Source of the DNA: Pyrinomonadaceae bacterium
GTDB taxonomy: Bacteria; Acidobacteriota; Blastocatellia; Pyrinomonadales; Pyrinomonadaceae
Direction of reading: 5' to 3'
Assembly: GCA_036824525.1 (NCBI GenBank)
Contig: DAITAB010000002.1
Coordinates: 1 to 38,430, forward strand
DNA: 38,430 bases
Shown here piece after piece: positions 1 through 38,430 of the stretch; within the stretch, counting starts at the first letter, position 1; each line of letters opens with the position of its first letter. The translations under genes and the position numbers were made by a program. The notes beneath the pieces were generated by a model. It made no database searches. It was not told the DNA's origin and worked only from the letters and a program-made list of their open reading frames with translations.

Positions 1-1765
1 TTCCGCGCGTAGCGGTGACAGACGCCGATCCTCTTTCCACGCGGCGCGATGAGTCGGTCACTTCAGCTTCAAGTCGATAGGTGTAGTCCCATCGATCTTT
101 CTGATCGGCTGCCGGCAAATCAAACGCAACCTCGAGCTTTCCGTCCTTGTCGAGTCTTCCTTCGCCCTCTTTGACGATGTCGGAGCCATAACAGTAGTAG
201 CCGTCTTCCTCATCGGATTCCGAGTCTTCGGACATATAGTCTGAAGGATCTTCATCATCCGCCCACCATGTGTAATAACGAGTTCGATAAACGTAATATT
301 TCACATCCGCATTGCTAACGGGTGAGCCGAAAAAATATTTTGCATCGACGGAAAACCGCGTTGCGGTTCCGCTCTGCGCAAATTTATTTGGAACACTTAC
401 CTTGACCTTATATTCAGGTTTCTTGTATTCAAGCACCTCAAAACTGCCGCTCGCGGCGCCGCCGTCAATCTCTGCATTCACGCTGTAATAGCCAAGCGGC
501 GCCGTTTCGGGAATCTCAACTTCGCCACTGAAGGTTCCGCGTGAAGAAATCGGAATTGTCTTGGTCAAAACTTTTCCGTCGTCGGAATCTGTTATCGATA
601 CGTTCGCAATTCTCGATTTTGTGAGACCGTAACCGTTCTCATTTTGCTTGCGCAAAATTCCTTTGAAATAAACGGTCTGTTTCGGACGATAAACCGGACG
701 ATCGGTGTAAACGTATCCGACCAGATTCCTTCCTTCCTCAGGATCGTCTTCGTAGCCGAACAATTCATATATGTTCGTATCCGAAATAGTGAAATCTGAT
801 CCGCGATTTGCCGTGACGAGAAACGAGCCTTCCGCATCATAGTCACCATTCTCGTCATCAGCGACCGTATCATCTTCATTCTCCGACTTACCGCGCGCGA
901 TAGTAGTTTGAAGAATTCCGCGTTTATCCGTGGAACCTTTTCCAACTAACTTTTTTCTATTGAAAATTTCAACATTTGTTCCGGAATGCGGCGCGCCGGT
1001 TTTTCTATCTGCGGTATAAAGAAAAAGATTTCCGTCTGCGGTGGTTTTCTGAATCATTGCGATATCGGTAACGATCGCGACCGTATAAGCGCGCAAATCA
1101 CCGTTGACCGCTTCAATCAAATAAACTCCTGCGTCTTTCTTTCCAAGCGCGATGTTTTGACGGTCGTAATTATTTTCTTTCGCGGTCAAAACCTGACGCC
1201 ATGATTTTTCCAACTGATCGGGATTTAGGAGCGGAACGCGTGCGTAGTCCGAAACGTTGAGCGGCAAACGTCCGGCTTCTTCATCGGCAGCGGATCGAAA
1301 CTTCTCATTGAAAGCCGCTCGCGACTTACGCTTCAACTGCCGGCGAACGAAACTACGGACTCCATTGCGAATCCACGTCTGCCAATCCTCGATCTTTTTC
1401 AAAAGCCAAGGCGTCTCGCTATAGGTTTCCGCGAAATCAACTGATTCTTCTTTTCCTATCTGATGCGGGTTAGCAAGTTTCAGGAAAAACGCGCGCGGAT
1501 CTTTCACGCGATAAACGCGAAAATCCAGCGAATCGATATTGCGATAGTCGAGCCAGATTCTTGCGGAGTCACCTGAGCCATAAGTGCGCACTGTTGAGAG
1601 CGAAAAATATGGCTTCGCTTCCGGAGATGGAGATGGCGAGCCGCTTTCCGTCGGGACGGCATTTGCGACTTGAGCGTGTTGGACGTTCGCGATAAAGGAA
1701 AAAATTACGAGTAAAAGGAAAGCCAATAAAATGTGCAAGGTTAATCGCGCGTGGCGTGTTTTCAT
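1..1765 (-). CDS. Alpha-2-macroglobulin family protein, N-terminal MG-domain portion (3' end runs off the window)
   Basis: Absent from the ORF track because it has no stop inside the window. My translation of the minus strand from ATG (1765-1763) reads open to position 1. It gives MKTRHARLTLHILLAFLLLVIFSFIANVQHAQ (signal peptide), then DRPVYRPKQTVYFKGILRKQ, APLGYYSVNAEI, FEVLEYKKPEYKV and AKYFFGSPVSNADV, the pattern I associate with bacterial A2M MG1/MG2 domains. GGAG lies about 8 nt upstream of the ATG. Track ORFs 58-258, 592-945 and 986-1204 lie inside it in other frames. Confidence 0.8.
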   Translation of the reverse strand, partial: MKTRHARLTLHILLAFLLLVIFSFIANVQHAQVANAVPTESGSPSPSPEAKPYFSLSTVRTYGSGDSARIWLDYRNIDSLDFRVYRVKDPRAFFLKLANPHQIGKEESVDFAETYSETPWLLKKIEDWQTWIRNGVRSFVRRQLKRKSRAAFNEKFRSAADEEAGRLPLNVSDYARVPLLNPDQLEKSWRQVLTAKENNYDRQNIALGKKDAGVYLIEAVNGDLRAYTVAIVTDIAMIQKTTADGNLFLYTADRKTGAPHSGTNVEIFNRKKLVGKGSTDKRGILQTTIARGKSENEDDTVADDENGDYDAEGSFLVTANRGSDFTISDTNIYELFGYEDDPEEGRNLVGYVYTDRPVYRPKQTVYFKGILRKQNENGYGLTKSRIANVSITDSDDGKVLTKTIPISSRGTFSGEVEIPETAPLGYYSVNAEIDGGAASGSFEVLEYKKPEYKVKVSVPNKFAQSGTATRFSVDAKYFFGSPVSNADVKYYVYRTRYYTWWADDEDPSDYMSEDSESDEEDGYYCYGSDIVKEGEGRLDKDGKLEVAFDLPAADQKDRWDYTYRLEAEVTDSSRRVERGSASVTATRG

Positions 1766-1802
1766 TTTCAACTCCAAAAGCCTGCCGTTTTAATAACGAC
1801 CG

Positions 1803-2651
1803 CTAATCCAAAATCTTAAGTCGATAAAACCCGAGAAAGTTTTGATTGCTTTCCAGCGGTCTCCATTTCTTGTCGGGATGTTTATCTAAAACCGAAAGTG
1901 CGACCTTCTTAACCTGACCGCGATCGGAGGGCGAGTTTCCCGTGTGATAAACCACCCAATCGGGTTCCGTAGCGGCAACGGAACCGGATCGTCCGATGTA
2001 GATCATTACGTGATAAGGAAATTCCTGTGCGAAGGGTTGATTAAAAAAGAGAAGATCGCCGGTTTTTGCTTGCCTACGGTCGCGGCTGATGAAAGTTGAG
2101 TTGTAAGATCTCAAACTCTGCGCATCGGCAAACTCGTTAAAACTTCCGTTATCAAGATCGTCAAGAATAAAAGAATTATCGTTTGTCCGAAATAACTTCT
2201 CGCCAACCGGACTTTTTTCCAACGAAAATTTCCGAACGTCGGGCGCGACCGAAGAATACTCTGCGCCCATACGCGAAAACCACGCGCGATCATGACGTCT
2301 CAATGCTTCGCGCATCGCGAACCGAACCAGCCCGGCACAGTCGCGCTGCTCGATGTTCCACTGATTGCTTTCATTGTAAAACTGCAATTCCGCGATCATC
2401 GCAAACCATTTACGAAAATTCTCGCGATCGCTTGAAGTGGTTAGTTCGATAGGGTCGGGAATTCCGTCAGAATCGGAGTCTGCCCAATGAATGCCCTGGT
2501 GCTCGATTTGTAAACTTGTCGCCACACGAACCGAAGGAGTGAACTGAACGCACGACGAAAAGAACAAACCGCAGGTGATGACAAGAGCAGTTAAGGCTGA
2601 CTTGAAAAAGTCTCCGCCGATGGAATTTTGCGAGTTTCTAAGCGGCGCCAT
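1803..2651 (-). CDS. DUF1175 (YfaT-like) family protein, probable lipoprotein
   Basis: 282-aa ORF with a hydrophobic N-terminus ending LFFSSC. The motifs RDCAGLVRFAMREALRRHD and GDLLFF...YHVMIYIG match my recollection of DUF1175; the Cys...His arrangement is reminiscent of NlpC/P60-like hydrolases. It lies 37 nt upstream of, and co-oriented with, the A2M gene, as yfaT does with yfaS in E. coli. Confidence 0.65.
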   Translation of the reverse strand: MAPLRNSQNSIGGDFFKSALTALVITCGLFFSSCVQFTPSVRVATSLQIEHQGIHWADSDSDGIPDPIELTTSSDRENFRKWFAMIAELQFYNESNQWNIEQRDCAGLVRFAMREALRRHDRAWFSRMGAEYSSVAPDVRKFSLEKSPVGEKLFRTNDNSFILDDLDNGSFNEFADAQSLRSYNSTFISRDRRQAKTGDLLFFNQPFAQEFPYHVMIYIGRSGSVAATEPDWVVYHTGNSPSDRGQVKKVALSVLDKHPDKKWRPLESNQNFLGFYRLKILD

Positions 2652-3009
2652 GGACCCTCGATCAAGCGCATTGGGAATTGGTTACGTTTGATTCATTGCT
2701 AAGGAATCCACGAGCCACCAATCCGTTTCCTATTCGAGACATTGCATGCTCAGTAAGACAGTCGATTCCGAATGCGACTATCTTTTTCCTTCGCGAGATC
2801 AATTCGCGCGAAACACAACTCGCTCGAAATCTGCGTAAACTGTTAACACTCAATGCGCCAATGCCATCAACTTACTCTCGGACTAATTTCTCGTCAAGGG
2901 AATTCTTTTCCGGCTGCGAAGGGAAATTGAGATTGCGGTTTGGAGGCTTGCTCTACAGAGACTTCTTGATCGAGATGCATTCTGACGACACACGCGAAAT
3001 CACGTCAAT

Positions 3010-5475
3010 TTAGGTGATTCTCTCAAGGTTCGCGAACTTTTCGATTAGCTTTTTTTGACCAAAGCCGGGAAAGCTCACGGTCAGTTTTACGTTGTCGCCA
3101 CTGCCTTCGCGACGCAAAACCAAGCCGCGTCCGTATTTCAAATGCCTTACGTGAACTCCCGGAACGATTGAATCGGAGTTCTCGGATTTATGTTCAAGAT
3201 GAGACGGAGTTTTCTCGCGAGACGATGCGGCTTTTAATCGTTCCCATCCGGAGCTGGGACGTCGCTCTGGCTCTTCGGCGGTCTCGGTCTTAGATTCTTG
3301 GAAATCGTTCTCCGCGGGAATTTCTGTCGCGTTAACTTTCGACGCATTGAGTCCGCGCGCCTTGAAGAAATCGGCAATTGCCTCGGCGTTGTTATATGTT
3401 TTTCCGGTGTAAAGCTTTCGCGGTTTTTCTGTCTGTATCGAAGGCGTACGCATTTCCGGCGCGCTTCGACTTAGCTGAGAATTTCCTTCGCGGGCATAAG
3501 ACAGCCATGATGGACCCTGGGATAAATCCTCGATCAATTCAAGCGGAAGTTCATTTAGGAATTGCGAAGGTTCGGCAGCCATTTCTTCACCATAGATGCG
3601 CCGTCGCATCGAATGTGTCAGATATAAGCGCTTTTCCGCGCGGGTGATCGCGACGTATGCAAGGCGCCGCTCTTCTTCCAATTGTTTCGGATCATTAACG
3701 CTTCTCGAGTGCGGAAAAATACCGTCTTCGAGTCCGACTAAAAAGACCGTCGGAAATTCCAATCCCTTCGCGGCATGAATTGTCATCATAGTCACCGAAG
3801 CGTTTCGATCGTATTTGTCCGTGTCCGAAACTAAAGCGGCATGGTCAATAAAGTCTCGTAAACCACCTTCCGATTTATCGTATTCGACCGCTGCATTGAC
3901 GAGCTCCTCCAGGTTTTCCAGACGCGCATTCGCTTCATCGGAATTCTCCAACCGAAGCTCATTTGCATAACCGGTCAATTCAATTGCCGCAACGACTACA
4001 TCCGAGACCGGTCTTTCCAACGACGAGGATTCCGCAGTTTTCTTATGCAATTGCCCGATCACTTCACGAAAATCTTTCAATGCATTCAGCGCTCGCGATG
4101 TGAGACGCGCGACGGCTGAATCCGCGTCGTTTAAAATCCGCGCAATCGTCTCCCAGATTGAAGCGTCCGATTGGCGCGCCTGAAACTGCAATTCATCGAG
4201 CGACGTCTTACCAAGCCCGCGTGAAGGTGTATTGATTACGCGAAGCAAAGCGATGTCGTCGAAGGGATTAAGCGCAAGCTTCAGGTAGGCAATGATGTCT
4301 TTAACTTCCGCACGTTCATAAAATGAAAATCCGCCTACGAGGTTGTAATCGATGCGCATTCGCCGAAGCGCTTCTTCAAATTGCCGGGATTGCGAATTGG
4401 TTCGATAGAGAATCGCAAATTTCGTAGCGGCTGAGCTCATTTGTTCTTTTTCGATCATCGAAGCGACGAATCGAGCTTCGCCTTCCGCATCGAAAGCCTG
4501 AAAGTAAAAAGCTTTTTCACCGCCGGAATTTTTCGTCCAGAGCTTTTTCTCTTTGCGCGAGATGTTGTTTTTGATAATTGCGTCCGCAGCATCGAGAATC
4601 GTTTGAGTCGAACGGTAATTCTGTTCGAGCATAATCACTTGTGCTTGCGGAAAATGACTCTCAAACTGCAAGATATTTTGCACGTCAGCGCCGCGAAAAC
4701 CATAGATACTCTGCGCATCATCTCCGACAACACAAATATTCTGTTGCTTTTCGGTAAGAAACTTTATCAAGGCAAACTGAAGTGAATTCGTGTCCTGATA
4801 TTCATCAACGAGAATATATTTGTAACGATTATTATATTTTTCGCGTGTCGCCTCCGATTTACGAAGGAGTCGAACTGTCTTGATCAGCAAATCATCGAAG
4901 TCGAGCGCATTGGAATTCTCCAAACGCTCGACGTAAGCACGGAAGATGCGTGCTATTGATGCACGTTTTTCATCGGCAGACTCAACTCGCGCGGCATACA
5001 TTTCGTAATCTTCGCCGCGATTTTTCGCCGCGCTAATGGCGGCATATACGGAGCGCGGAGTTAACTGTTTTTCGTCGAGACCCAGATCTTTTGTGCAGGC
5101 TTTTAGAACTTTTAAGGTGTCGTCCGTATCGTAAATCGTGAAAGTTTTTGTAAAGCCTTCGTCGAGATGTTCGATATCCGCACGCAAAATCCTCACGCAC
5201 AAGCTGTGAAAAGTAGAGATCAGCGGCGCGCTCTGCAGCTTCTGATTTTCGAGCAGCGCCTCAACGCGTTCGCGCATTTCGCCGGCAGCTTTATTTGTAA
5301 ACGTTACGGCAAGAATGTTGTACGGAGGGATATTTTTTTCAGCGATGAGATACGCAATGCGAATTGTAATCACACGCGTTTTTCCCGAGCCTGCGCCCGC
5401 AAGAACAAGCAGAGGACCTTCCGTGTTTTTTACTGCCTCTAATTGTGGTGGATTAAGTGTCTCGAAAATTTCCAT
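3010..5475 (-). CDS. uvrD: ATP-dependent DNA helicase UvrD/PcrA (SF1A) with C-terminal Tudor-like domain
   Basis: 821 aa. Walker A AGAGSGKT follows LNPPQLEAV. Also present: DEYQDT (motif II), helicase motifs QNYRST, TIHAAKGLEF and VAITRA. The C-terminal VHVRHLKYGRGLVLRREGSGDNVKLTVSFPGFGQKKL resembles the UvrD/PcrA RNAP-binding Tudor-like tail. Confidence 0.95.
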   Translation of the reverse strand: MEIFETLNPPQLEAVKNTEGPLLVLAGAGSGKTRVITIRIAYLIAEKNIPPYNILAVTFTNKAAGEMRERVEALLENQKLQSAPLISTFHSLCVRILRADIEHLDEGFTKTFTIYDTDDTLKVLKACTKDLGLDEKQLTPRSVYAAISAAKNRGEDYEMYAARVESADEKRASIARIFRAYVERLENSNALDFDDLLIKTVRLLRKSEATREKYNNRYKYILVDEYQDTNSLQFALIKFLTEKQQNICVVGDDAQSIYGFRGADVQNILQFESHFPQAQVIMLEQNYRSTQTILDAADAIIKNNISRKEKKLWTKNSGGEKAFYFQAFDAEGEARFVASMIEKEQMSSAATKFAILYRTNSQSRQFEEALRRMRIDYNLVGGFSFYERAEVKDIIAYLKLALNPFDDIALLRVINTPSRGLGKTSLDELQFQARQSDASIWETIARILNDADSAVARLTSRALNALKDFREVIGQLHKKTAESSSLERPVSDVVVAAIELTGYANELRLENSDEANARLENLEELVNAAVEYDKSEGGLRDFIDHAALVSDTDKYDRNASVTMMTIHAAKGLEFPTVFLVGLEDGIFPHSRSVNDPKQLEEERRLAYVAITRAEKRLYLTHSMRRRIYGEEMAAEPSQFLNELPLELIEDLSQGPSWLSYAREGNSQLSRSAPEMRTPSIQTEKPRKLYTGKTYNNAEAIADFFKARGLNASKVNATEIPAENDFQESKTETAEEPERRPSSGWERLKAASSREKTPSHLEHKSENSDSIVPGVHVRHLKYGRGLVLRREGSGDNVKLTVSFPGFGQKKLIEKFANLERIT

Positions 5476-5625
5476 TCAAGTACTATGATACCCGAAAACT
5501 TTGATTCACTGAGAGAATAGCCGACGAATTAACTCAACTCAATGAAGACAACGGATTCCGGGAGAAAAACAATTGACAAATGTTCTATCAGGAATTATTC
5601 AATTCCTATCGCCTATGAATTCAAT

Positions 5626-7575
5626 ATGAAAAATTATTCGCGCCTTATACTTTGCTCTCTTGTCATTCTTTGTTTTTTCCAAACCTCACCCGCCTTCGCT
5701 GCTGATTCCTGGATACGTGTGAAGTCGAAAAACTTTGACCTGATCGGAAATGCCAGCGAAAAGAATATTCGAAAGGTCGCCACCAAACTTGAACAGTTTC
5801 GCGAAGTCTTTCGCAATGTTTTCAAAAACATCAATTTCACGTCGCCGATTCCGACGACGGTTATCGTCTTCAAGAGCGATCAATCCTACAAACCCTACAA
5901 GCCATTGAAAGCTGACGGAAAAATTGAAAAGTGGATTGCCGGATTTTTCCAGCCCGGTGAGGATGTGAACTACATCACTCTCTCGACCGAACGCGAATTG
6001 GACGAAACCTACGGGACGATTTTCCATGAATACGTTCACTTTCTGGTTGGAAATAACATCGGGAAATCGAATGTTCCACCCTGGTTTAATGAAGGACTGG
6101 CTGAGTATTACCAGACATTTTCGATCGCGGAAGATCAGAAGGTGATGCTCGGATATCCCCAGAATGGTCATCTCGAATTACTCCAACAAAATAAACTCAT
6201 TCCCTTCGAAACATTTTTCAATGTCACTCAATACGCTTTGCATCAGCAAGGTCAGGATGGCGTAGGTCTTTTCTATGCTCAGGCTTGGGCGCTCATGCAT
6301 TACCTGATACAGGGAAACGGTGGCGTGAGAAACCCTCAATTAAATACCTTTCTTAAACTGTTGCTGAGTGGTAAGGAACCGAAAGCGGCTTTCAACGAAG
6401 CCTTTCAAACCGATTTCAAGTCCATGGAGACTGAGTTAAAGAAATATGTTTCACAAAATTCTTATCGAGTCACCACAGTTCAGTTCAACAACAAGCTCGT
6501 GTTTGATTCCGAGATGCGAACTTTGCCGATATCCGAAGCGGACGCAATGGCACACCTTGGCGATTTGCTTTACCACATGAATCGTCTGAAAGAAGCCGAA
6601 ACAAAACTAAACGAGGCGATGACAATCGATCCATCGTCAACTATGGCGCTGACGTCACTTGGGCTCGTAAAAATGCGTCAGAAAGATTTCACTACCGCAA
6701 AAGGAATTCTCGAAAAGGCAATCGCCGCCGACTCGAAGAATTATCTCGCACTATATAACTATGCTTTCGTATTGAGTCGCGAGGGAATGGCAGATTCCGG
6801 ATTTGTGTCGGGCTACGCACCCGTGCAGGGAGAAAAGATACGAATGTCTCTGCGCCGTTCTATCGAATTAAATCCGGGTTATGCAGAAAGCTACGTGTTG
6901 CATGCGTTCGTAAACCTCGTCCAAAATTTCGAACTCGATGAAGCGGAGAAATATTTGCGCAAAGCGCTCGAAATCGCGCCCGGGAATTCGCGTTACCTGA
7001 TTTATCTCGCCGATTTGCATCTCCGAAAAGGTGATTTTTCAAAAGCGCGGGCAATTGCAACACGCATGGCAGCCACCGCCGATAATGTTCAAGAAAGGGC
7101 TTACGCCGAAAATACAATCCAAAGAATTGATGCCGCGCAACAGCAGATCGAAAGTTTCAAGAATGCCAAAGCAATTCCACGCGATGGGCTTAATATCTCC
7201 GACTCGATGACTGAAGATCAGATGCGCGAGGCGCGCGAAAAAGCGATGCTCTCATCGCTCAATCAGATTTTACGAAAACCGCAGCCTGATGAAACGCGAC
7301 GAATCGGAATCGTTACGAAAATTGATTGTTCGCGAAAACCGATTTTGTTTCACGTCAGGTTTAACGAAACCATTCAGCAACTGCAGACAGAAAATTTTGA
7401 AGGAATTGTGTTGATGTCCTACGACGCAGTTGCGGGAAACGTTGAGATGGGTTGCGGGCAGATGAAACAACAGTCAAACGCTGTTATCACTTTCCTACCG
7501 TCAAAAAACGCCAAGTTGCCGGGCGAAATTATTTCAATTGAGTATGTGCCAAAGAATTTCTCGTTGCCGGAGTAA
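5626..7575 (+). CDS. Secreted MA-clan metallopeptidase-like (DUF1570/Peptidase_MA_2-type) protein with TPR repeats
   Basis: HExxH = FHEYVHF, followed by PWFNEGLAEYY. TPR-like repeats cover roughly the middle third (AMAHLGDLLYHMNRLKEAETKLNEAMTIDP, ALTSLGLVKMRQKDFTTAKGILEKAIAAD and others). The signal peptide MKNYSRLILCSLVILCFFQTSPAFA begins at the internal ATG 5626, so I prefer this start over the track start 5542. That upstream extension has no signal peptide and contains a promoter-like TTGACA-17-TATTCA. Confidence 0.7.
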   Translation: MKNYSRLILCSLVILCFFQTSPAFAADSWIRVKSKNFDLIGNASEKNIRKVATKLEQFREVFRNVFKNINFTSPIPTTVIVFKSDQSYKPYKPLKADGKIEKWIAGFFQPGEDVNYITLSTERELDETYGTIFHEYVHFLVGNNIGKSNVPPWFNEGLAEYYQTFSIAEDQKVMLGYPQNGHLELLQQNKLIPFETFFNVTQYALHQQGQDGVGLFYAQAWALMHYLIQGNGGVRNPQLNTFLKLLLSGKEPKAAFNEAFQTDFKSMETELKKYVSQNSYRVTTVQFNNKLVFDSEMRTLPISEADAMAHLGDLLYHMNRLKEAETKLNEAMTIDPSSTMALTSLGLVKMRQKDFTTAKGILEKAIAADSKNYLALYNYAFVLSREGMADSGFVSGYAPVQGEKIRMSLRRSIELNPGYAESYVLHAFVNLVQNFELDEAEKYLRKALEIAPGNSRYLIYLADLHLRKGDFSKARAIATRMAATADNVQERAYAENTIQRIDAAQQQIESFKNAKAIPRDGLNISDSMTEDQMREAREKAMLSSLNQILRKPQPDETRRIGIVTKIDCSRKPILFHVRFNETIQQLQTENFEGIVLMSYDAVAGNVEMGCGQMKQQSNAVITFLPSKNAKLPGEIISIEYVPKNFSLPE

Positions 7576-7658
7576 TGGTGATGGTCGAAAAAACTTCCGT
7601 GAATCACGAAGGAGTCAAAATTCCAAGCAGGCAGGTTCAGATCAATTAACAAAAAAAA

Positions 7659-7732
7659 TACACCCGGCAAGATTCGAACTTGCGACCCTCTGATTCGAAG
7701 TCAGATACTCTATCCAGCTGAGCTACGGGTGC
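7659..7732 (-). tRNA. tRNA-Arg (anticodon UCG)
   Basis: Minus-strand 74-nt cloverleaf folded by hand: acceptor GCACCCG/CGGGTGT (one G-U), D-stem GCTC/GAGT, anticodon stem TCTGA/TCAGA with loop CTTCGAA (anticodon TCG), variable loop GGGTC, T-stem GCAAG/CTTGC with TTCGAAT loop, discriminator A. No encoded CCA. It is followed by a T8 run. Confidence 0.95.
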
Positions 7733-7781
7733 AAAAAACTTATTTGCATTATCTTTGCGCTTCCTTCGCAAAGTCAAACAG

Positions 7782-8189
7782 TTACTTCTGAAAGTCGCGA
7801 CGAATGAGCTTCACCAGGTCTTTTATTTCCTGATCTGTAATCTTCCCTTTGAACTTCGGCATTCCGTCGCCGCCGCCTTCAATCTGGTCTATGTACTCAG
7901 AGTCCGGTTCCTTTTTTAGCTTTTCGGACTTATAGCTCGGTACTTTAATTTTCGTTCCTTCAATTTCAAATTCGCCGCCTTCGCCATTGTCTTTATGACA
8001 TTTCGCGCAACGATCCGCGTAAATCTTCTTCGCCGCTGCGAGCTCATCCGGAGTGGGAAGGGAATTCGCGTTAACGGAAGTTGTATTAACGGCGGTTGTG
8101 TTTGGCGCGGACAGCTTTGTCTGATCGTCACACGCAAACAACATCAGACCGAGTGAAGTTACGCACACAAGAGTTTTCAGTTTGTTCAT
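7782..8189 (-). CDS. Class I c-type cytochrome, lipoprotein
   Basis: 135 aa. Lipobox MLFAC after a signal sequence, single heme-binding CAKCH, and a distal Met candidate in GGGDGMPKF. Confidence 0.85.
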   Translation of the reverse strand: MNKLKTLVCVTSLGLMLFACDDQTKLSAPNTTAVNTTSVNANSLPTPDELAAAKKIYADRCAKCHKDNGEGGEFEIEGTKIKVPSYKSEKLKKEPDSEYIDQIEGGGDGMPKFKGKITDQEIKDLVKLIRRDFQK

Positions 8190-8302
8190 TACTTACCTCG
8201 TATCAAACGATTTGATTGAAAATTTGCAAAAGTTTAACGTAATGCTGAACTCTTTACCAAGTCAGGCTCAATTGAAGCTGTGATCGTTCGAAGAACGCCA
8301 AT

Positions 8303-9730
8303 ATGAAGAATTCTGCTAATCGGAAGATTCTCATCGGAGGAACATGGCGCTCTACCGATCGATGTTTTTCCGTTCGTAATCCTTACAACGGAGACTTAAT
8401 TGCAGACGTTTGCTCCGCATCGGAATCCGACATCGAAGACACAATCGCATTTGCCCAAACGGCGTCGTTAGAATTACGTGAGACGACGCGTTTCGAACTT
8501 GCGAAGGCACTTGCAAAGATTTCCGATCTTATCGAAAAGCGGAAGGATGAATTCGCCAACACAATTGTAAACGAATCGGCGAAGCCGATTTCGCTGGCGC
8601 GTGCTGAGGTCGAACGTGCCAGCCGAACCTTTCATTTCGCCGCTATCGAAGCCGAGAAATTCGTCGGCGAAATTATTCCTATCGATGCACAATCAAACGG
8701 ACGCGGAAAAACGGGTCATACGATGCAGGTTCCGCTAGGAGTCATCTTCGGAATTACGCCGTTCAACTTCCCATTGAACTTAGTTGCACACAAAATCGCC
8801 CCTGCCTTGGCTTCGAGGAACTCGATAATTATCAAGCCGAGTCCCCGAACTCCGCTCACCGCGTTATTGCTTGGCGAGATATTTCTTGAAAGCGGGCTTC
8901 CAGGAAGCGCGGTGCAGATCGTACCGATGGATGTTGCTTTGATTGACATCATTTTGCGCGATGAAAGAGTGCATATGTTGAGTTTCACAGGAAGCGCGGA
9001 AGTCGGCTGGAATCTGAAATCGCGCATCGGTCGAAAGAAACTCGCGCTGGAACTTGGCGGTAACGCGCCGGTAATTGTTGATGAGACTGCGGACTACCAA
9101 CGGTCAATTGATCAGACATTAATCGGTGCGTTTGCCTTCGCCGGACAGGTTTGCATTTCCGTTCAACGCGTTTATGTTCATCAATCCTTCGCCGATGCCT
9201 GGATGAGGGATTTTGTTTCCGGCGCGAAAATTCTTTGCAAAGGAAATCCGGCTGAGGAGACCACTAAGCTCTCGGTGATGATCGATGAACCGGCGGCAAT
9301 TCGAGCAAAGCAATGGATCGATGAAGCCATCGGTGCGGGTGCGGTACTTCTTTGCGGCGGAACGAGAGACAGTTCGTTTCTCGATGCTACGGTCCTTACA
9401 AACACTTCATCGGAAATGCGCGTTGTTTCCGAAGAAGCCTTTGCGCCCGTAGTTGTATTGGAAAAGTTTTCGCATATCGACGAAGCGTTTTCCATGGCGA
9501 ACCAAACTAAATATGGTTTGCAGTGCGGCATCTTCACGCAAAATCTAGCCAATGCGCGAAGGGCAACTGAACAGTTGGAGTTTGGAAGTGTATTGATAAA
9601 CGAGATTCCGACATTCCGCGTCGATAATATGCCTTACGGCGGAGTTAAGTCGTCCGGATTTGGTCGCGAAGGTGTTCGATACGCGATGGAAGAGATGTCT
9701 GAGAGGCGGTTAGTTGTAATGAGTGATTAA
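8303..9730 (+). CDS. NAD(P)-dependent aldehyde dehydrogenase family protein
   Basis: 475 aa. General-base motif LELGGNAP, catalytic Cys in FAGQVCISVQR, cofactor motif FTGSAEVG, and a C-terminal PYGGVKSSGFGREG. Confidence 0.9.
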   Translation: MKNSANRKILIGGTWRSTDRCFSVRNPYNGDLIADVCSASESDIEDTIAFAQTASLELRETTRFELAKALAKISDLIEKRKDEFANTIVNESAKPISLARAEVERASRTFHFAAIEAEKFVGEIIPIDAQSNGRGKTGHTMQVPLGVIFGITPFNFPLNLVAHKIAPALASRNSIIIKPSPRTPLTALLLGEIFLESGLPGSAVQIVPMDVALIDIILRDERVHMLSFTGSAEVGWNLKSRIGRKKLALELGGNAPVIVDETADYQRSIDQTLIGAFAFAGQVCISVQRVYVHQSFADAWMRDFVSGAKILCKGNPAEETTKLSVMIDEPAAIRAKQWIDEAIGAGAVLLCGGTRDSSFLDATVLTNTSSEMRVVSEEAFAPVVVLEKFSHIDEAFSMANQTKYGLQCGIFTQNLANARRATEQLEFGSVLINEIPTFRVDNMPYGGVKSSGFGREGVRYAMEEMSERRLVVMSD

Positions 9731-9761
9731 GAAGAATATCGATATTCGGGAGAGTTTAAAC

Positions 9762-12116
9762 ATGCTTCGGAAGTTTTGCATTTTAATTATTTTTTCTTGT
9801 TTTGCGCTTGTTAGCACGGATGCGAATGGTCAGACCGTAGCACCGTCGAACGGAAGTTTGCGTGTGGGCAAAATAACAAAACCTGTAATCGTGCGACGCG
9901 ATCAGAGGGGAATTCCCTATATTGAAGCGGAGAACGACGCAGATTTATATTTCGCGCAGGGATACGCGACAGCGCAGGATCGGCTCTGGCAGATGGATTT
10001 GCTTCGAAGGGTTGCTCGCGGTGAACTTGCGGAACTTTTCGGCGAGTCCGTCTTTGAGGAAGACAAGCGCTGGCGAAAGTATGGCTTCGGCTCAATAGTT
10101 CAAGAGTCTTACGCGAAACTTTCTCCGGAAATGAAGAAGTCGCTGGAATTTTATGCGCTCGGCGTAAATGAATACATCGCATCGCTCGACGAAAAATCAC
10201 TTCCGTTGGAATTTCAAATTCTCCGTTACAAGCCGACACTTTGGAAGCCAACTGATTCGCTTATCATTGGGAAGATTCTTTCTGATGCGTTGAGTTCTTC
10301 TTGGCAGTGGGACATTTCACGCGCGGCATTTGCCGATTTACCCAAAGAAGAATTCGATCAATTGTTTCCGGCGAAATCGCCGTTTGATACGCTTGTTGTC
10401 GGAAAAGATTCCACGCAGTCGCAGACGGGAACTTCAGCCTCGATCGCGCATTATGTTTCGCAGTTCGCCTCGGCTTTAGAGCGTGAAGCAAAAGTGCGTG
10501 AAGCGTCGCTCTCTCGCATCGGGCTTTATTCGGAAGACCTTGCGGTAAGTAATAATTGGGTGATTAGCGGGAAGCGCACCTTTGACGGAAAGGCGATTCT
10601 CGCCAATGATCCGCATTTGCGACCTTCCGCGCCCTCTATCTGGCACCTCGTAAATCTTGCGACTCCAAAGATGCGCGTCTCCGGAGTAACCTTTCCCGGA
10701 ACACCTGGCGTCGTTCTCGGACACAATGAATTTATAGCCTGGGGCGCGACCAATCTCGACCCCGATGTTCAGGATCTATATCTCGAAACCTTCAACGATA
10801 AGAATCAATACAAAACTCCTCGTGGTTGGGTTGAGGCGAAAATCCGCACCGAGGAAATTTCCGTCCGCAAAGGATTGCTTTCCACCGAACAGGAGAAACG
10901 CAAAATTGAAGTGGTTGAAACAAATCACGGCGTCGTCTTTTTCGAAGAAGCGGGAAAGCGTTATGCGCTTCGCTGGACCGCTCGCGATTCAAACAATGTT
11001 GAGATGTCAGCGTTTTTCAGAATCAATCGCGCGCGAAATTGGCTGGACTTTAAGAGCGCGCTCAAGAGCTACGGCGGCGCGACTCAGAATTTTGTTTTTG
11101 CGGATGTGCGCGGAAATATCGGTTATTACGGAGCTGGGAAAATACCCATACGCAAATCCGGCGGCGGAAGCATGCCGTTTGACGGAGCTAAAAATGAGGG
11201 CGAATGGATTGGATATATCCCGTTTGAGGAACTGCCCAATGCATTCAATCCCGCCGAAGGTTTCATCGTGACTGCCAATCAACGAATCGCCGGCGACAGT
11301 TACAAATACTATTTGACGAATGCTTGGTCGCCGCCGTATCGCGCACGGCGGATTCACGATCTCCTGAGCGCGAACCCCAAACAGACAATTGATACTTCGA
11401 AAGATATTCAACGAGACATATTCAACATTTCGTTCTCCGAAACTGCGCGAGAAATTCTTCGGATGAATGCAGCTTCGCCGGAAACACTGACGCAGCTTCG
11501 CGGTTGGGATGGAAAAATGTCGGCGGATTCTCGTGCCGCGCTTTTACTGTCCGAAATCAGAAACGTTTTCTTGAAGAAAATTCTCGAGGCGAAATTCGGA
11601 GTTGAACGCGCCCGACTTTATCGCTGGACTAACCAGGCAACCTTGATTGACTGGCTTATTCGCGAGCAGCCGCCCGAATGGAAGCCGGGAAAATTTGCTT
11701 CCTACAGGGAAGTTCTGATGGAGTGCGACGCGAATTCGCGCGCGAGTTTAGCAAAACGATTTGGGGATGATGATTCGAGATGGACATACGGCAACGCGAA
11801 TTCAGCTCGATTCCCGCATCCATTGGCAATCGCGCCATTGATCGGAAAGCGATTCGAGATCGCACTTTTTCCTCAAAACGGAAGCGGACTTACTCCCAAT
11901 GTCGGGGCAAGCGTTTCGATGCGACATATTTCATCGCCGGGAAATTGGGATGAAACCCGACATGGAATCGCTTTGGGCGAAAGTGGTGACCCGACGAGCG
12001 TGCATTTCTCCGATCAACTTGAAAACTGGAAAAGTGGAAATACCGGGAAGTTTCCGTTCAGTAAAAAGGCAGTTGAGTCCGCGACAGTTTCTTTGTTTAT
12101 TCTGAACCCGAAGTAG
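9762..12116 (+). CDS. Penicillin acylase family Ntn-hydrolase (acyl-homoserine-lactone/penicillin amidase-like), secreted
   Basis: Signal peptide MLRKFCILIIFSCFALVSTDANG, then RDQRGIPYIEAENDADLYFAQGYATAQDRLWQMD. The internal autoprocessing site has the nucleophile Ser in LAVSNNWVISG. GGGAGAG lies 8 nt upstream of ATG 9762. The alternative upstream ATG 9723 (track start) overlaps the ALDH stop by 8 nt. Confidence 0.9.
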   Translation: MLRKFCILIIFSCFALVSTDANGQTVAPSNGSLRVGKITKPVIVRRDQRGIPYIEAENDADLYFAQGYATAQDRLWQMDLLRRVARGELAELFGESVFEEDKRWRKYGFGSIVQESYAKLSPEMKKSLEFYALGVNEYIASLDEKSLPLEFQILRYKPTLWKPTDSLIIGKILSDALSSSWQWDISRAAFADLPKEEFDQLFPAKSPFDTLVVGKDSTQSQTGTSASIAHYVSQFASALEREAKVREASLSRIGLYSEDLAVSNNWVISGKRTFDGKAILANDPHLRPSAPSIWHLVNLATPKMRVSGVTFPGTPGVVLGHNEFIAWGATNLDPDVQDLYLETFNDKNQYKTPRGWVEAKIRTEEISVRKGLLSTEQEKRKIEVVETNHGVVFFEEAGKRYALRWTARDSNNVEMSAFFRINRARNWLDFKSALKSYGGATQNFVFADVRGNIGYYGAGKIPIRKSGGGSMPFDGAKNEGEWIGYIPFEELPNAFNPAEGFIVTANQRIAGDSYKYYLTNAWSPPYRARRIHDLLSANPKQTIDTSKDIQRDIFNISFSETAREILRMNAASPETLTQLRGWDGKMSADSRAALLLSEIRNVFLKKILEAKFGVERARLYRWTNQATLIDWLIREQPPEWKPGKFASYREVLMECDANSRASLAKRFGDDDSRWTYGNANSARFPHPLAIAPLIGKRFEIALFPQNGSGLTPNVGASVSMRHISSPGNWDETRHGIALGESGDPTSVHFSDQLENWKSGNTGKFPFSKKAVESATVSLFILNPK

Positions 12117-12584
12117 TTATTTCTGTTTCTTTCTATCGAGAAAATCGCTCAGAATCAGGATGGCAGCTTCGGAATCCAGTTGCTTTGAGATTTCTTTCCG
12201 ATTGGCGCCGCGTTCATACAGCGAGTCCCGAGCGGAGCGGGTGGTAAGCCTTTCGTCCTGGAGGAAAACGGGAATGGAGACCGAGAGCGAAAGATTGCGC
12301 GCGACTTTTCTCGCATCAACGGACATATCGCTCTCGCGTCCATCGATGTGAAACGGCAAACCTACCACGACCGCTACCGCATCAAAGTTTTCAATGAGCG
12401 CTTCGATCTGTTTGAGAAGAATTTTCCAACTTCGTCGCGGAATCATCTCGAGCGGTCGGATGGTAAGCTGGAGCTCATCGCAAATGGCTACGCCAATGCG
12501 CTTAGTGCCGAGGTCGATGGCAATGATTCTTCCTGAAGTGATTTCGGAAAAGTCTTCGCGATTAATCGTTTCTTTTTGTTGCAC
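12117..12584 (-). CDS. ruvX: Holliday junction resolvase-like / pre-16S rRNA nuclease RuvX (YqgF)
   Basis: 155 aa with IIAIDLGTKRIGVAICD, VVGLPFHIDGRES and FLQDERLTT, the YqgF family signature. The apparent start is GTG. Confidence 0.9.
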   Translation of the reverse strand: MQQKETINREDFSEITSGRIIAIDLGTKRIGVAICDELQLTIRPLEMIPRRSWKILLKQIEALIENFDAVAVVVGLPFHIDGRESDMSVDARKVARNLSLSVSIPVFLQDERLTTRSARDSLYERGANRKEISKQLDSEAAILILSDFLDRKKQK

Positions 12585-12607
12585 AGAAATTCGTATTGAC
12601 TGATAAT
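12579..12607 (+). promoter_or_regulatory. Sigma70-like promoter candidate for the S41 peptidase gene
   Basis: TTGCAC (12579-12584), a 17-nt spacer, then GATAAT (12602-12607), about 60 nt upstream of ATG 12671. The -35 overlaps the divergent ruvX start codon. Pattern match only. Confidence 0.3.
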
Positions 12608-12670
12608 TGTTAAATTCCTAAGGCGCTACGTCAATTCGCGTAGCGAGGTATTGTTAAAGAAGGTGAATAA

Positions 12671-13954
12671 ATGACATTTCGAGGAAAGTTGCTTTTGGCA
12701 GTTGGTTCAATGTCGGTGGCATTGTTTGCGCTGGTAGGCGGTTGGTTGGGAACAACTGCGCAACAACCGATCAACGATGCCGGAGCACAAATGCGTATTT
12801 TCGAGAGCGTATTGCAGCATATTCAGAACGACTACGTTGATGAACCGAATCTCGAAAAGGTCCGTTCGGGAGCGCTCCGTGGTTTGGCATATGGTCTTGA
12901 TCCTTATTCCTCGTATCTTACGGCTGAGCAGGTAAAGGAATACGCTACGAAGAAGCCGACAGACTCCAATGGAATTGGTGCAGAGTTTTCGCAGGTAGCG
13001 GGATTCGTCTACGTGATTTCCGTAGTGAAGAGTTCACCGGCGGATCTGTCCGGCTTAAAAGCCGGCGACGCGATTGAATACATCGAAAACAAAGCAACGC
13101 GGGATATTTCACTTTATGATGCGCGCCAACTGCTTAATGGAGCGGCGGGCAGTCAGGTTAAGTTACGAATTTTGAGATCCGGCGCTCGTCCGCAGACGAT
13201 CGTTGTCACGCGAAATTCTTTTACGACTCCGGAACCTGCGAGCCGAATTGACTCCGCCAAAACAGGGATACTTACAATTTACAGTCTTCAAGAAGGCGAA
13301 TCCGCAATGGTTCGAACTCAACTTCAGAACTTAATGAAACAAGGCGTTCAAAAAGTTGTGGTTGATCTGCGCGGAGTTTCCGATGGTAGTTTCCAGGAGG
13401 CTGTTAACGTCGCGAATCTATTCATCAAGGATGGAACGCTCGGTCAGATTCTCGGACGCGACAAGAAGGTAATGAAGACTGCGGTTGCAGACCCGAATAA
13501 ATTTCTTTTTGATGGAAAAATCGTAGCCTTGATTGATCTTGGAACGTCCAGCAGCGGGGAAGTTGTAGCCTCTGCCATACTTGAGCGCAAACGCGGCGAG
13601 GTCGTCGGCGAAAAGAGTTTTGGAGCGGGAACTGAGCAGCAGCTATTCACGCTGCGCGGCGGCGATGGGCTTTTACTTACGGTCGCAAAATGGGCTTCAC
13701 CGACAGGAAAACCGTTCCTCGCGGATGTTAGAGATGAGTCGGGTGTGAAACCTTCAGTTGAGGTAAAACGTCCGGATTCCACCGGTCCAATTGATCCTGA
13801 AGATCTTGCTGACCAAGATTCCGAAGAGACGCCGACGCAGCCGAAAGCCACTCCAAAACCGACTCCGGCGCCGGTGAAACCTGTTCCTGATGATATTCAG
13901 TTGAAGAAGGCGCTTGAGCTCCTTCAGGATAAGGCTGCCGCTGCAAACGGATAA
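12671..13954 (+). CDS. S41 (C-terminal processing peptidase) family protein with PDZ domain; catalytic motifs degenerate
   Basis: 427 aa with an N-terminal membrane anchor/signal and a PDZ-like segment (GIGAEF...VISVVKSSPADLSGLKAGDAIEYIEN). S41 core blocks are present, but DLRGVSDGS replaces the usual DLRNNGGG and GEKSFGAGT replaces the usual TFGKG. The C-terminal tail is Pro/Thr/Lys-rich. Confidence 0.8.
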   Translation: MTFRGKLLLAVGSMSVALFALVGGWLGTTAQQPINDAGAQMRIFESVLQHIQNDYVDEPNLEKVRSGALRGLAYGLDPYSSYLTAEQVKEYATKKPTDSNGIGAEFSQVAGFVYVISVVKSSPADLSGLKAGDAIEYIENKATRDISLYDARQLLNGAAGSQVKLRILRSGARPQTIVVTRNSFTTPEPASRIDSAKTGILTIYSLQEGESAMVRTQLQNLMKQGVQKVVVDLRGVSDGSFQEAVNVANLFIKDGTLGQILGRDKKVMKTAVADPNKFLFDGKIVALIDLGTSSSGEVVASAILERKRGEVVGEKSFGAGTEQQLFTLRGGDGLLLTVAKWASPTGKPFLADVRDESGVKPSVEVKRPDSTGPIDPEDLADQDSEETPTQPKATPKPTPAPVKPVPDDIQLKKALELLQDKAAAANG

Positions 13955-13985
13955 TTACACTCTTTTGCAATCGAAAACTGATCAT

Positions 13986-14017
13986 AGTCGCGTCGACCTT
14001 GGCGCGACTTTGTTTTT
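13986..14017 (+). terminator. Intrinsic terminator after the S41 peptidase gene
   Basis: Stem AGTCGCG (13986-13992) / CGCGACT (14003-14009), followed by TTGTTTTT. Confidence 0.65.
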
Positions 14018-14062
14018 GAAAAATTTGTTGCACGGCACAATGGCTGATAACATTCCTTTTCA

Positions 14063-14521
14063 ATGAATGCGGAGAATATCAACATTACGACGGCTGGTGT
14101 TGGTGACTTAGATGCCTGGTTACGGCTACGGAAATTGCTTTGGGACGATGCGAGTGACGAGGATCATCTCGCGGAAATCCATGAAGTTTTGAGCGATCCG
14201 GATTCCCAGCTCGTACTGATTGCGGTAGATGGCGATGGAACATGTGTGGGATTTTTGGAGGCGAGCATCCGTCCTTTTGTGGAGGACTGCTATTCAGATT
14301 CAGTTGGTTACTTAGAAGGTTGGTTTGTCGATCCTTCATTTCGAAAAATTGGTATCGGACGAAAACTGGTTCAAAGTGCTGAAACTTGGGCGCGATCTAG
14401 AGGCTGTAGTGAAATGGCTTCAGACGCGGAAATTGGAAATGAAGTGGGCATTCACGCACACCTCGGACTCGGATACGGCGAAACTTCGCGCTTAATTCAC
14501 TTCCGAAAGCTCTTGTCTTAA
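14063..14521 (+). CDS. GNAT acetyltransferase of the AAC(6')-I aminoglycoside N-acetyltransferase type
   Basis: 152 aa. The pattern W-LRLRKLLWDD...HLAEI...GFLEASIRPFVEDCYSDSVGYLEGWFVDPSFRKIGIGRKL...ETWARSRGCSEMASDAEIGNEVGIHAHLGLGYGET aligns block by block with my memory of AAC(6')-Iy/-Ig (LEASIR, FLEG-FV-PSFR, GC-EMASD, H--LGF-ET). Confidence 0.75.
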   Translation: MNAENINITTAGVGDLDAWLRLRKLLWDDASDEDHLAEIHEVLSDPDSQLVLIAVDGDGTCVGFLEASIRPFVEDCYSDSVGYLEGWFVDPSFRKIGIGRKLVQSAETWARSRGCSEMASDAEIGNEVGIHAHLGLGYGETSRLIHFRKLLS

Positions 14522-14533
14522 AGGAGACTGTTT

Positions 14534-15667
14534 TTGTCAGCTCGTCTATTTCAACAGACCTTTTTAACCGTTGTTTTGAGCGCTGCTCAAAGCGTGCTCG
14601 TATCATTTGCTTGCGCCCTCTCGTTGGCTGCTCAGTCTCCGTTGCCAGATTTTCCTACTCCAGTTTCATCAACCCAAATAAGCGGGAAAATTAGCGCACG
14701 TAATATCGGCGATCCGCGTACGACCGATCATTATTGGGTGTTTGAAGCAGATGCGGGTGACATATTCATCAACGTCGTTGCTGAAAATCTCACTGGCGAT
14801 GTTGACGTTTTTATGGCGGGCACTTTAAAGCCATTAACCAAACTCAAGATTTATGCTGACTCCACGGCCTTCGAAAGTGGCAGGGTGATTTACGTTCGGA
14901 AGCGGGAGCGGCTGATTTTGCGCGTCACGGGGCGCAGCCCAAATGATGATCCCGCGACATATCAAATAAAGTTTGCCGGAAGTTTTCAGGCTCTCGCCCG
15001 CGATGAGAATGCACCGGTTTTGCCGACCGTTGCGGAACGAGCGCCCAACAATAACGACGAGCCTCTCGTTGTTGCAAAGGATTCGAATAAAAAGAAGAAG
15101 AAGTCGGTCGATTCCGTAGCAGCACCTTCCGTTGATGAAGGTACGGTTATTAATTCCGAAGCTACGGAAGCAGCAGTCAACTCTGTAAAGAGCGACGCAA
15201 ATCCAACCGTCGCTTCAACCCGTTCAGAGAAGGCTCCGGAAGAACCGCCGAGAAAATTAGAAGATACGATCGGAAAGCCTGCGAAACGCAGTGGACGTAT
15301 AAATCAGTCATCGGAGGAAGTTCCCGTATTGCTTCGTCGGAAGAAAAGGGTCAACGTAGCTTCCAACAAGACGACGGAATCTACGACCACGGATGAAACG
15401 GCGCGCCCAACCTCGACAAACGAGGCGGAAAAATCCACTGATGCAAAGTCTGGCAAAGAAATTAGCCCGGCGGCGAATACCGCACCGGTTGATCCGATGG
15501 CGAACGTAAAGCTTTCGGTCGTTTTGAAAGATGGAAAAGAAATGAGTTTCGTTATGAGTAACGTTTTGCGATTTGGCGTTGAAAAGGGAACTCTAACGAT
15601 TGTAACGAAAGACGGCACCACAACTAAACACTTAATTTCAAATGTCCAGCGAGTGACGATCGAATAA
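14534..15667 (+). CDS. Secreted hypothetical protein (PPC-like N-terminal beta domain, long Lys/Ser/Thr/Glu-rich disordered linker, small C-terminal beta domain)
   Basis: TTG start preceded by AAGGAG (14521-14526, 7-nt spacing); this SD overlaps the GNAT stop codon. Signal-peptide-like N-terminus ending LSLAAQS. TTDHYWVFEADAGDIFINVVAENLTGDVDVFM resembles pre-peptidase C-terminal (PPC) domains. No other recognisable motif. Confidence 0.6.
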   Translation: MSARLFQQTFLTVVLSAAQSVLVSFACALSLAAQSPLPDFPTPVSSTQISGKISARNIGDPRTTDHYWVFEADAGDIFINVVAENLTGDVDVFMAGTLKPLTKLKIYADSTAFESGRVIYVRKRERLILRVTGRSPNDDPATYQIKFAGSFQALARDENAPVLPTVAERAPNNNDEPLVVAKDSNKKKKKSVDSVAAPSVDEGTVINSEATEAAVNSVKSDANPTVASTRSEKAPEEPPRKLEDTIGKPAKRSGRINQSSEEVPVLLRRKKRVNVASNKTTESTTTDETARPTSTNEAEKSTDAKSGKEISPAANTAPVDPMANVKLSVVLKDGKEMSFVMSNVLRFGVEKGTLTIVTKDGTTTKHLISNVQRVTIE

Positions 15668-16336
15668 TTATTTTGATTCGCGTTGAGTTTCGCGGAAAGT
15701 TTTTATTACGGGATTATCTGGTTCTACTTTCTCGAGTCGCGCGAGCGTCTTATTCATGGATTCAGTGTCGCCTTTGCTGCGAAACGCGATTGCCAGATTC
15801 TGCAGCGCGATTGCATGTCTAGGATCCGATTCCAACGCGCGATTGAATTCGCGAATGGCTCGGTCAACATCCGGCGGTTCTTGCATAATAAAAGTCAGCC
15901 CAAAATCGGTTCTAACTGCGACGTCGTCCGGTTTCATTTCCAGCGCCTTTTTATAAAGTTCTTGCGCATTCGCGTATTTTTTGTTTTCAAAAAATCCATT
16001 TCCAACTTTTACGATTGACTGAAATTCTTTCGGTCGTAATTTCCGGGCTGCCTGATAGAAATCCAATGCGTTATCGTAGCGACCGATCTTCATACATATA
16101 TCGCCCGCAGCAATCTGCAAATCGTAGTTCTGCGGCTTTGAGCGCGCCTGTTCAAGCGCATCTTCGACCTCCGGACTTATGGGCTTAACTGAATCCGGAC
16201 CTACCGCCATCGCTTGCCTCGAATCGCGCTGTTTCTCCGAAATCCCTTCGCGATTGATGGAGTTCATGACGAAAAACCCGATCGCAAATCCGATCACAAT
16301 TCCCCCAATGCCGTAAATAATCGAATTTGAACTCAT
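15668..16336 (-). CDS. Membrane-anchored TPR repeat protein
   Basis: 222 aa with an N-terminal TM helix IIYGIGGIVIGFAIGFFVM, then several TPR-like units (YDNALDFYQAARKLRP, YANAQELYKKALEMKPDD, RAIREFNRALESDPRH). Confidence 0.75.
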   Translation of the reverse strand: MSSNSIIYGIGGIVIGFAIGFFVMNSINREGISEKQRDSRQAMAVGPDSVKPISPEVEDALEQARSKPQNYDLQIAAGDICMKIGRYDNALDFYQAARKLRPKEFQSIVKVGNGFFENKKYANAQELYKKALEMKPDDVAVRTDFGLTFIMQEPPDVDRAIREFNRALESDPRHAIALQNLAIAFRSKGDTESMNKTLARLEKVEPDNPVIKTFRETQRESK

Positions 16337-16647
16337 AAAGAAAGTGTATGACGAGAAATCAGTAGCTCCGTAAACTTTTTGTTCTCAAGAAAGTTCCGAG
16401 GCATCGAAACCATGCTCCAAACTATGCATCCGGCGTGTTTTTGCCTTTCGAAAGAGATTCGACACCGGTGACTTTCACCGAAACTGTGCGGCGCAAATTT
16501 CTAAGTTAGCGACGCGGCGAAATTGATTTGCCACCGTAAAATTGTATTCTATGAAGATTGATGTGTCATTCAAAGGGAGTTTCTGCTTGCCTGATTTTCG
16601 AATGAAAAAATGGCTGAACCTTCGATTTACTCGAAACCAATAAATTG

Positions 16648-17547
16648 ATGGAAAACGTCACGGAAAAGATTGAAGGCAAGATCGCAACGAGCGGTCGAAA
16701 AAAAATATTCGCTTATGCGGAGCTGACGAAGCCGCGAATTGCGCTCATGCTCGTGATCACATCCGCCGCAGGATTTTATCTCGCCTCGCATGACCGATTC
16801 GACGTCTCGCGTTTTCTTTATTCGATGATCGGGATAGCGCTCCTCGCTTTTGGCGTCTCTACTCTAAATCAGTATCTTGAGCGTGAAACGGATTCCCTAA
16901 TGGAGCGAACCGCGCCGCGCCCTTTGCCAACAAAAAGGCTCCATAAGACCGAAGCGTTGATTTTTGGAATCGCGCTCACAGTCATCGCGGAAATCATTTT
17001 ATTTTTCATGGTCAATCCTTTGACCGCATTGATGGGAGTGATCGTCATCGTCGGCTATGTGTTGGTCTATACTCCGCTAAAAACCCGTACGACGATATCT
17101 ACAGCAATTGGCGCAATACCAGGCGCAATGCCGCCGCTGATGGGTTGGACCGCAGCGGCAAATGAAATTACTATCGGTGCCTGGATTCTCTTCGCCATAC
17201 TTTATCTTTGGCAATTTCCTCATTTTCTCGCGATTGCATGGATGTATCGCGACCAATATGAACGCGCAGGAATTCTCATGCTGCCGGTAGTTGAACCGCA
17301 GGGAACTTTAACCGCACGCCAAATCGTTTTATTCACCGTAATGTTGATTCCGATTAGTTTGGCGCCGTTTTTTTTTGAAGTAGCCGGCGTCTATTATTTG
17401 ATATCTTCGATGCTCCTGGGCGGTTGGTTATTATTTGCCAGCATTCAGGTCGCACGAACCAAGACCAATGAAAGCGCGCGAAGACTTCTGCTCGTTTCCG
17501 TAATCTACTTGCCTTTACTTCTTCTCGCGATGGTCGCGAATAGCTAA
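16648..17547 (+). CDS. ctaB: Protoheme IX farnesyltransferase (heme O synthase)
   Basis: Polytopic UbiA-family protein with YAELTKPRIALMLVITSAAG, NQYLERETDSLMERT (Asp-rich motif) and YTPLKTRT. I prefer ATG 16648, one codon inside the TTG track start. Confidence 0.9.
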   Translation: MENVTEKIEGKIATSGRKKIFAYAELTKPRIALMLVITSAAGFYLASHDRFDVSRFLYSMIGIALLAFGVSTLNQYLERETDSLMERTAPRPLPTKRLHKTEALIFGIALTVIAEIILFFMVNPLTALMGVIVIVGYVLVYTPLKTRTTISTAIGAIPGAMPPLMGWTAAANEITIGAWILFAILYLWQFPHFLAIAWMYRDQYERAGILMLPVVEPQGTLTARQIVLFTVMLIPISLAPFFFEVAGVYYLISSMLLGGWLLFASIQVARTKTNESARRLLLVSVIYLPLLLLAMVANS

Positions 17548-17555
17548 AAGATTTT

Positions 17556-18257
17556 ATGGCGTTAATTCAGAATTCAGAGGCTCTGGGTGAACAAAAGGGC
17601 TCCGCGACCAAAACCTCGTCCATCGGAAGCGGAAATCAAAACGGCTCATCGCCTGGGAAGAAAAATGGCGAAGGAGAATCTCACGATGATTCAACATTAT
17701 TCTCCGGGCATAAGCTGCGCGTACTGATGATCACGACTCTGATTATTGTCCTGATGACGTTCGGCGCACTCGTTGGTGCATTTTTGGTGATTGCGTCTAA
17801 CCGTCCGCTGGAGTGGCGTCCATTCGAACTTCCGGTTCAGCTTTGGCTTAGTACTGCAATTTTGTTGGCGAGCAGTCTTGCGTTTTACATCGGCAAGAAA
17901 AAGCTGTTTGAAAGGAACGAGAAGTCCGCACACAATTGGTTTCGTATTGCTGTGGCGCTCGGAATAGCGTTCCTCATTTCCCAAATTTGGGCGTGGATCG
18001 CCTTGTATCAAATGGGAATATTTCTCGCGAGCAATCCATTTGCAGGATTCTTTTATGTCTTCACCGCGGTTCACGGATTTCACGTCGTCGGTGGTATCGG
18101 CGGGCTGGCGTATCTTGTAACTAAAACGCGAGAAAACTCGCGCAACGAGTCGATTTGGAATGCGAGAAAGGACCTATCCGCAGTAGCTGGATGGTACTGG
18201 CACCTTATGGATATTCTTTGGATAATTTTATTTCTTCTTCTCGGTTTCTGGCAATGA
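17556..18257 (+). CDS. Heme-copper (cytochrome c) oxidase subunit III family protein
   Basis: 233 aa and multi-TM, with FTAVHGFHVVGG and the C-terminal WYWHLMDILWIILFLL motif typical of subunit III. The N-terminal extension is hydrophilic and Gly/Ser-rich. Confidence 0.85.
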   Translation: MALIQNSEALGEQKGSATKTSSIGSGNQNGSSPGKKNGEGESHDDSTLFSGHKLRVLMITTLIIVLMTFGALVGAFLVIASNRPLEWRPFELPVQLWLSTAILLASSLAFYIGKKKLFERNEKSAHNWFRIAVALGIAFLISQIWAWIALYQMGIFLASNPFAGFFYVFTAVHGFHVVGGIGGLAYLVTKTRENSRNESIWNARKDLSAVAGWYWHLMDILWIILFLLLGFWQ

Positions 18258-18288
18258 GAATAATTTTGATTTAGCGGCGAAATAAAAA

Positions 18289-18732
18289 ATGGATATCTTG
18301 AAGATTTTTCCCCACCTGAATGCGATGCTCAATTTACTGAGTACGGTATTTCTCGTTGCGGGATTTTTTAATATCCGGAGACAGCGGATTAGCATCCACC
18401 GAACTTTCATGCTTTCCGCTGCGATTACTTCCTGTTTCTTCTTGTTCAGCTACGTTACGTTTCACACTCTTAGATCACTAACTTTCGGAATAGGTCCGAC
18501 GCGATTTACCGGGCAGGGATTGATACGCCCGATCTACTTCACGATTCTTACAACTCACACCATTCTCGCAACGATCATCGCTCCCTTCGTGGTCATAACG
18601 CTTTGGCGTGGCATAAAGGGACGATATGAATCCCACAAAAAATTAGCCCGGCTCGTATTCCCGATTTGGCTTTATGTTTCGTTAACCGGTGTAATCGTTT
18701 ATCTAATTCTTTACCAATTTTATCCATCGTAA
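18289..18732 (+). CDS. DUF420 family membrane protein (cytochrome oxidase-associated, CtaM/YozB-like)
   Basis: 147 aa with four TM segments. FPHLNAMLNLLSTVFLVAG...IHRTFMLSA...HTILATIIAP fits my memory of DUF420, and its position after oxidase genes is typical. Confidence 0.75.
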   Translation: MDILKIFPHLNAMLNLLSTVFLVAGFFNIRRQRISIHRTFMLSAAITSCFFLFSYVTFHTLRSLTFGIGPTRFTGQGLIRPIYFTILTTHTILATIIAPFVVITLWRGIKGRYESHKKLARLVFPIWLYVSLTGVIVYLILYQFYPS

Positions 18733-18739
18733 AATTCGC

Positions 18740-18768
18740 TTGAATTTCCGGTTTTCGTGTGTTACCGT
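18740..18768 (+). promoter_or_regulatory. Sigma70-like promoter candidate for the riboswitch RNA
   Basis: TTGAAT (18740-18745), a 17-nt spacer, then TACCGT (18763-18768, which keeps T1, A2 and T6). It starts 8 nt after the DUF420 stop and would place a TSS a few nt before the proposed P1 at 18783. Pattern match only. Confidence 0.3.
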
Positions 18769-18782
18769 TCAGGTGTTGAAAA

Positions 18783-18924
18783 GTTGTCGCCGAAGGCGTT
18801 TCATTTGAAACGACCACGGGGGAACCAGCGTTGAGCGAGAAATCGCGAGACAGGGGCGCAGTGTCGTGAAGACACGGGAAACTTCTTGCTTCCTAGCCCG
18901 TCAGCTAACCTCGTAGGCTATGGC
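18783..18924 (+). promoter_or_regulatory. c-di-AMP riboswitch aptamer (ydaO-yuaA motif, Rfam RF00379-like)
   Basis: Matches recalled ydaO-type aptamers block by block. P1 is GUUGUCGCC (18783-91) / GGCUAUGGC (18916-24). GCCGAA lies at 18789-94, followed by a hairpin at 18795-18815. ACGGGGGAACC is at 18816-26 (T. tengcongensis: ACGGAGGAACC). A variable GNRA hairpin GCGA-GAAA-UCGC is at 18835-46. AGGGGCGCA (18852-60) is followed by the hairpin GUGUC-GUGAA-GACAC (18861-75). The hallmark CCCGUCAGCUAACCUCGUAGGC is at 18897-18918 (B. subtilis ydaO: CCCGACAGCUAACCUCGUAAGC). Confidence 0.7.
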
Positions 18925-18954
18925 CAAGAAGGACACGAAAAAGTTTAGCCATCA

Positions 18955-18989
18955 GGCGCGATTTCGTAAACTTCGCGCCTTTTATTTTT
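18955..18989 (+). terminator. Intrinsic terminator (likely riboswitch expression platform)
   Basis: Stem GGCGCGA (18955-61) / TCGCGCC (18973-79), followed by TTTTATTTTT. It lies 30 nt after the aptamer. Confidence 0.7.
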
Positions 18990-19023
18990 CAACGTATCCG
19001 AAGAGACAGTCTTCTCAAAGACG

Positions 19024-19063
19024 AGAAGTTCCGCATCTGAAAAGGTGCGGAACTTCTTTTTTT
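19024..19063. terminator. Strong hairpin terminator, T-tract on plus strand; possibly bidirectional
   Basis: Perfect 12-bp stem AGAAGTTCCGCA (19024-35) / TGCGGAACTTCT (19046-57), then T6-7 on the plus strand. On the minus strand it is followed by CGTCTTTG, a weaker tract, and it sits about 140 nt downstream of the S9 peptidase stop. Confidence 0.65.
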
Positions 19064-19201
19064 AGCGACTAGTTATAAGTGGTTAAACTTTTTGCGGAAT
19101 CCGCGCTGTTGTCCCCTGTGAATCTGTTTCCATTCTTAAACTAAAGCAAACTCGAGAGGAGAACCTTTCTCAAAATCAAATTGTTTCGGGTGAAAATCTA
19201 A

Positions 19202-21274
19202 TTACGGTTTCAGATGTTTTCCAAACCATCCGAGAACTTCTTTATACCAGTAGATAGAATTTTGCGGCTTCAATATCCAGTGTCCTTCATCAGGAAAATA
19301 AACGAATCTGGATTCGATGTTCTGGCGTTGTAGAGCCGTGAAGAGTTGAAGACCTTCGCCGACCGGAACGCGATAGTCCAGTTCGCCATGAGTAACCAGA
19401 GTTGGAGTCTTGAAATTCTTCGCGAATCGATGCGGCGACCAGCGGGTATAATTCACAGGATTTTCCCAAGGCATTCCCTTGAACTCCCAATCAACGAACC
19501 AAAGTTCTTCGGTCGCGCCGGACATACTCTCCAAATTGTAAACTCCCGCATGCGAGTGAAGCGCAGCAAATTTAAAACGTGGGTCAGTGTTGTGTCCTAA
19601 AATCCAATTGACCATATATCCGCCGTAACTTGCACCCGCGGCGCCAATTCTGTTTCGATCGATATTTGGATTTGTGTCCAATACTTTTGCGACGCCATTC
19701 ATTATGTCCGTGTATGCCTTTCCTCCCCAATCACCCGATATTTCATTCACGAATTTCTGTCCGTAGCCGACAGATCCCCGCGGATTCGGTAAAAATACGA
19801 TATAACCCGCGTTTGCAAAAATTTGCGGATTCCACCGATATCCCCAACTATCATTGAAAGCGCTTTGCGGTCCTCCGTGAATGATAACGAGGAGCGGGTA
19901 CTTTTTATTGGCATCGTAATTCGCAGGCTTAACGATGAAACCGTGAATCGTGCGATTAAGTGCGCCTTTCCATTCGACTTCCTCAGCCTTCTTCAAATCC
20001 TGAGTAAACGGTCTTCCGTGAGCAACGCTATTTATCGAGGTTACGCTTGTCCTAAAGTTTCCGCTCTTTATTGTTCCATCAACATTGGCGCGAAATATTT
20101 CCGCTGGAGACTGAAACGAACTTGAGGAAAAAATAAATGATTTTCCGTCAGGGGTTATACGTAAATCCGCATTGTAGCCATCGTTGATTAGCGTTTTCAC
20201 GTCTGAGCCGCCGGCGGTTTTTCGTGCGCTCTCAACCGCAACCGAAAAAATTGGCGATTGTCCTCGTTGAAGTGCTGTCAGGTAAACCCTTTTATTGTCG
20301 GGTGAAATAACAAATTCTTCCGCTTGAAGGTCAAAGCCGGCGGTGAGCTCGATCGTGCTGCCGGTCGCTCGCTCGAAGCGCATAATTCGCCAACGATCCG
20401 CCTCAAATCCCGCGGTCGCCTGCGAGCGGTAAATTATGTACTTTCCATCACTCGTGTAAGCCGGCGAAACATCGTAGCCCCTATTCGTTGCGGTGATGTT
20501 ACGGGCAGTTCCGCCTTCAACCGACACGATAAACAAATCGCTGTTTGTCGAGATCGCCTCGATTTTGTCTGGATTTTTCAGGAATGCAATTTCTTTCGAA
20601 TCCGGAGAAAACGCATAATCTACAGAGCTCGAAGCCGCATAAGGAGGCGAATCAAAATCACCGGGTGTTAAATCGCGTGCTACTCCACCGGAACTCTCTA
20701 CGATAAAGAGATGAGTTCGCTTTCGATCTCGCCATTCGACCCAATGTCGAAAAAGGAGCCTTTCGCTGGCTTTTGCCTGAACTTTGTTTCCTTCCACTTT
20801 TTCATCTTCGGCTTTGTTGCAATCATCGGTCGAACATTCGGGATAAACGTCAGAAACGAATGCGATTTGTTTTCCATCAGGTGACCAAACCGGTCCCGAG
20901 GCACCGGTCGAGATCGACGTAATCTGTTGTCGTTCACCGCCGCCCGAATTCATCGTCCAAATTTGTCCGCCGGTAGTAAACGCTATTTTGCTCCCATCGG
21001 GCGACCAACGCGGTGAGCTACTCGATTTTGCTCCGTCCGTAATTTGTCTTGGCGTTCCACCTTCGATCGCTTGAACGTAAATTTGCGAAATAACTTTATT
21101 GTCTGTGAGCTTTACGTCGCCGATAACAAACGCGATCTGTTTTCCATCGGGCGAAACCTGCGGATCACTTACACGACGCACCTTCATTAACTCGTCTGCA
21201 GTAATGCCGCTTTGGGCAAACGAATAAGTAAACAGTAGAAGAATAATAATAGGAAGAGACTTGATGCTTCGCAT
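19202..21274 (-). CDS. S9 family serine peptidase (prolyl oligopeptidase/acylaminoacyl-peptidase type) with N-terminal TolB-like beta-propeller
   Basis: 690 aa with signal peptide MRSIKSLPIIILLLFTYSFAQS. Repeated SPDGKQIAF / WSPDGS propeller repeats. Nucleophile elbow GASYGGYM, Asp in HGELDYRVP, His in FPDEGHWI. Confidence 0.9.
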   Translation of the reverse strand: MRSIKSLPIIILLLFTYSFAQSGITADELMKVRRVSDPQVSPDGKQIAFVIGDVKLTDNKVISQIYVQAIEGGTPRQITDGAKSSSSPRWSPDGSKIAFTTGGQIWTMNSGGGERQQITSISTGASGPVWSPDGKQIAFVSDVYPECSTDDCNKAEDEKVEGNKVQAKASERLLFRHWVEWRDRKRTHLFIVESSGGVARDLTPGDFDSPPYAASSSVDYAFSPDSKEIAFLKNPDKIEAISTNSDLFIVSVEGGTARNITATNRGYDVSPAYTSDGKYIIYRSQATAGFEADRWRIMRFERATGSTIELTAGFDLQAEEFVISPDNKRVYLTALQRGQSPIFSVAVESARKTAGGSDVKTLINDGYNADLRITPDGKSFIFSSSSFQSPAEIFRANVDGTIKSGNFRTSVTSINSVAHGRPFTQDLKKAEEVEWKGALNRTIHGFIVKPANYDANKKYPLLVIIHGGPQSAFNDSWGYRWNPQIFANAGYIVFLPNPRGSVGYGQKFVNEISGDWGGKAYTDIMNGVAKVLDTNPNIDRNRIGAAGASYGGYMVNWILGHNTDPRFKFAALHSHAGVYNLESMSGATEELWFVDWEFKGMPWENPVNYTRWSPHRFAKNFKTPTLVTHGELDYRVPVGEGLQLFTALQRQNIESRFVYFPDEGHWILKPQNSIYWYKEVLGWFGKHLKP

Positions 21275-21421
21275 AAATTCGATTTTCTCGCTTTGGTGTG
21301 ATTTTAGATTTCTAATTAGTGATTATCGCAAAGTAACTTTCTACGACAAAATAGCCGGCTCCTAAGTTGTGTAAGGCGCCGACTACAAATACTATGAAGA
21401 CGAAGAAGTGAGAGAAAATGT

Positions 21422-21589
21422 ATGAACCGACCACCTCCGTATTTTCCGCAAAATCAGTTGTCTCCGCCCGATCCTAAACGCTACCGAAAGTTTAAAATTA
21501 CCGTTGCGGCTTTCGCCTTTCTTGCGGTCGTATTGATTGTCGCTGCAGGTTTTGGTTTGTTTCGTTTAATTTTGTGGATGTCTTCATAA
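21422..21589 (+). CDS. Possible small single-pass membrane protein (55 aa)
   Basis: Below the ORF-track length cutoff and translated by hand: MNRPPPYFPQNQLSPPDPKRYRKFKITVAAFAFLAVVLIVAAGFGLFRLILWMSS. It has a Pro-rich N-terminus, a positive cluster KRYRKFK, then one TM helix. A weak SD (GAGAG) lies 7 nt upstream. The ORF ends at the A-run/hairpin terminator. Confidence 0.3.
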   Translation: MNRPPPYFPQNQLSPPDPKRYRKFKITVAAFAFLAVVLIVAAGFGLFRLILWMSS

Positions 21590-21618
21590 AAAAACCGGAG
21601 GAAAAACACTTCCTCCGG
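21588..21618 (-). terminator. Intrinsic terminator of the S41 peptidase gene (minus strand)
   Basis: Stem CCGGAGG (21595-21601) / CCTCCGG (21612-21618). On the minus strand it is followed by T7 (plus-strand A-run 21588-21594). It lies 25 nt after the stop at 21644. Confidence 0.7.
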
Positions 21619-21643
21619 TCAATCATTTAATCTAAACCAAACT

Positions 21644-23377
21644 TTATTGGTCAATTTGTTTGACTGTCATCTTCTTTGACAAAGCCCGCGCGCCTTCCAA
21701 TGCCAACTGTTTTGCTTGCGGAAGTAATTCGACCGCCTGTTTCAACTGATTATCGTATTCATTGAAAACCTGATAGGAAGTCGTAGCGCCGTAAGCCGCG
21801 GTGACAAATTCCGAACGAAGCGTCCGCTGAATGAATTCGCGCTCACCGTCAATCTGCGAACCGGGAATTTTATACTCCTTAATCGCAAACTTTTTAAAGT
21901 TCTGAAAAAGCTCCTCAGTAATTGGAAAGTCTTTTTGAGTAATGTCGTGATCGAACTTTATCGGCGCGTCAATCTTTAGATTTTCAAAACCTTTCGTTCG
22001 ACCCACCGAAGTATCGAGTGCGAAAGCGAAAATGGGATCAGTTAATTTTTCCTGAATGCGAGCACGCTCAGCAGTGATAGTTGCCGGTCTTATTCCAAAA
22101 TCCGGCGCGATTCCACCGCCTCCATATACTAGACGTCCGGAAGCAGTTTTGCTTTCGGCGCCTTTTGGAGTCGACGGCTGATTTTCGTCGCGCAGCGTTC
22201 CGCCATTGCTGTAATAGTTGTAAAGATCGCCATTCGAGTAATCGCGTTGGATTAATCGACCGGCGGGTGTTTCATATTTTGCAATCGTCAACAACAGCAT
22301 CGAGTTGTATTCGAGTTGAAACGGATTTTGCACGAGACCTTTTCCGAAGGTTGTTTCGCCGACGATAAGCGCTCGATCGTGGTCCTGCAGTGCGCCGGCA
22401 AGAATTTCCGAGGCAGATGCGGTATAGCGATTAACCAGCACAACAATCGGAGTTTCATCCGGATTAGGATTCTCCGCGCGGAATACCCCAAAGGAATCTT
22501 CGAGCCTTCCTTTTTGAGTGAAAATCGTTTGACCTCGCGAAAGAAATGTATTTGCTACACGATACGCCTGACTGACCAGTCCTCCACCGTTGTTGCGGAG
22601 ATCCAGAATTAAGTTTTGCATTCCCTGGCGTTTTAACGCTTGCATCGATTCGCGAAATTCCATGTAGGTTGTTTGGTTGAATCCACCCGTCATGGCGATA
22701 TAACCGACTCCGGGTCGAATAATATACGCCTCGGGAATTGACGGCTGCGGAACGGCATCGCGAATAATATCGACGGTTTCGCGTGCGCCAGTTGCGAAAC
22801 GCTCAATGGTAATCTTTGCCAAGGTTCCTCTGGGACCGCGAAGAAAACTTCTGACTTCGGAGAATCTCTTGCCGACCATCGAAGTTCCATTAACCTCTAC
22901 AATTCGATCTCCATAACGAAGTCCTGCACGATGGGCGGGCGAGCCATCAAAGGTGGCTTTGATAAATGTAGCTAATACTTTCCCGTCCGCATCCCGAAGA
23001 TCACCGATCGTCGCGCCGATACCAAAATATTGTGAACTTTGGTCATTTCGAAACTGCTCCGCTTCTTTTGCATCGAAATAGTTGGAATGCGGGTCCAGCG
23101 TGTGGAGCATTCCGTCTATCGATGACTTAAAAATCTCGTTGTAATCAATCCTCGATCCATCAACGTGATTTTGCTGAATAAGTGTTAGCGCCTCGGCGAC
23201 ATTTTGGTCAATGGTTTCGATCGTAGTTGGCGGTCTTTTGGCGACGGTTTGAGAAATATCGCTTTGCGACTTAACCGGTTTAGGCGTACGTGGAGCGATT
23301 TGCGAGAATCCCGTGGAAACAAAACCGAGCGCAATAATTCCTGACAACATTAACGACATCATCGATTTCTTAAACAT
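21644..23377 (-). CDS. S41 family C-terminal processing (tail-specific) peptidase with PDZ domain, canonical catalytic motifs
   Basis: Canonical blocks DLRNNGGGLV, VNRYTASASEILAGAL and GETTFGKGLVQ. PDZ segment GIGATIGDL...ATFDGSPAHRAGLRYGDRIVEVNG. I prefer ATG 23377 (MFKKSMMSLMLSGIIALGFVSTGFS, signal-like); the track start 23467 adds 30 residues with no signal character. Confidence 0.85.
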   Translation of the reverse strand: MFKKSMMSLMLSGIIALGFVSTGFSQIAPRTPKPVKSQSDISQTVAKRPPTTIETIDQNVAEALTLIQQNHVDGSRIDYNEIFKSSIDGMLHTLDPHSNYFDAKEAEQFRNDQSSQYFGIGATIGDLRDADGKVLATFIKATFDGSPAHRAGLRYGDRIVEVNGTSMVGKRFSEVRSFLRGPRGTLAKITIERFATGARETVDIIRDAVPQPSIPEAYIIRPGVGYIAMTGGFNQTTYMEFRESMQALKRQGMQNLILDLRNNGGGLVSQAYRVANTFLSRGQTIFTQKGRLEDSFGVFRAENPNPDETPIVVLVNRYTASASEILAGALQDHDRALIVGETTFGKGLVQNPFQLEYNSMLLLTIAKYETPAGRLIQRDYSNGDLYNYYSNGGTLRDENQPSTPKGAESKTASGRLVYGGGGIAPDFGIRPATITAERARIQEKLTDPIFAFALDTSVGRTKGFENLKIDAPIKFDHDITQKDFPITEELFQNFKKFAIKEYKIPGSQIDGEREFIQRTLRSEFVTAAYGATTSYQVFNEYDNQLKQAVELLPQAKQLALEGARALSKKMTVKQIDQ

Positions 23378-23510
23378 TATTCCGAACATTTCTCCGTAGG
23401 CGGGAAGCCTCATAATTCTTGGTATAGTAACATTTGTTTGAGGCAAAGGCGACGAAAAGAGTTGCACGAACGCTTTGATTTATCGCAGACTCATTGGCGA
23501 ACGGCTACGC

Positions 23511-24521
23511 ATGAATTCACGCTTATTAGAAGTCCATAATCTACGAACGCATTTCCCCACCCGCGCCGGATTGGTGCGCGCGGTTGATGACGTAAGTTTC
23601 CACGTAAGCGAAGGCGAGCTTCTTGGTCTCGTCGGAGAGTCGGGATGCGGAAAATCCATTACTGCGCTTTCCGTGATGCGGCTGATTTCTTCTCCGGGCA
23701 AAATTGTCGGCGGATCCATTAAATTCAAGGGTGAAGAGTTAACAAACGTTTCTAACGAACGCATGCGCGAGATTCGAGGCAATGACATTGCGATGATCTT
23801 TCAGGATCCGATGACATCTCTGAATCCTGTTTACACAGTCGGCGAACAAATCGCCGAGGCGCTTCGTCTGCATAGAAAGCTCGACACGAATTCCGCCCGT
23901 GAAGCCGCGATCGCATCGATGAAGGAAGTTTCAATTCCTGATGCTGCTCGGCGCTTTGATGATTACCCGCACCAGCTCTCGGGTGGAATGCGGCAGCGCG
24001 TGATGATCGCAATGGCGCTTGCCTGCGATCCCGAATTGCTCATCGCCGATGAACCGACGACTGCGCTCGACGTAACTATCCAGGCACAGATTCTCGAGCT
24101 GTTAAATGAGCTCCGAAAAACGCGAAAACTCGCGGTGCTTTTGATTACTCATGATCTTGGCGTCGTCGCGGAAGTGGCTGATCGGGTGTGTGTGATGTAT
24201 ACGGGAAAGATCGTCGAGGAAGCACCGGTAAAAGAAATTTTCTCGCAGCCACGACATCCATACACTCAAGGTCTTCTGAGATCAGTTCCGAAGATGCGTG
24301 AGTTCGGCATTGAGAAATCCGTTCGGCTTCAGACGATTGAGGGAACTGTTCCGAGTGCCGCGACATTGCCCGCAGGATGTCATTTTGCGCCAAGATGTAT
24401 TCACAAAATGACGGCGTGCGAATTAGAGGAGATCCCCTTGCTTGATATAAACGATGAAGTCAAAGTGCGCTGCATCCTCTATGAGGGCGAGCATAATCGC
24501 CGGGTCGCCGCAAATTCCTGA
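23511..24521 (+). CDS. oppD: Oligopeptide/dipeptide-type ABC transporter ATP-binding protein (OppD/DppD-like)
   Basis: Walker A GESGCGKS, signature LSGGMRQR, Walker [13 protein letters not shown], and the Opp-type C-terminal Cys-containing extension ([10 protein letters not shown]). I prefer ATG 23511 ([11 protein letters not shown]) over the TTG track start 23475. Confidence 0.9.
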
Positions 24522-24542
24522 TCTTCTGAAGTTATTACTTAT

Positions 24543-25544
24543 ATGAATCTCGGAACCGCGATCTCAACCGAAAATTCCACGCTCGTGCGCGTACACGAGC
24601 TCGTGAAGCATTTTCCCGTTGAGGGAAGCAATGATGTCGTTAGGGCGGTCGACGGTGTTTCATTCGACATATTGAGAGGCGAAACGTTGGGACTCGTGGG
24701 TGAATCCGGCTGCGGCAAGTCCACGGTCGGGCGCTGTCTTATACGTTTACTCGAACCAACCAGCGGGGAAGTGTGGTTTGAGAATGTCGAAGTGTTGCAT
24801 CTCGATAAATGGAATCTGCGGAAACTCCGTAGTGAAATGCAGATAATTTTTCAAGATCCGTACGCGAGTTTGAATCCGCGTATGAACATTCTTTCGATAA
24901 TCGGAGAACCGCTGGCGATACATGGAATTGGAAGTAAGTCGGATCGCAAAGAGCGCGTCGGCGAACTTTTGAAAAAAGTCGGACTCGATCCGGATTTTAT
25001 GTTTCGCTATCCCCATGAATTCTCCGGTGGTCAACGACAGCGACTCGGTATCGCCCGCGCTCTGGCACTCAATCCAAAACTCATAATTGCCGATGAACCG
25101 GTTTCCGCATTGGACGTATCGGTTCAGGCTCAGGTCGTGAATTTGCTTCAAGACCTGCAAAGCGAATTCGGTCTTACGTATCTTTTTATCTCCCACGGGC
25201 TCGCGGTTGTCGAGCACATATCGCAGCGCGTCGCGGTAATGTATCTCGGAAAAATGGTCGAGATCGCGGATTCGCGCGCGCTTTATGAGAACCCGCTTCA
25301 CCCATACACGAAGGCATTGCTCTCAGCGATTCCAATTCCTGACCCGACGCGAAAGCGCGACCGAATCGTTTTGCAAGGCGACGTACCAACGCCGATCAAT
25401 CCGCCATCAGGTTGCAGGTTTCGAACGCGTTGTAACTTCGCGACCGAAGAGTGCGCGATGGTAATTCCGGAGCTTCGGCAAATCGCCGAAGGGCATTTTT
25501 CGGCGTGTATCAAAACACCAGGTTATGATCAGGGAAATACATAA
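24543..25544 (+). CDS. oppF: Oligopeptide/dipeptide-type ABC transporter ATP-binding protein (OppF/DppF-like)
   Basis: Walker [10 protein letters not shown], signature FSGGQRQR, Walker [13 protein letters not shown], and C-terminal [12 protein letters not shown]...[10 protein letters not shown]. Confidence 0.9.
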
Positions 25545-25618
25545 ACTTACTGCCGGCGTTTGTATTAGTAAGTTTTCGTAATAGAATTTGGCGGAATATC
25601 GGAAAGGAGACTGATTGA

Positions 25619-26419
25619 ATGGAACAAGAACGACCGGATTGGCAACCGCCACCGCCACCTGCAAGCGAGAAAAATACCGATGTAAACGCTCCACAAATGT
25701 CGGAGCTTTCGTCAATTTTAAATATCTTTCTGGAGCCTGGAAAAACATTCGAGTCTCTTCGGGCGCGTCCGAGATTTATTCTCGGCGGTATTTTGATAAT
25801 CATACTTGCATCGCTGTTTCAGTTCTTGCTGATCAACAAACTGGGTTTTGAGCATATCGTCAAAGAACGAATAAATAACAGTCCGGGTATGGAGAACGTC
25901 ACCGGCGAACAACGCGAGAAGATTATCGAACAGCAAAGTAGTCCGATTGCTCAGGCAATTGGTTATGCCGCCGTTCCGGTCGTCTCGGTGATTGTCTTTG
26001 CGATTGGTGGATTGCTTTACTGGCTAGGTGCAAACGCGATGGGAGGAAGTTCCACTTTTCTGCGCGGACTTTCTACCTGGATTTACTCGAGTATTCCGCC
26101 CGCCGTTGTAGGAACGTTCGCAAATATTGTCGTCTTATTTCTGAAAGCACCGGAAGACATCGACATCGTCTCAAGCAACCGCGGATTAATTCACGCAAAT
26201 CCTTCGATGTTTCTCGATGGAAGAGAAGCACCGGTGCTCGCCACGGTACTTTCAACTCTGGATCTTTTTTCGATTTGGGGATGGATTCTGGCGGCGATCG
26301 GTTTGCGCGTCGTTAGTAAAATTTCGAGCGGTGCCGCTTGGTCAATCGTAATTGGATTGACGTTAATCGGTCTCGCCGTTCGCGTCGTCTTCGCGGCTTT
26401 GTTCAAGGCGCCGATGTAG
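25619..26419 (+). CDS. Yip1-domain family membrane protein
   Basis: 266 aa. AAGGAG-type SD (GGAAAGGAGA) upstream. The N-terminal Pro-rich segment is followed by LNIFLEPGKTFESLRARPRF and five TM helices, the layout I associate with bacterial YIP1/DUF1282 proteins. Confidence 0.65.
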   Translation: MEQERPDWQPPPPPASEKNTDVNAPQMSELSSILNIFLEPGKTFESLRARPRFILGGILIIILASLFQFLLINKLGFEHIVKERINNSPGMENVTGEQREKIIEQQSSPIAQAIGYAAVPVVSVIVFAIGGLLYWLGANAMGGSSTFLRGLSTWIYSSIPPAVVGTFANIVVLFLKAPEDIDIVSSNRGLIHANPSMFLDGREAPVLATVLSTLDLFSIWGWILAAIGLRVVSKISSGAAWSIVIGLTLIGLAVRVVFAALFKAPM

Positions 26420-26425
26420 ATTTGT

Positions 26426-27688
26426 TCATTCGTAGCGGAGCGATTCGATCGGATCGAGTCGCGCCGCTTTCCACGCCGGAAACAACCCAAATATCAAACC
26501 AATGCCAACGCTCGCACAAAAACCCGCGATGGGCGCCCAGAGCGGCACATATGAGGGAATAATCATCTTCACTAAAAACGTCAGTAACCATCCGATTGCC
26601 AATCCGATCAACCCGCCGATTCCCGTAAGAGTTGCCGCTTCGATCAAGAACTGAAGAAGGATATCAAATTGTTTTGCGCCTATCGCTTTGCGGATTCCGA
26701 TCTCGCGTGTCCGTTCAGTAACGGAAACCAGCATAATATTCATCACGCCTATTCCGCCGATCATTAACCCTACCGAAGAAATCACAACCATCGCGACTGC
26801 GGTCATCGCAATAACTGAGTTGAATTGATCGATGATGCTTGCAGCGGTCTCCATTCCAAAATTATTTGGCTCGCCGAAGGGAACTTTTCGCCGGATGCGC
26901 AACAAATCCTCAATTTGATTCTTTGCTTCCTGAAGCCTCTCCGGTTTCGCAACCGCCAGAATAAACAAGTCATCGGCGTATGGCTTTAAACGTAATGCAG
27001 ATCCCATCGGCATATAAATGATGTTGCTTTGATCGTTATTTCCGCCCCCGCCGCCGAAGAGTTGTTCGCGTTTCTGTAGCGTTCCGATTACCGTGAACTC
27101 ATGCCCGCCTATTTCAAGCGTTTTTCCGATTGGATTTTCATAGGGGAAATAATTTTCCACCACCGATGAACCGATTACGCATACCATGGCTTTTTCTTCA
27201 TTTTCTGAAGGTGAAAACCAGCGTCCGTCAACGAGAATTTCCGTATCGGTTTTTTCTACGTCAGGAAAAGTTCCGTTTAGCTGGACGGCGGTAGAGGTCT
27301 TTCCGTTTTTTCCTGTTACCAGAAGTTTGGCGCCGAAGAAATTGTTTGAAATGTCGAGATAGGGAACCGCCACTTCCACCGAGGGAAGTCCGGAAATCGC
27401 GTCGGCATCATCCATCGTGAGTGGTTTTCGCATTCGCTCTTCGCGAGTCGGCGCACTCGTCCGGACGCCAATATCGAATTTGTAAAGAAATATCGAACGC
27501 GTTCCGAAAGACTCTATTTCTTTTTCAAAGCCTACTTGGATTCCGCTGATTATTGACGAAATCAACATCACCGTAACCACGCCGATAATCACGCCAATGA
27601 TCGTCAATGCCGAACGAAGCTTATTCGAACGAAGCGTATCCAACGCCATTCGGAAATTTTCGTAAAAGGTTCCACCGGCTGCAAACAT
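26426..27688 (-). CDS. MacB/FtsX-type ABC transporter permease (type VII ABC), subunit 2
   Basis: 420 aa with N-terminal LDTLRSNKLRSALTIIGVIIGV, a large periplasmic domain, then the FtsX-type motifs VSVTERTREIGIRKAIGA and FPAWKAARLDPIESLRYE. Confidence 0.85.
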   Translation of the reverse strand: MFAAGGTFYENFRMALDTLRSNKLRSALTIIGVIIGVVTVMLISSIISGIQVGFEKEIESFGTRSIFLYKFDIGVRTSAPTREERMRKPLTMDDADAISGLPSVEVAVPYLDISNNFFGAKLLVTGKNGKTSTAVQLNGTFPDVEKTDTEILVDGRWFSPSENEEKAMVCVIGSSVVENYFPYENPIGKTLEIGGHEFTVIGTLQKREQLFGGGGGNNDQSNIIYMPMGSALRLKPYADDLFILAVAKPERLQEAKNQIEDLLRIRRKVPFGEPNNFGMETAASIIDQFNSVIAMTAVAMVVISSVGLMIGGIGVMNIMLVSVTERTREIGIRKAIGAKQFDILLQFLIEAATLTGIGGLIGLAIGWLLTFLVKMIIPSYVPLWAPIAGFCASVGIGLIFGLFPAWKAARLDPIESLRYE

Positions 27689-27691
27689 AAA

Positions 27692-28927
27692 TTACTCCGC
27701 GCGAAGTGCCTCAATCGGATCAAGTTTCGCCGCCTTCCATGCCGGATACAATCCCGCCAAGACGCCGATCCCGCCCGACACTACAATTGCAAGCAAACCC
27801 GACAACAGCGAAATGCGGGTCTCAAGAAGCATTTGAGAGACAACTACTCCGAGTATTTTTGCCAGAATCAGTCCGATAATTCCTCCCGACAAAGCCAGAG
27901 TAGAAGCTTCAAACAAAAACTGCCGCAGCAAATCTCCTTGTCTCGCTCCCAAACTTTTTCGAATTCCAATTTCTTTTGTCCGCTCTGTAACCGAAACGAG
28001 CATGATATTCATAATGACGATTGCGCCAACGATCAAAGCGATTGAAGGAACCGCCAGCGCGATAATCGCAACGAGTCCGAAAATCCTATCGCGAATACCG
28101 GTGATCGCGTCGGGAGTCATTATTCCAAAGTTGTCTTTTTCGGAATATCCTAGTTTCCTGCGCGTACGCATAATCGTGCGCACTTCTTCTACGGCATCGT
28201 TGTAAAACTTGTCGTTTTTCGCCGTGACTTGGAAATAGACTCCGCGGCTTCTTGTAAGTCCGCCGAAGTTTGCGCCGTAAGTGCGTATTGGAAGCTGCAC
28301 GAAATTGTCCTGCGGCATTCCGAAGATCGTACCTTTTGCAACCTGAACGCCGACGACCCGGTAAGGAATTCCACGAACGTCAAGCTCCTGTCCGATTGCC
28401 GAACCTGTCGGGAAGAGCTTCGTTGCGACATCGGCGCCGATGAAAGCGACGCGAAGAGCATTGTTGTTTTCAACGTCAGTGAAGTATCGACCTTCCGCAA
28501 TATCAATTTTTTCAATCTCCGAAATGATCGGTTCGCATCCCTCGATTTTTACGTCGCGGAGCGTTTCGGTTCCGCGTTTCACCTCCGAAGAATTTGGCAA
28601 TGCCTTTACGCCGATTTTGTCTATCAACTGCGCCCGTTCGCGAATGTAATCACGTTCGGCAAAAGTGAGTTCTTTGTTCCTGCGCTGCGCCGCCGCAATC
28701 GTGTCAGTGTCTTTAAAGTCATCGAAATTGAATCGCCTCACTGTGAACGAATTTGAACCGACTCCTGCAATTTTTTCGTCGATGTAAGCATTAAATCCCT
28801 GCAGCAACGAGAAGACCAACATAAACGCCGTGACGCCGATGATCATGCCGAGCAACGTCAAGAACGAACGCAGCTTGTGAGCCCATATTGCCGCCAACGC
28901 CAGTTTTAATGTCTCGAGAATATTCAT
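27692..28927 (-). CDS. MacB/FtsX-type ABC transporter permease (type VII ABC), subunit 1
   Basis: 411 aa and paralogous to the downstream permease: AHKLRSFLTLLGMIIGV, VSVTERTKEIGIRKSLGA, YPAWKAAKLDPIEALRAE. There is a 3-nt gap to the next gene. Confidence 0.85.
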   Translation of the reverse strand: MNILETLKLALAAIWAHKLRSFLTLLGMIIGVTAFMLVFSLLQGFNAYIDEKIAGVGSNSFTVRRFNFDDFKDTDTIAAAQRRNKELTFAERDYIRERAQLIDKIGVKALPNSSEVKRGTETLRDVKIEGCEPIISEIEKIDIAEGRYFTDVENNNALRVAFIGADVATKLFPTGSAIGQELDVRGIPYRVVGVQVAKGTIFGMPQDNFVQLPIRTYGANFGGLTRSRGVYFQVTAKNDKFYNDAVEEVRTIMRTRRKLGYSEKDNFGIMTPDAITGIRDRIFGLVAIIALAVPSIALIVGAIVIMNIMLVSVTERTKEIGIRKSLGARQGDLLRQFLFEASTLALSGGIIGLILAKILGVVVSQMLLETRISLLSGLLAIVVSGGIGVLAGLYPAWKAAKLDPIEALRAE

Positions 28928-28948
28928 TCGACTGCCTAATAATAAACT

Positions 28949-29659
28949 CTAGCGAATATTTTCGCCTACACGAGCGAGCTTTATAAGGCTCGCAAAATGG
29001 CAAAAGAATACGATGGGAACAATGATCGTCGGCAACCAGATATAAGGTAAATACAAAACCGCGCGATTCGGTTGATCAAATGACATTTGCTGGAAAGATG
29101 ATTCAAGCGAAAGTGCAGCGTGAACGACTATATTCAAAACAAGGAGCAGCGCTAAGGAATTCCAGATGATCAACAATGTCCGATTTATTTTTCCACTGCG
29201 AAAAGCAAACCATGCCATTATCGGCGCGGTTATTCCCGCGAGGATGTCAAAATTTCGTCCTTCGAAGGTCATCACCTGCGGAATAAGTTTCGCACCGTAA
29301 AGCCACCAAAGCACAATCTCGACGGGAATTCGCATCGTGTGAATCCAGGTAAGCGGTCTAAGTTTTAGCCGCGAAATGAAACCATTTTGTCCGGTAATTA
29401 TCGCCGCAATCATTACAATTAACGACGGCAGAACGCCAAATACAATCAGGCGCGGCGGAAATCCGGTTTCGTCCAGATAGAATCCAAATGCCGCGAGAGT
29501 GCCGTAAAAAAGCAAACCGAACGGTAGTAGAAAAGAAATTGCTTTGGTTTGAAAAAGACTAAAGGCTCCGCGCTTCACTACATAAAGCAGAGTCACTACG
29601 GTGACCATTGTGGTAAGAAAAAACACAATGGAAACATACGATGGAACATTTTCGATCAT
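28949..29659 (-). CDS. Uncharacterised polytopic (about 7-TM) membrane protein embedded in the ABC exporter operon
   Basis: 236 aa, almost entirely hydrophobic helices (for example [67 protein letters not shown]). I recognise no family motif. Its ATG overlaps the stop of the upstream ATPase gene (ATGA, 29656-29659), and it lies 21 nt upstream of the permease. Confidence 0.6.
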
Positions 29660-30393
29660 CGTGTGCGTTCATCTTTCTCGATCTTTCCGTCCCGAATTGT
29701 AATCACGCGATGAGCCCTCGCAGCGATATCCTGTTCGTGAGTAACGACGATAATTGTATTTCCGTCCCGATTCAATTTCTCGAAGAGCTCCATGATTTCG
29801 TAACTCGTTTTTGTGTCAAGAGCTCCCGTCGGTTCATCGGCGAGCAGTATCGAAGGATGATTTACAAGCGCACGCGCAATCGCTACACGTTGTCTTTGTC
29901 CACCCGAAAGTTCGTTCGGACGATGCTTTGCCCGATCGCCAAGTTCTACTGAGATGAGCGTATCAGTTGCGCGCTGTATGCGCTCCGCCGAACGCATACC
30001 GGCGTAAATTAGCGGAAGCTCAACATTGTGGAGCGCGGTTGCGCGTGCGAGAAGATTAAACGTCTGAAAAACGAATCCGATTTCCTTGTTGCGAATTTGC
30101 GCAAGCTCGTCATCCGTCATGTCGGAGACCAGGTTTCCGTTGATCCAATATTCGCCTTTCGAAGGTGAATCGAGGCATCCGATCAAATTCATTAACGTGG
30201 ACTTTCCCGATCCCGATGGACCAATGATTGCTACGTATTCACCAGTTTTTACCTCAAAGGAAACATCGCGAAGTGCGTGCAATTCTTCATTGCCCATTTG
30301 GTAGGTCTTCCAAATGTTCCGCATGGAAATCAGAAGTTGCGGCGCAGCCGGTTTACCATTTGACGGATTTTGATTGTTGGAATCGGTTGACAT
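29656..30393 (-). CDS. ABC transporter ATP-binding protein (MacB/LolD-type stand-alone NBD)
   Basis: Walker [11 protein letters not shown]-loop FVFQTFNLL, signature [15 protein letters not shown], Walker [13 protein letters not shown]-loop VVTHE. Confidence 0.9.
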
Positions 30394-30416
30394 ATTTCTA
30401 TGAATTAACTCGCTGA

Positions 30417-31997
30417 CTATTTCGAACCGGTCGGAGTTTCTTCTTTCTTAACCTGAATCTTGACTACATCGCCGTCTTTCAAAGTTCGCAAAACGCGCGT
30501 AGGTCCGGTGATTACTTCCATACCTTCATTCAATCCGCTGGTAACCTGAATTTCGGATTCTCCCGTTATTCCTGTCGTTACTTCAACGAAGCGAACTTTT
30601 TTTCCGTCTAAAATATAGACGCCTTTTTGCGCCTTCGGTTTTTCGCCAGACTGAGAATCCGGTGTCGGAGTCGGTGAACCTTCTGCGTCCGATCTTTTTT
30701 CTATGACCGCCTGCAGCGGAACTGCAATCACATCGTTAACCGTCTTCGTATTTATCGTCGCAGTCGCGCTCATTCCGGGTCGAAGTCCTTCTTGGATCTC
30801 TTTTGGAAGATCTACCAACATTATCACGACGCGAAATTCCTTCGCCTCTTGCACGTTGATATTCACGGAAAGTCCGCCTTGCGTTTGTGACTTTCCGAGT
30901 GCCAAAGGAGTTTTTTGTGTAACTTCTCCCAACAATTCTGTCTCCGAAAAAGCGTCAACTTTTATTTTCGCTTTTTGCCCAACGGCAACTTTATCTATCT
31001 CAGTCTCGTCAACTTTGACCTCAATATTGATCAACGACATATCGGCAATCGTCATCAGTGCGGTGGTTGAAAGTCCCGCAACGGCAAAAGTTCCCACCTT
31101 AGACGGAATATCCGCCACGACACCATTAATCGGCGCTACGACGAGACTTTTGTCGCGTTGAGTCCTTTGTCCACGCAAAATTGCCGACTGCTGATTTACC
31201 CGACTCAAAACGGATTGCGCACTCATCGAGGCAGTTCCTACCGCGCGTCTAGAATCTTGAATCGCAACTTCCTGTTGTTTCGCGCGCGCCCGTGCTTCGT
31301 TTACTCGCGTTTCGGCTTCCTTCACCGCCAGCTGCTGAGATTTCAGCCGTGACTGTCGATTTCTCAGTGAGATCTCCGCTTGATCAACGCGATCTTTCGC
31401 CTGGTCATATTCGAGACGTGAAATCACCGCACCTTCAAGTAATTCCGCGGAGCGCTTTAATTCACGTTGCGCAATGAGCAAATCTTTCGCGGCGGAATCC
31501 ACGTCGGCTTGAGCTGCATCAACGCCTTGTCGCGCCGAAACAACTTGTTGCGATGCGGTATCAACCGAAGCAAGAGATGCGTTGTAGCTTTGTTGAGCTT
31601 GTGCGAGCTGATTTTGCGCCGCGGTAATTTGTGACTGCGCAACTTGAGAATCGCTCTGCGCCGCCTGAAATGCTGCCGATTGCGCGTCAGTGCTGGATTG
31701 AAGTTGTGTGGGATCGAGACGCACAAGCGGCTGACCCTTGGTAACCTGCTCGCCCTCACGGACGAATATTTCTTCGATTCGTCCCTGAACTTCACTCGTC
31801 TGATTTATGAATTGAACGGGTCGCACTTCGCCGGAGGCAACTACCGTCGAGCGAAGTTCGCGTTTTATGGCAAGTTTAACGACCGTAACTTCCGGCGTAT
31901 CTTTTCGCGTTGCCAAGACACTCGCTACGATAATTAATGCTAACGCCGCGATTCCGACCACACCGATAATAATTTTTTTCTTTTTAGTAAGAGCCAT
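30417..31997 (-). CDS. Efflux periplasmic adaptor (membrane-fusion protein, MacA/HlyD family)
   Basis: N-terminal TM anchor [25 protein letters not shown], lipoyl-like EVRPV...[24 protein letters not shown], a long Gln/Ala-rich coiled-coil hairpin, and a beta-barrel/MP domain. I prefer ATG 31997 (GAGGAA 6 nt upstream) over the TTG track start 32015. Confidence 0.85.
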
Positions 31998-32262
31998 TCC
32001 AATTTCCTCAAACAATAACTGGTATTGTGAATTCGGTTGGTATCAAAACGCAACTGCACACAACTTCATCGCACGGACTTGAATACGCCGAAAACCGTTT
32101 CAGTGTTTCAACTTAAGGCGATTCGCTTGCATAATAAATTGACTCCGTGATGAACTTCTTCATCAACCGGAGTGTATCTTATGGTGCATTTACGATTTGC
32201 GGGCAAAGGGTTAAAATAACCGCGAAGTTATTATCTTTAGCCGGATTACAACGGTTTAGTAA

Positions 32263-32853
32263 ATGACGATGATAAAATGTCGCGTCTGTCAGACGGAAAA
32301 TCTTGAAGACTCGCGCTATTGCGACGAGTGCGGAACCGTGCTCAATGGCACTGGCGAATCTTCGTCAGGTCCTTCGGCTCACAGTATGGAATTTAAAGTC
32401 ACGGATGACTTTCCCGCGTTTCGTTCCCACATCAAAACCATGGATGCTCCGTTGGCGGAGAGATCCTCTAGTAAGCTCGCAACCGGAGACGACAGCGAGA
32501 CACGCGGCGATTCGAATGGACTGGCATCGGCAAAACTTGAAATTGAGCGCGGTGGAACCGCCGGAACTCTTTTCGATCTATCACAAACGGAATCGCAGAT
32601 TGGACGTTGGGACGCGGACAACGGAATTTTTCCGGATGTGGATTTGGACGCCCACGATCCCGAAGCAAAAGTCTCGCGGAGGCATGCGCGAATTTTCGTC
32701 GAGAATGGGCGACACTTTATAGAGGATCTTGGCTCGACCAATGGAACCTTCATCAATCGCGGTCGCCGATTGATTCCTGGAGATAAACACCCGCTTTCCG
32801 ATAACGATGAGATTATCGTTGGAAAAACCTTCTTAAGATTTCGAATTCTTTGA
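32263..32853 (+). CDS. Zinc-ribbon (DZR-like) + FHA domain protein
   Basis: 196 aa. N-terminal CRVCQTENLEDSRYCDECG, a Ser/Asp-rich linker, and a C-terminal FHA: IGRWDADNGIFPDVDL...KVSRRHARIFVENGRHFIEDLGSTNGTFIN. Confidence 0.85.
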   Translation: MTMIKCRVCQTENLEDSRYCDECGTVLNGTGESSSGPSAHSMEFKVTDDFPAFRSHIKTMDAPLAERSSSKLATGDDSETRGDSNGLASAKLEIERGGTAGTLFDLSQTESQIGRWDADNGIFPDVDLDAHDPEAKVSRRHARIFVENGRHFIEDLGSTNGTFINRGRRLIPGDKHPLSDNDEIIVGKTFLRFRIL

Positions 32854-32872
32854 CCGAGCGAACGAGCAAGAG

Positions 32873-34723
32873 ATGACTGACTGTAAAGAATGTGGTTCGG
32901 AAGTATCTGACGACGCGCTTTTCTGTGGGAACTGCGGCGTCGCTTTCACCGCTTTCGCTCCCGAGAAGTCGGAGCGAAAGGTTGGCGCCAACAAGTCCTC
33001 GTCCGACTTGGTCGATGCTCCGTCCGAAGAAGTCCGTTCTGCAGATATTTCCGACTCATATTCAAAAACAGCATCGGAAATTTTACCGTCTGACCAAGAT
33101 GATCACCCGACAATTACGGACACGGATTTCTTCGACAAGGAAAACGACCTCCTTCGAACTAACCCGTCGGCTTCGTCGCCCATTGCAGAATCCTCAGATG
33201 AAGTTTCGCCGGAATCCCACGCAGACGAAAAGTCGTCAGCTTCTTCCGTTAACGTGACACCGGAGAATCGTTTCGACGATGCGACTTCGACGGAAATCTC
33301 CGATCAGAATTCTTTTACCACTCCTAACATTGCGGCTTCGGACACGGATGGAAAGAATCGTGCGACGTTGAAAACGCTTCAAGAAGGCGCGCTTCTCAAT
33401 GGGCGTTATGAGATCGTAAGAAAAATAGGCGGCGGCGGAATGGGCGCGGTTTACCTTGCACATGACCGCAACCTTGGCGGCATGGTCCGCGCGGTCAAAG
33501 AAATGGTGCAGTCGCACATCGACGAATCACAACAAGAAAAAGCCGTAGATGATTTCAGACGAGAATCGCTATTGCTGACGACGCTTGATCACCCTTCGAT
33601 TCCGACCATCTACGATTATTTTTTCGATGAAAGATCGGAGCGTTTTTATCTCGTAATGAAATACATTTCCGGAGGCGATTTGGCGTCGCGCCTGCGTGCT
33701 GTGCCGGAAGGTAGAATTGACGAGAAACAAGTTACCGATTGGGCTATCCAACTCGCTTCAGTGCTCGAGTATTTGCATAATCATGAGCCGCCGATAATAT
33801 ATCGCGACCTAAAACCATCCAACGTTATGATCGATGGCGTTACGGGAAGAGTGATGCTGGTTGATTTCGGTATCGCACGTTGGGTGAACAAAGATGAGCA
33901 GGGTGTTACGGCAATCGGGACAATGGGCTATGCGCCGCCGGAGTTATTTAGCGGAAATGTAGAACCGCGCTCGGATATTTATTCTCTCGGTTCCACGATG
34001 TTTCACCTTCTAACGGGTGCTGATCCGCAGAGTAACCCTTTGTTGATCTTTAATTTTGAAAAGAATCCGCGACCGCGCCAGATTAATCCGCAGCTGACCG
34101 ATCAAATTGAAGCTATTCTTGCGCGCGCGGTCGAATACGATGCTCATATGCGTTTCGCAAGCGCCGCTGAATTTCGTATGGCACTCGCAAAACACGCTTC
34201 CGATCTCAAGTCCGGTCGCGTTACCTTCGGAATAGCGACGCCGCAAAAGTCACCTTCATTCGAAACGCCGGTATTTTGTGGGTTTTGTGGGCAAAAAATT
34301 GTCGTGTCGGATGTATTTTGTCCATATTGCGGAGTAAGACAGCCTACACTCGCACAAGCAGGAGCAAAGCGTTTGGTTGGACGGAAAACGGCGCGTCTCG
34401 TCGTGCTTAATACGAATGAACTCGAGTCTCCGCAGATCGTTTTGGAAAAGGACGAGAATTTGATCGGACGTCGGGATCCGATCTCAAATATATTTCCGGA
34501 AGTGGATTTGTCTAAATTTGACCCGACTACTAAGGTGTCGCGTCGCCATGCGCGAATCTGGCGCCAAAGCGGTTCGTTTCTTATTGAAGATCTCGGTTCG
34601 TCTAATGGCACTTTTATTGTTAGAAAGGATACGATAAAACTTCTTCCGCGACAGCCTTGCGCACTCGTCAATGGCGACAAGGTGAGACTCGGTGATACGA
34701 CTTTGCATTTTGTGCTGAATTGA
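32873..34723 (+). CDS. Hanks-type Ser/Thr protein kinase with N-terminal zinc ribbon, internal zinc ribbon and C-terminal FHA domain
   Basis: 616 aa. CKECGSEVSDDALFCGNCG, then an acidic disordered region. The kinase core has the G-loop IGGGGMGAVY, Lys in RAVKEM, catalytic loop IIYRDLKPSN (YRD in place of HRD), VDFGIA and GTMGYAPPE. A second ribbon CGFCGQKIVVSDVFCPYCG follows, then FHA LIGRRDPISNIFPEVDL...KVSRRHARIWRQSGSFLIEDLGSSNGTF. Confidence 0.9.
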   Translation: MTDCKECGSEVSDDALFCGNCGVAFTAFAPEKSERKVGANKSSSDLVDAPSEEVRSADISDSYSKTASEILPSDQDDHPTITDTDFFDKENDLLRTNPSASSPIAESSDEVSPESHADEKSSASSVNVTPENRFDDATSTEISDQNSFTTPNIAASDTDGKNRATLKTLQEGALLNGRYEIVRKIGGGGMGAVYLAHDRNLGGMVRAVKEMVQSHIDESQQEKAVDDFRRESLLLTTLDHPSIPTIYDYFFDERSERFYLVMKYISGGDLASRLRAVPEGRIDEKQVTDWAIQLASVLEYLHNHEPPIIYRDLKPSNVMIDGVTGRVMLVDFGIARWVNKDEQGVTAIGTMGYAPPELFSGNVEPRSDIYSLGSTMFHLLTGADPQSNPLLIFNFEKNPRPRQINPQLTDQIEAILARAVEYDAHMRFASAAEFRMALAKHASDLKSGRVTFGIATPQKSPSFETPVFCGFCGQKIVVSDVFCPYCGVRQPTLAQAGAKRLVGRKTARLVVLNTNELESPQIVLEKDENLIGRRDPISNIFPEVDLSKFDPTTKVSRRHARIWRQSGSFLIEDLGSSNGTFIVRKDTIKLLPRQPCALVNGDKVRLGDTTLHFVLN

Positions 34724-34795
34724 GTTTCTGTAGCGTAGATTTTTTTTTGTGAACTCTGCCTCCGACTCCAAAGTTGCAGAATACTTTTTGAGAAT

Positions 34796-35317
34796 ATGAA
34801 TCCGCGAATCGAGACAACATTTCCGGTCGGGCATGCGACACAAAATGAAGTCGTACAAGGCTTTGATGCCCGGAAACTCCGTGCGCCGTTTTTGTTGCGT
34901 TTCGGCGCGTTGTTCATCGACTACATTTTCTTTCTCATTATTCCTGCGACAAGTATCATTCTCGGAAGACTTCTCGGATACGACGGTAGAAGATTGCTCG
35001 ATAGTGAGTTAACCAATACCGGTTGGCTCTTCGGAATTTTGTTGGCGCTTACAAACCTCGTAATTTTTCCGATGTTCAGCGGGCAGAGCGTCGGAAAGAT
35101 GTTGACGGGAATACGAATCGTATCGCGCGACGGTAAATCGCCAACATTTGCGACAATTCTCGTCCGGCATCTGGTTGGGTATCCCATAACGCTCGGAAGT
35201 CTCGGACTTGGATTTTTCGTTTCGTTTTTTAGTACTAAGGGACGAGCTTTACACGATCTCATCGCGGGAACGGTAGTTATACATGGAGTACCAAAACGCA
35301 AATTTAAGAATTTGTAA
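34796..35317 (+). CDS. RDD family membrane protein
   Basis: 173 aa with RAPFLLRFGALFIDYIFFLIIP (first R and D context), three TM helices, GKMLTGIRIVSRDG and ALHDLIAGTVV, the typical RDD layout. Confidence 0.8.
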   Translation: MNPRIETTFPVGHATQNEVVQGFDARKLRAPFLLRFGALFIDYIFFLIIPATSIILGRLLGYDGRRLLDSELTNTGWLFGILLALTNLVIFPMFSGQSVGKMLTGIRIVSRDGKSPTFATILVRHLVGYPITLGSLGLGFFVSFFSTKGRALHDLIAGTVVIHGVPKRKFKNL

Positions 35318-35341
35318 TATTCTTTTCTGGATCGACATTTT

Positions 35342-37003
35342 ATGCCGCAGATTGTCTTGAAACTTCCAAATCGTCCACCGGAATTTTTTCCTTTGGAAAG
35401 ACTTCGCACAACGATTGGGCGTTCTGCCCGGAGCGACATTTGTATCGCCGATGCCTTTGCTTCTCGGCTCCACGCCGAAATCCGACAGGAAGGCGATCGA
35501 TATTGGATTCAGGATCTCGGCTCTGCAAATGGGACAATTTACAACGGTGTTCCGATAACTTTGCCAGTTCCGCTGGCACCCGGCGGCGAAATTCGCATCG
35601 GGGAAACGATCCTTATGTTTCAGGATACCGGGGTTATTAAATCCACCGGTTCAACCATGATCGAGCAGAGTACGGATGCGCTCGATCCTTCAAAAACGAT
35701 TTCATTTTCAAACACCGCGATTTCCACCGGCGAAATTATCAGCCGTGAAATTTTTTCTTCGCAAAATGACCTGCTCGGATTGATCAGCAAAGTTGGAGTG
35801 GCGCTTTTATCCACAGCGGATCTTGAGGAAACATTGAATCAAGTAGCCGATCTTGTTTTTGAAGCGGTTCCTGCCCAGCGTGTGGTAATAATGCTGCGCG
35901 ACAAAGCTTCTGAAGGCGGATTGCGCGTGGCAGTTGCGAGGGAACGAGGCAAAGCTGAAGATCCGAAACACATTCGCATAAGCAGAAAAGTCATGACCGA
36001 AGTTTTGGAACACGGAAAATCGGTTCTTACTTCGGACGCTCAGCACGATCCGAAATTCGCCAGCCAAACAATGGCGCTCCTCGACATTCGTTCCGTAATA
36101 GCGGTTCCGCTTGGCGTTACGGATAAAGAAACTCTCGGATTGCTTTATGCCGATTCGCCTACCTTCGAAAAATCTCTCGAGGAAGACCATTTGAAACTGC
36201 TCACAACGCTCGCTTCCGTAGCATCGCTTCGGCTTGAAAAGGCGGCGCTGGTCGAAGAACGGATAATTCGCGATCGACTCGAACAGGAATTAAAGCTTGC
36301 TACGGAAATCCAGCAGCGTTTTCAACCACTCGCTCCGCCGAAGGTGGATGGATACGAGTTTCAAGGAATTAGTTTTTCCTGTTATGAAATCGGCGGCGAT
36401 TATTACGATTTCATCCAACGCGAAAAAGACAAGACGATCATCGCGCTCGGCGATGTTTCAGGTAAAGGAACAGCCGCCGCACTCTTGATGTCTTCGCTCC
36501 ATGCTGCGATTCACGCGCAGGTTTCCGCCGGTTCAACTATTGATGAAACCGTTGAATCCGTGAACTTTTATCTTTCGGCAAATACTCCTTCAAATCGATT
36601 CGTTACTTTGTTCTTTGGCGAACTCCAGGAATCAACCGGAAAATTACAGTACATCAACGCCGGGCATAATCCGCCCTTGCTGATTAGAGCAAGCGGAGAG
36701 GTGGAAGAACTCGAATCGAGCGGATTGCCATTAGGTATAGTCCCGGTCGCTGAATATCAGGTTTGGGATACGACTCTGAATCGCGGGGATGCTCTGATTA
36801 TTTATTCTGACGGAGTTTCCGAAGCAGTCAACGACAAGGGTGAGGAATTTGGAGTCGTCCGATTGACGGAAGTCGTAAAAAAAGGACACAAGAATTCTGC
36901 GGCGGGAATCCGGGATGCCATCGAATCAGGTCTCTCGCAGTTCACGCGAAATACACCGGCAAACGATGACATCACTCTGGTGATCGTAAAAAGACAAAAT
37001 TAA
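35342..37003 (+). CDS. FHA - GAF - PP2C (SpoIIE/RsbU-type) serine phosphatase
   Basis: 553 aa. N-terminal FHA (TIGRSARSDICIADAFASRLHAEIRQEGDRYWIQDLGSANGT), a central GAF-like region (LEETLNQVADLVFEAVPAQRVVIML...SVIAVPL), and a C-terminal SpoIIE-type PP2C with GGDYYDF, GDVSGKGTAAALLMS, NAGHNPP, IIYSDGVSEA and NDDITLVIV. Confidence 0.85.
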   Translation: MPQIVLKLPNRPPEFFPLERLRTTIGRSARSDICIADAFASRLHAEIRQEGDRYWIQDLGSANGTIYNGVPITLPVPLAPGGEIRIGETILMFQDTGVIKSTGSTMIEQSTDALDPSKTISFSNTAISTGEIISREIFSSQNDLLGLISKVGVALLSTADLEETLNQVADLVFEAVPAQRVVIMLRDKASEGGLRVAVARERGKAEDPKHIRISRKVMTEVLEHGKSVLTSDAQHDPKFASQTMALLDIRSVIAVPLGVTDKETLGLLYADSPTFEKSLEEDHLKLLTTLASVASLRLEKAALVEERIIRDRLEQELKLATEIQQRFQPLAPPKVDGYEFQGISFSCYEIGGDYYDFIQREKDKTIIALGDVSGKGTAAALLMSSLHAAIHAQVSAGSTIDETVESVNFYLSANTPSNRFVTLFFGELQESTGKLQYINAGHNPPLLIRASGEVEELESSGLPLGIVPVAEYQVWDTTLNRGDALIIYSDGVSEAVNDKGEEFGVVRLTEVVKKGHKNSAAGIRDAIESGLSQFTRNTPANDDITLVIVKRQN

Positions 37004-37045
37004 TGTGTCGGGCAAATACTCTTCGTCCGTTTGCCCGGCTATCAA

Positions 37046-38430
37046 ATGCACAAAATCGAAAACTACATTGGCGGAAAACTGATTGCTCCGGTCTCCGGAA
37101 AATATCTCGACAATTTTAATCCCGCCATCGGTGCAGTTTATTCTCAACTTCCTGCCTCGGATATCCTCGATGTCGAAGCAGCAGTTGTTGCTGCCAAAGT
37201 CGCTCTGCCATCCTGGACAAAATCTTCCGCCGAACAACGTCACGATATCCTGATTCGAATTTCAAGACTCATCGAACGCGATATCGAATCGCTCGCAGAG
37301 GCAGAAAGCATTGATACCGGCAAGCCAAAATCGCTTGCGATGTCGGTCGATATTCCTCGCGCCGTTTCAAATTTCAAATTCTATGCGACCGCCACGATGC
37401 ACTTTGCATCGGAATCTCACGAAACAGTCGGGCAAGCGATCAACTACACGCTTCGCCAACCGCTCGGAGTCGTCGGTTGTATTTCGCCATGGAATCTTCC
37501 GCTCTATTTATTCACCTGGAAAATCGCGCCGGCACTTGCGGCGGGAAATTGCGTGATAGGAAAACCATCGGAGATCACTCCGATGACCGCGTATCTTCTT
37601 TCAAAAATCTGCATTGAAGCGGGTTTGCCGGCAGGAGTTTTGAATATCGTTCACGGACTTGGAACGCAAGCGGGCGCGGCGATCGTCGCACACAAGGACA
37701 TAAAAGCAGTTTCATTTACCGGAGGAACGAAAACCGGCGAAGCGATCGCGCGAACCGCGGCGCCGATGTTCAAAAAACTTTCGCTCGAGCTTGGCGGCAA
37801 AAATCCGAACATTATTTTCGCGGACTGCGATTATGAAGATATGCTCGCCACGACAATTCGCTCTTCGTTCTCCAATCAAGGACAAATTTGTCTGTGCGGC
37901 TCGCGGATTTTTGTCGAACGTCCAATCTATGAAAAGTTCCGAAGCGATTTTGTCGGACGGGTTTCGAGTTTGAAAATCGGCGATCCGCTGGATGCGGAAA
38001 CGAATATCGGCGCGGTGGTTTCGAAAGCGCACTTCGAAAAGATTCTGTCTTATATCGAACTCGCAAAAACCGAAGGCGGGAAAATTTTGTGTGGCGGGAA
38101 TTCCGTGAAGCTTTCGGGAAGTTGCGAAAAAGGTTGGTTTATTGAACCGACCGTGATCGAAGATTTGCCATTTGATTGCCGCTCAAATCAGGAAGAGATT
38201 TTCGGACCGGTCGTTTCGATAATGCCTTTTGATACGGAAGACGAAGTTCTGGATTTTGCCAACAGCGTCGAATACGGATTATCGGCTACGGTCTGGACGG
38301 AAAATCTTTCGCGCGCGCATCATCTCGCAGAGAAACTCGAAAGTGGAATCGTTTGGGTAAACTGCTGGTTGCTGCGCGACCTTCGTACACCATTTGGCGG
38401 AATGAAAAATTCCGGAATCGGGCGTGAAGG
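37046..38430 (+). CDS. Aldehyde dehydrogenase family protein (hydroxymuconic/aminomuconic-semialdehyde dehydrogenase-like), 3' end runs off the window
   Basis: Absent from the ORF track because it has no stop in the window. Hand translation from ATG 37046 gives MHKIENYIGGKLIAPVSGKYLDNFNPA..., WNLPLYLFTWKIAPALAAGNCVIGKPSE, FTGGTKTGEAI, LELGGKNPNIIF, catalytic Cys in NQGQICLCGSRIFV, and EEIFGPV...PFGGMKNSGIGREG. Confidence 0.85.
   Translation, partial: MHKIENYIGGKLIAPVSGKYLDNFNPAIGAVYSQLPASDILDVEAAVVAAKVALPSWTKSSAEQRHDILIRISRLIERDIESLAEAESIDTGKPKSLAMSVDIPRAVSNFKFYATATMHFASESHETVGQAINYTLRQPLGVVGCISPWNLPLYLFTWKIAPALAAGNCVIGKPSEITPMTAYLLSKICIEAGLPAGVLNIVHGLGTQAGAAIVAHKDIKAVSFTGGTKTGEAIARTAAPMFKKLSLELGGKNPNIIFADCDYEDMLATTIRSSFSNQGQICLCGSRIFVERPIYEKFRSDFVGRVSSLKIGDPLDAETNIGAVVSKAHFEKILSYIELAKTEGGKILCGGNSVKLSGSCEKGWFIEPTVIEDLPFDCRSNQEEIFGPVVSIMPFDTEDEVLDFANSVEYGLSATVWTENLSRAHHLAEKLESGIVWVNCWLLRDLRTPFGGMKNSGIGRE

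Follow-up and report, generated by a model that had tools for sequence, protein, structure and literature searches.

A conserved, predicted non-coding RNA built around a c-di-AMP aptamer at the 3' end of an oxidase-assembly operon in Pyrinomonadaceae and related Blastocatellia

The window, meaning the whole stretch of 38,430 nucleotides of Pyrinomonadaceae DNA that was analyzed, contains an operon in which a heme o synthase gene (ctaB, 16645-17547; TIGR01473, 295 bits against a cut-off of 210) and a gene for cox subunit III (17556-18257) are followed by a DUF420 gene (18289-18732, plus strand; Pfam PF04238, 1e-39), the last gene of the operon. As originally predicted, the next gene (19202-21274) is on the opposite strand; it encodes an S9 (Dpp5-like) peptidase and is convergent to the RNA described here, which lies between it and the DUF420 gene on the plus strand. 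No c-di-AMP enzymes or K+ transporters were found in the window.

A search against RF00379, the c-di-AMP aptamer model of Rfam, revealed a match at 18778-18935 of the plus strand with a score of 58.9 bits and an E-value of 2.6e-11, covering positions 1-134 of the 134 in the model. The gathering score of RF00379 is 38 bits, and the match of the window element is far beyond chance. The original prediction had recognized a ydaO-type aptamer from its sequence blocks and had proposed this Infernal search as a check; the full-length match above the gathering score bore it out, and every block that it had named is present. The aptamers at 54 related loci scored 66-83 bits on the same model (81 bits in L006), and the window copy was found to be the lowest-scoring and most divergent member of the family. 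The core blocks of the aptamer were invariant in the 54 sequences, and covariation in homologous loci, a further proposed check, was found in this set, with two aptamer hairpins covarying at 5/5 pairs each. In the window aptamer, position 18859 is a C, where at least 90% of the copies and the Rfam consensus have an A. Because of this substitution and the lowest score in the family, binding of c-di-AMP by the window copy, as judged from its sequence, is less certain. In the Rfam model, P1 is formed by CGCC (18788-18791) and GGCU (18916-18919), with one non-standard pair flagged. The longer, 9-bp P1 that had been predicted between 18783-18791 and 18916-18924 can form, with 8/9 pairs including wobbles, but the relatives keep just the 4-bp P1.

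A promoter of the form TTGAAT-17-TACCGT had been predicted just after the DUF420 stop codon (18730-18732), and the same architecture was recovered in all 54 aligned units. The -35-like hexamer TTGAAT (18740-18745, plus strand), which falls in a conserved alignment column, begins 8 nt past the stop codon and is separated by a 17-nt spacer from an extended -10-like element, TG-t-TACCGT (18760-18768, plus strand), of which the T, G, T and A columns are invariant in alignment A1. A TTGnnn hexamer was present 16-19 nt upstream of the -10 in 51/54 units, and a TAnnnT hexamer ended 2-6 nt before TGTTGAAAA in 54/54. The -10 of the window (TACCGT) is the weakest in the family, the relatives having TATATT or TATTAT, and a generic promoter scan of the window did not list the TTGAAT/TACCGT element.

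Two terminator-like structures follow the aptamer on the plus strand. The first, T1 (18954-18989), corresponds to the GC-rich hairpin and U-tract that had been predicted at 18955-18989 and can be seen in the sequence: its stem pairs 18954/55-61 with 18973-79/80 across an 11-nt loop, and UUUUAUUUUU follows at 18980-18989. It was missed by the terminator scanner because the loop limit of the scanner is 8 nt. A U-rich tract after the middle region was found in only about 23 of the 54 units (~40%) and is missing, for example, from L004, and two loci (L022 and L027) lack most of this region; T1-type termination therefore cannot be the general mechanism of the family. The second, T2 (19023-19065), has an A-rich 5' flank, a 16-bp stem and a U tail, and had been predicted as a terminator at 19024-19063; the scanner found 16 pairs at 19023-19058 followed by a T run, and 7/12 pairs covary in the 54 sequences. 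T2 is conserved in every copy. The stop codons of convergent genes abut T2 in the relatives, and T2 is probably bidirectional, ending both the operon and the convergent gene.

The whole predicted RNA is about 290 nt long and runs from its predicted 5' end to the U tail of T2 (18774-19065, plus strand), as delimited in alignment A3 of 54 units, with its ends placed from the promoter and the terminator. In the 54 related loci, which come from Pyrinomonadaceae/Blastocatellia genomes and metagenomes, the aptamer was always found within one such unit, composed of the promoter, the UGUUGAAA 5' strand, the aptamer, a middle hairpin, the 3' side of P0 (a long-range helix), a small hairpin, the 12-mer GUCUUCUCAAAG and the covarying terminator. 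The promoter, UGUUGAAA, AAGAAG, GCUUC, UUUCAAC, the 12-mer and T2 were present in every copy (alignments A1-A3), and all copies carry, downstream of the aptamer, a conserved module consisting of the P0 3' strand, the small hairpin and the 12-mer. The original prediction was correct as to the aptamer, the promoter and the terminators, but it missed the long-range helix, the small hairpin and the invariant 12-nt block that lie around and between the terminators.

The P0 helix is formed by UGUUGAAA and UUUCAAC(A/G), located about 210 nt downstream, and encloses the aptamer and the middle hairpin. In the window, its 5' strand UGUUGAAAA lies at the predicted 5' end of the RNA (18774-18782, plus strand), is invariant or nearly so in the 54 sequences and was paired by RNAalifold with 18987-18994, the location of the 3' strand UUUCAACG (plus strand), which was also identified from the alignment and the covariation analysis. 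In the 54-sequence alignment, 94.9% of the P0 cells were paired, with one compensatory double change (L001) and some G-U changes, and the median pairing probability was 0.91 when each full-length RNA was folded singly. The middle hairpin M (18927-18974, plus strand; MFE -13.1 kcal/mol, z -3.1) is closed by GAAG (18928-18931) and CUUC (18971-18974). This closure was found in 50/54 homologues, and M was retained with unrelated inner sequence in L022, L027 and L178. Support for M comes from the per-sequence folds, the alignment-based covariation being weak: RNAalifold on the MAFFT alignment gave no single consensus structure for the M region, and a model-fitted alignment had 77.8% paired cells with little covariation. 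M and T1 share nucleotides 18955-18974 and are mutually exclusive. In the unconstrained fold of the window RNA, M was formed and the 3' arm of T1 was sequestered by the aptamer core, whereas T1, missing from this unconstrained MFE structure, appeared in the fold with the aptamer masked.

Single-sequence folds place a small hairpin, SL3, at 19000-19014 (plus strand), with the form GAAGA-GACAG-UCUUC in the window and AGAC-AUCCR-GUCU in most relatives; L100, L115 and L162 keep the stem by other solutions. The 12-mer (19009-19020, plus strand), our proposed effector or seed, is pyrimidine-rich, lies directly before T2 and was identical in 55/55 units and in three truncated tails. We also considered that the AGAAG box might mask the 12-mer in a ligand-dependent way. 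RNAalifold paired this box with either of the two CUUC copies, with both strands invariant, but masking the aptamer left the predicted accessibility of the 12-mer unchanged. A possible switch helix, in which the 3' strand of P1 would pair with the sequence that follows GCUUC, had seemed plausible on inspection and in the folds; it found no support, with an energy of -4.7 kcal/mol compared with -4.5 kcal/mol for shuffled 9-mers.

The conserved blocks showed no codon periodicity, and the 12-mer had neither third-position variation nor a spacing to its neighbouring blocks that was a multiple of three. As the original prediction had stated, 18990-19201 contains no ATG, and a conserved downstream ORF, which it had named among the observations that would speak against it, was not found. 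A mechanical ORF list did contain a 50-codon ORF at 18920-19072, with its ATG within the P1 3' strand. This ORF had no family match, and a small protein encoded there was rejected as a candidate: relatives stop after 2-29 codons in other frames, and the block spacings are not multiples of three. In a permissive Rfam scan of 18925-19210, only sub-threshold matches were obtained, the best being Thr_leader with 22.6 bits against 55; this was dismissed as a terminator-like chance match, leaving the tail without a known RNA family. No description of the ~290-nt RNA was found in Rfam or in the papers searched, and it has apparently gone undescribed so far. The predicted RNA has a promoter motif of its own in 54/54 units and a covarying T2, without a conserved ORF. 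From these sequence comparisons, the element is a conserved non-coding RNA around a c-di-AMP aptamer, not the leader of a protein-coding gene.

In the genome, the left-hand neighbour of this RNA is conserved and the right-hand one varies. Wherever the upstream sequence was long enough, the end of DUF420 was found about 300-410 nt before the 12-mer, or 636 nt before it in L007. The one exception is L158, where a 2.6-kb insertion with opposite-strand genes separates DUF420 from the RNA and both the promoter and the RNA are intact. The DUF420 proteins associated with the RNA fall into two subtypes that are 40-48% identical. Since no terminator was called between the DUF420 stop codon and the RNA, the latter is also the 3' end of the ctaB-cox3-DUF420 transcript. 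The predicted layout is that of a 3'-UTR-type small RNA with an internal sigma-70-type promoter. The original prediction had described an orphan riboswitch; the absence of a downstream gene was upheld, but the tight linkage of the 3' side of the operon to the RNA had escaped it. Such linkage is not required of a purely trans-acting RNA and counts against a trans reading. On the right, a comparison of synteny, also proposed at the outset, showed that the following gene differs in identity and orientation with no constant follower. It may encode an M1 or S9 peptidase in convergent orientation or a methyltransferase; in L004, L007, L018 and L020 it is a co-directional gene for an FG-GAP protein, starting 50-90 nt past T2. 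In relatives without the RNA, another co-directional gene was present at its position.

A metagenome scan for the tail only (TTCAAC-N8-24-GTCTTCTCAAAG) returned 120 stretches, about 28 of which continued into an A-rich linker and a terminator; all of these ~28 with enough upstream sequence carried the aptamer. The flanking proteins were only 34-69% identical across the carrier genomes. The same riboswitch was not found after DUF420 in 20 further loci from more distant lineages. Aridibacter, a cultured genus, appears to carry the RNA, locus L036 being labelled Aridibacter famidurans. Other carriers include the contigs CAVTYF010000001.1 (4.5 Mb, L007) and JAWKHL010000001.1 (2.5 Mb, L002).

Among the readings offered originally, the comparative data favour that of a stand-alone ligand-binding small RNA. 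We propose, with a confidence a little short of even, a small RNA that contains a riboswitch and has its terminator in common with the operon, in which c-di-AMP decides through T1 whether the tail is made and the tail acts in trans. With c-di-AMP bound and the aptamer folded, M would yield to T1 (18954-18989), and transcription would stop after about 215 nt to give a short RNA without the tail. At low c-di-AMP, the polymerase would read through to T2; in the resulting long RNA, P0 would close and shield the 5' end, leaving the tail accessible in the interval from the small hairpin to T2. From there it would act in trans and most likely base-pair with sites in other mRNAs that are rich in purines and resemble Shine-Dalgarno sequences (GAGAAGAC/GGAG), for which the expected core, complementary to the tail, would be CUUUGAGAAG or GAGAAGAC. 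The net effect would be that the c-di-AMP level sets how much of a base-pairing regulator is present. We assumed the OFF direction here because OFF switching is what has been described for the known c-di-AMP riboswitches (PMC11963983).

As to targets, the complement of the 12-mer, allowing at most two mismatches, did not recur in 750 kb of related loci. Duplex scans of the window gave two sites, one at the ribosome-binding site of ORF 14534-15667, with -21.7 kcal/mol, and one inside a gene at 10033, with -23.5 kcal/mol. Shuffled tails reached -16 to -21.2 kcal/mol, which the ribosome-binding site barely exceeds, and the one available orthologue, in L125, lacks that site. Both sites were treated as chance matches and rejected as targets.

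Other readings of the same anatomy have to be weighed against the trans-acting small RNA. In one of them the RNA would be made mainly as the tail of the operon transcript and act in cis as part of the 3' UTR, with c-di-AMP altering the 3' structure or processing (P0, M/T1 and T2) and hence how stable the oxidase-assembly mRNA is or how it terminates. All informative units except L158 have DUF420 immediately upstream, across two subtypes, and the gap from the stop codon to the RNA is too short to hold a terminator; the right-hand neighbour is unconserved, and the RNA-less relatives have a different co-directional gene at the position. We nevertheless consider this unlikely, as a UTR-only element needs no promoter of its own, whereas all 54 units have a complete one, and its predicted start coincides with the P0 5' strand. 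The RNA and promoter of L158 are intact 2.6 kb from the operon, the 12-mer would have no evident role in a stability element, and we know of no precedent for a 3'-UTR riboswitch. The RNA stands alone, has a promoter of its own and lacks an ORF, and it might be abundant and serve as a buffer, or sponge, for c-di-AMP, with the tail giving stability only (through P0, which would protect the 5' end, and through the terminator). Two ligands are bound by each aptamer (PMC11963983), merRNA offers a precedent (PMC3627812), and a target of the tail was not found. This seems improbable to us, because a 12-mer that is invariant in 55 copies beside covarying stems points to a sequence-specific partner rather than mere stability, and the poor -10 of the window does not suggest massive expression.

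The partner of the tail might instead be a protein. The long isoform would then present the small hairpin and the 12-mer to a regulatory or RNA-binding protein, with c-di-AMP setting the extent of titration; by analogy with the ANTAR-binding RNAs EutX and Rli55 this is conceivable, and we rate it as quite improbable. An aptamer, an optional early terminator and a conserved 3' module make up the anatomy of the best explanation as well, a strictly invariant short motif beside a hairpin would be typical of protein sites, Hfq or a similar chaperone could bind to the A-rich (ARN-like) linker and the U tail, and an RNA target was not found. On the other side, the flanks contain oxidase-assembly genes and peptidases with no candidate protein nearby, and the motif is unlike any protein-binding RNA in Rfam. 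Known c-di-AMP riboswitches are 5' leaders (PMC11963983), and a classical cis-regulator would act on a coding sequence or small ORF located downstream, such as the 50-codon ORF of the window or the FG-GAP gene that follows T2 in four loci, or would gate antisense transcription into the S9 peptidase gene. This is very unlikely given that every copy has a strong, conserved T2 with covariation, that most loci have a convergent gene next, drawn from several families, and that the small ORF is unconserved in frame and length. Antisense gating, which had been raised in the original prediction, found no support, because T2 covaries in all copies and the neighbouring gene varies, lying on the same strand in four loci. 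The suggestion of a relic decaying after a rearrangement might draw on the window copy, which combines the lowest score (58.9 bits) with the non-standard P1 pair, the C at a conserved A and the weak -10. Yet this copy retains every conserved block, and the 54 other copies, all scoring above it, lie at the same place and show both compensatory changes and blocks without variation; decay is excluded for the family because of these homologues and their covarying helices, and is next to incredible for the window copy.

The preferred reading of a trans-acting, riboswitch-containing small RNA would carry several implications. To our knowledge, c-di-AMP riboswitches have been described only as leaders that switch off downstream genes, and the riboswitch-controlled non-coding RNAs known to us so far respond to SAM and B12. 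If true, a family of more than 50 copies would extend such RNAs to a second messenger and would tie c-di-AMP (K+/osmotic) signalling and respiration to the post-transcriptional control of distant genes in Blastocatellia. We suggest tentatively that no base-pairing small RNA may have been known before in which a second messenger directly sets synthesis or activity; in this one, a c-di-AMP aptamer would be fused to an invariant CU-rich seed and transcribed both from its own promoter and as the 3' end of the heme-copper-oxidase assembly operon. The data also suggest an unexpected tie between c-di-AMP and a terminal-oxidase assembly operon; were the 3'-UTR reading true, respiration would be coupled to c-di-AMP status. 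The RNA is short, its ligand is known and the 12-nt motif lends itself to mutation, offering a concrete way into c-di-AMP signalling in Acidobacteria, which are abundant and poorly studied soil bacteria.

We compared the element with known riboswitch RNAs and small RNAs and found partial similarity to each. EutX of Enterococcus and Rli55 of Listeria are non-coding RNAs that are controlled by a B12 riboswitch and bind an ANTAR regulator. They resemble the present RNA in having a 5' riboswitch at which early termination decides whether the module is transcribed, and the two-isoform logic proposed here for T1 and T2 is the same; the differences are that the ligand is a second messenger and not a cofactor, that no ANTAR-type hairpins are present, and that about half of the family shows no clear sign of early termination. 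In Listeria, SreA and SreB are transcripts of SAM riboswitches that act in trans; they are the terminated leaders of real genes and still cis-regulators. As with SreA and SreB, an RNA derived from a riboswitch is proposed to base-pair with other mRNAs, but no regulated gene is present here, and the candidate pairing sequence is in a dedicated tail outside the aptamer. The enterobacterial DapZ and MicL are small RNAs derived from 3' UTRs with an internal promoter. The location at the 3' end of an mRNA, the common terminator, the separate promoter near the end of the coding sequence and a conserved single-stranded seed upstream of the terminator are shared with these, whereas none of them is known to contain a riboswitch, and in our case the promoter follows the stop codon instead of lying inside the coding sequence.

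Among the riboswitches for cyclic dinucleotides, merRNA of Bdellovibrio bacteriovorus is a c-di-GMP riboswitch RNA that was defined by massive expression in RNA-seq and proposed to be a sponge (PMC3627812). Both are non-coding RNAs with no conserved downstream ORF that are confined to one lineage, but merRNA has no described effector motif, while the predicted RNA described here contains the invariant 12-nt tail and a helix that closes the 5' and 3' regions. Classical c-di-AMP riboswitches are associated with K+, osmolyte and cell-wall genes (PMC11963983). The present element shares with the classical members of RF00379 the aptamer, its core blocks, pseudoknot and P1 and the covarying peripheral helices, and, as in a classical OFF switch, the aptamer is followed by a hairpin and a U tract in the window and in ~40% of the relatives. 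In contrast to them, it does not serve as a 5' leader. There is no ORF after it, the terminator looks constitutive, and the element lies at the 3' end of an operon beside heme-copper oxidase assembly and peptidase genes, not K+, osmolyte or cell-wall genes. The RNA itself also differs, in that it has gained a conserved non-coding module and a long-range helix to the 5' end.

A search of the window against Rfam revealed a match to the c-di-AMP riboswitch aptamer family RF00379 at 18778-18935 (+), which covered the whole model with a score of 58.9 bits (gathering score, 38 bits) and an E-value of 2.6e-11; the only other Rfam match across the 38 kb was a tRNA. The aptamer lies in a predicted non-coding RNA of approximately 290 nt (18774-19065, +) that follows an operon encoding heme o synthase (16645-17547, +; 295 bits for TIGR01473, whose cut-off is 210) and, as assigned by family searches, a cytochrome oxidase subunit III-like protein (17556-18257, +) and a DUF420 protein (18289-18732, +). 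A -35-like TTGAAT (18740-45, +) begins 8 nt past the DUF420 stop codon and is separated by a 17-nt spacer from an extended -10-like TG-n-TACCGT (18760-68, +). The first terminator hairpin (T1) is G+C-rich, with 7-8 bp and an 11-nt loop (18954/55-61 with 18973-79/80, +), and is directly followed by the tract UUUUAUUUUU (18980-89, +). The second (T2; 19023-19063, +), found both by sequence and in a terminator scan, consists of 16 bp and a T run. The sequence contained no ATG in 18990-19201; a 50-codon ORF from a mechanical list (18920-19072, +) starts farther upstream, within the P1 3' strand, and had no family match. Convergent S9 and S41 peptidase genes lie downstream, the nearest being that of an S9/Dpp5-like peptidase (19202-21274, -; family matches). 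The sequence, Rfam, terminator and ORF checks thus agree with the original prediction of an orphan ydaO-type riboswitch with its own promoter, two tandem terminators (T1 ending at 18989), no ATG after T1 and an opposing gene next to it, and this observation was confirmed in all points.

Scanning a genome collection with the DUF420 protein yielded 80 loci, mainly from metagenome-assembled genomes of Pyrinomonadaceae and other Blastocatellia (Acidobacteriota). Of the 38 closest loci, 30 had RF00379 directly 3' of DUF420 on the same strand, with 66-83 bits. No aptamer was found at loci with more distant DUF420 proteins by a motif search and an Rfam scan of 20 such loci, several of which carried a different co-directional gene after DUF420. 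In RNA-less Pyrinomonadaceae loci (L032, L033, L035, L037, L039, L046 and L058), a conserved co-directional membrane-protein gene (motif ...LTWY.TWFGR.LSD..I..YL.DEK.PRH.QHAL...) lies approximately 20-150 nt past DUF420, in the position that the RNA takes in the RNA-bearing clade.

The association was tested independently in a metagenome scan keyed on the tail only (TTCAAC-N8-24-GTCTTCTCAAAG), which returned at least 120 stretches. Among the matches listed, approximately 28 had an A-rich linker and then a terminator of the GTTCCGC type next to the tail, and all of those with enough upstream sequence carried the aptamer (66-80 bits); the remaining 90 or so listed had neither aptamer nor terminator and are chance matches. 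One of the 28, L190, was the window's own sequence: this 5239-nt contig is the same as the window from cox3 through DUF420 and the RNA to the S9 gene, the RNA being identical and the proteins 100%/99% identical, and the window organism has therefore been assembled independently in a public metagenome.

In these metagenome units, where upstream sequence sufficed, a DUF420 gene ended approximately 300-390 nt before the invariant 12-mer of the tail, even when its protein was only 34-41% identical to that of the window; the sole exception was locus L158. Here, DUF420 and the RNA promoter are separated by an insertion of 2.6 kb (oriented coordinates 1874-4500), which has a direct duplication of approximately 26 nt from the 3' end of DUF420 at its flanks. 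Genes for an ECF sigma factor, a DUF4190 protein, an unknown protein and an alpha/beta hydrolase lie within it on the opposite strand; both the promoter and the RNA remain intact. Two DUF420 subtypes (L112, L143, L199, L157, L117 and L158 versus L013, L016, L030, L002 and the window), only 40-48% identical to each other and sharing only the last 25 or so residues, adjoin nearly identical RNAs. The pattern points to a recombination breakpoint within the 3' end of DUF420, with the end of the gene and the RNA moving as one block.

The 130 nt 3' of the aptamer were conserved in every relative, and alignments of 20, 31 and 54 units defined an ordered series of features. Each unit opens with a promoter-like element (cTTGnnn, approximately 17 nt, (TG)n-TAnnnT) that ends 2-6 nt (mostly 4-6) before the RNA; the TAnnnT hexamer was present in 54/54 units, and TTG lay 16-19 nt upstream of it in 51/54. 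The predicted RNA 5' end, UGUUGAAAA, is followed by the aptamer, an AAGAAG/AAGGAG box, a middle region ending in GUGCUUC, and UUUCAAC(A/G). Next come a short hairpin, which reads AGAC-AUCCR-GUCU in the majority of copies, the 12-mer GUCUUCUCAAAG, unchanged in 55/55 units and 3 truncated tails, and an A-rich linker with a strong terminator. At the sequence level, the RNA was shown to bear the hallmarks of an independent gene, a promoter and a terminator.

RNAalifold paired UGUUGAAAA with UUUCAAC(A/G) in a long-range helix (P0). When covariation was assessed across the homologous loci (54 sequences), the specified structure of P0, aptamer helices and T2 had 96.4% of cells paired and 20 pairs changed on both sides, and it beat 500/500 shuffles and all slid controls; T2 covaried at 7 of 12 pairs. 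P0 was 94.9% paired, with a median probability of 0.91 when each full-length RNA was folded alone, but was almost invariant, the only changes being a single compensatory double change, in L001, and several to G-U; it is supported, short of proven. The window copy has the weakest -10 of the family (TACCGT) and the lowest Rfam score (58.9 bits vs 66-83 in relatives). It reads GGGGCGCAG at 18859, with C in place of the A of the family (at least 90%) and Rfam consensus GGGGyGAAg; T stands at the equivalent position in L115, the closest relative among the RNAs.

The right-hand neighbour was a convergent M1 peptidase gene at most loci, a convergent methyltransferase gene in L003, a convergent S9 peptidase gene in the window and L019, and a co-directional FG-GAP/cohesin protein gene starting after T2 in L004, L007, L018 and L020. 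No conserved reading frame was found within the RNA: candidate ORFs in relatives ended after 2-29 codons, block spacing differed by non-multiples of three, and the 12-mer lacked third-position variation. A small protein and classical cis control of a following gene are therefore disfavoured, as are two readings of the original prediction, namely antisense gating of the S9 gene, given that the following gene varies in family and orientation, and a relic, given that the unit is conserved among relatives. T2 (19023-19065) is bordered by A-rich sequence on its 5' side and U-rich sequence on its 3' side, and convergent genes in relatives end with their stop codon right next to it (e.g., L006, ORF end 1155 and T2 end 1156), which suggests that T2 probably ends transcription from both directions.

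Family searches of the 38-kb window revealed no K+/osmolyte transporter, c-di-AMP cyclase or phosphodiesterase genes. Secreted or processing hydrolases were abundant around the RNA (9723-12116, 12671-13954, 19202-21274 and 21644-23467), comprising two S41 C-terminal processing peptidases, the S9/Dpp5-like peptidase and a penicillin-amidase family protein, and were joined by the M1 peptidase in L002 and other relatives. Genes for two oligopeptide-type ABC ATPases occupy 23475-25544, and an FHA-domain signalling cluster (32263-37003, +) encodes an FHA protein, a Ser/Thr kinase with zinc ribbon and FHA domains, an RDD protein and an FHA-GAF-SpoIIE (PP2C) phosphatase. A 152-aa GNAT protein (14063-14521, +) matched NF043067 AAC_6p_group_E (aminoglycoside 6'-N-acetyltransferase) with 149.6 bits (NCBIfam curated cut-off, 140); this is a resistance-type gene, and the host chromosome looks soil-acidobacterial.

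No terminator was called between the operon and the RNA by sequence or terminator scan, and, with its own promoter, the RNA should be produced in two ways, by initiation at that promoter and by read-through from the operon, whose transcript it would end. In the window, a middle hairpin (M; 18927-18974, +; -13.1 kcal/mol, z -3.1) shares nucleotides with T1, and the two are predicted to be mutually exclusive. The unconstrained 290-nt fold contained M, with the T1 3' arm paired with the aptamer core, and T1 was present when the aptamer was masked to mimic the ligand-bound state; we infer that this pattern agrees with OFF switching, as reported for c-di-AMP riboswitches (PMC11963983). Binding of c-di-AMP would allow T1 to form and give a short RNA, and its absence would give a long RNA with P0 and the tail. 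The long-RNA tail may then act in trans, the simplest way being to base-pair with sites that resemble GAGAAGAC or GGAG. Its invariant pyrimidine-rich stretch lies between the small hairpin and the terminator, where the seed of a small RNA is usually placed.

Several findings weaken this mechanism. Only approximately 23/54 units have the U-rich tract on which the terminator-like character of T1 depends, and most of the middle region is missing from L022 and L027. The C at 18859 of the window aptamer is a further weakness. Pairing of the P1 3' strand with the platform was no better than with shuffled strands, and predicted exposure of the 12-mer in free and masked folds did not depend on the aptamer state. 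A common M structure had poor covariation support, although a GAAG/CUUC-closed hairpin was folded by 50/54 sequences and three copies kept the hairpin despite unrelated inner sequence. No conserved site complementary to the tail was found in the window and related loci. The best of 28 gene starts in the window was that of ORF 14534-15667 (377 aa, secreted-looking, without a family match), where the tail (19009-19027) could form 9 + 7 bp with 14497-14536 (+) over the Shine-Dalgarno sequence at -21.7 kcal/mol; this candidate was rejected, as shuffled tails reached -21.2 kcal/mol at other places in the window and the site was missing from the L125 orthologue.

The stand-alone ligand-binding RNA proposed in the original prediction is favoured by the promoter and terminator, the lack of a conserved frame and the P0/tail module. 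Tight linkage of the RNA to the operon 3' end keeps alive a cis role as the operon's 3' UTR, although the conserved promoter and the L158 insertion, which separates the RNA from the operon, argue against this as its sole role. Sequestration of a protein by the tail would fit the anatomy equally well as base pairing; EutX and Rli55 are precedents for protein-sequestering riboswitch RNA tails. A messenger sponge like merRNA (PMC3627812) would explain the stand-alone aptamer but would leave the invariant tail unexplained.

The full-text literature searched did not describe an RNA of this kind, either as a small, trans-acting or orphan c-di-AMP/ydaO riboswitch or from Acidobacteria, and no Rfam family matched the tail. 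As judged from sequence comparison, the aptamer is a member of the known family RF00379 and the RNA belongs to the known kind of riboswitch-containing non-coding RNAs, but the predicted architecture, in which an aptamer, a closing helix, an invariant tail and a terminator end an oxidase-assembly operon, is new.

Follow-up and report, generated by a model that had tools for sequence, protein, structure and literature searches.

The window analysed here is a 38,430-nucleotide stretch of a Pyrinomonadaceae metagenome contig (Acidobacteriota, class Blastocatellia). Its signalling operon at positions 32263-37003 consists of four genes on the plus strand that are separated by intergenic gaps of 19, 72, and 24 nt. 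According to the ORF list, these encode a small zinc ribbon (ZnR)–FHA protein (32263-32853; 196 aa), a kinase (32873-34723; 616 aa), an RDD protein (34796-35317; 173 aa), and an FHA–GAF–SpoIIE/PPM phosphatase (35342-37003; 553 aa). The ORF coordinates agree with the co-orientation and spacing given in an earlier note on this DNA, and a Pfam run agrees with its domain content of three FHA domains, a Hanks kinase, a GAF–SpoIIE phosphatase, three zinc ribbons, and an RDD domain, the zinc ribbon of the first protein being a sub-cut-off match. A Pfam search of the four proteins also bore out the absence of DNA-binding, STAS, anti-sigma, secretion, and wall-synthesis domains, and hydropathy confirmed the RDD protein as the sole membrane component, with all transmembrane segments of the four proteins. 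The kinase and the phosphatase retain complete catalytic residues, and each of the three FHA domains retains its phosphothreonine (pThr)-binding residues. The 3′ neighbour of the module is an aldehyde dehydrogenase gene that starts at 37046 and is not conserved in relatives, as judged by flank comparison.

The operon lies divergent to a MacB-type exporter operon on the minus strand (26426..32015), identified by Pfam and NCBIfam. The latter encodes an MFP (30417-31997 or, with the listed start, 32015), an ABC ATPase (29656-30393), a 236-aa membrane protein (28949-29659), and two MacB_PCD/FtsX permeases (27692-28927 and 26426-27688). The distance between the two operons, previously put at about 250 nt, is 247 nt if the MFP ORF begins at the TTG given in the ORF list and 265 nt if it begins at the ATG at 31997, the start used by all orthologues. 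A consensus scan yields, on the plus strand, a candidate sigma-70-like promoter for the signalling operon at 32189..32217 (TTTACG, 17 nt, TAAAAT); its assignment is based on the consensus match and on conservation, the hexamer blocks ATTTACG.. and TA.AAT being kept in the intergenic alignment of 18 relatives. On the minus strand, a promoter-like block at 32080..32111 (TTGAAAC ... CGTA) may represent the −35 and −10 elements of the exporter operon, and 80% or more of the 19 aligned intergenic regions keep the motif TACG-N-GTTTCAA.

The kinase protein features, on the plus strand, a ZnR (nt 32882-32938), an S/T-rich linker (nt 32939-33382), the kinase domain (nt 33407-34153), a second ZnR (nt 34277-34333), and a C-terminal FHA domain (nt 34430-34714). 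Pfam matches Pkinase at 3.4e-44, FHA at 1e-12, and Zn_Ribbon_1 with 34.4 bits over two stretches, and the CxxC...CxxC motifs begin at residues 4 and 469. The protein is soluble, with no transmembrane segment by hydropathy and no extracellular part, and Pfam finds no PASTA domain. K209, D312, the DFG motif, and the activation loop GVTA[VI]GTMGYAPPELF are invariant. Every locus among the matches listed has a kinase core with 48% or more identity to that of the window; with a distant query, the best 120 matches show core identities of 58% or higher. The acidic linker comprises 152 aa, 26% of them Ser or Thr, and its 14 Thr residues are not conserved beyond close relatives. Across the RDD tail, the linker of the small FHA protein, and the kinase linker, no Thr is conserved family-wide, which leaves those of the activation loop.

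The small ZnR–FHA protein carries its ZnR at nt 32275-32340 and its FHA domain at nt 32548-32841 (plus strand), with a variable linker in between. The FHA domain is matched by Pfam at 2.2e-16, and Zn_Ribbon_1 reaches 23.8 bits, just below the 25-bit cut-off; the four zinc-ribbon Cys residues are conserved in 27 orthologues, which differ mostly in the linker and hardly at all in ZnR and FHA. The FHA domains of this protein and of the kinase share 49% identity, and by sequence the two ZnR–FHA modules are paralogous. The best solved sequence match is ArnA (5a8i; E = 1.3e-10).

The RDD protein (Pfam RDD, 3.7e-18) is modelled by AF2 with three transmembrane helices (residues 32-59, 71-95, and 118-145) and a small hairpin at a pLDDT of 75, and the model has no match below E = 0.09 among solved folds. 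For this family, a binding site within the membrane that opens to the cytoplasm has been reported, as have frequent fusions to the lipid-modifying VanZ (PMC12419801). The idea that the N-tail of the RDD protein is a phospho-target is not supported: the Thr that seemed fixed when 3 sequences were compared is not kept across 28. Beyond the Pyrinomonadaceae-like clade, RDD proteins bear an N-terminal zinc ribbon of their own. Recruitment by zinc ribbons, as suggested before, is still speculation, to which this observation adds one point in favour. RDD is absent from the Chloracidobacterium-type lineage and from locus L088 and is, hence, not essential to the core.

The phosphatase consists of an FHA domain (nt 35342-35626), a GAF domain (nt 35819-36232), a helix (nt 36182-36322), and the SpoIIE/PPM domain (nt 36425-36994), all on the plus strand, with Pfam matches to SpoIIE at 1.3e-49 (169 bits), FHA at 1.7e-18, and GAF at 1.5e-13. 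In its AF2 model (pLDDT 74), residues 98-139 between FHA and GAF are disordered, and one continuous helix, residues 281-327, links GAF with PPM. Both AF2 models, of RDD and of the phosphatase, are of moderate confidence. Across 46 sequences, with identities as low as 29%, there is no change in the FHA residues G26, R27, S41, and H44 or in the metal-binding residues D353, D371, D490, D542, and D543. Among solved structures, the partner-switching protein Rv1364c is the nearest relative, and the modelled layout matches the GAF/PAS/RR–coiled-coil–PPM mechanism published for PPM phosphatases (PMC12143880). Outside Blastocatellia, the FHA–GAF–SpoIIE gene is found without the other three cassette genes; at 6 sampled loci of other phyla, a vWA or Hanks-kinase gene is adjacent.

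The conservation of the operon was surveyed in 96 non-redundant related loci among the matches listed, with domain maps from naive ORF calling and phmmer; the counts are samples. The gene order is constant over these loci. Among the matches listed, the small FHA gene lies 5′ of the kinase in 89 of 90 testable loci, RDD lies 3′ in 78 of 83, and the phosphatase lies 3′ in 77 of 78; L103 has no phosphatase adjoining the cassette. The spacing in relatives is often just 10-50 nt, and in L022 the RDD and phosphatase genes overlap. This survey of about 100 related loci, among the matches listed, substantiates the earlier view of the four genes as a conserved, co-oriented, and tight unit. No paper describing the module was found in a literature search, and the operon is a so far undescribed variant of a familiar signalling cassette, kept with little change throughout a single class of soil Acidobacteria.

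The familiarity lies in the logic, and the statement of the earlier note that the cluster does not resemble known FHA/kinase/phosphatase modules was overstated. DRA0331-DRA0334 of Deinococcus radiodurans encode a vWA protein, a Ser/Thr kinase, a FraH-like FHA protein, and an FHA–PP2C phosphatase, which are described from experiments as a self-contained push-pull unit in which the FHA adaptor raises kinase phosphorylation and the FHA-phosphatase opposes it (preprint 10.64898/2026.01.23.701218). The window likewise brings together, in one operon, a Hanks kinase, a separate FHA adaptor, and a phosphatase whose N-terminus bears an FHA domain. However, its fourth gene encodes RDD instead of vWA, its kinase is soluble with two zinc ribbons and an FHA domain of its own, and its phosphatase is of the SpoIIE/RsbU type with a GAF sensor instead of a plain PP2C. 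In Sulfolobus, the zinc-finger–FHA protein ArnA and the vWA protein ArnB are under the kinases ArnC/ArnD and the phosphatase PP2A. The small protein of the window resembles ArnA in its N-terminal four-Cys zinc module, linker, and C-terminal FHA domain, the match being limited to approximately 55 FHA residues, but the window has neither a vWA partner nor a counterpart of the ArnA output, archaellum gene expression.

The actinobacterial cluster fhaA-fhaB-pstP-rodA-pbpA-pknA-pknB resembles the operon in uniting FHA readers with a PPM phosphatase and Hanks kinase(s) at a single locus conserved lineage-wide, and in two Blastocatellia relatives the module lies directly behind pbp2-rodA. Unlike this cluster, the window has no wall-synthesis genes, its kinase has neither a transmembrane nor a PASTA sensor, its phosphatase belongs to a different family with different sensors, and the NCBIfam equivalog cut-offs are missed (PknB_PASTA, 194 versus 450 bits; FhaB, 57 versus 125 bits). 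Mycobacterium tuberculosis PknF/Rv1747, correctly cited earlier as precedent for a kinase-controlled, FHA-bearing ABC exporter (PMC3138270), also has a Hanks kinase, FHA domains, and an ABC exporter encoded side by side; in the window, however, the FHA domains sit on separate proteins, and the exporter is tripartite, divergent, and not present in roughly half of the relatives' loci. The predicted GAF-to-PPM connection by one long helix is shared with RsbU/RsbP/RsbZ-type PPMs, whereas the FHA domain on a disordered tether, the genetic coupling to a Hanks kinase, and the lack of a STAS/anti-sigma partner nearby are not.

We favour, with somewhat more confidence than doubt, the reading of the operon as a self-contained pThr signalling cassette that is inherited vertically within Blastocatellia and works as follows. 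The RD-type kinase would autophosphorylate on Thr residues of the invariant activation loop and probably also of the variable acidic S/T-rich linker, and these sites would be bound by the three FHA domains. The C-terminal FHA domain of the kinase and its paralogue on the small adaptor would build or steady the active state, and the phosphatase FHA domain would bring the eraser to the same sites, giving negative feedback. GAF may control phosphatase activity via the helical linker as in RsbU-type PPM dimers; a small ligand would therefore be one input. RDD may anchor the soluble proteins on the cytoplasmic side of the membrane or pass signals to them there, and zinc ribbons may help since RDD of deeper lineages also has one. 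The regulated target would be encoded outside the operon, with the MacB-type exporter as the leading candidate in this genome. This reading draws on the conserved gene order and promoter blocks, the intact active sites and pThr pockets, the paralogy of the ZnR–FHA modules, the phosphatase model, and the Deinococcus precedent; against it count the lack of a family-wide Thr outside the activation loop, the lineages without RDD, and L103 without an adjoining phosphatase. Of the writer/reader/eraser switch proposed earlier, the conserved unit and its lack of an output domain stand, and the exporter as target is supported in part; a phosphorylated RDD N-tail is not supported.

That the cassette serves to switch this exporter, with the cytosolic ATPase or the tail of the MFP phosphorylated and read by the FHA proteins by analogy with PknF/Rv1747, is compatible with the preferred reading, of which it narrows the output; it is a possibility, though less likely than not. 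Divergent, probably orthologous MFP/ABC genes lie upstream of the module in 35 of 66 testable loci among the matches listed, in three of four kinase clades, near-universally in the Pyrinomonadaceae-like clade and sporadically in two deeper ones, while the other flank is highly variable. The MFP (39-42% identity) and ABC (71-72%) of the deep loci L089, L103, and L113 are consistent with orthology to those of the window, and these loci, like L011 and L020, keep only MFP and ATPase beside the module, without permease genes. However, the remaining 31 of the 66 loci have unrelated upstream genes, for instance ATP sulfurylase, cyclophilin, RNase G behind pbp2-rodA, or vWA with a kinase–PP2C fusion; the exporter is therefore an old but dispensable neighbour and not a proven part of the module. 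Synteny in Pyrinomonadaceae-like loci extends beyond the exporter and takes in Yip1 and Opp-type ATPases, and the adjacency there may reflect a stable block. The exporter has no FHA domain, no conserved Thr in the tail of its MFP or in the N-extension of its ATPase, and its own conserved promoter block, with no shared operator evident in the intergenic alignment. The earlier exporter link is thus borne out in part, by gene neighbourhood, with no conserved Thr motif in the cytoplasmic tails. A Blastocatellia counterpart of PknA/B–FhaA/B–PstP, exerting housekeeping control of envelope growth or stress on targets elsewhere while RDD senses a membrane-bound or lipid-linked intermediate from the cytoplasmic face, is a rather doubtful alternative. 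It would suit the class-wide cassette, the very strong kinase conservation, and the cytoplasm-facing RDD site with its VanZ fusions. The module follows mreC-mreD-pbp2-rodA-rng directly on the same strand in L088 and L092, an SLT transglycosylase (L022) or SPOR–SpoIID (L086) is close by, and a PrsW-protease–FHA fusion lies 3′ of the phosphatase in 6 non-redundant loci among the matches listed. The protease–FHA fusion, a TPR protein, and the position behind pbp2-rodA hint loosely at an envelope role, but such contexts are lineage-specific and anecdotal, and the missing PASTA and transmembrane parts, the equivalog scores, and the absence of wall-synthesis genes near the module in the window speak against this alternative.

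Phospho-STAS proteins are the classical substrates of SpoIIE-type PPMs, and a STAS partner may be encoded elsewhere in the genome; both points weigh against the preferred reading. The phosphatase acting as a partner switcher on such a phospho-STAS protein from another locus, just co-transcribed with an unrelated kinase/FHA pair, would fit its SpoIIE score, Rv1364c as closest solved relative, and the GAF–helix–PPM layout of stress-response phosphatases, yet it is improbable given the near-constant linkage to the kinase and the lack of STAS/anti-sigma genes in the window and beside homologues at the 6 sampled loci of other phyla. Docking on Hanks-kinase products is favoured since the N-terminal FHA domain keeps an intact pThr pocket. 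Least credible, to the point of being very nearly dismissed, is a kinase-based anti-phage defence system: the kinase domain matches the PADLOC Ser/Thr-kinase defence models PD-T4-6 and mad6 (E down to 6e-61) and, below their cut-offs, the NCBIfam models MADS6 and PglW, but this is generic kinase-domain likeness, and the other three proteins have no PADLOC match. The GC content is level throughout the region without a shift, and a vertically inherited, class-conserved cassette, apparently single-copy per locus and in housekeeping synteny, contrasts directly with a mobile defence island.

Individual lineages show additions to the cassette, namely the TPR protein, the PrsW-protease–FHA fusion, the kinase–PP2C fusion with vWA, or the position behind pbp2-rodA. 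Among the matches listed, the vWA gene occurs only in the L027-type lineage.

The cassette comprises four forward-strand genes whose coordinates and spacing in the ORF list, with gaps of 19, 72, and 24 nt, match those read from the sequence in an earlier note. According to Pfam, the first gene (32263–32853, +) encodes a protein of 196 aa (sFHA) with a four-Cys zinc ribbon (ZnR) at the N terminus and an FHA domain at the C terminus; the kinase gene (32873–34723, +) encodes 616 aa, with a zinc ribbon, a linker, a Hanks kinase domain, a second zinc ribbon, and an FHA domain; the third gene (34796–35317, +) encodes an RDD-family protein of 173 aa; and the phosphatase gene (35342–37003, +) encodes 553 aa with the architecture FHA–GAF–SpoIIE(PPM). 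As judged by hydropathy, hydrophobic segments are confined to the RDD protein among the four, and the kinase is thus soluble. A scan for terminators inside the operon returned match counts equal to the shuffled expectation. The GC content is flat along the window, the homologues with a named source are MAGs of Pyrinomonadaceae, Blastocatellia, or Acidobacteriota, and an identical phosphatase sequence is present on two short metagenome contigs.

All catalytic and ligand-binding motifs compared are intact. The FHA domains score 60.5, 48.7, and 67.3 bits against a cut-off of 20.7 bits (Pfam PF00498). Orthologues of all three, when aligned, show no variation in the pocket residues GR, SRRHA/SRLHA (SxxH), and NGT, and the domains are predicted from sequence to be functional pThr readers. 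The FHA domain of sFHA and the C-terminal one of the kinase share 49% identity and are each preceded by a zinc ribbon, which suggests that the two ZnR–FHA modules are duplicates of one another. The kinase is a Hanks-type Ser/Thr kinase (Pkinase PF00069, 151.6 bits) with GGGGMG, AVKEM, YRDLKPSN, DFG, and GTMGYAPPE invariant and an equally invariant activation loop, GVTA[VI]GTMGYAPPELF, across the aligned orthologues. The phosphatase is a SpoIIE/RsbU-type PPM (PF07228, 169.3 bits against a cut-off of 25 bits), and all of 46 sequences, down to 29% identity, retain its metal-binding residues D353, D371, D490, D542, and D543.

Related loci (L numbers) were gathered by exact-protein look-ups with precomputed Pfam annotation, by searching GTDB species genomes with 15 aligned phosphatase sequences, and by searching metagenome contigs with an alignment of kinases. 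Their domain maps were drawn by phmmer on naive ORF calls, and the loci were placed on a simple neighbour-joining tree of the kinase core, which has four clades, one of them Pyrinomonadaceae-like. After collapsing the kinases at 97% identity, 96 loci besides the window remain among the matches listed. In this non-redundant set, and among the matches listed, the sFHA gene lies 5′ of the kinase in 89 of the 90 loci with enough flank, the RDD gene lies 3′ of it in 78 of 83 testable loci, and the FHA–GAF–SpoIIE gene follows 3′ in 77 of 78. Gene order is constant among the loci listed, and the gaps are mostly tens of nucleotides or the genes overlap. The RDD gene is absent from a Chloracidobacterium-type lineage and from L088, and L103 has no adjacent phosphatase gene (loci listed). 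Conservation is strongest in the kinase, whose core shares no less than 48% identity with that of the window at all loci listed and no less than 58% among the best 120 matches to a distant query. The co-occurrence in other genomes on which the earlier note had made its proposal depend is thus found, in constant order, and the cassette appears from these comparisons to be a unit inherited vertically across the class Blastocatellia. The FHA–GAF–SpoIIE architecture itself is frequent beyond this class, and its sequences fall into over 130 clusters at 50% identity. In the scanned loci from Aminicenantes, Planctomycetota, Solibacter/Bryobacterales, and Latescibacterota, among the matches listed, the gene has no sFHA, kinase–FHA, or RDD genes beside it.

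The third protein is a clear member of the RDD family (66.6 bits against a cut-off of 24.1 bits, Pfam PF06271), and its residues R35, D42, and D154 are unchanged across 42 sequences. A recent paper describes the role of this large family as unknown and reports a conserved site within the membrane that faces the cytoplasm (PMC12419801); for one member, a role as Na+/H+ antiporter has been claimed (PMC5996927). The model of the RDD protein, of moderate confidence (pLDDT 75), features three long TM helices and a small hairpin. A fold search with it against the PDB gave no match below E = 0.09; the best matches are the TM domains of peroxisomal Pex2/10/12, whose TM scores of 0.42 to 0.51 are not interpreted. 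A Thr in the N-terminal tail seemed invariant in three sequences, as a phospho-acceptor or docking site, and is not conserved in 28. Because the tail holds no conserved phospho-acceptor, the RDD protein is more plausibly an anchor or a sensor than a conserved substrate—a role that, if true, would assign a function to the RDD family.

The phosphatase consists, in an AF2 model of moderate confidence (pLDDT 74), of the FHA domain (residues 1–95), a disordered tether (98–139), the GAF domain, and a continuous helix (281–327) running into the PPM domain. For this GAF–helix–PPM arrangement, a dimer-based mechanism of activation through a coiled coil has been demonstrated in RsbU and put forward for PPMs linked to GAF, PAS, or receiver domains (PMC12143880). 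Studies of the FHA–GAF–PPM architecture were not found in the literature. The usual substrates of SpoIIE-type phosphatases are phospho-STAS proteins. Neither a STAS substrate nor a GHKL anti-sigma kinase is present among the window ORFs of at least 150 aa, and neither lies beside phosphatase homologues in six sampled loci of other phyla, so a partner-switching reading (RsbU/RsbV/RsbW) was rejected. Neighbours of the gene in other phyla are vWA (L043, L059) and Hanks kinase (L074) genes. The lack of output domains that the earlier note saw in the four genes extends to the rest of the window, where STAS, anti-sigma, secretion-system, and wall-synthesis proteins were not found. The lack of a STAS gene nearby, the intact pThr pocket, and the near-obligate linkage to the kinase suggest that the phosphatase is most likely the cognate eraser of the cassette. 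Its FHA domain would dock the enzyme, and a ligand of the GAF domain would gate its activity. A Pyrinomonadaceae MAG carries, in addition, a 948-aa ORF of the type FHA…GAF–SpoIIE (L025, 8408–11251) with no kinase or RDD gene within 8 kb upstream; it is 57% identical to residues 142–551 of the window phosphatase and may be a paralogue.

The nearest functional precedent for the cassette is the Deinococcus operon DRA0331–0334, which encodes a vWA protein, a kinase, a FraH-like FHA protein, and an FHA–PP2C. In this operon, described as a self-contained control unit, an FHA adaptor and an FHA-phosphatase are reported to act in push–pull (2026 preprint, 10.64898/2026.01.23.701218). Sulfolobus ArnA has the same architecture as sFHA and is its best solved match. 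Of the ZnR–FHA and vWA pairing, only the ZnR–FHA architecture is present in the window; a vWA partner occurs, among the loci listed, solely in the L027/L094–L096 lineage. In Planctomycetota, a vWA-domain gene lies directly 3′ of the FHA–GAF–SpoIIE gene (L043, 11636–12883; L059, 8507–9691), and these neighbours echo the FHA/vWA pairing in ArnA/ArnB and in the Deinococcus operon. The actinobacterial Fha/PstP/Pkn cluster has its logic in common with the cassette, and a pbp2–rodA neighbourhood is found in two relatives (L088, L092); unlike in that cluster, the window kinase has no TM or PASTA domain, and the window holds no rodA or pbp gene. Cassette proteins stay below the NCBIfam cut-offs for PknB_PASTA (194 against 450 bits) and FhaB (57–72 against 125 bits), and likewise for TagH of the T6SS PpkA/PppA/Fha1 system (46.8 against 120 bits), of which the window holds no genes. 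In PknF/Rv1747, FHA domains are fused to the transporter and the kinase belongs to its operon, whereas here the exporter lacks FHA domains and the operons are divergent. A role in anti-phage defence was rejected, since PADLOC matched the generic kinase domain only and the other three proteins not at all. The distinction drawn earlier between the cassette and known FHA/kinase/phosphatase modules is upheld for the actinobacterial and T6SS types as to gene content, but not for the underlying logic, which is common to the Deinococcus and actinobacterial systems.

Searches of the literature on RDD with FHA and kinase, on FHA with GAF and SpoIIE, and on Acidobacteria with FHA, whose coverage excludes most subscription journals, returned no description of the cassette. 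It is confirmed as real, conserved, and undescribed, with a logic already known in kind: A kinase, FHA readers, and an FHA-docked phosphatase in one operon are known from other phyla. New are the RDD partner, the FHA–GAF–PPM eraser, the several zinc ribbons on soluble components, and the class-wide conservation. Also new is an old yet dispensable pairing with the MFP and ATPase of a MacB-type exporter.

This exporter operon (26426–32015, −), divergent on the opposite strand, encodes an MFP, a MacB/LolD-like ATPase, an unassigned polytopic protein of 236 aa, and two MacB_PCD/FtsX permeases (Pfam), and hence belongs to the MacB-type tripartite exporters. The ATPase is a separate polypeptide with MacB and LolD as top NCBIfam matches, both under the equivalog cut-offs; the two permease genes are different, and the operon contains no outer-membrane factor gene. 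The 236-aa protein (28949–29659, −) lies between the ATPase and the permeases, has approximately six hydrophobic segments, and matches no Pfam or NCBIfam family; homologues occupy the same position in L004, L009, L010, and L013, and L003, L007, and other loci lack them.

Whether this exporter is the output of the cassette is doubtful, although several observations speak for a lasting association. Of the 66 testable non-redundant loci among the matches listed, 35 have a divergent MFP gene no more than 2.6 kb upstream of the sFHA gene; these include nearly all loci of the Pyrinomonadaceae-like clade (exception L022) and L113, L089, and L103 from two other clades. In these deep lineages, the MFP is 39 to 42% and the ATPase 71 to 72% identical to that of the window, a divergence resembling that of the cassette proteins, and both are probably orthologous. 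In L011, L020, L089, L103, and L113, the MFP and ATPase alone adjoin the cassette, with no MacB-type permease gene adjacent, and the far flank of the cassette varies between almost all loci. Together, this argues for an old, non-random pairing. On the other hand, approximately half of the testable loci, among the matches listed, carry other upstream genes—ATP sulfurylase; cyclophilin and UDP-glucose dehydrogenase; RNase G behind mreCD–pbp2–rodA; or vWA with a kinase–PP2C fusion—so the conservation of a MacB-type operon beside the cassette, raised in the earlier note, is only partial. Within the Pyrinomonadaceae-like clade, moreover, synteny extends beyond the exporter to Yip1 and Opp-type ATPases. 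The exporter subunits carry no FHA domain and their cytoplasmic tails no conserved Thr: Comparison of orthologues revealed none in the MFP tail or the N-terminal extension of the ATPase. The intergenic region likewise features two separate conserved promoter-like blocks in the alignment instead of a shared palindromic operator, which was rejected.

Two further features of the intergenic region are restricted to subclades. A tandem ATTTACG ATTTACG-like repeat (32180–32200) overlaps the −35 element of the cassette promoter and is conserved in one subclade, and the aligned intergenic regions of the other subclade carry a different conserved block, TTTCGCG.TA.AAT. A pTxxI-like motif, SFTTPNI, preceding the kinase domain was discarded, as it occurs in close relatives and not family-wide.

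The cassette varies between lineages by gain and loss of modules. In the three clades besides the Pyrinomonadaceae-like one, the RDD protein usually has a zinc ribbon of its own at the N terminus, together with a linker of approximately 100 residues, and in several lineages outside the Pyrinomonadaceae-like clade the kinase has no N-terminal zinc ribbon. Among the matches listed, 17 non-redundant loci have an additional gene, for a TPR protein, between those for RDD and phosphatase. In one clade, a fusion of a PrsW membrane protease with an FHA domain is encoded directly 3′ of the phosphatase (L086, 13421–14731; also L109, L112, L113, L116, L135, and L147); the non-redundant set has six such loci, among the matches listed. 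This brings four FHA domains into one gene string and makes PrsW–FHA a candidate effector of the cassette in the clade having it. In several deep lineages, a Hanks kinase and a classical PP2C form a single polypeptide of approximately 560 to 600 aa encoded 5′ of the cassette (L027, 2220–5397; L089, 6330–8135; L092, 5894–7570; L094–L096), followed in the L027 type by a vWA gene. Elongation genes precede the cassette co-directionally in two of the lineages listed: mreC–mreD–pbp2–rodA–RNase E/G in L088 (75–7921) and, within the available flank, pbp2–rodA–RNase E/G in L092 (1–5456). The recurrent picture is that of several FHA-tagged enzymes encoded around a single kinase.

Blastocatellia and Pyrinomonadaceae are abundant in soil, and we know of almost no experimental genetics in them. 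The cassette is among their most conserved signalling units and offers a defined entry point; it couples a Hanks kinase devoid of membrane domains to an RDD protein and to an FHA–GAF–PPM phosphatase. In a far-reaching reading, which taken jointly is improbable, the cassette would be the master Ser/Thr switch of Blastocatellia: The RDD protein would act as a cytoplasm-facing intramembrane sensor of a lipid-linked or membrane ligand and signal to the soluble kinase by way of zinc-ribbon and FHA/pThr interactions, and the resulting pThr scaffold would recruit the GAF-gated phosphatase, in some lineages the PrsW protease, and the exporter ATPase/MFP. If true, this would be the first defined signalling role for RDD and would provide a sensor logic for Hanks kinases without any membrane domain. 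If the exporter or the PrsW–FHA protease were the output, Ser/Thr signalling would be linked to envelope transport or to proteolysis in a new way.

The remainder of the window holds further genes. A 377-aa ORF (14534–15667) has no Pfam match, and two PDZ–S41 (Ctp-type) peptidases are encoded at 12671–13954 and 21644–23467. There are two aldehyde dehydrogenase genes (8303–9730 and 37046–38430); the latter lies directly downstream of the cassette, in a position not conserved in relatives, and runs past the end of the window. At 23475–26419 (+), the gene for a membrane protein with a Yip1 domain comes after two genes for OppD/OppF-type ABC ATPases carrying the oligo_HPY domain, and no Opp permease or binding-protein gene adjoins them in the window. 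L011 and L012 likewise have Yip1 after one or more ABC ATPase genes, and many relatives have Yip1 by itself beside the exporter.
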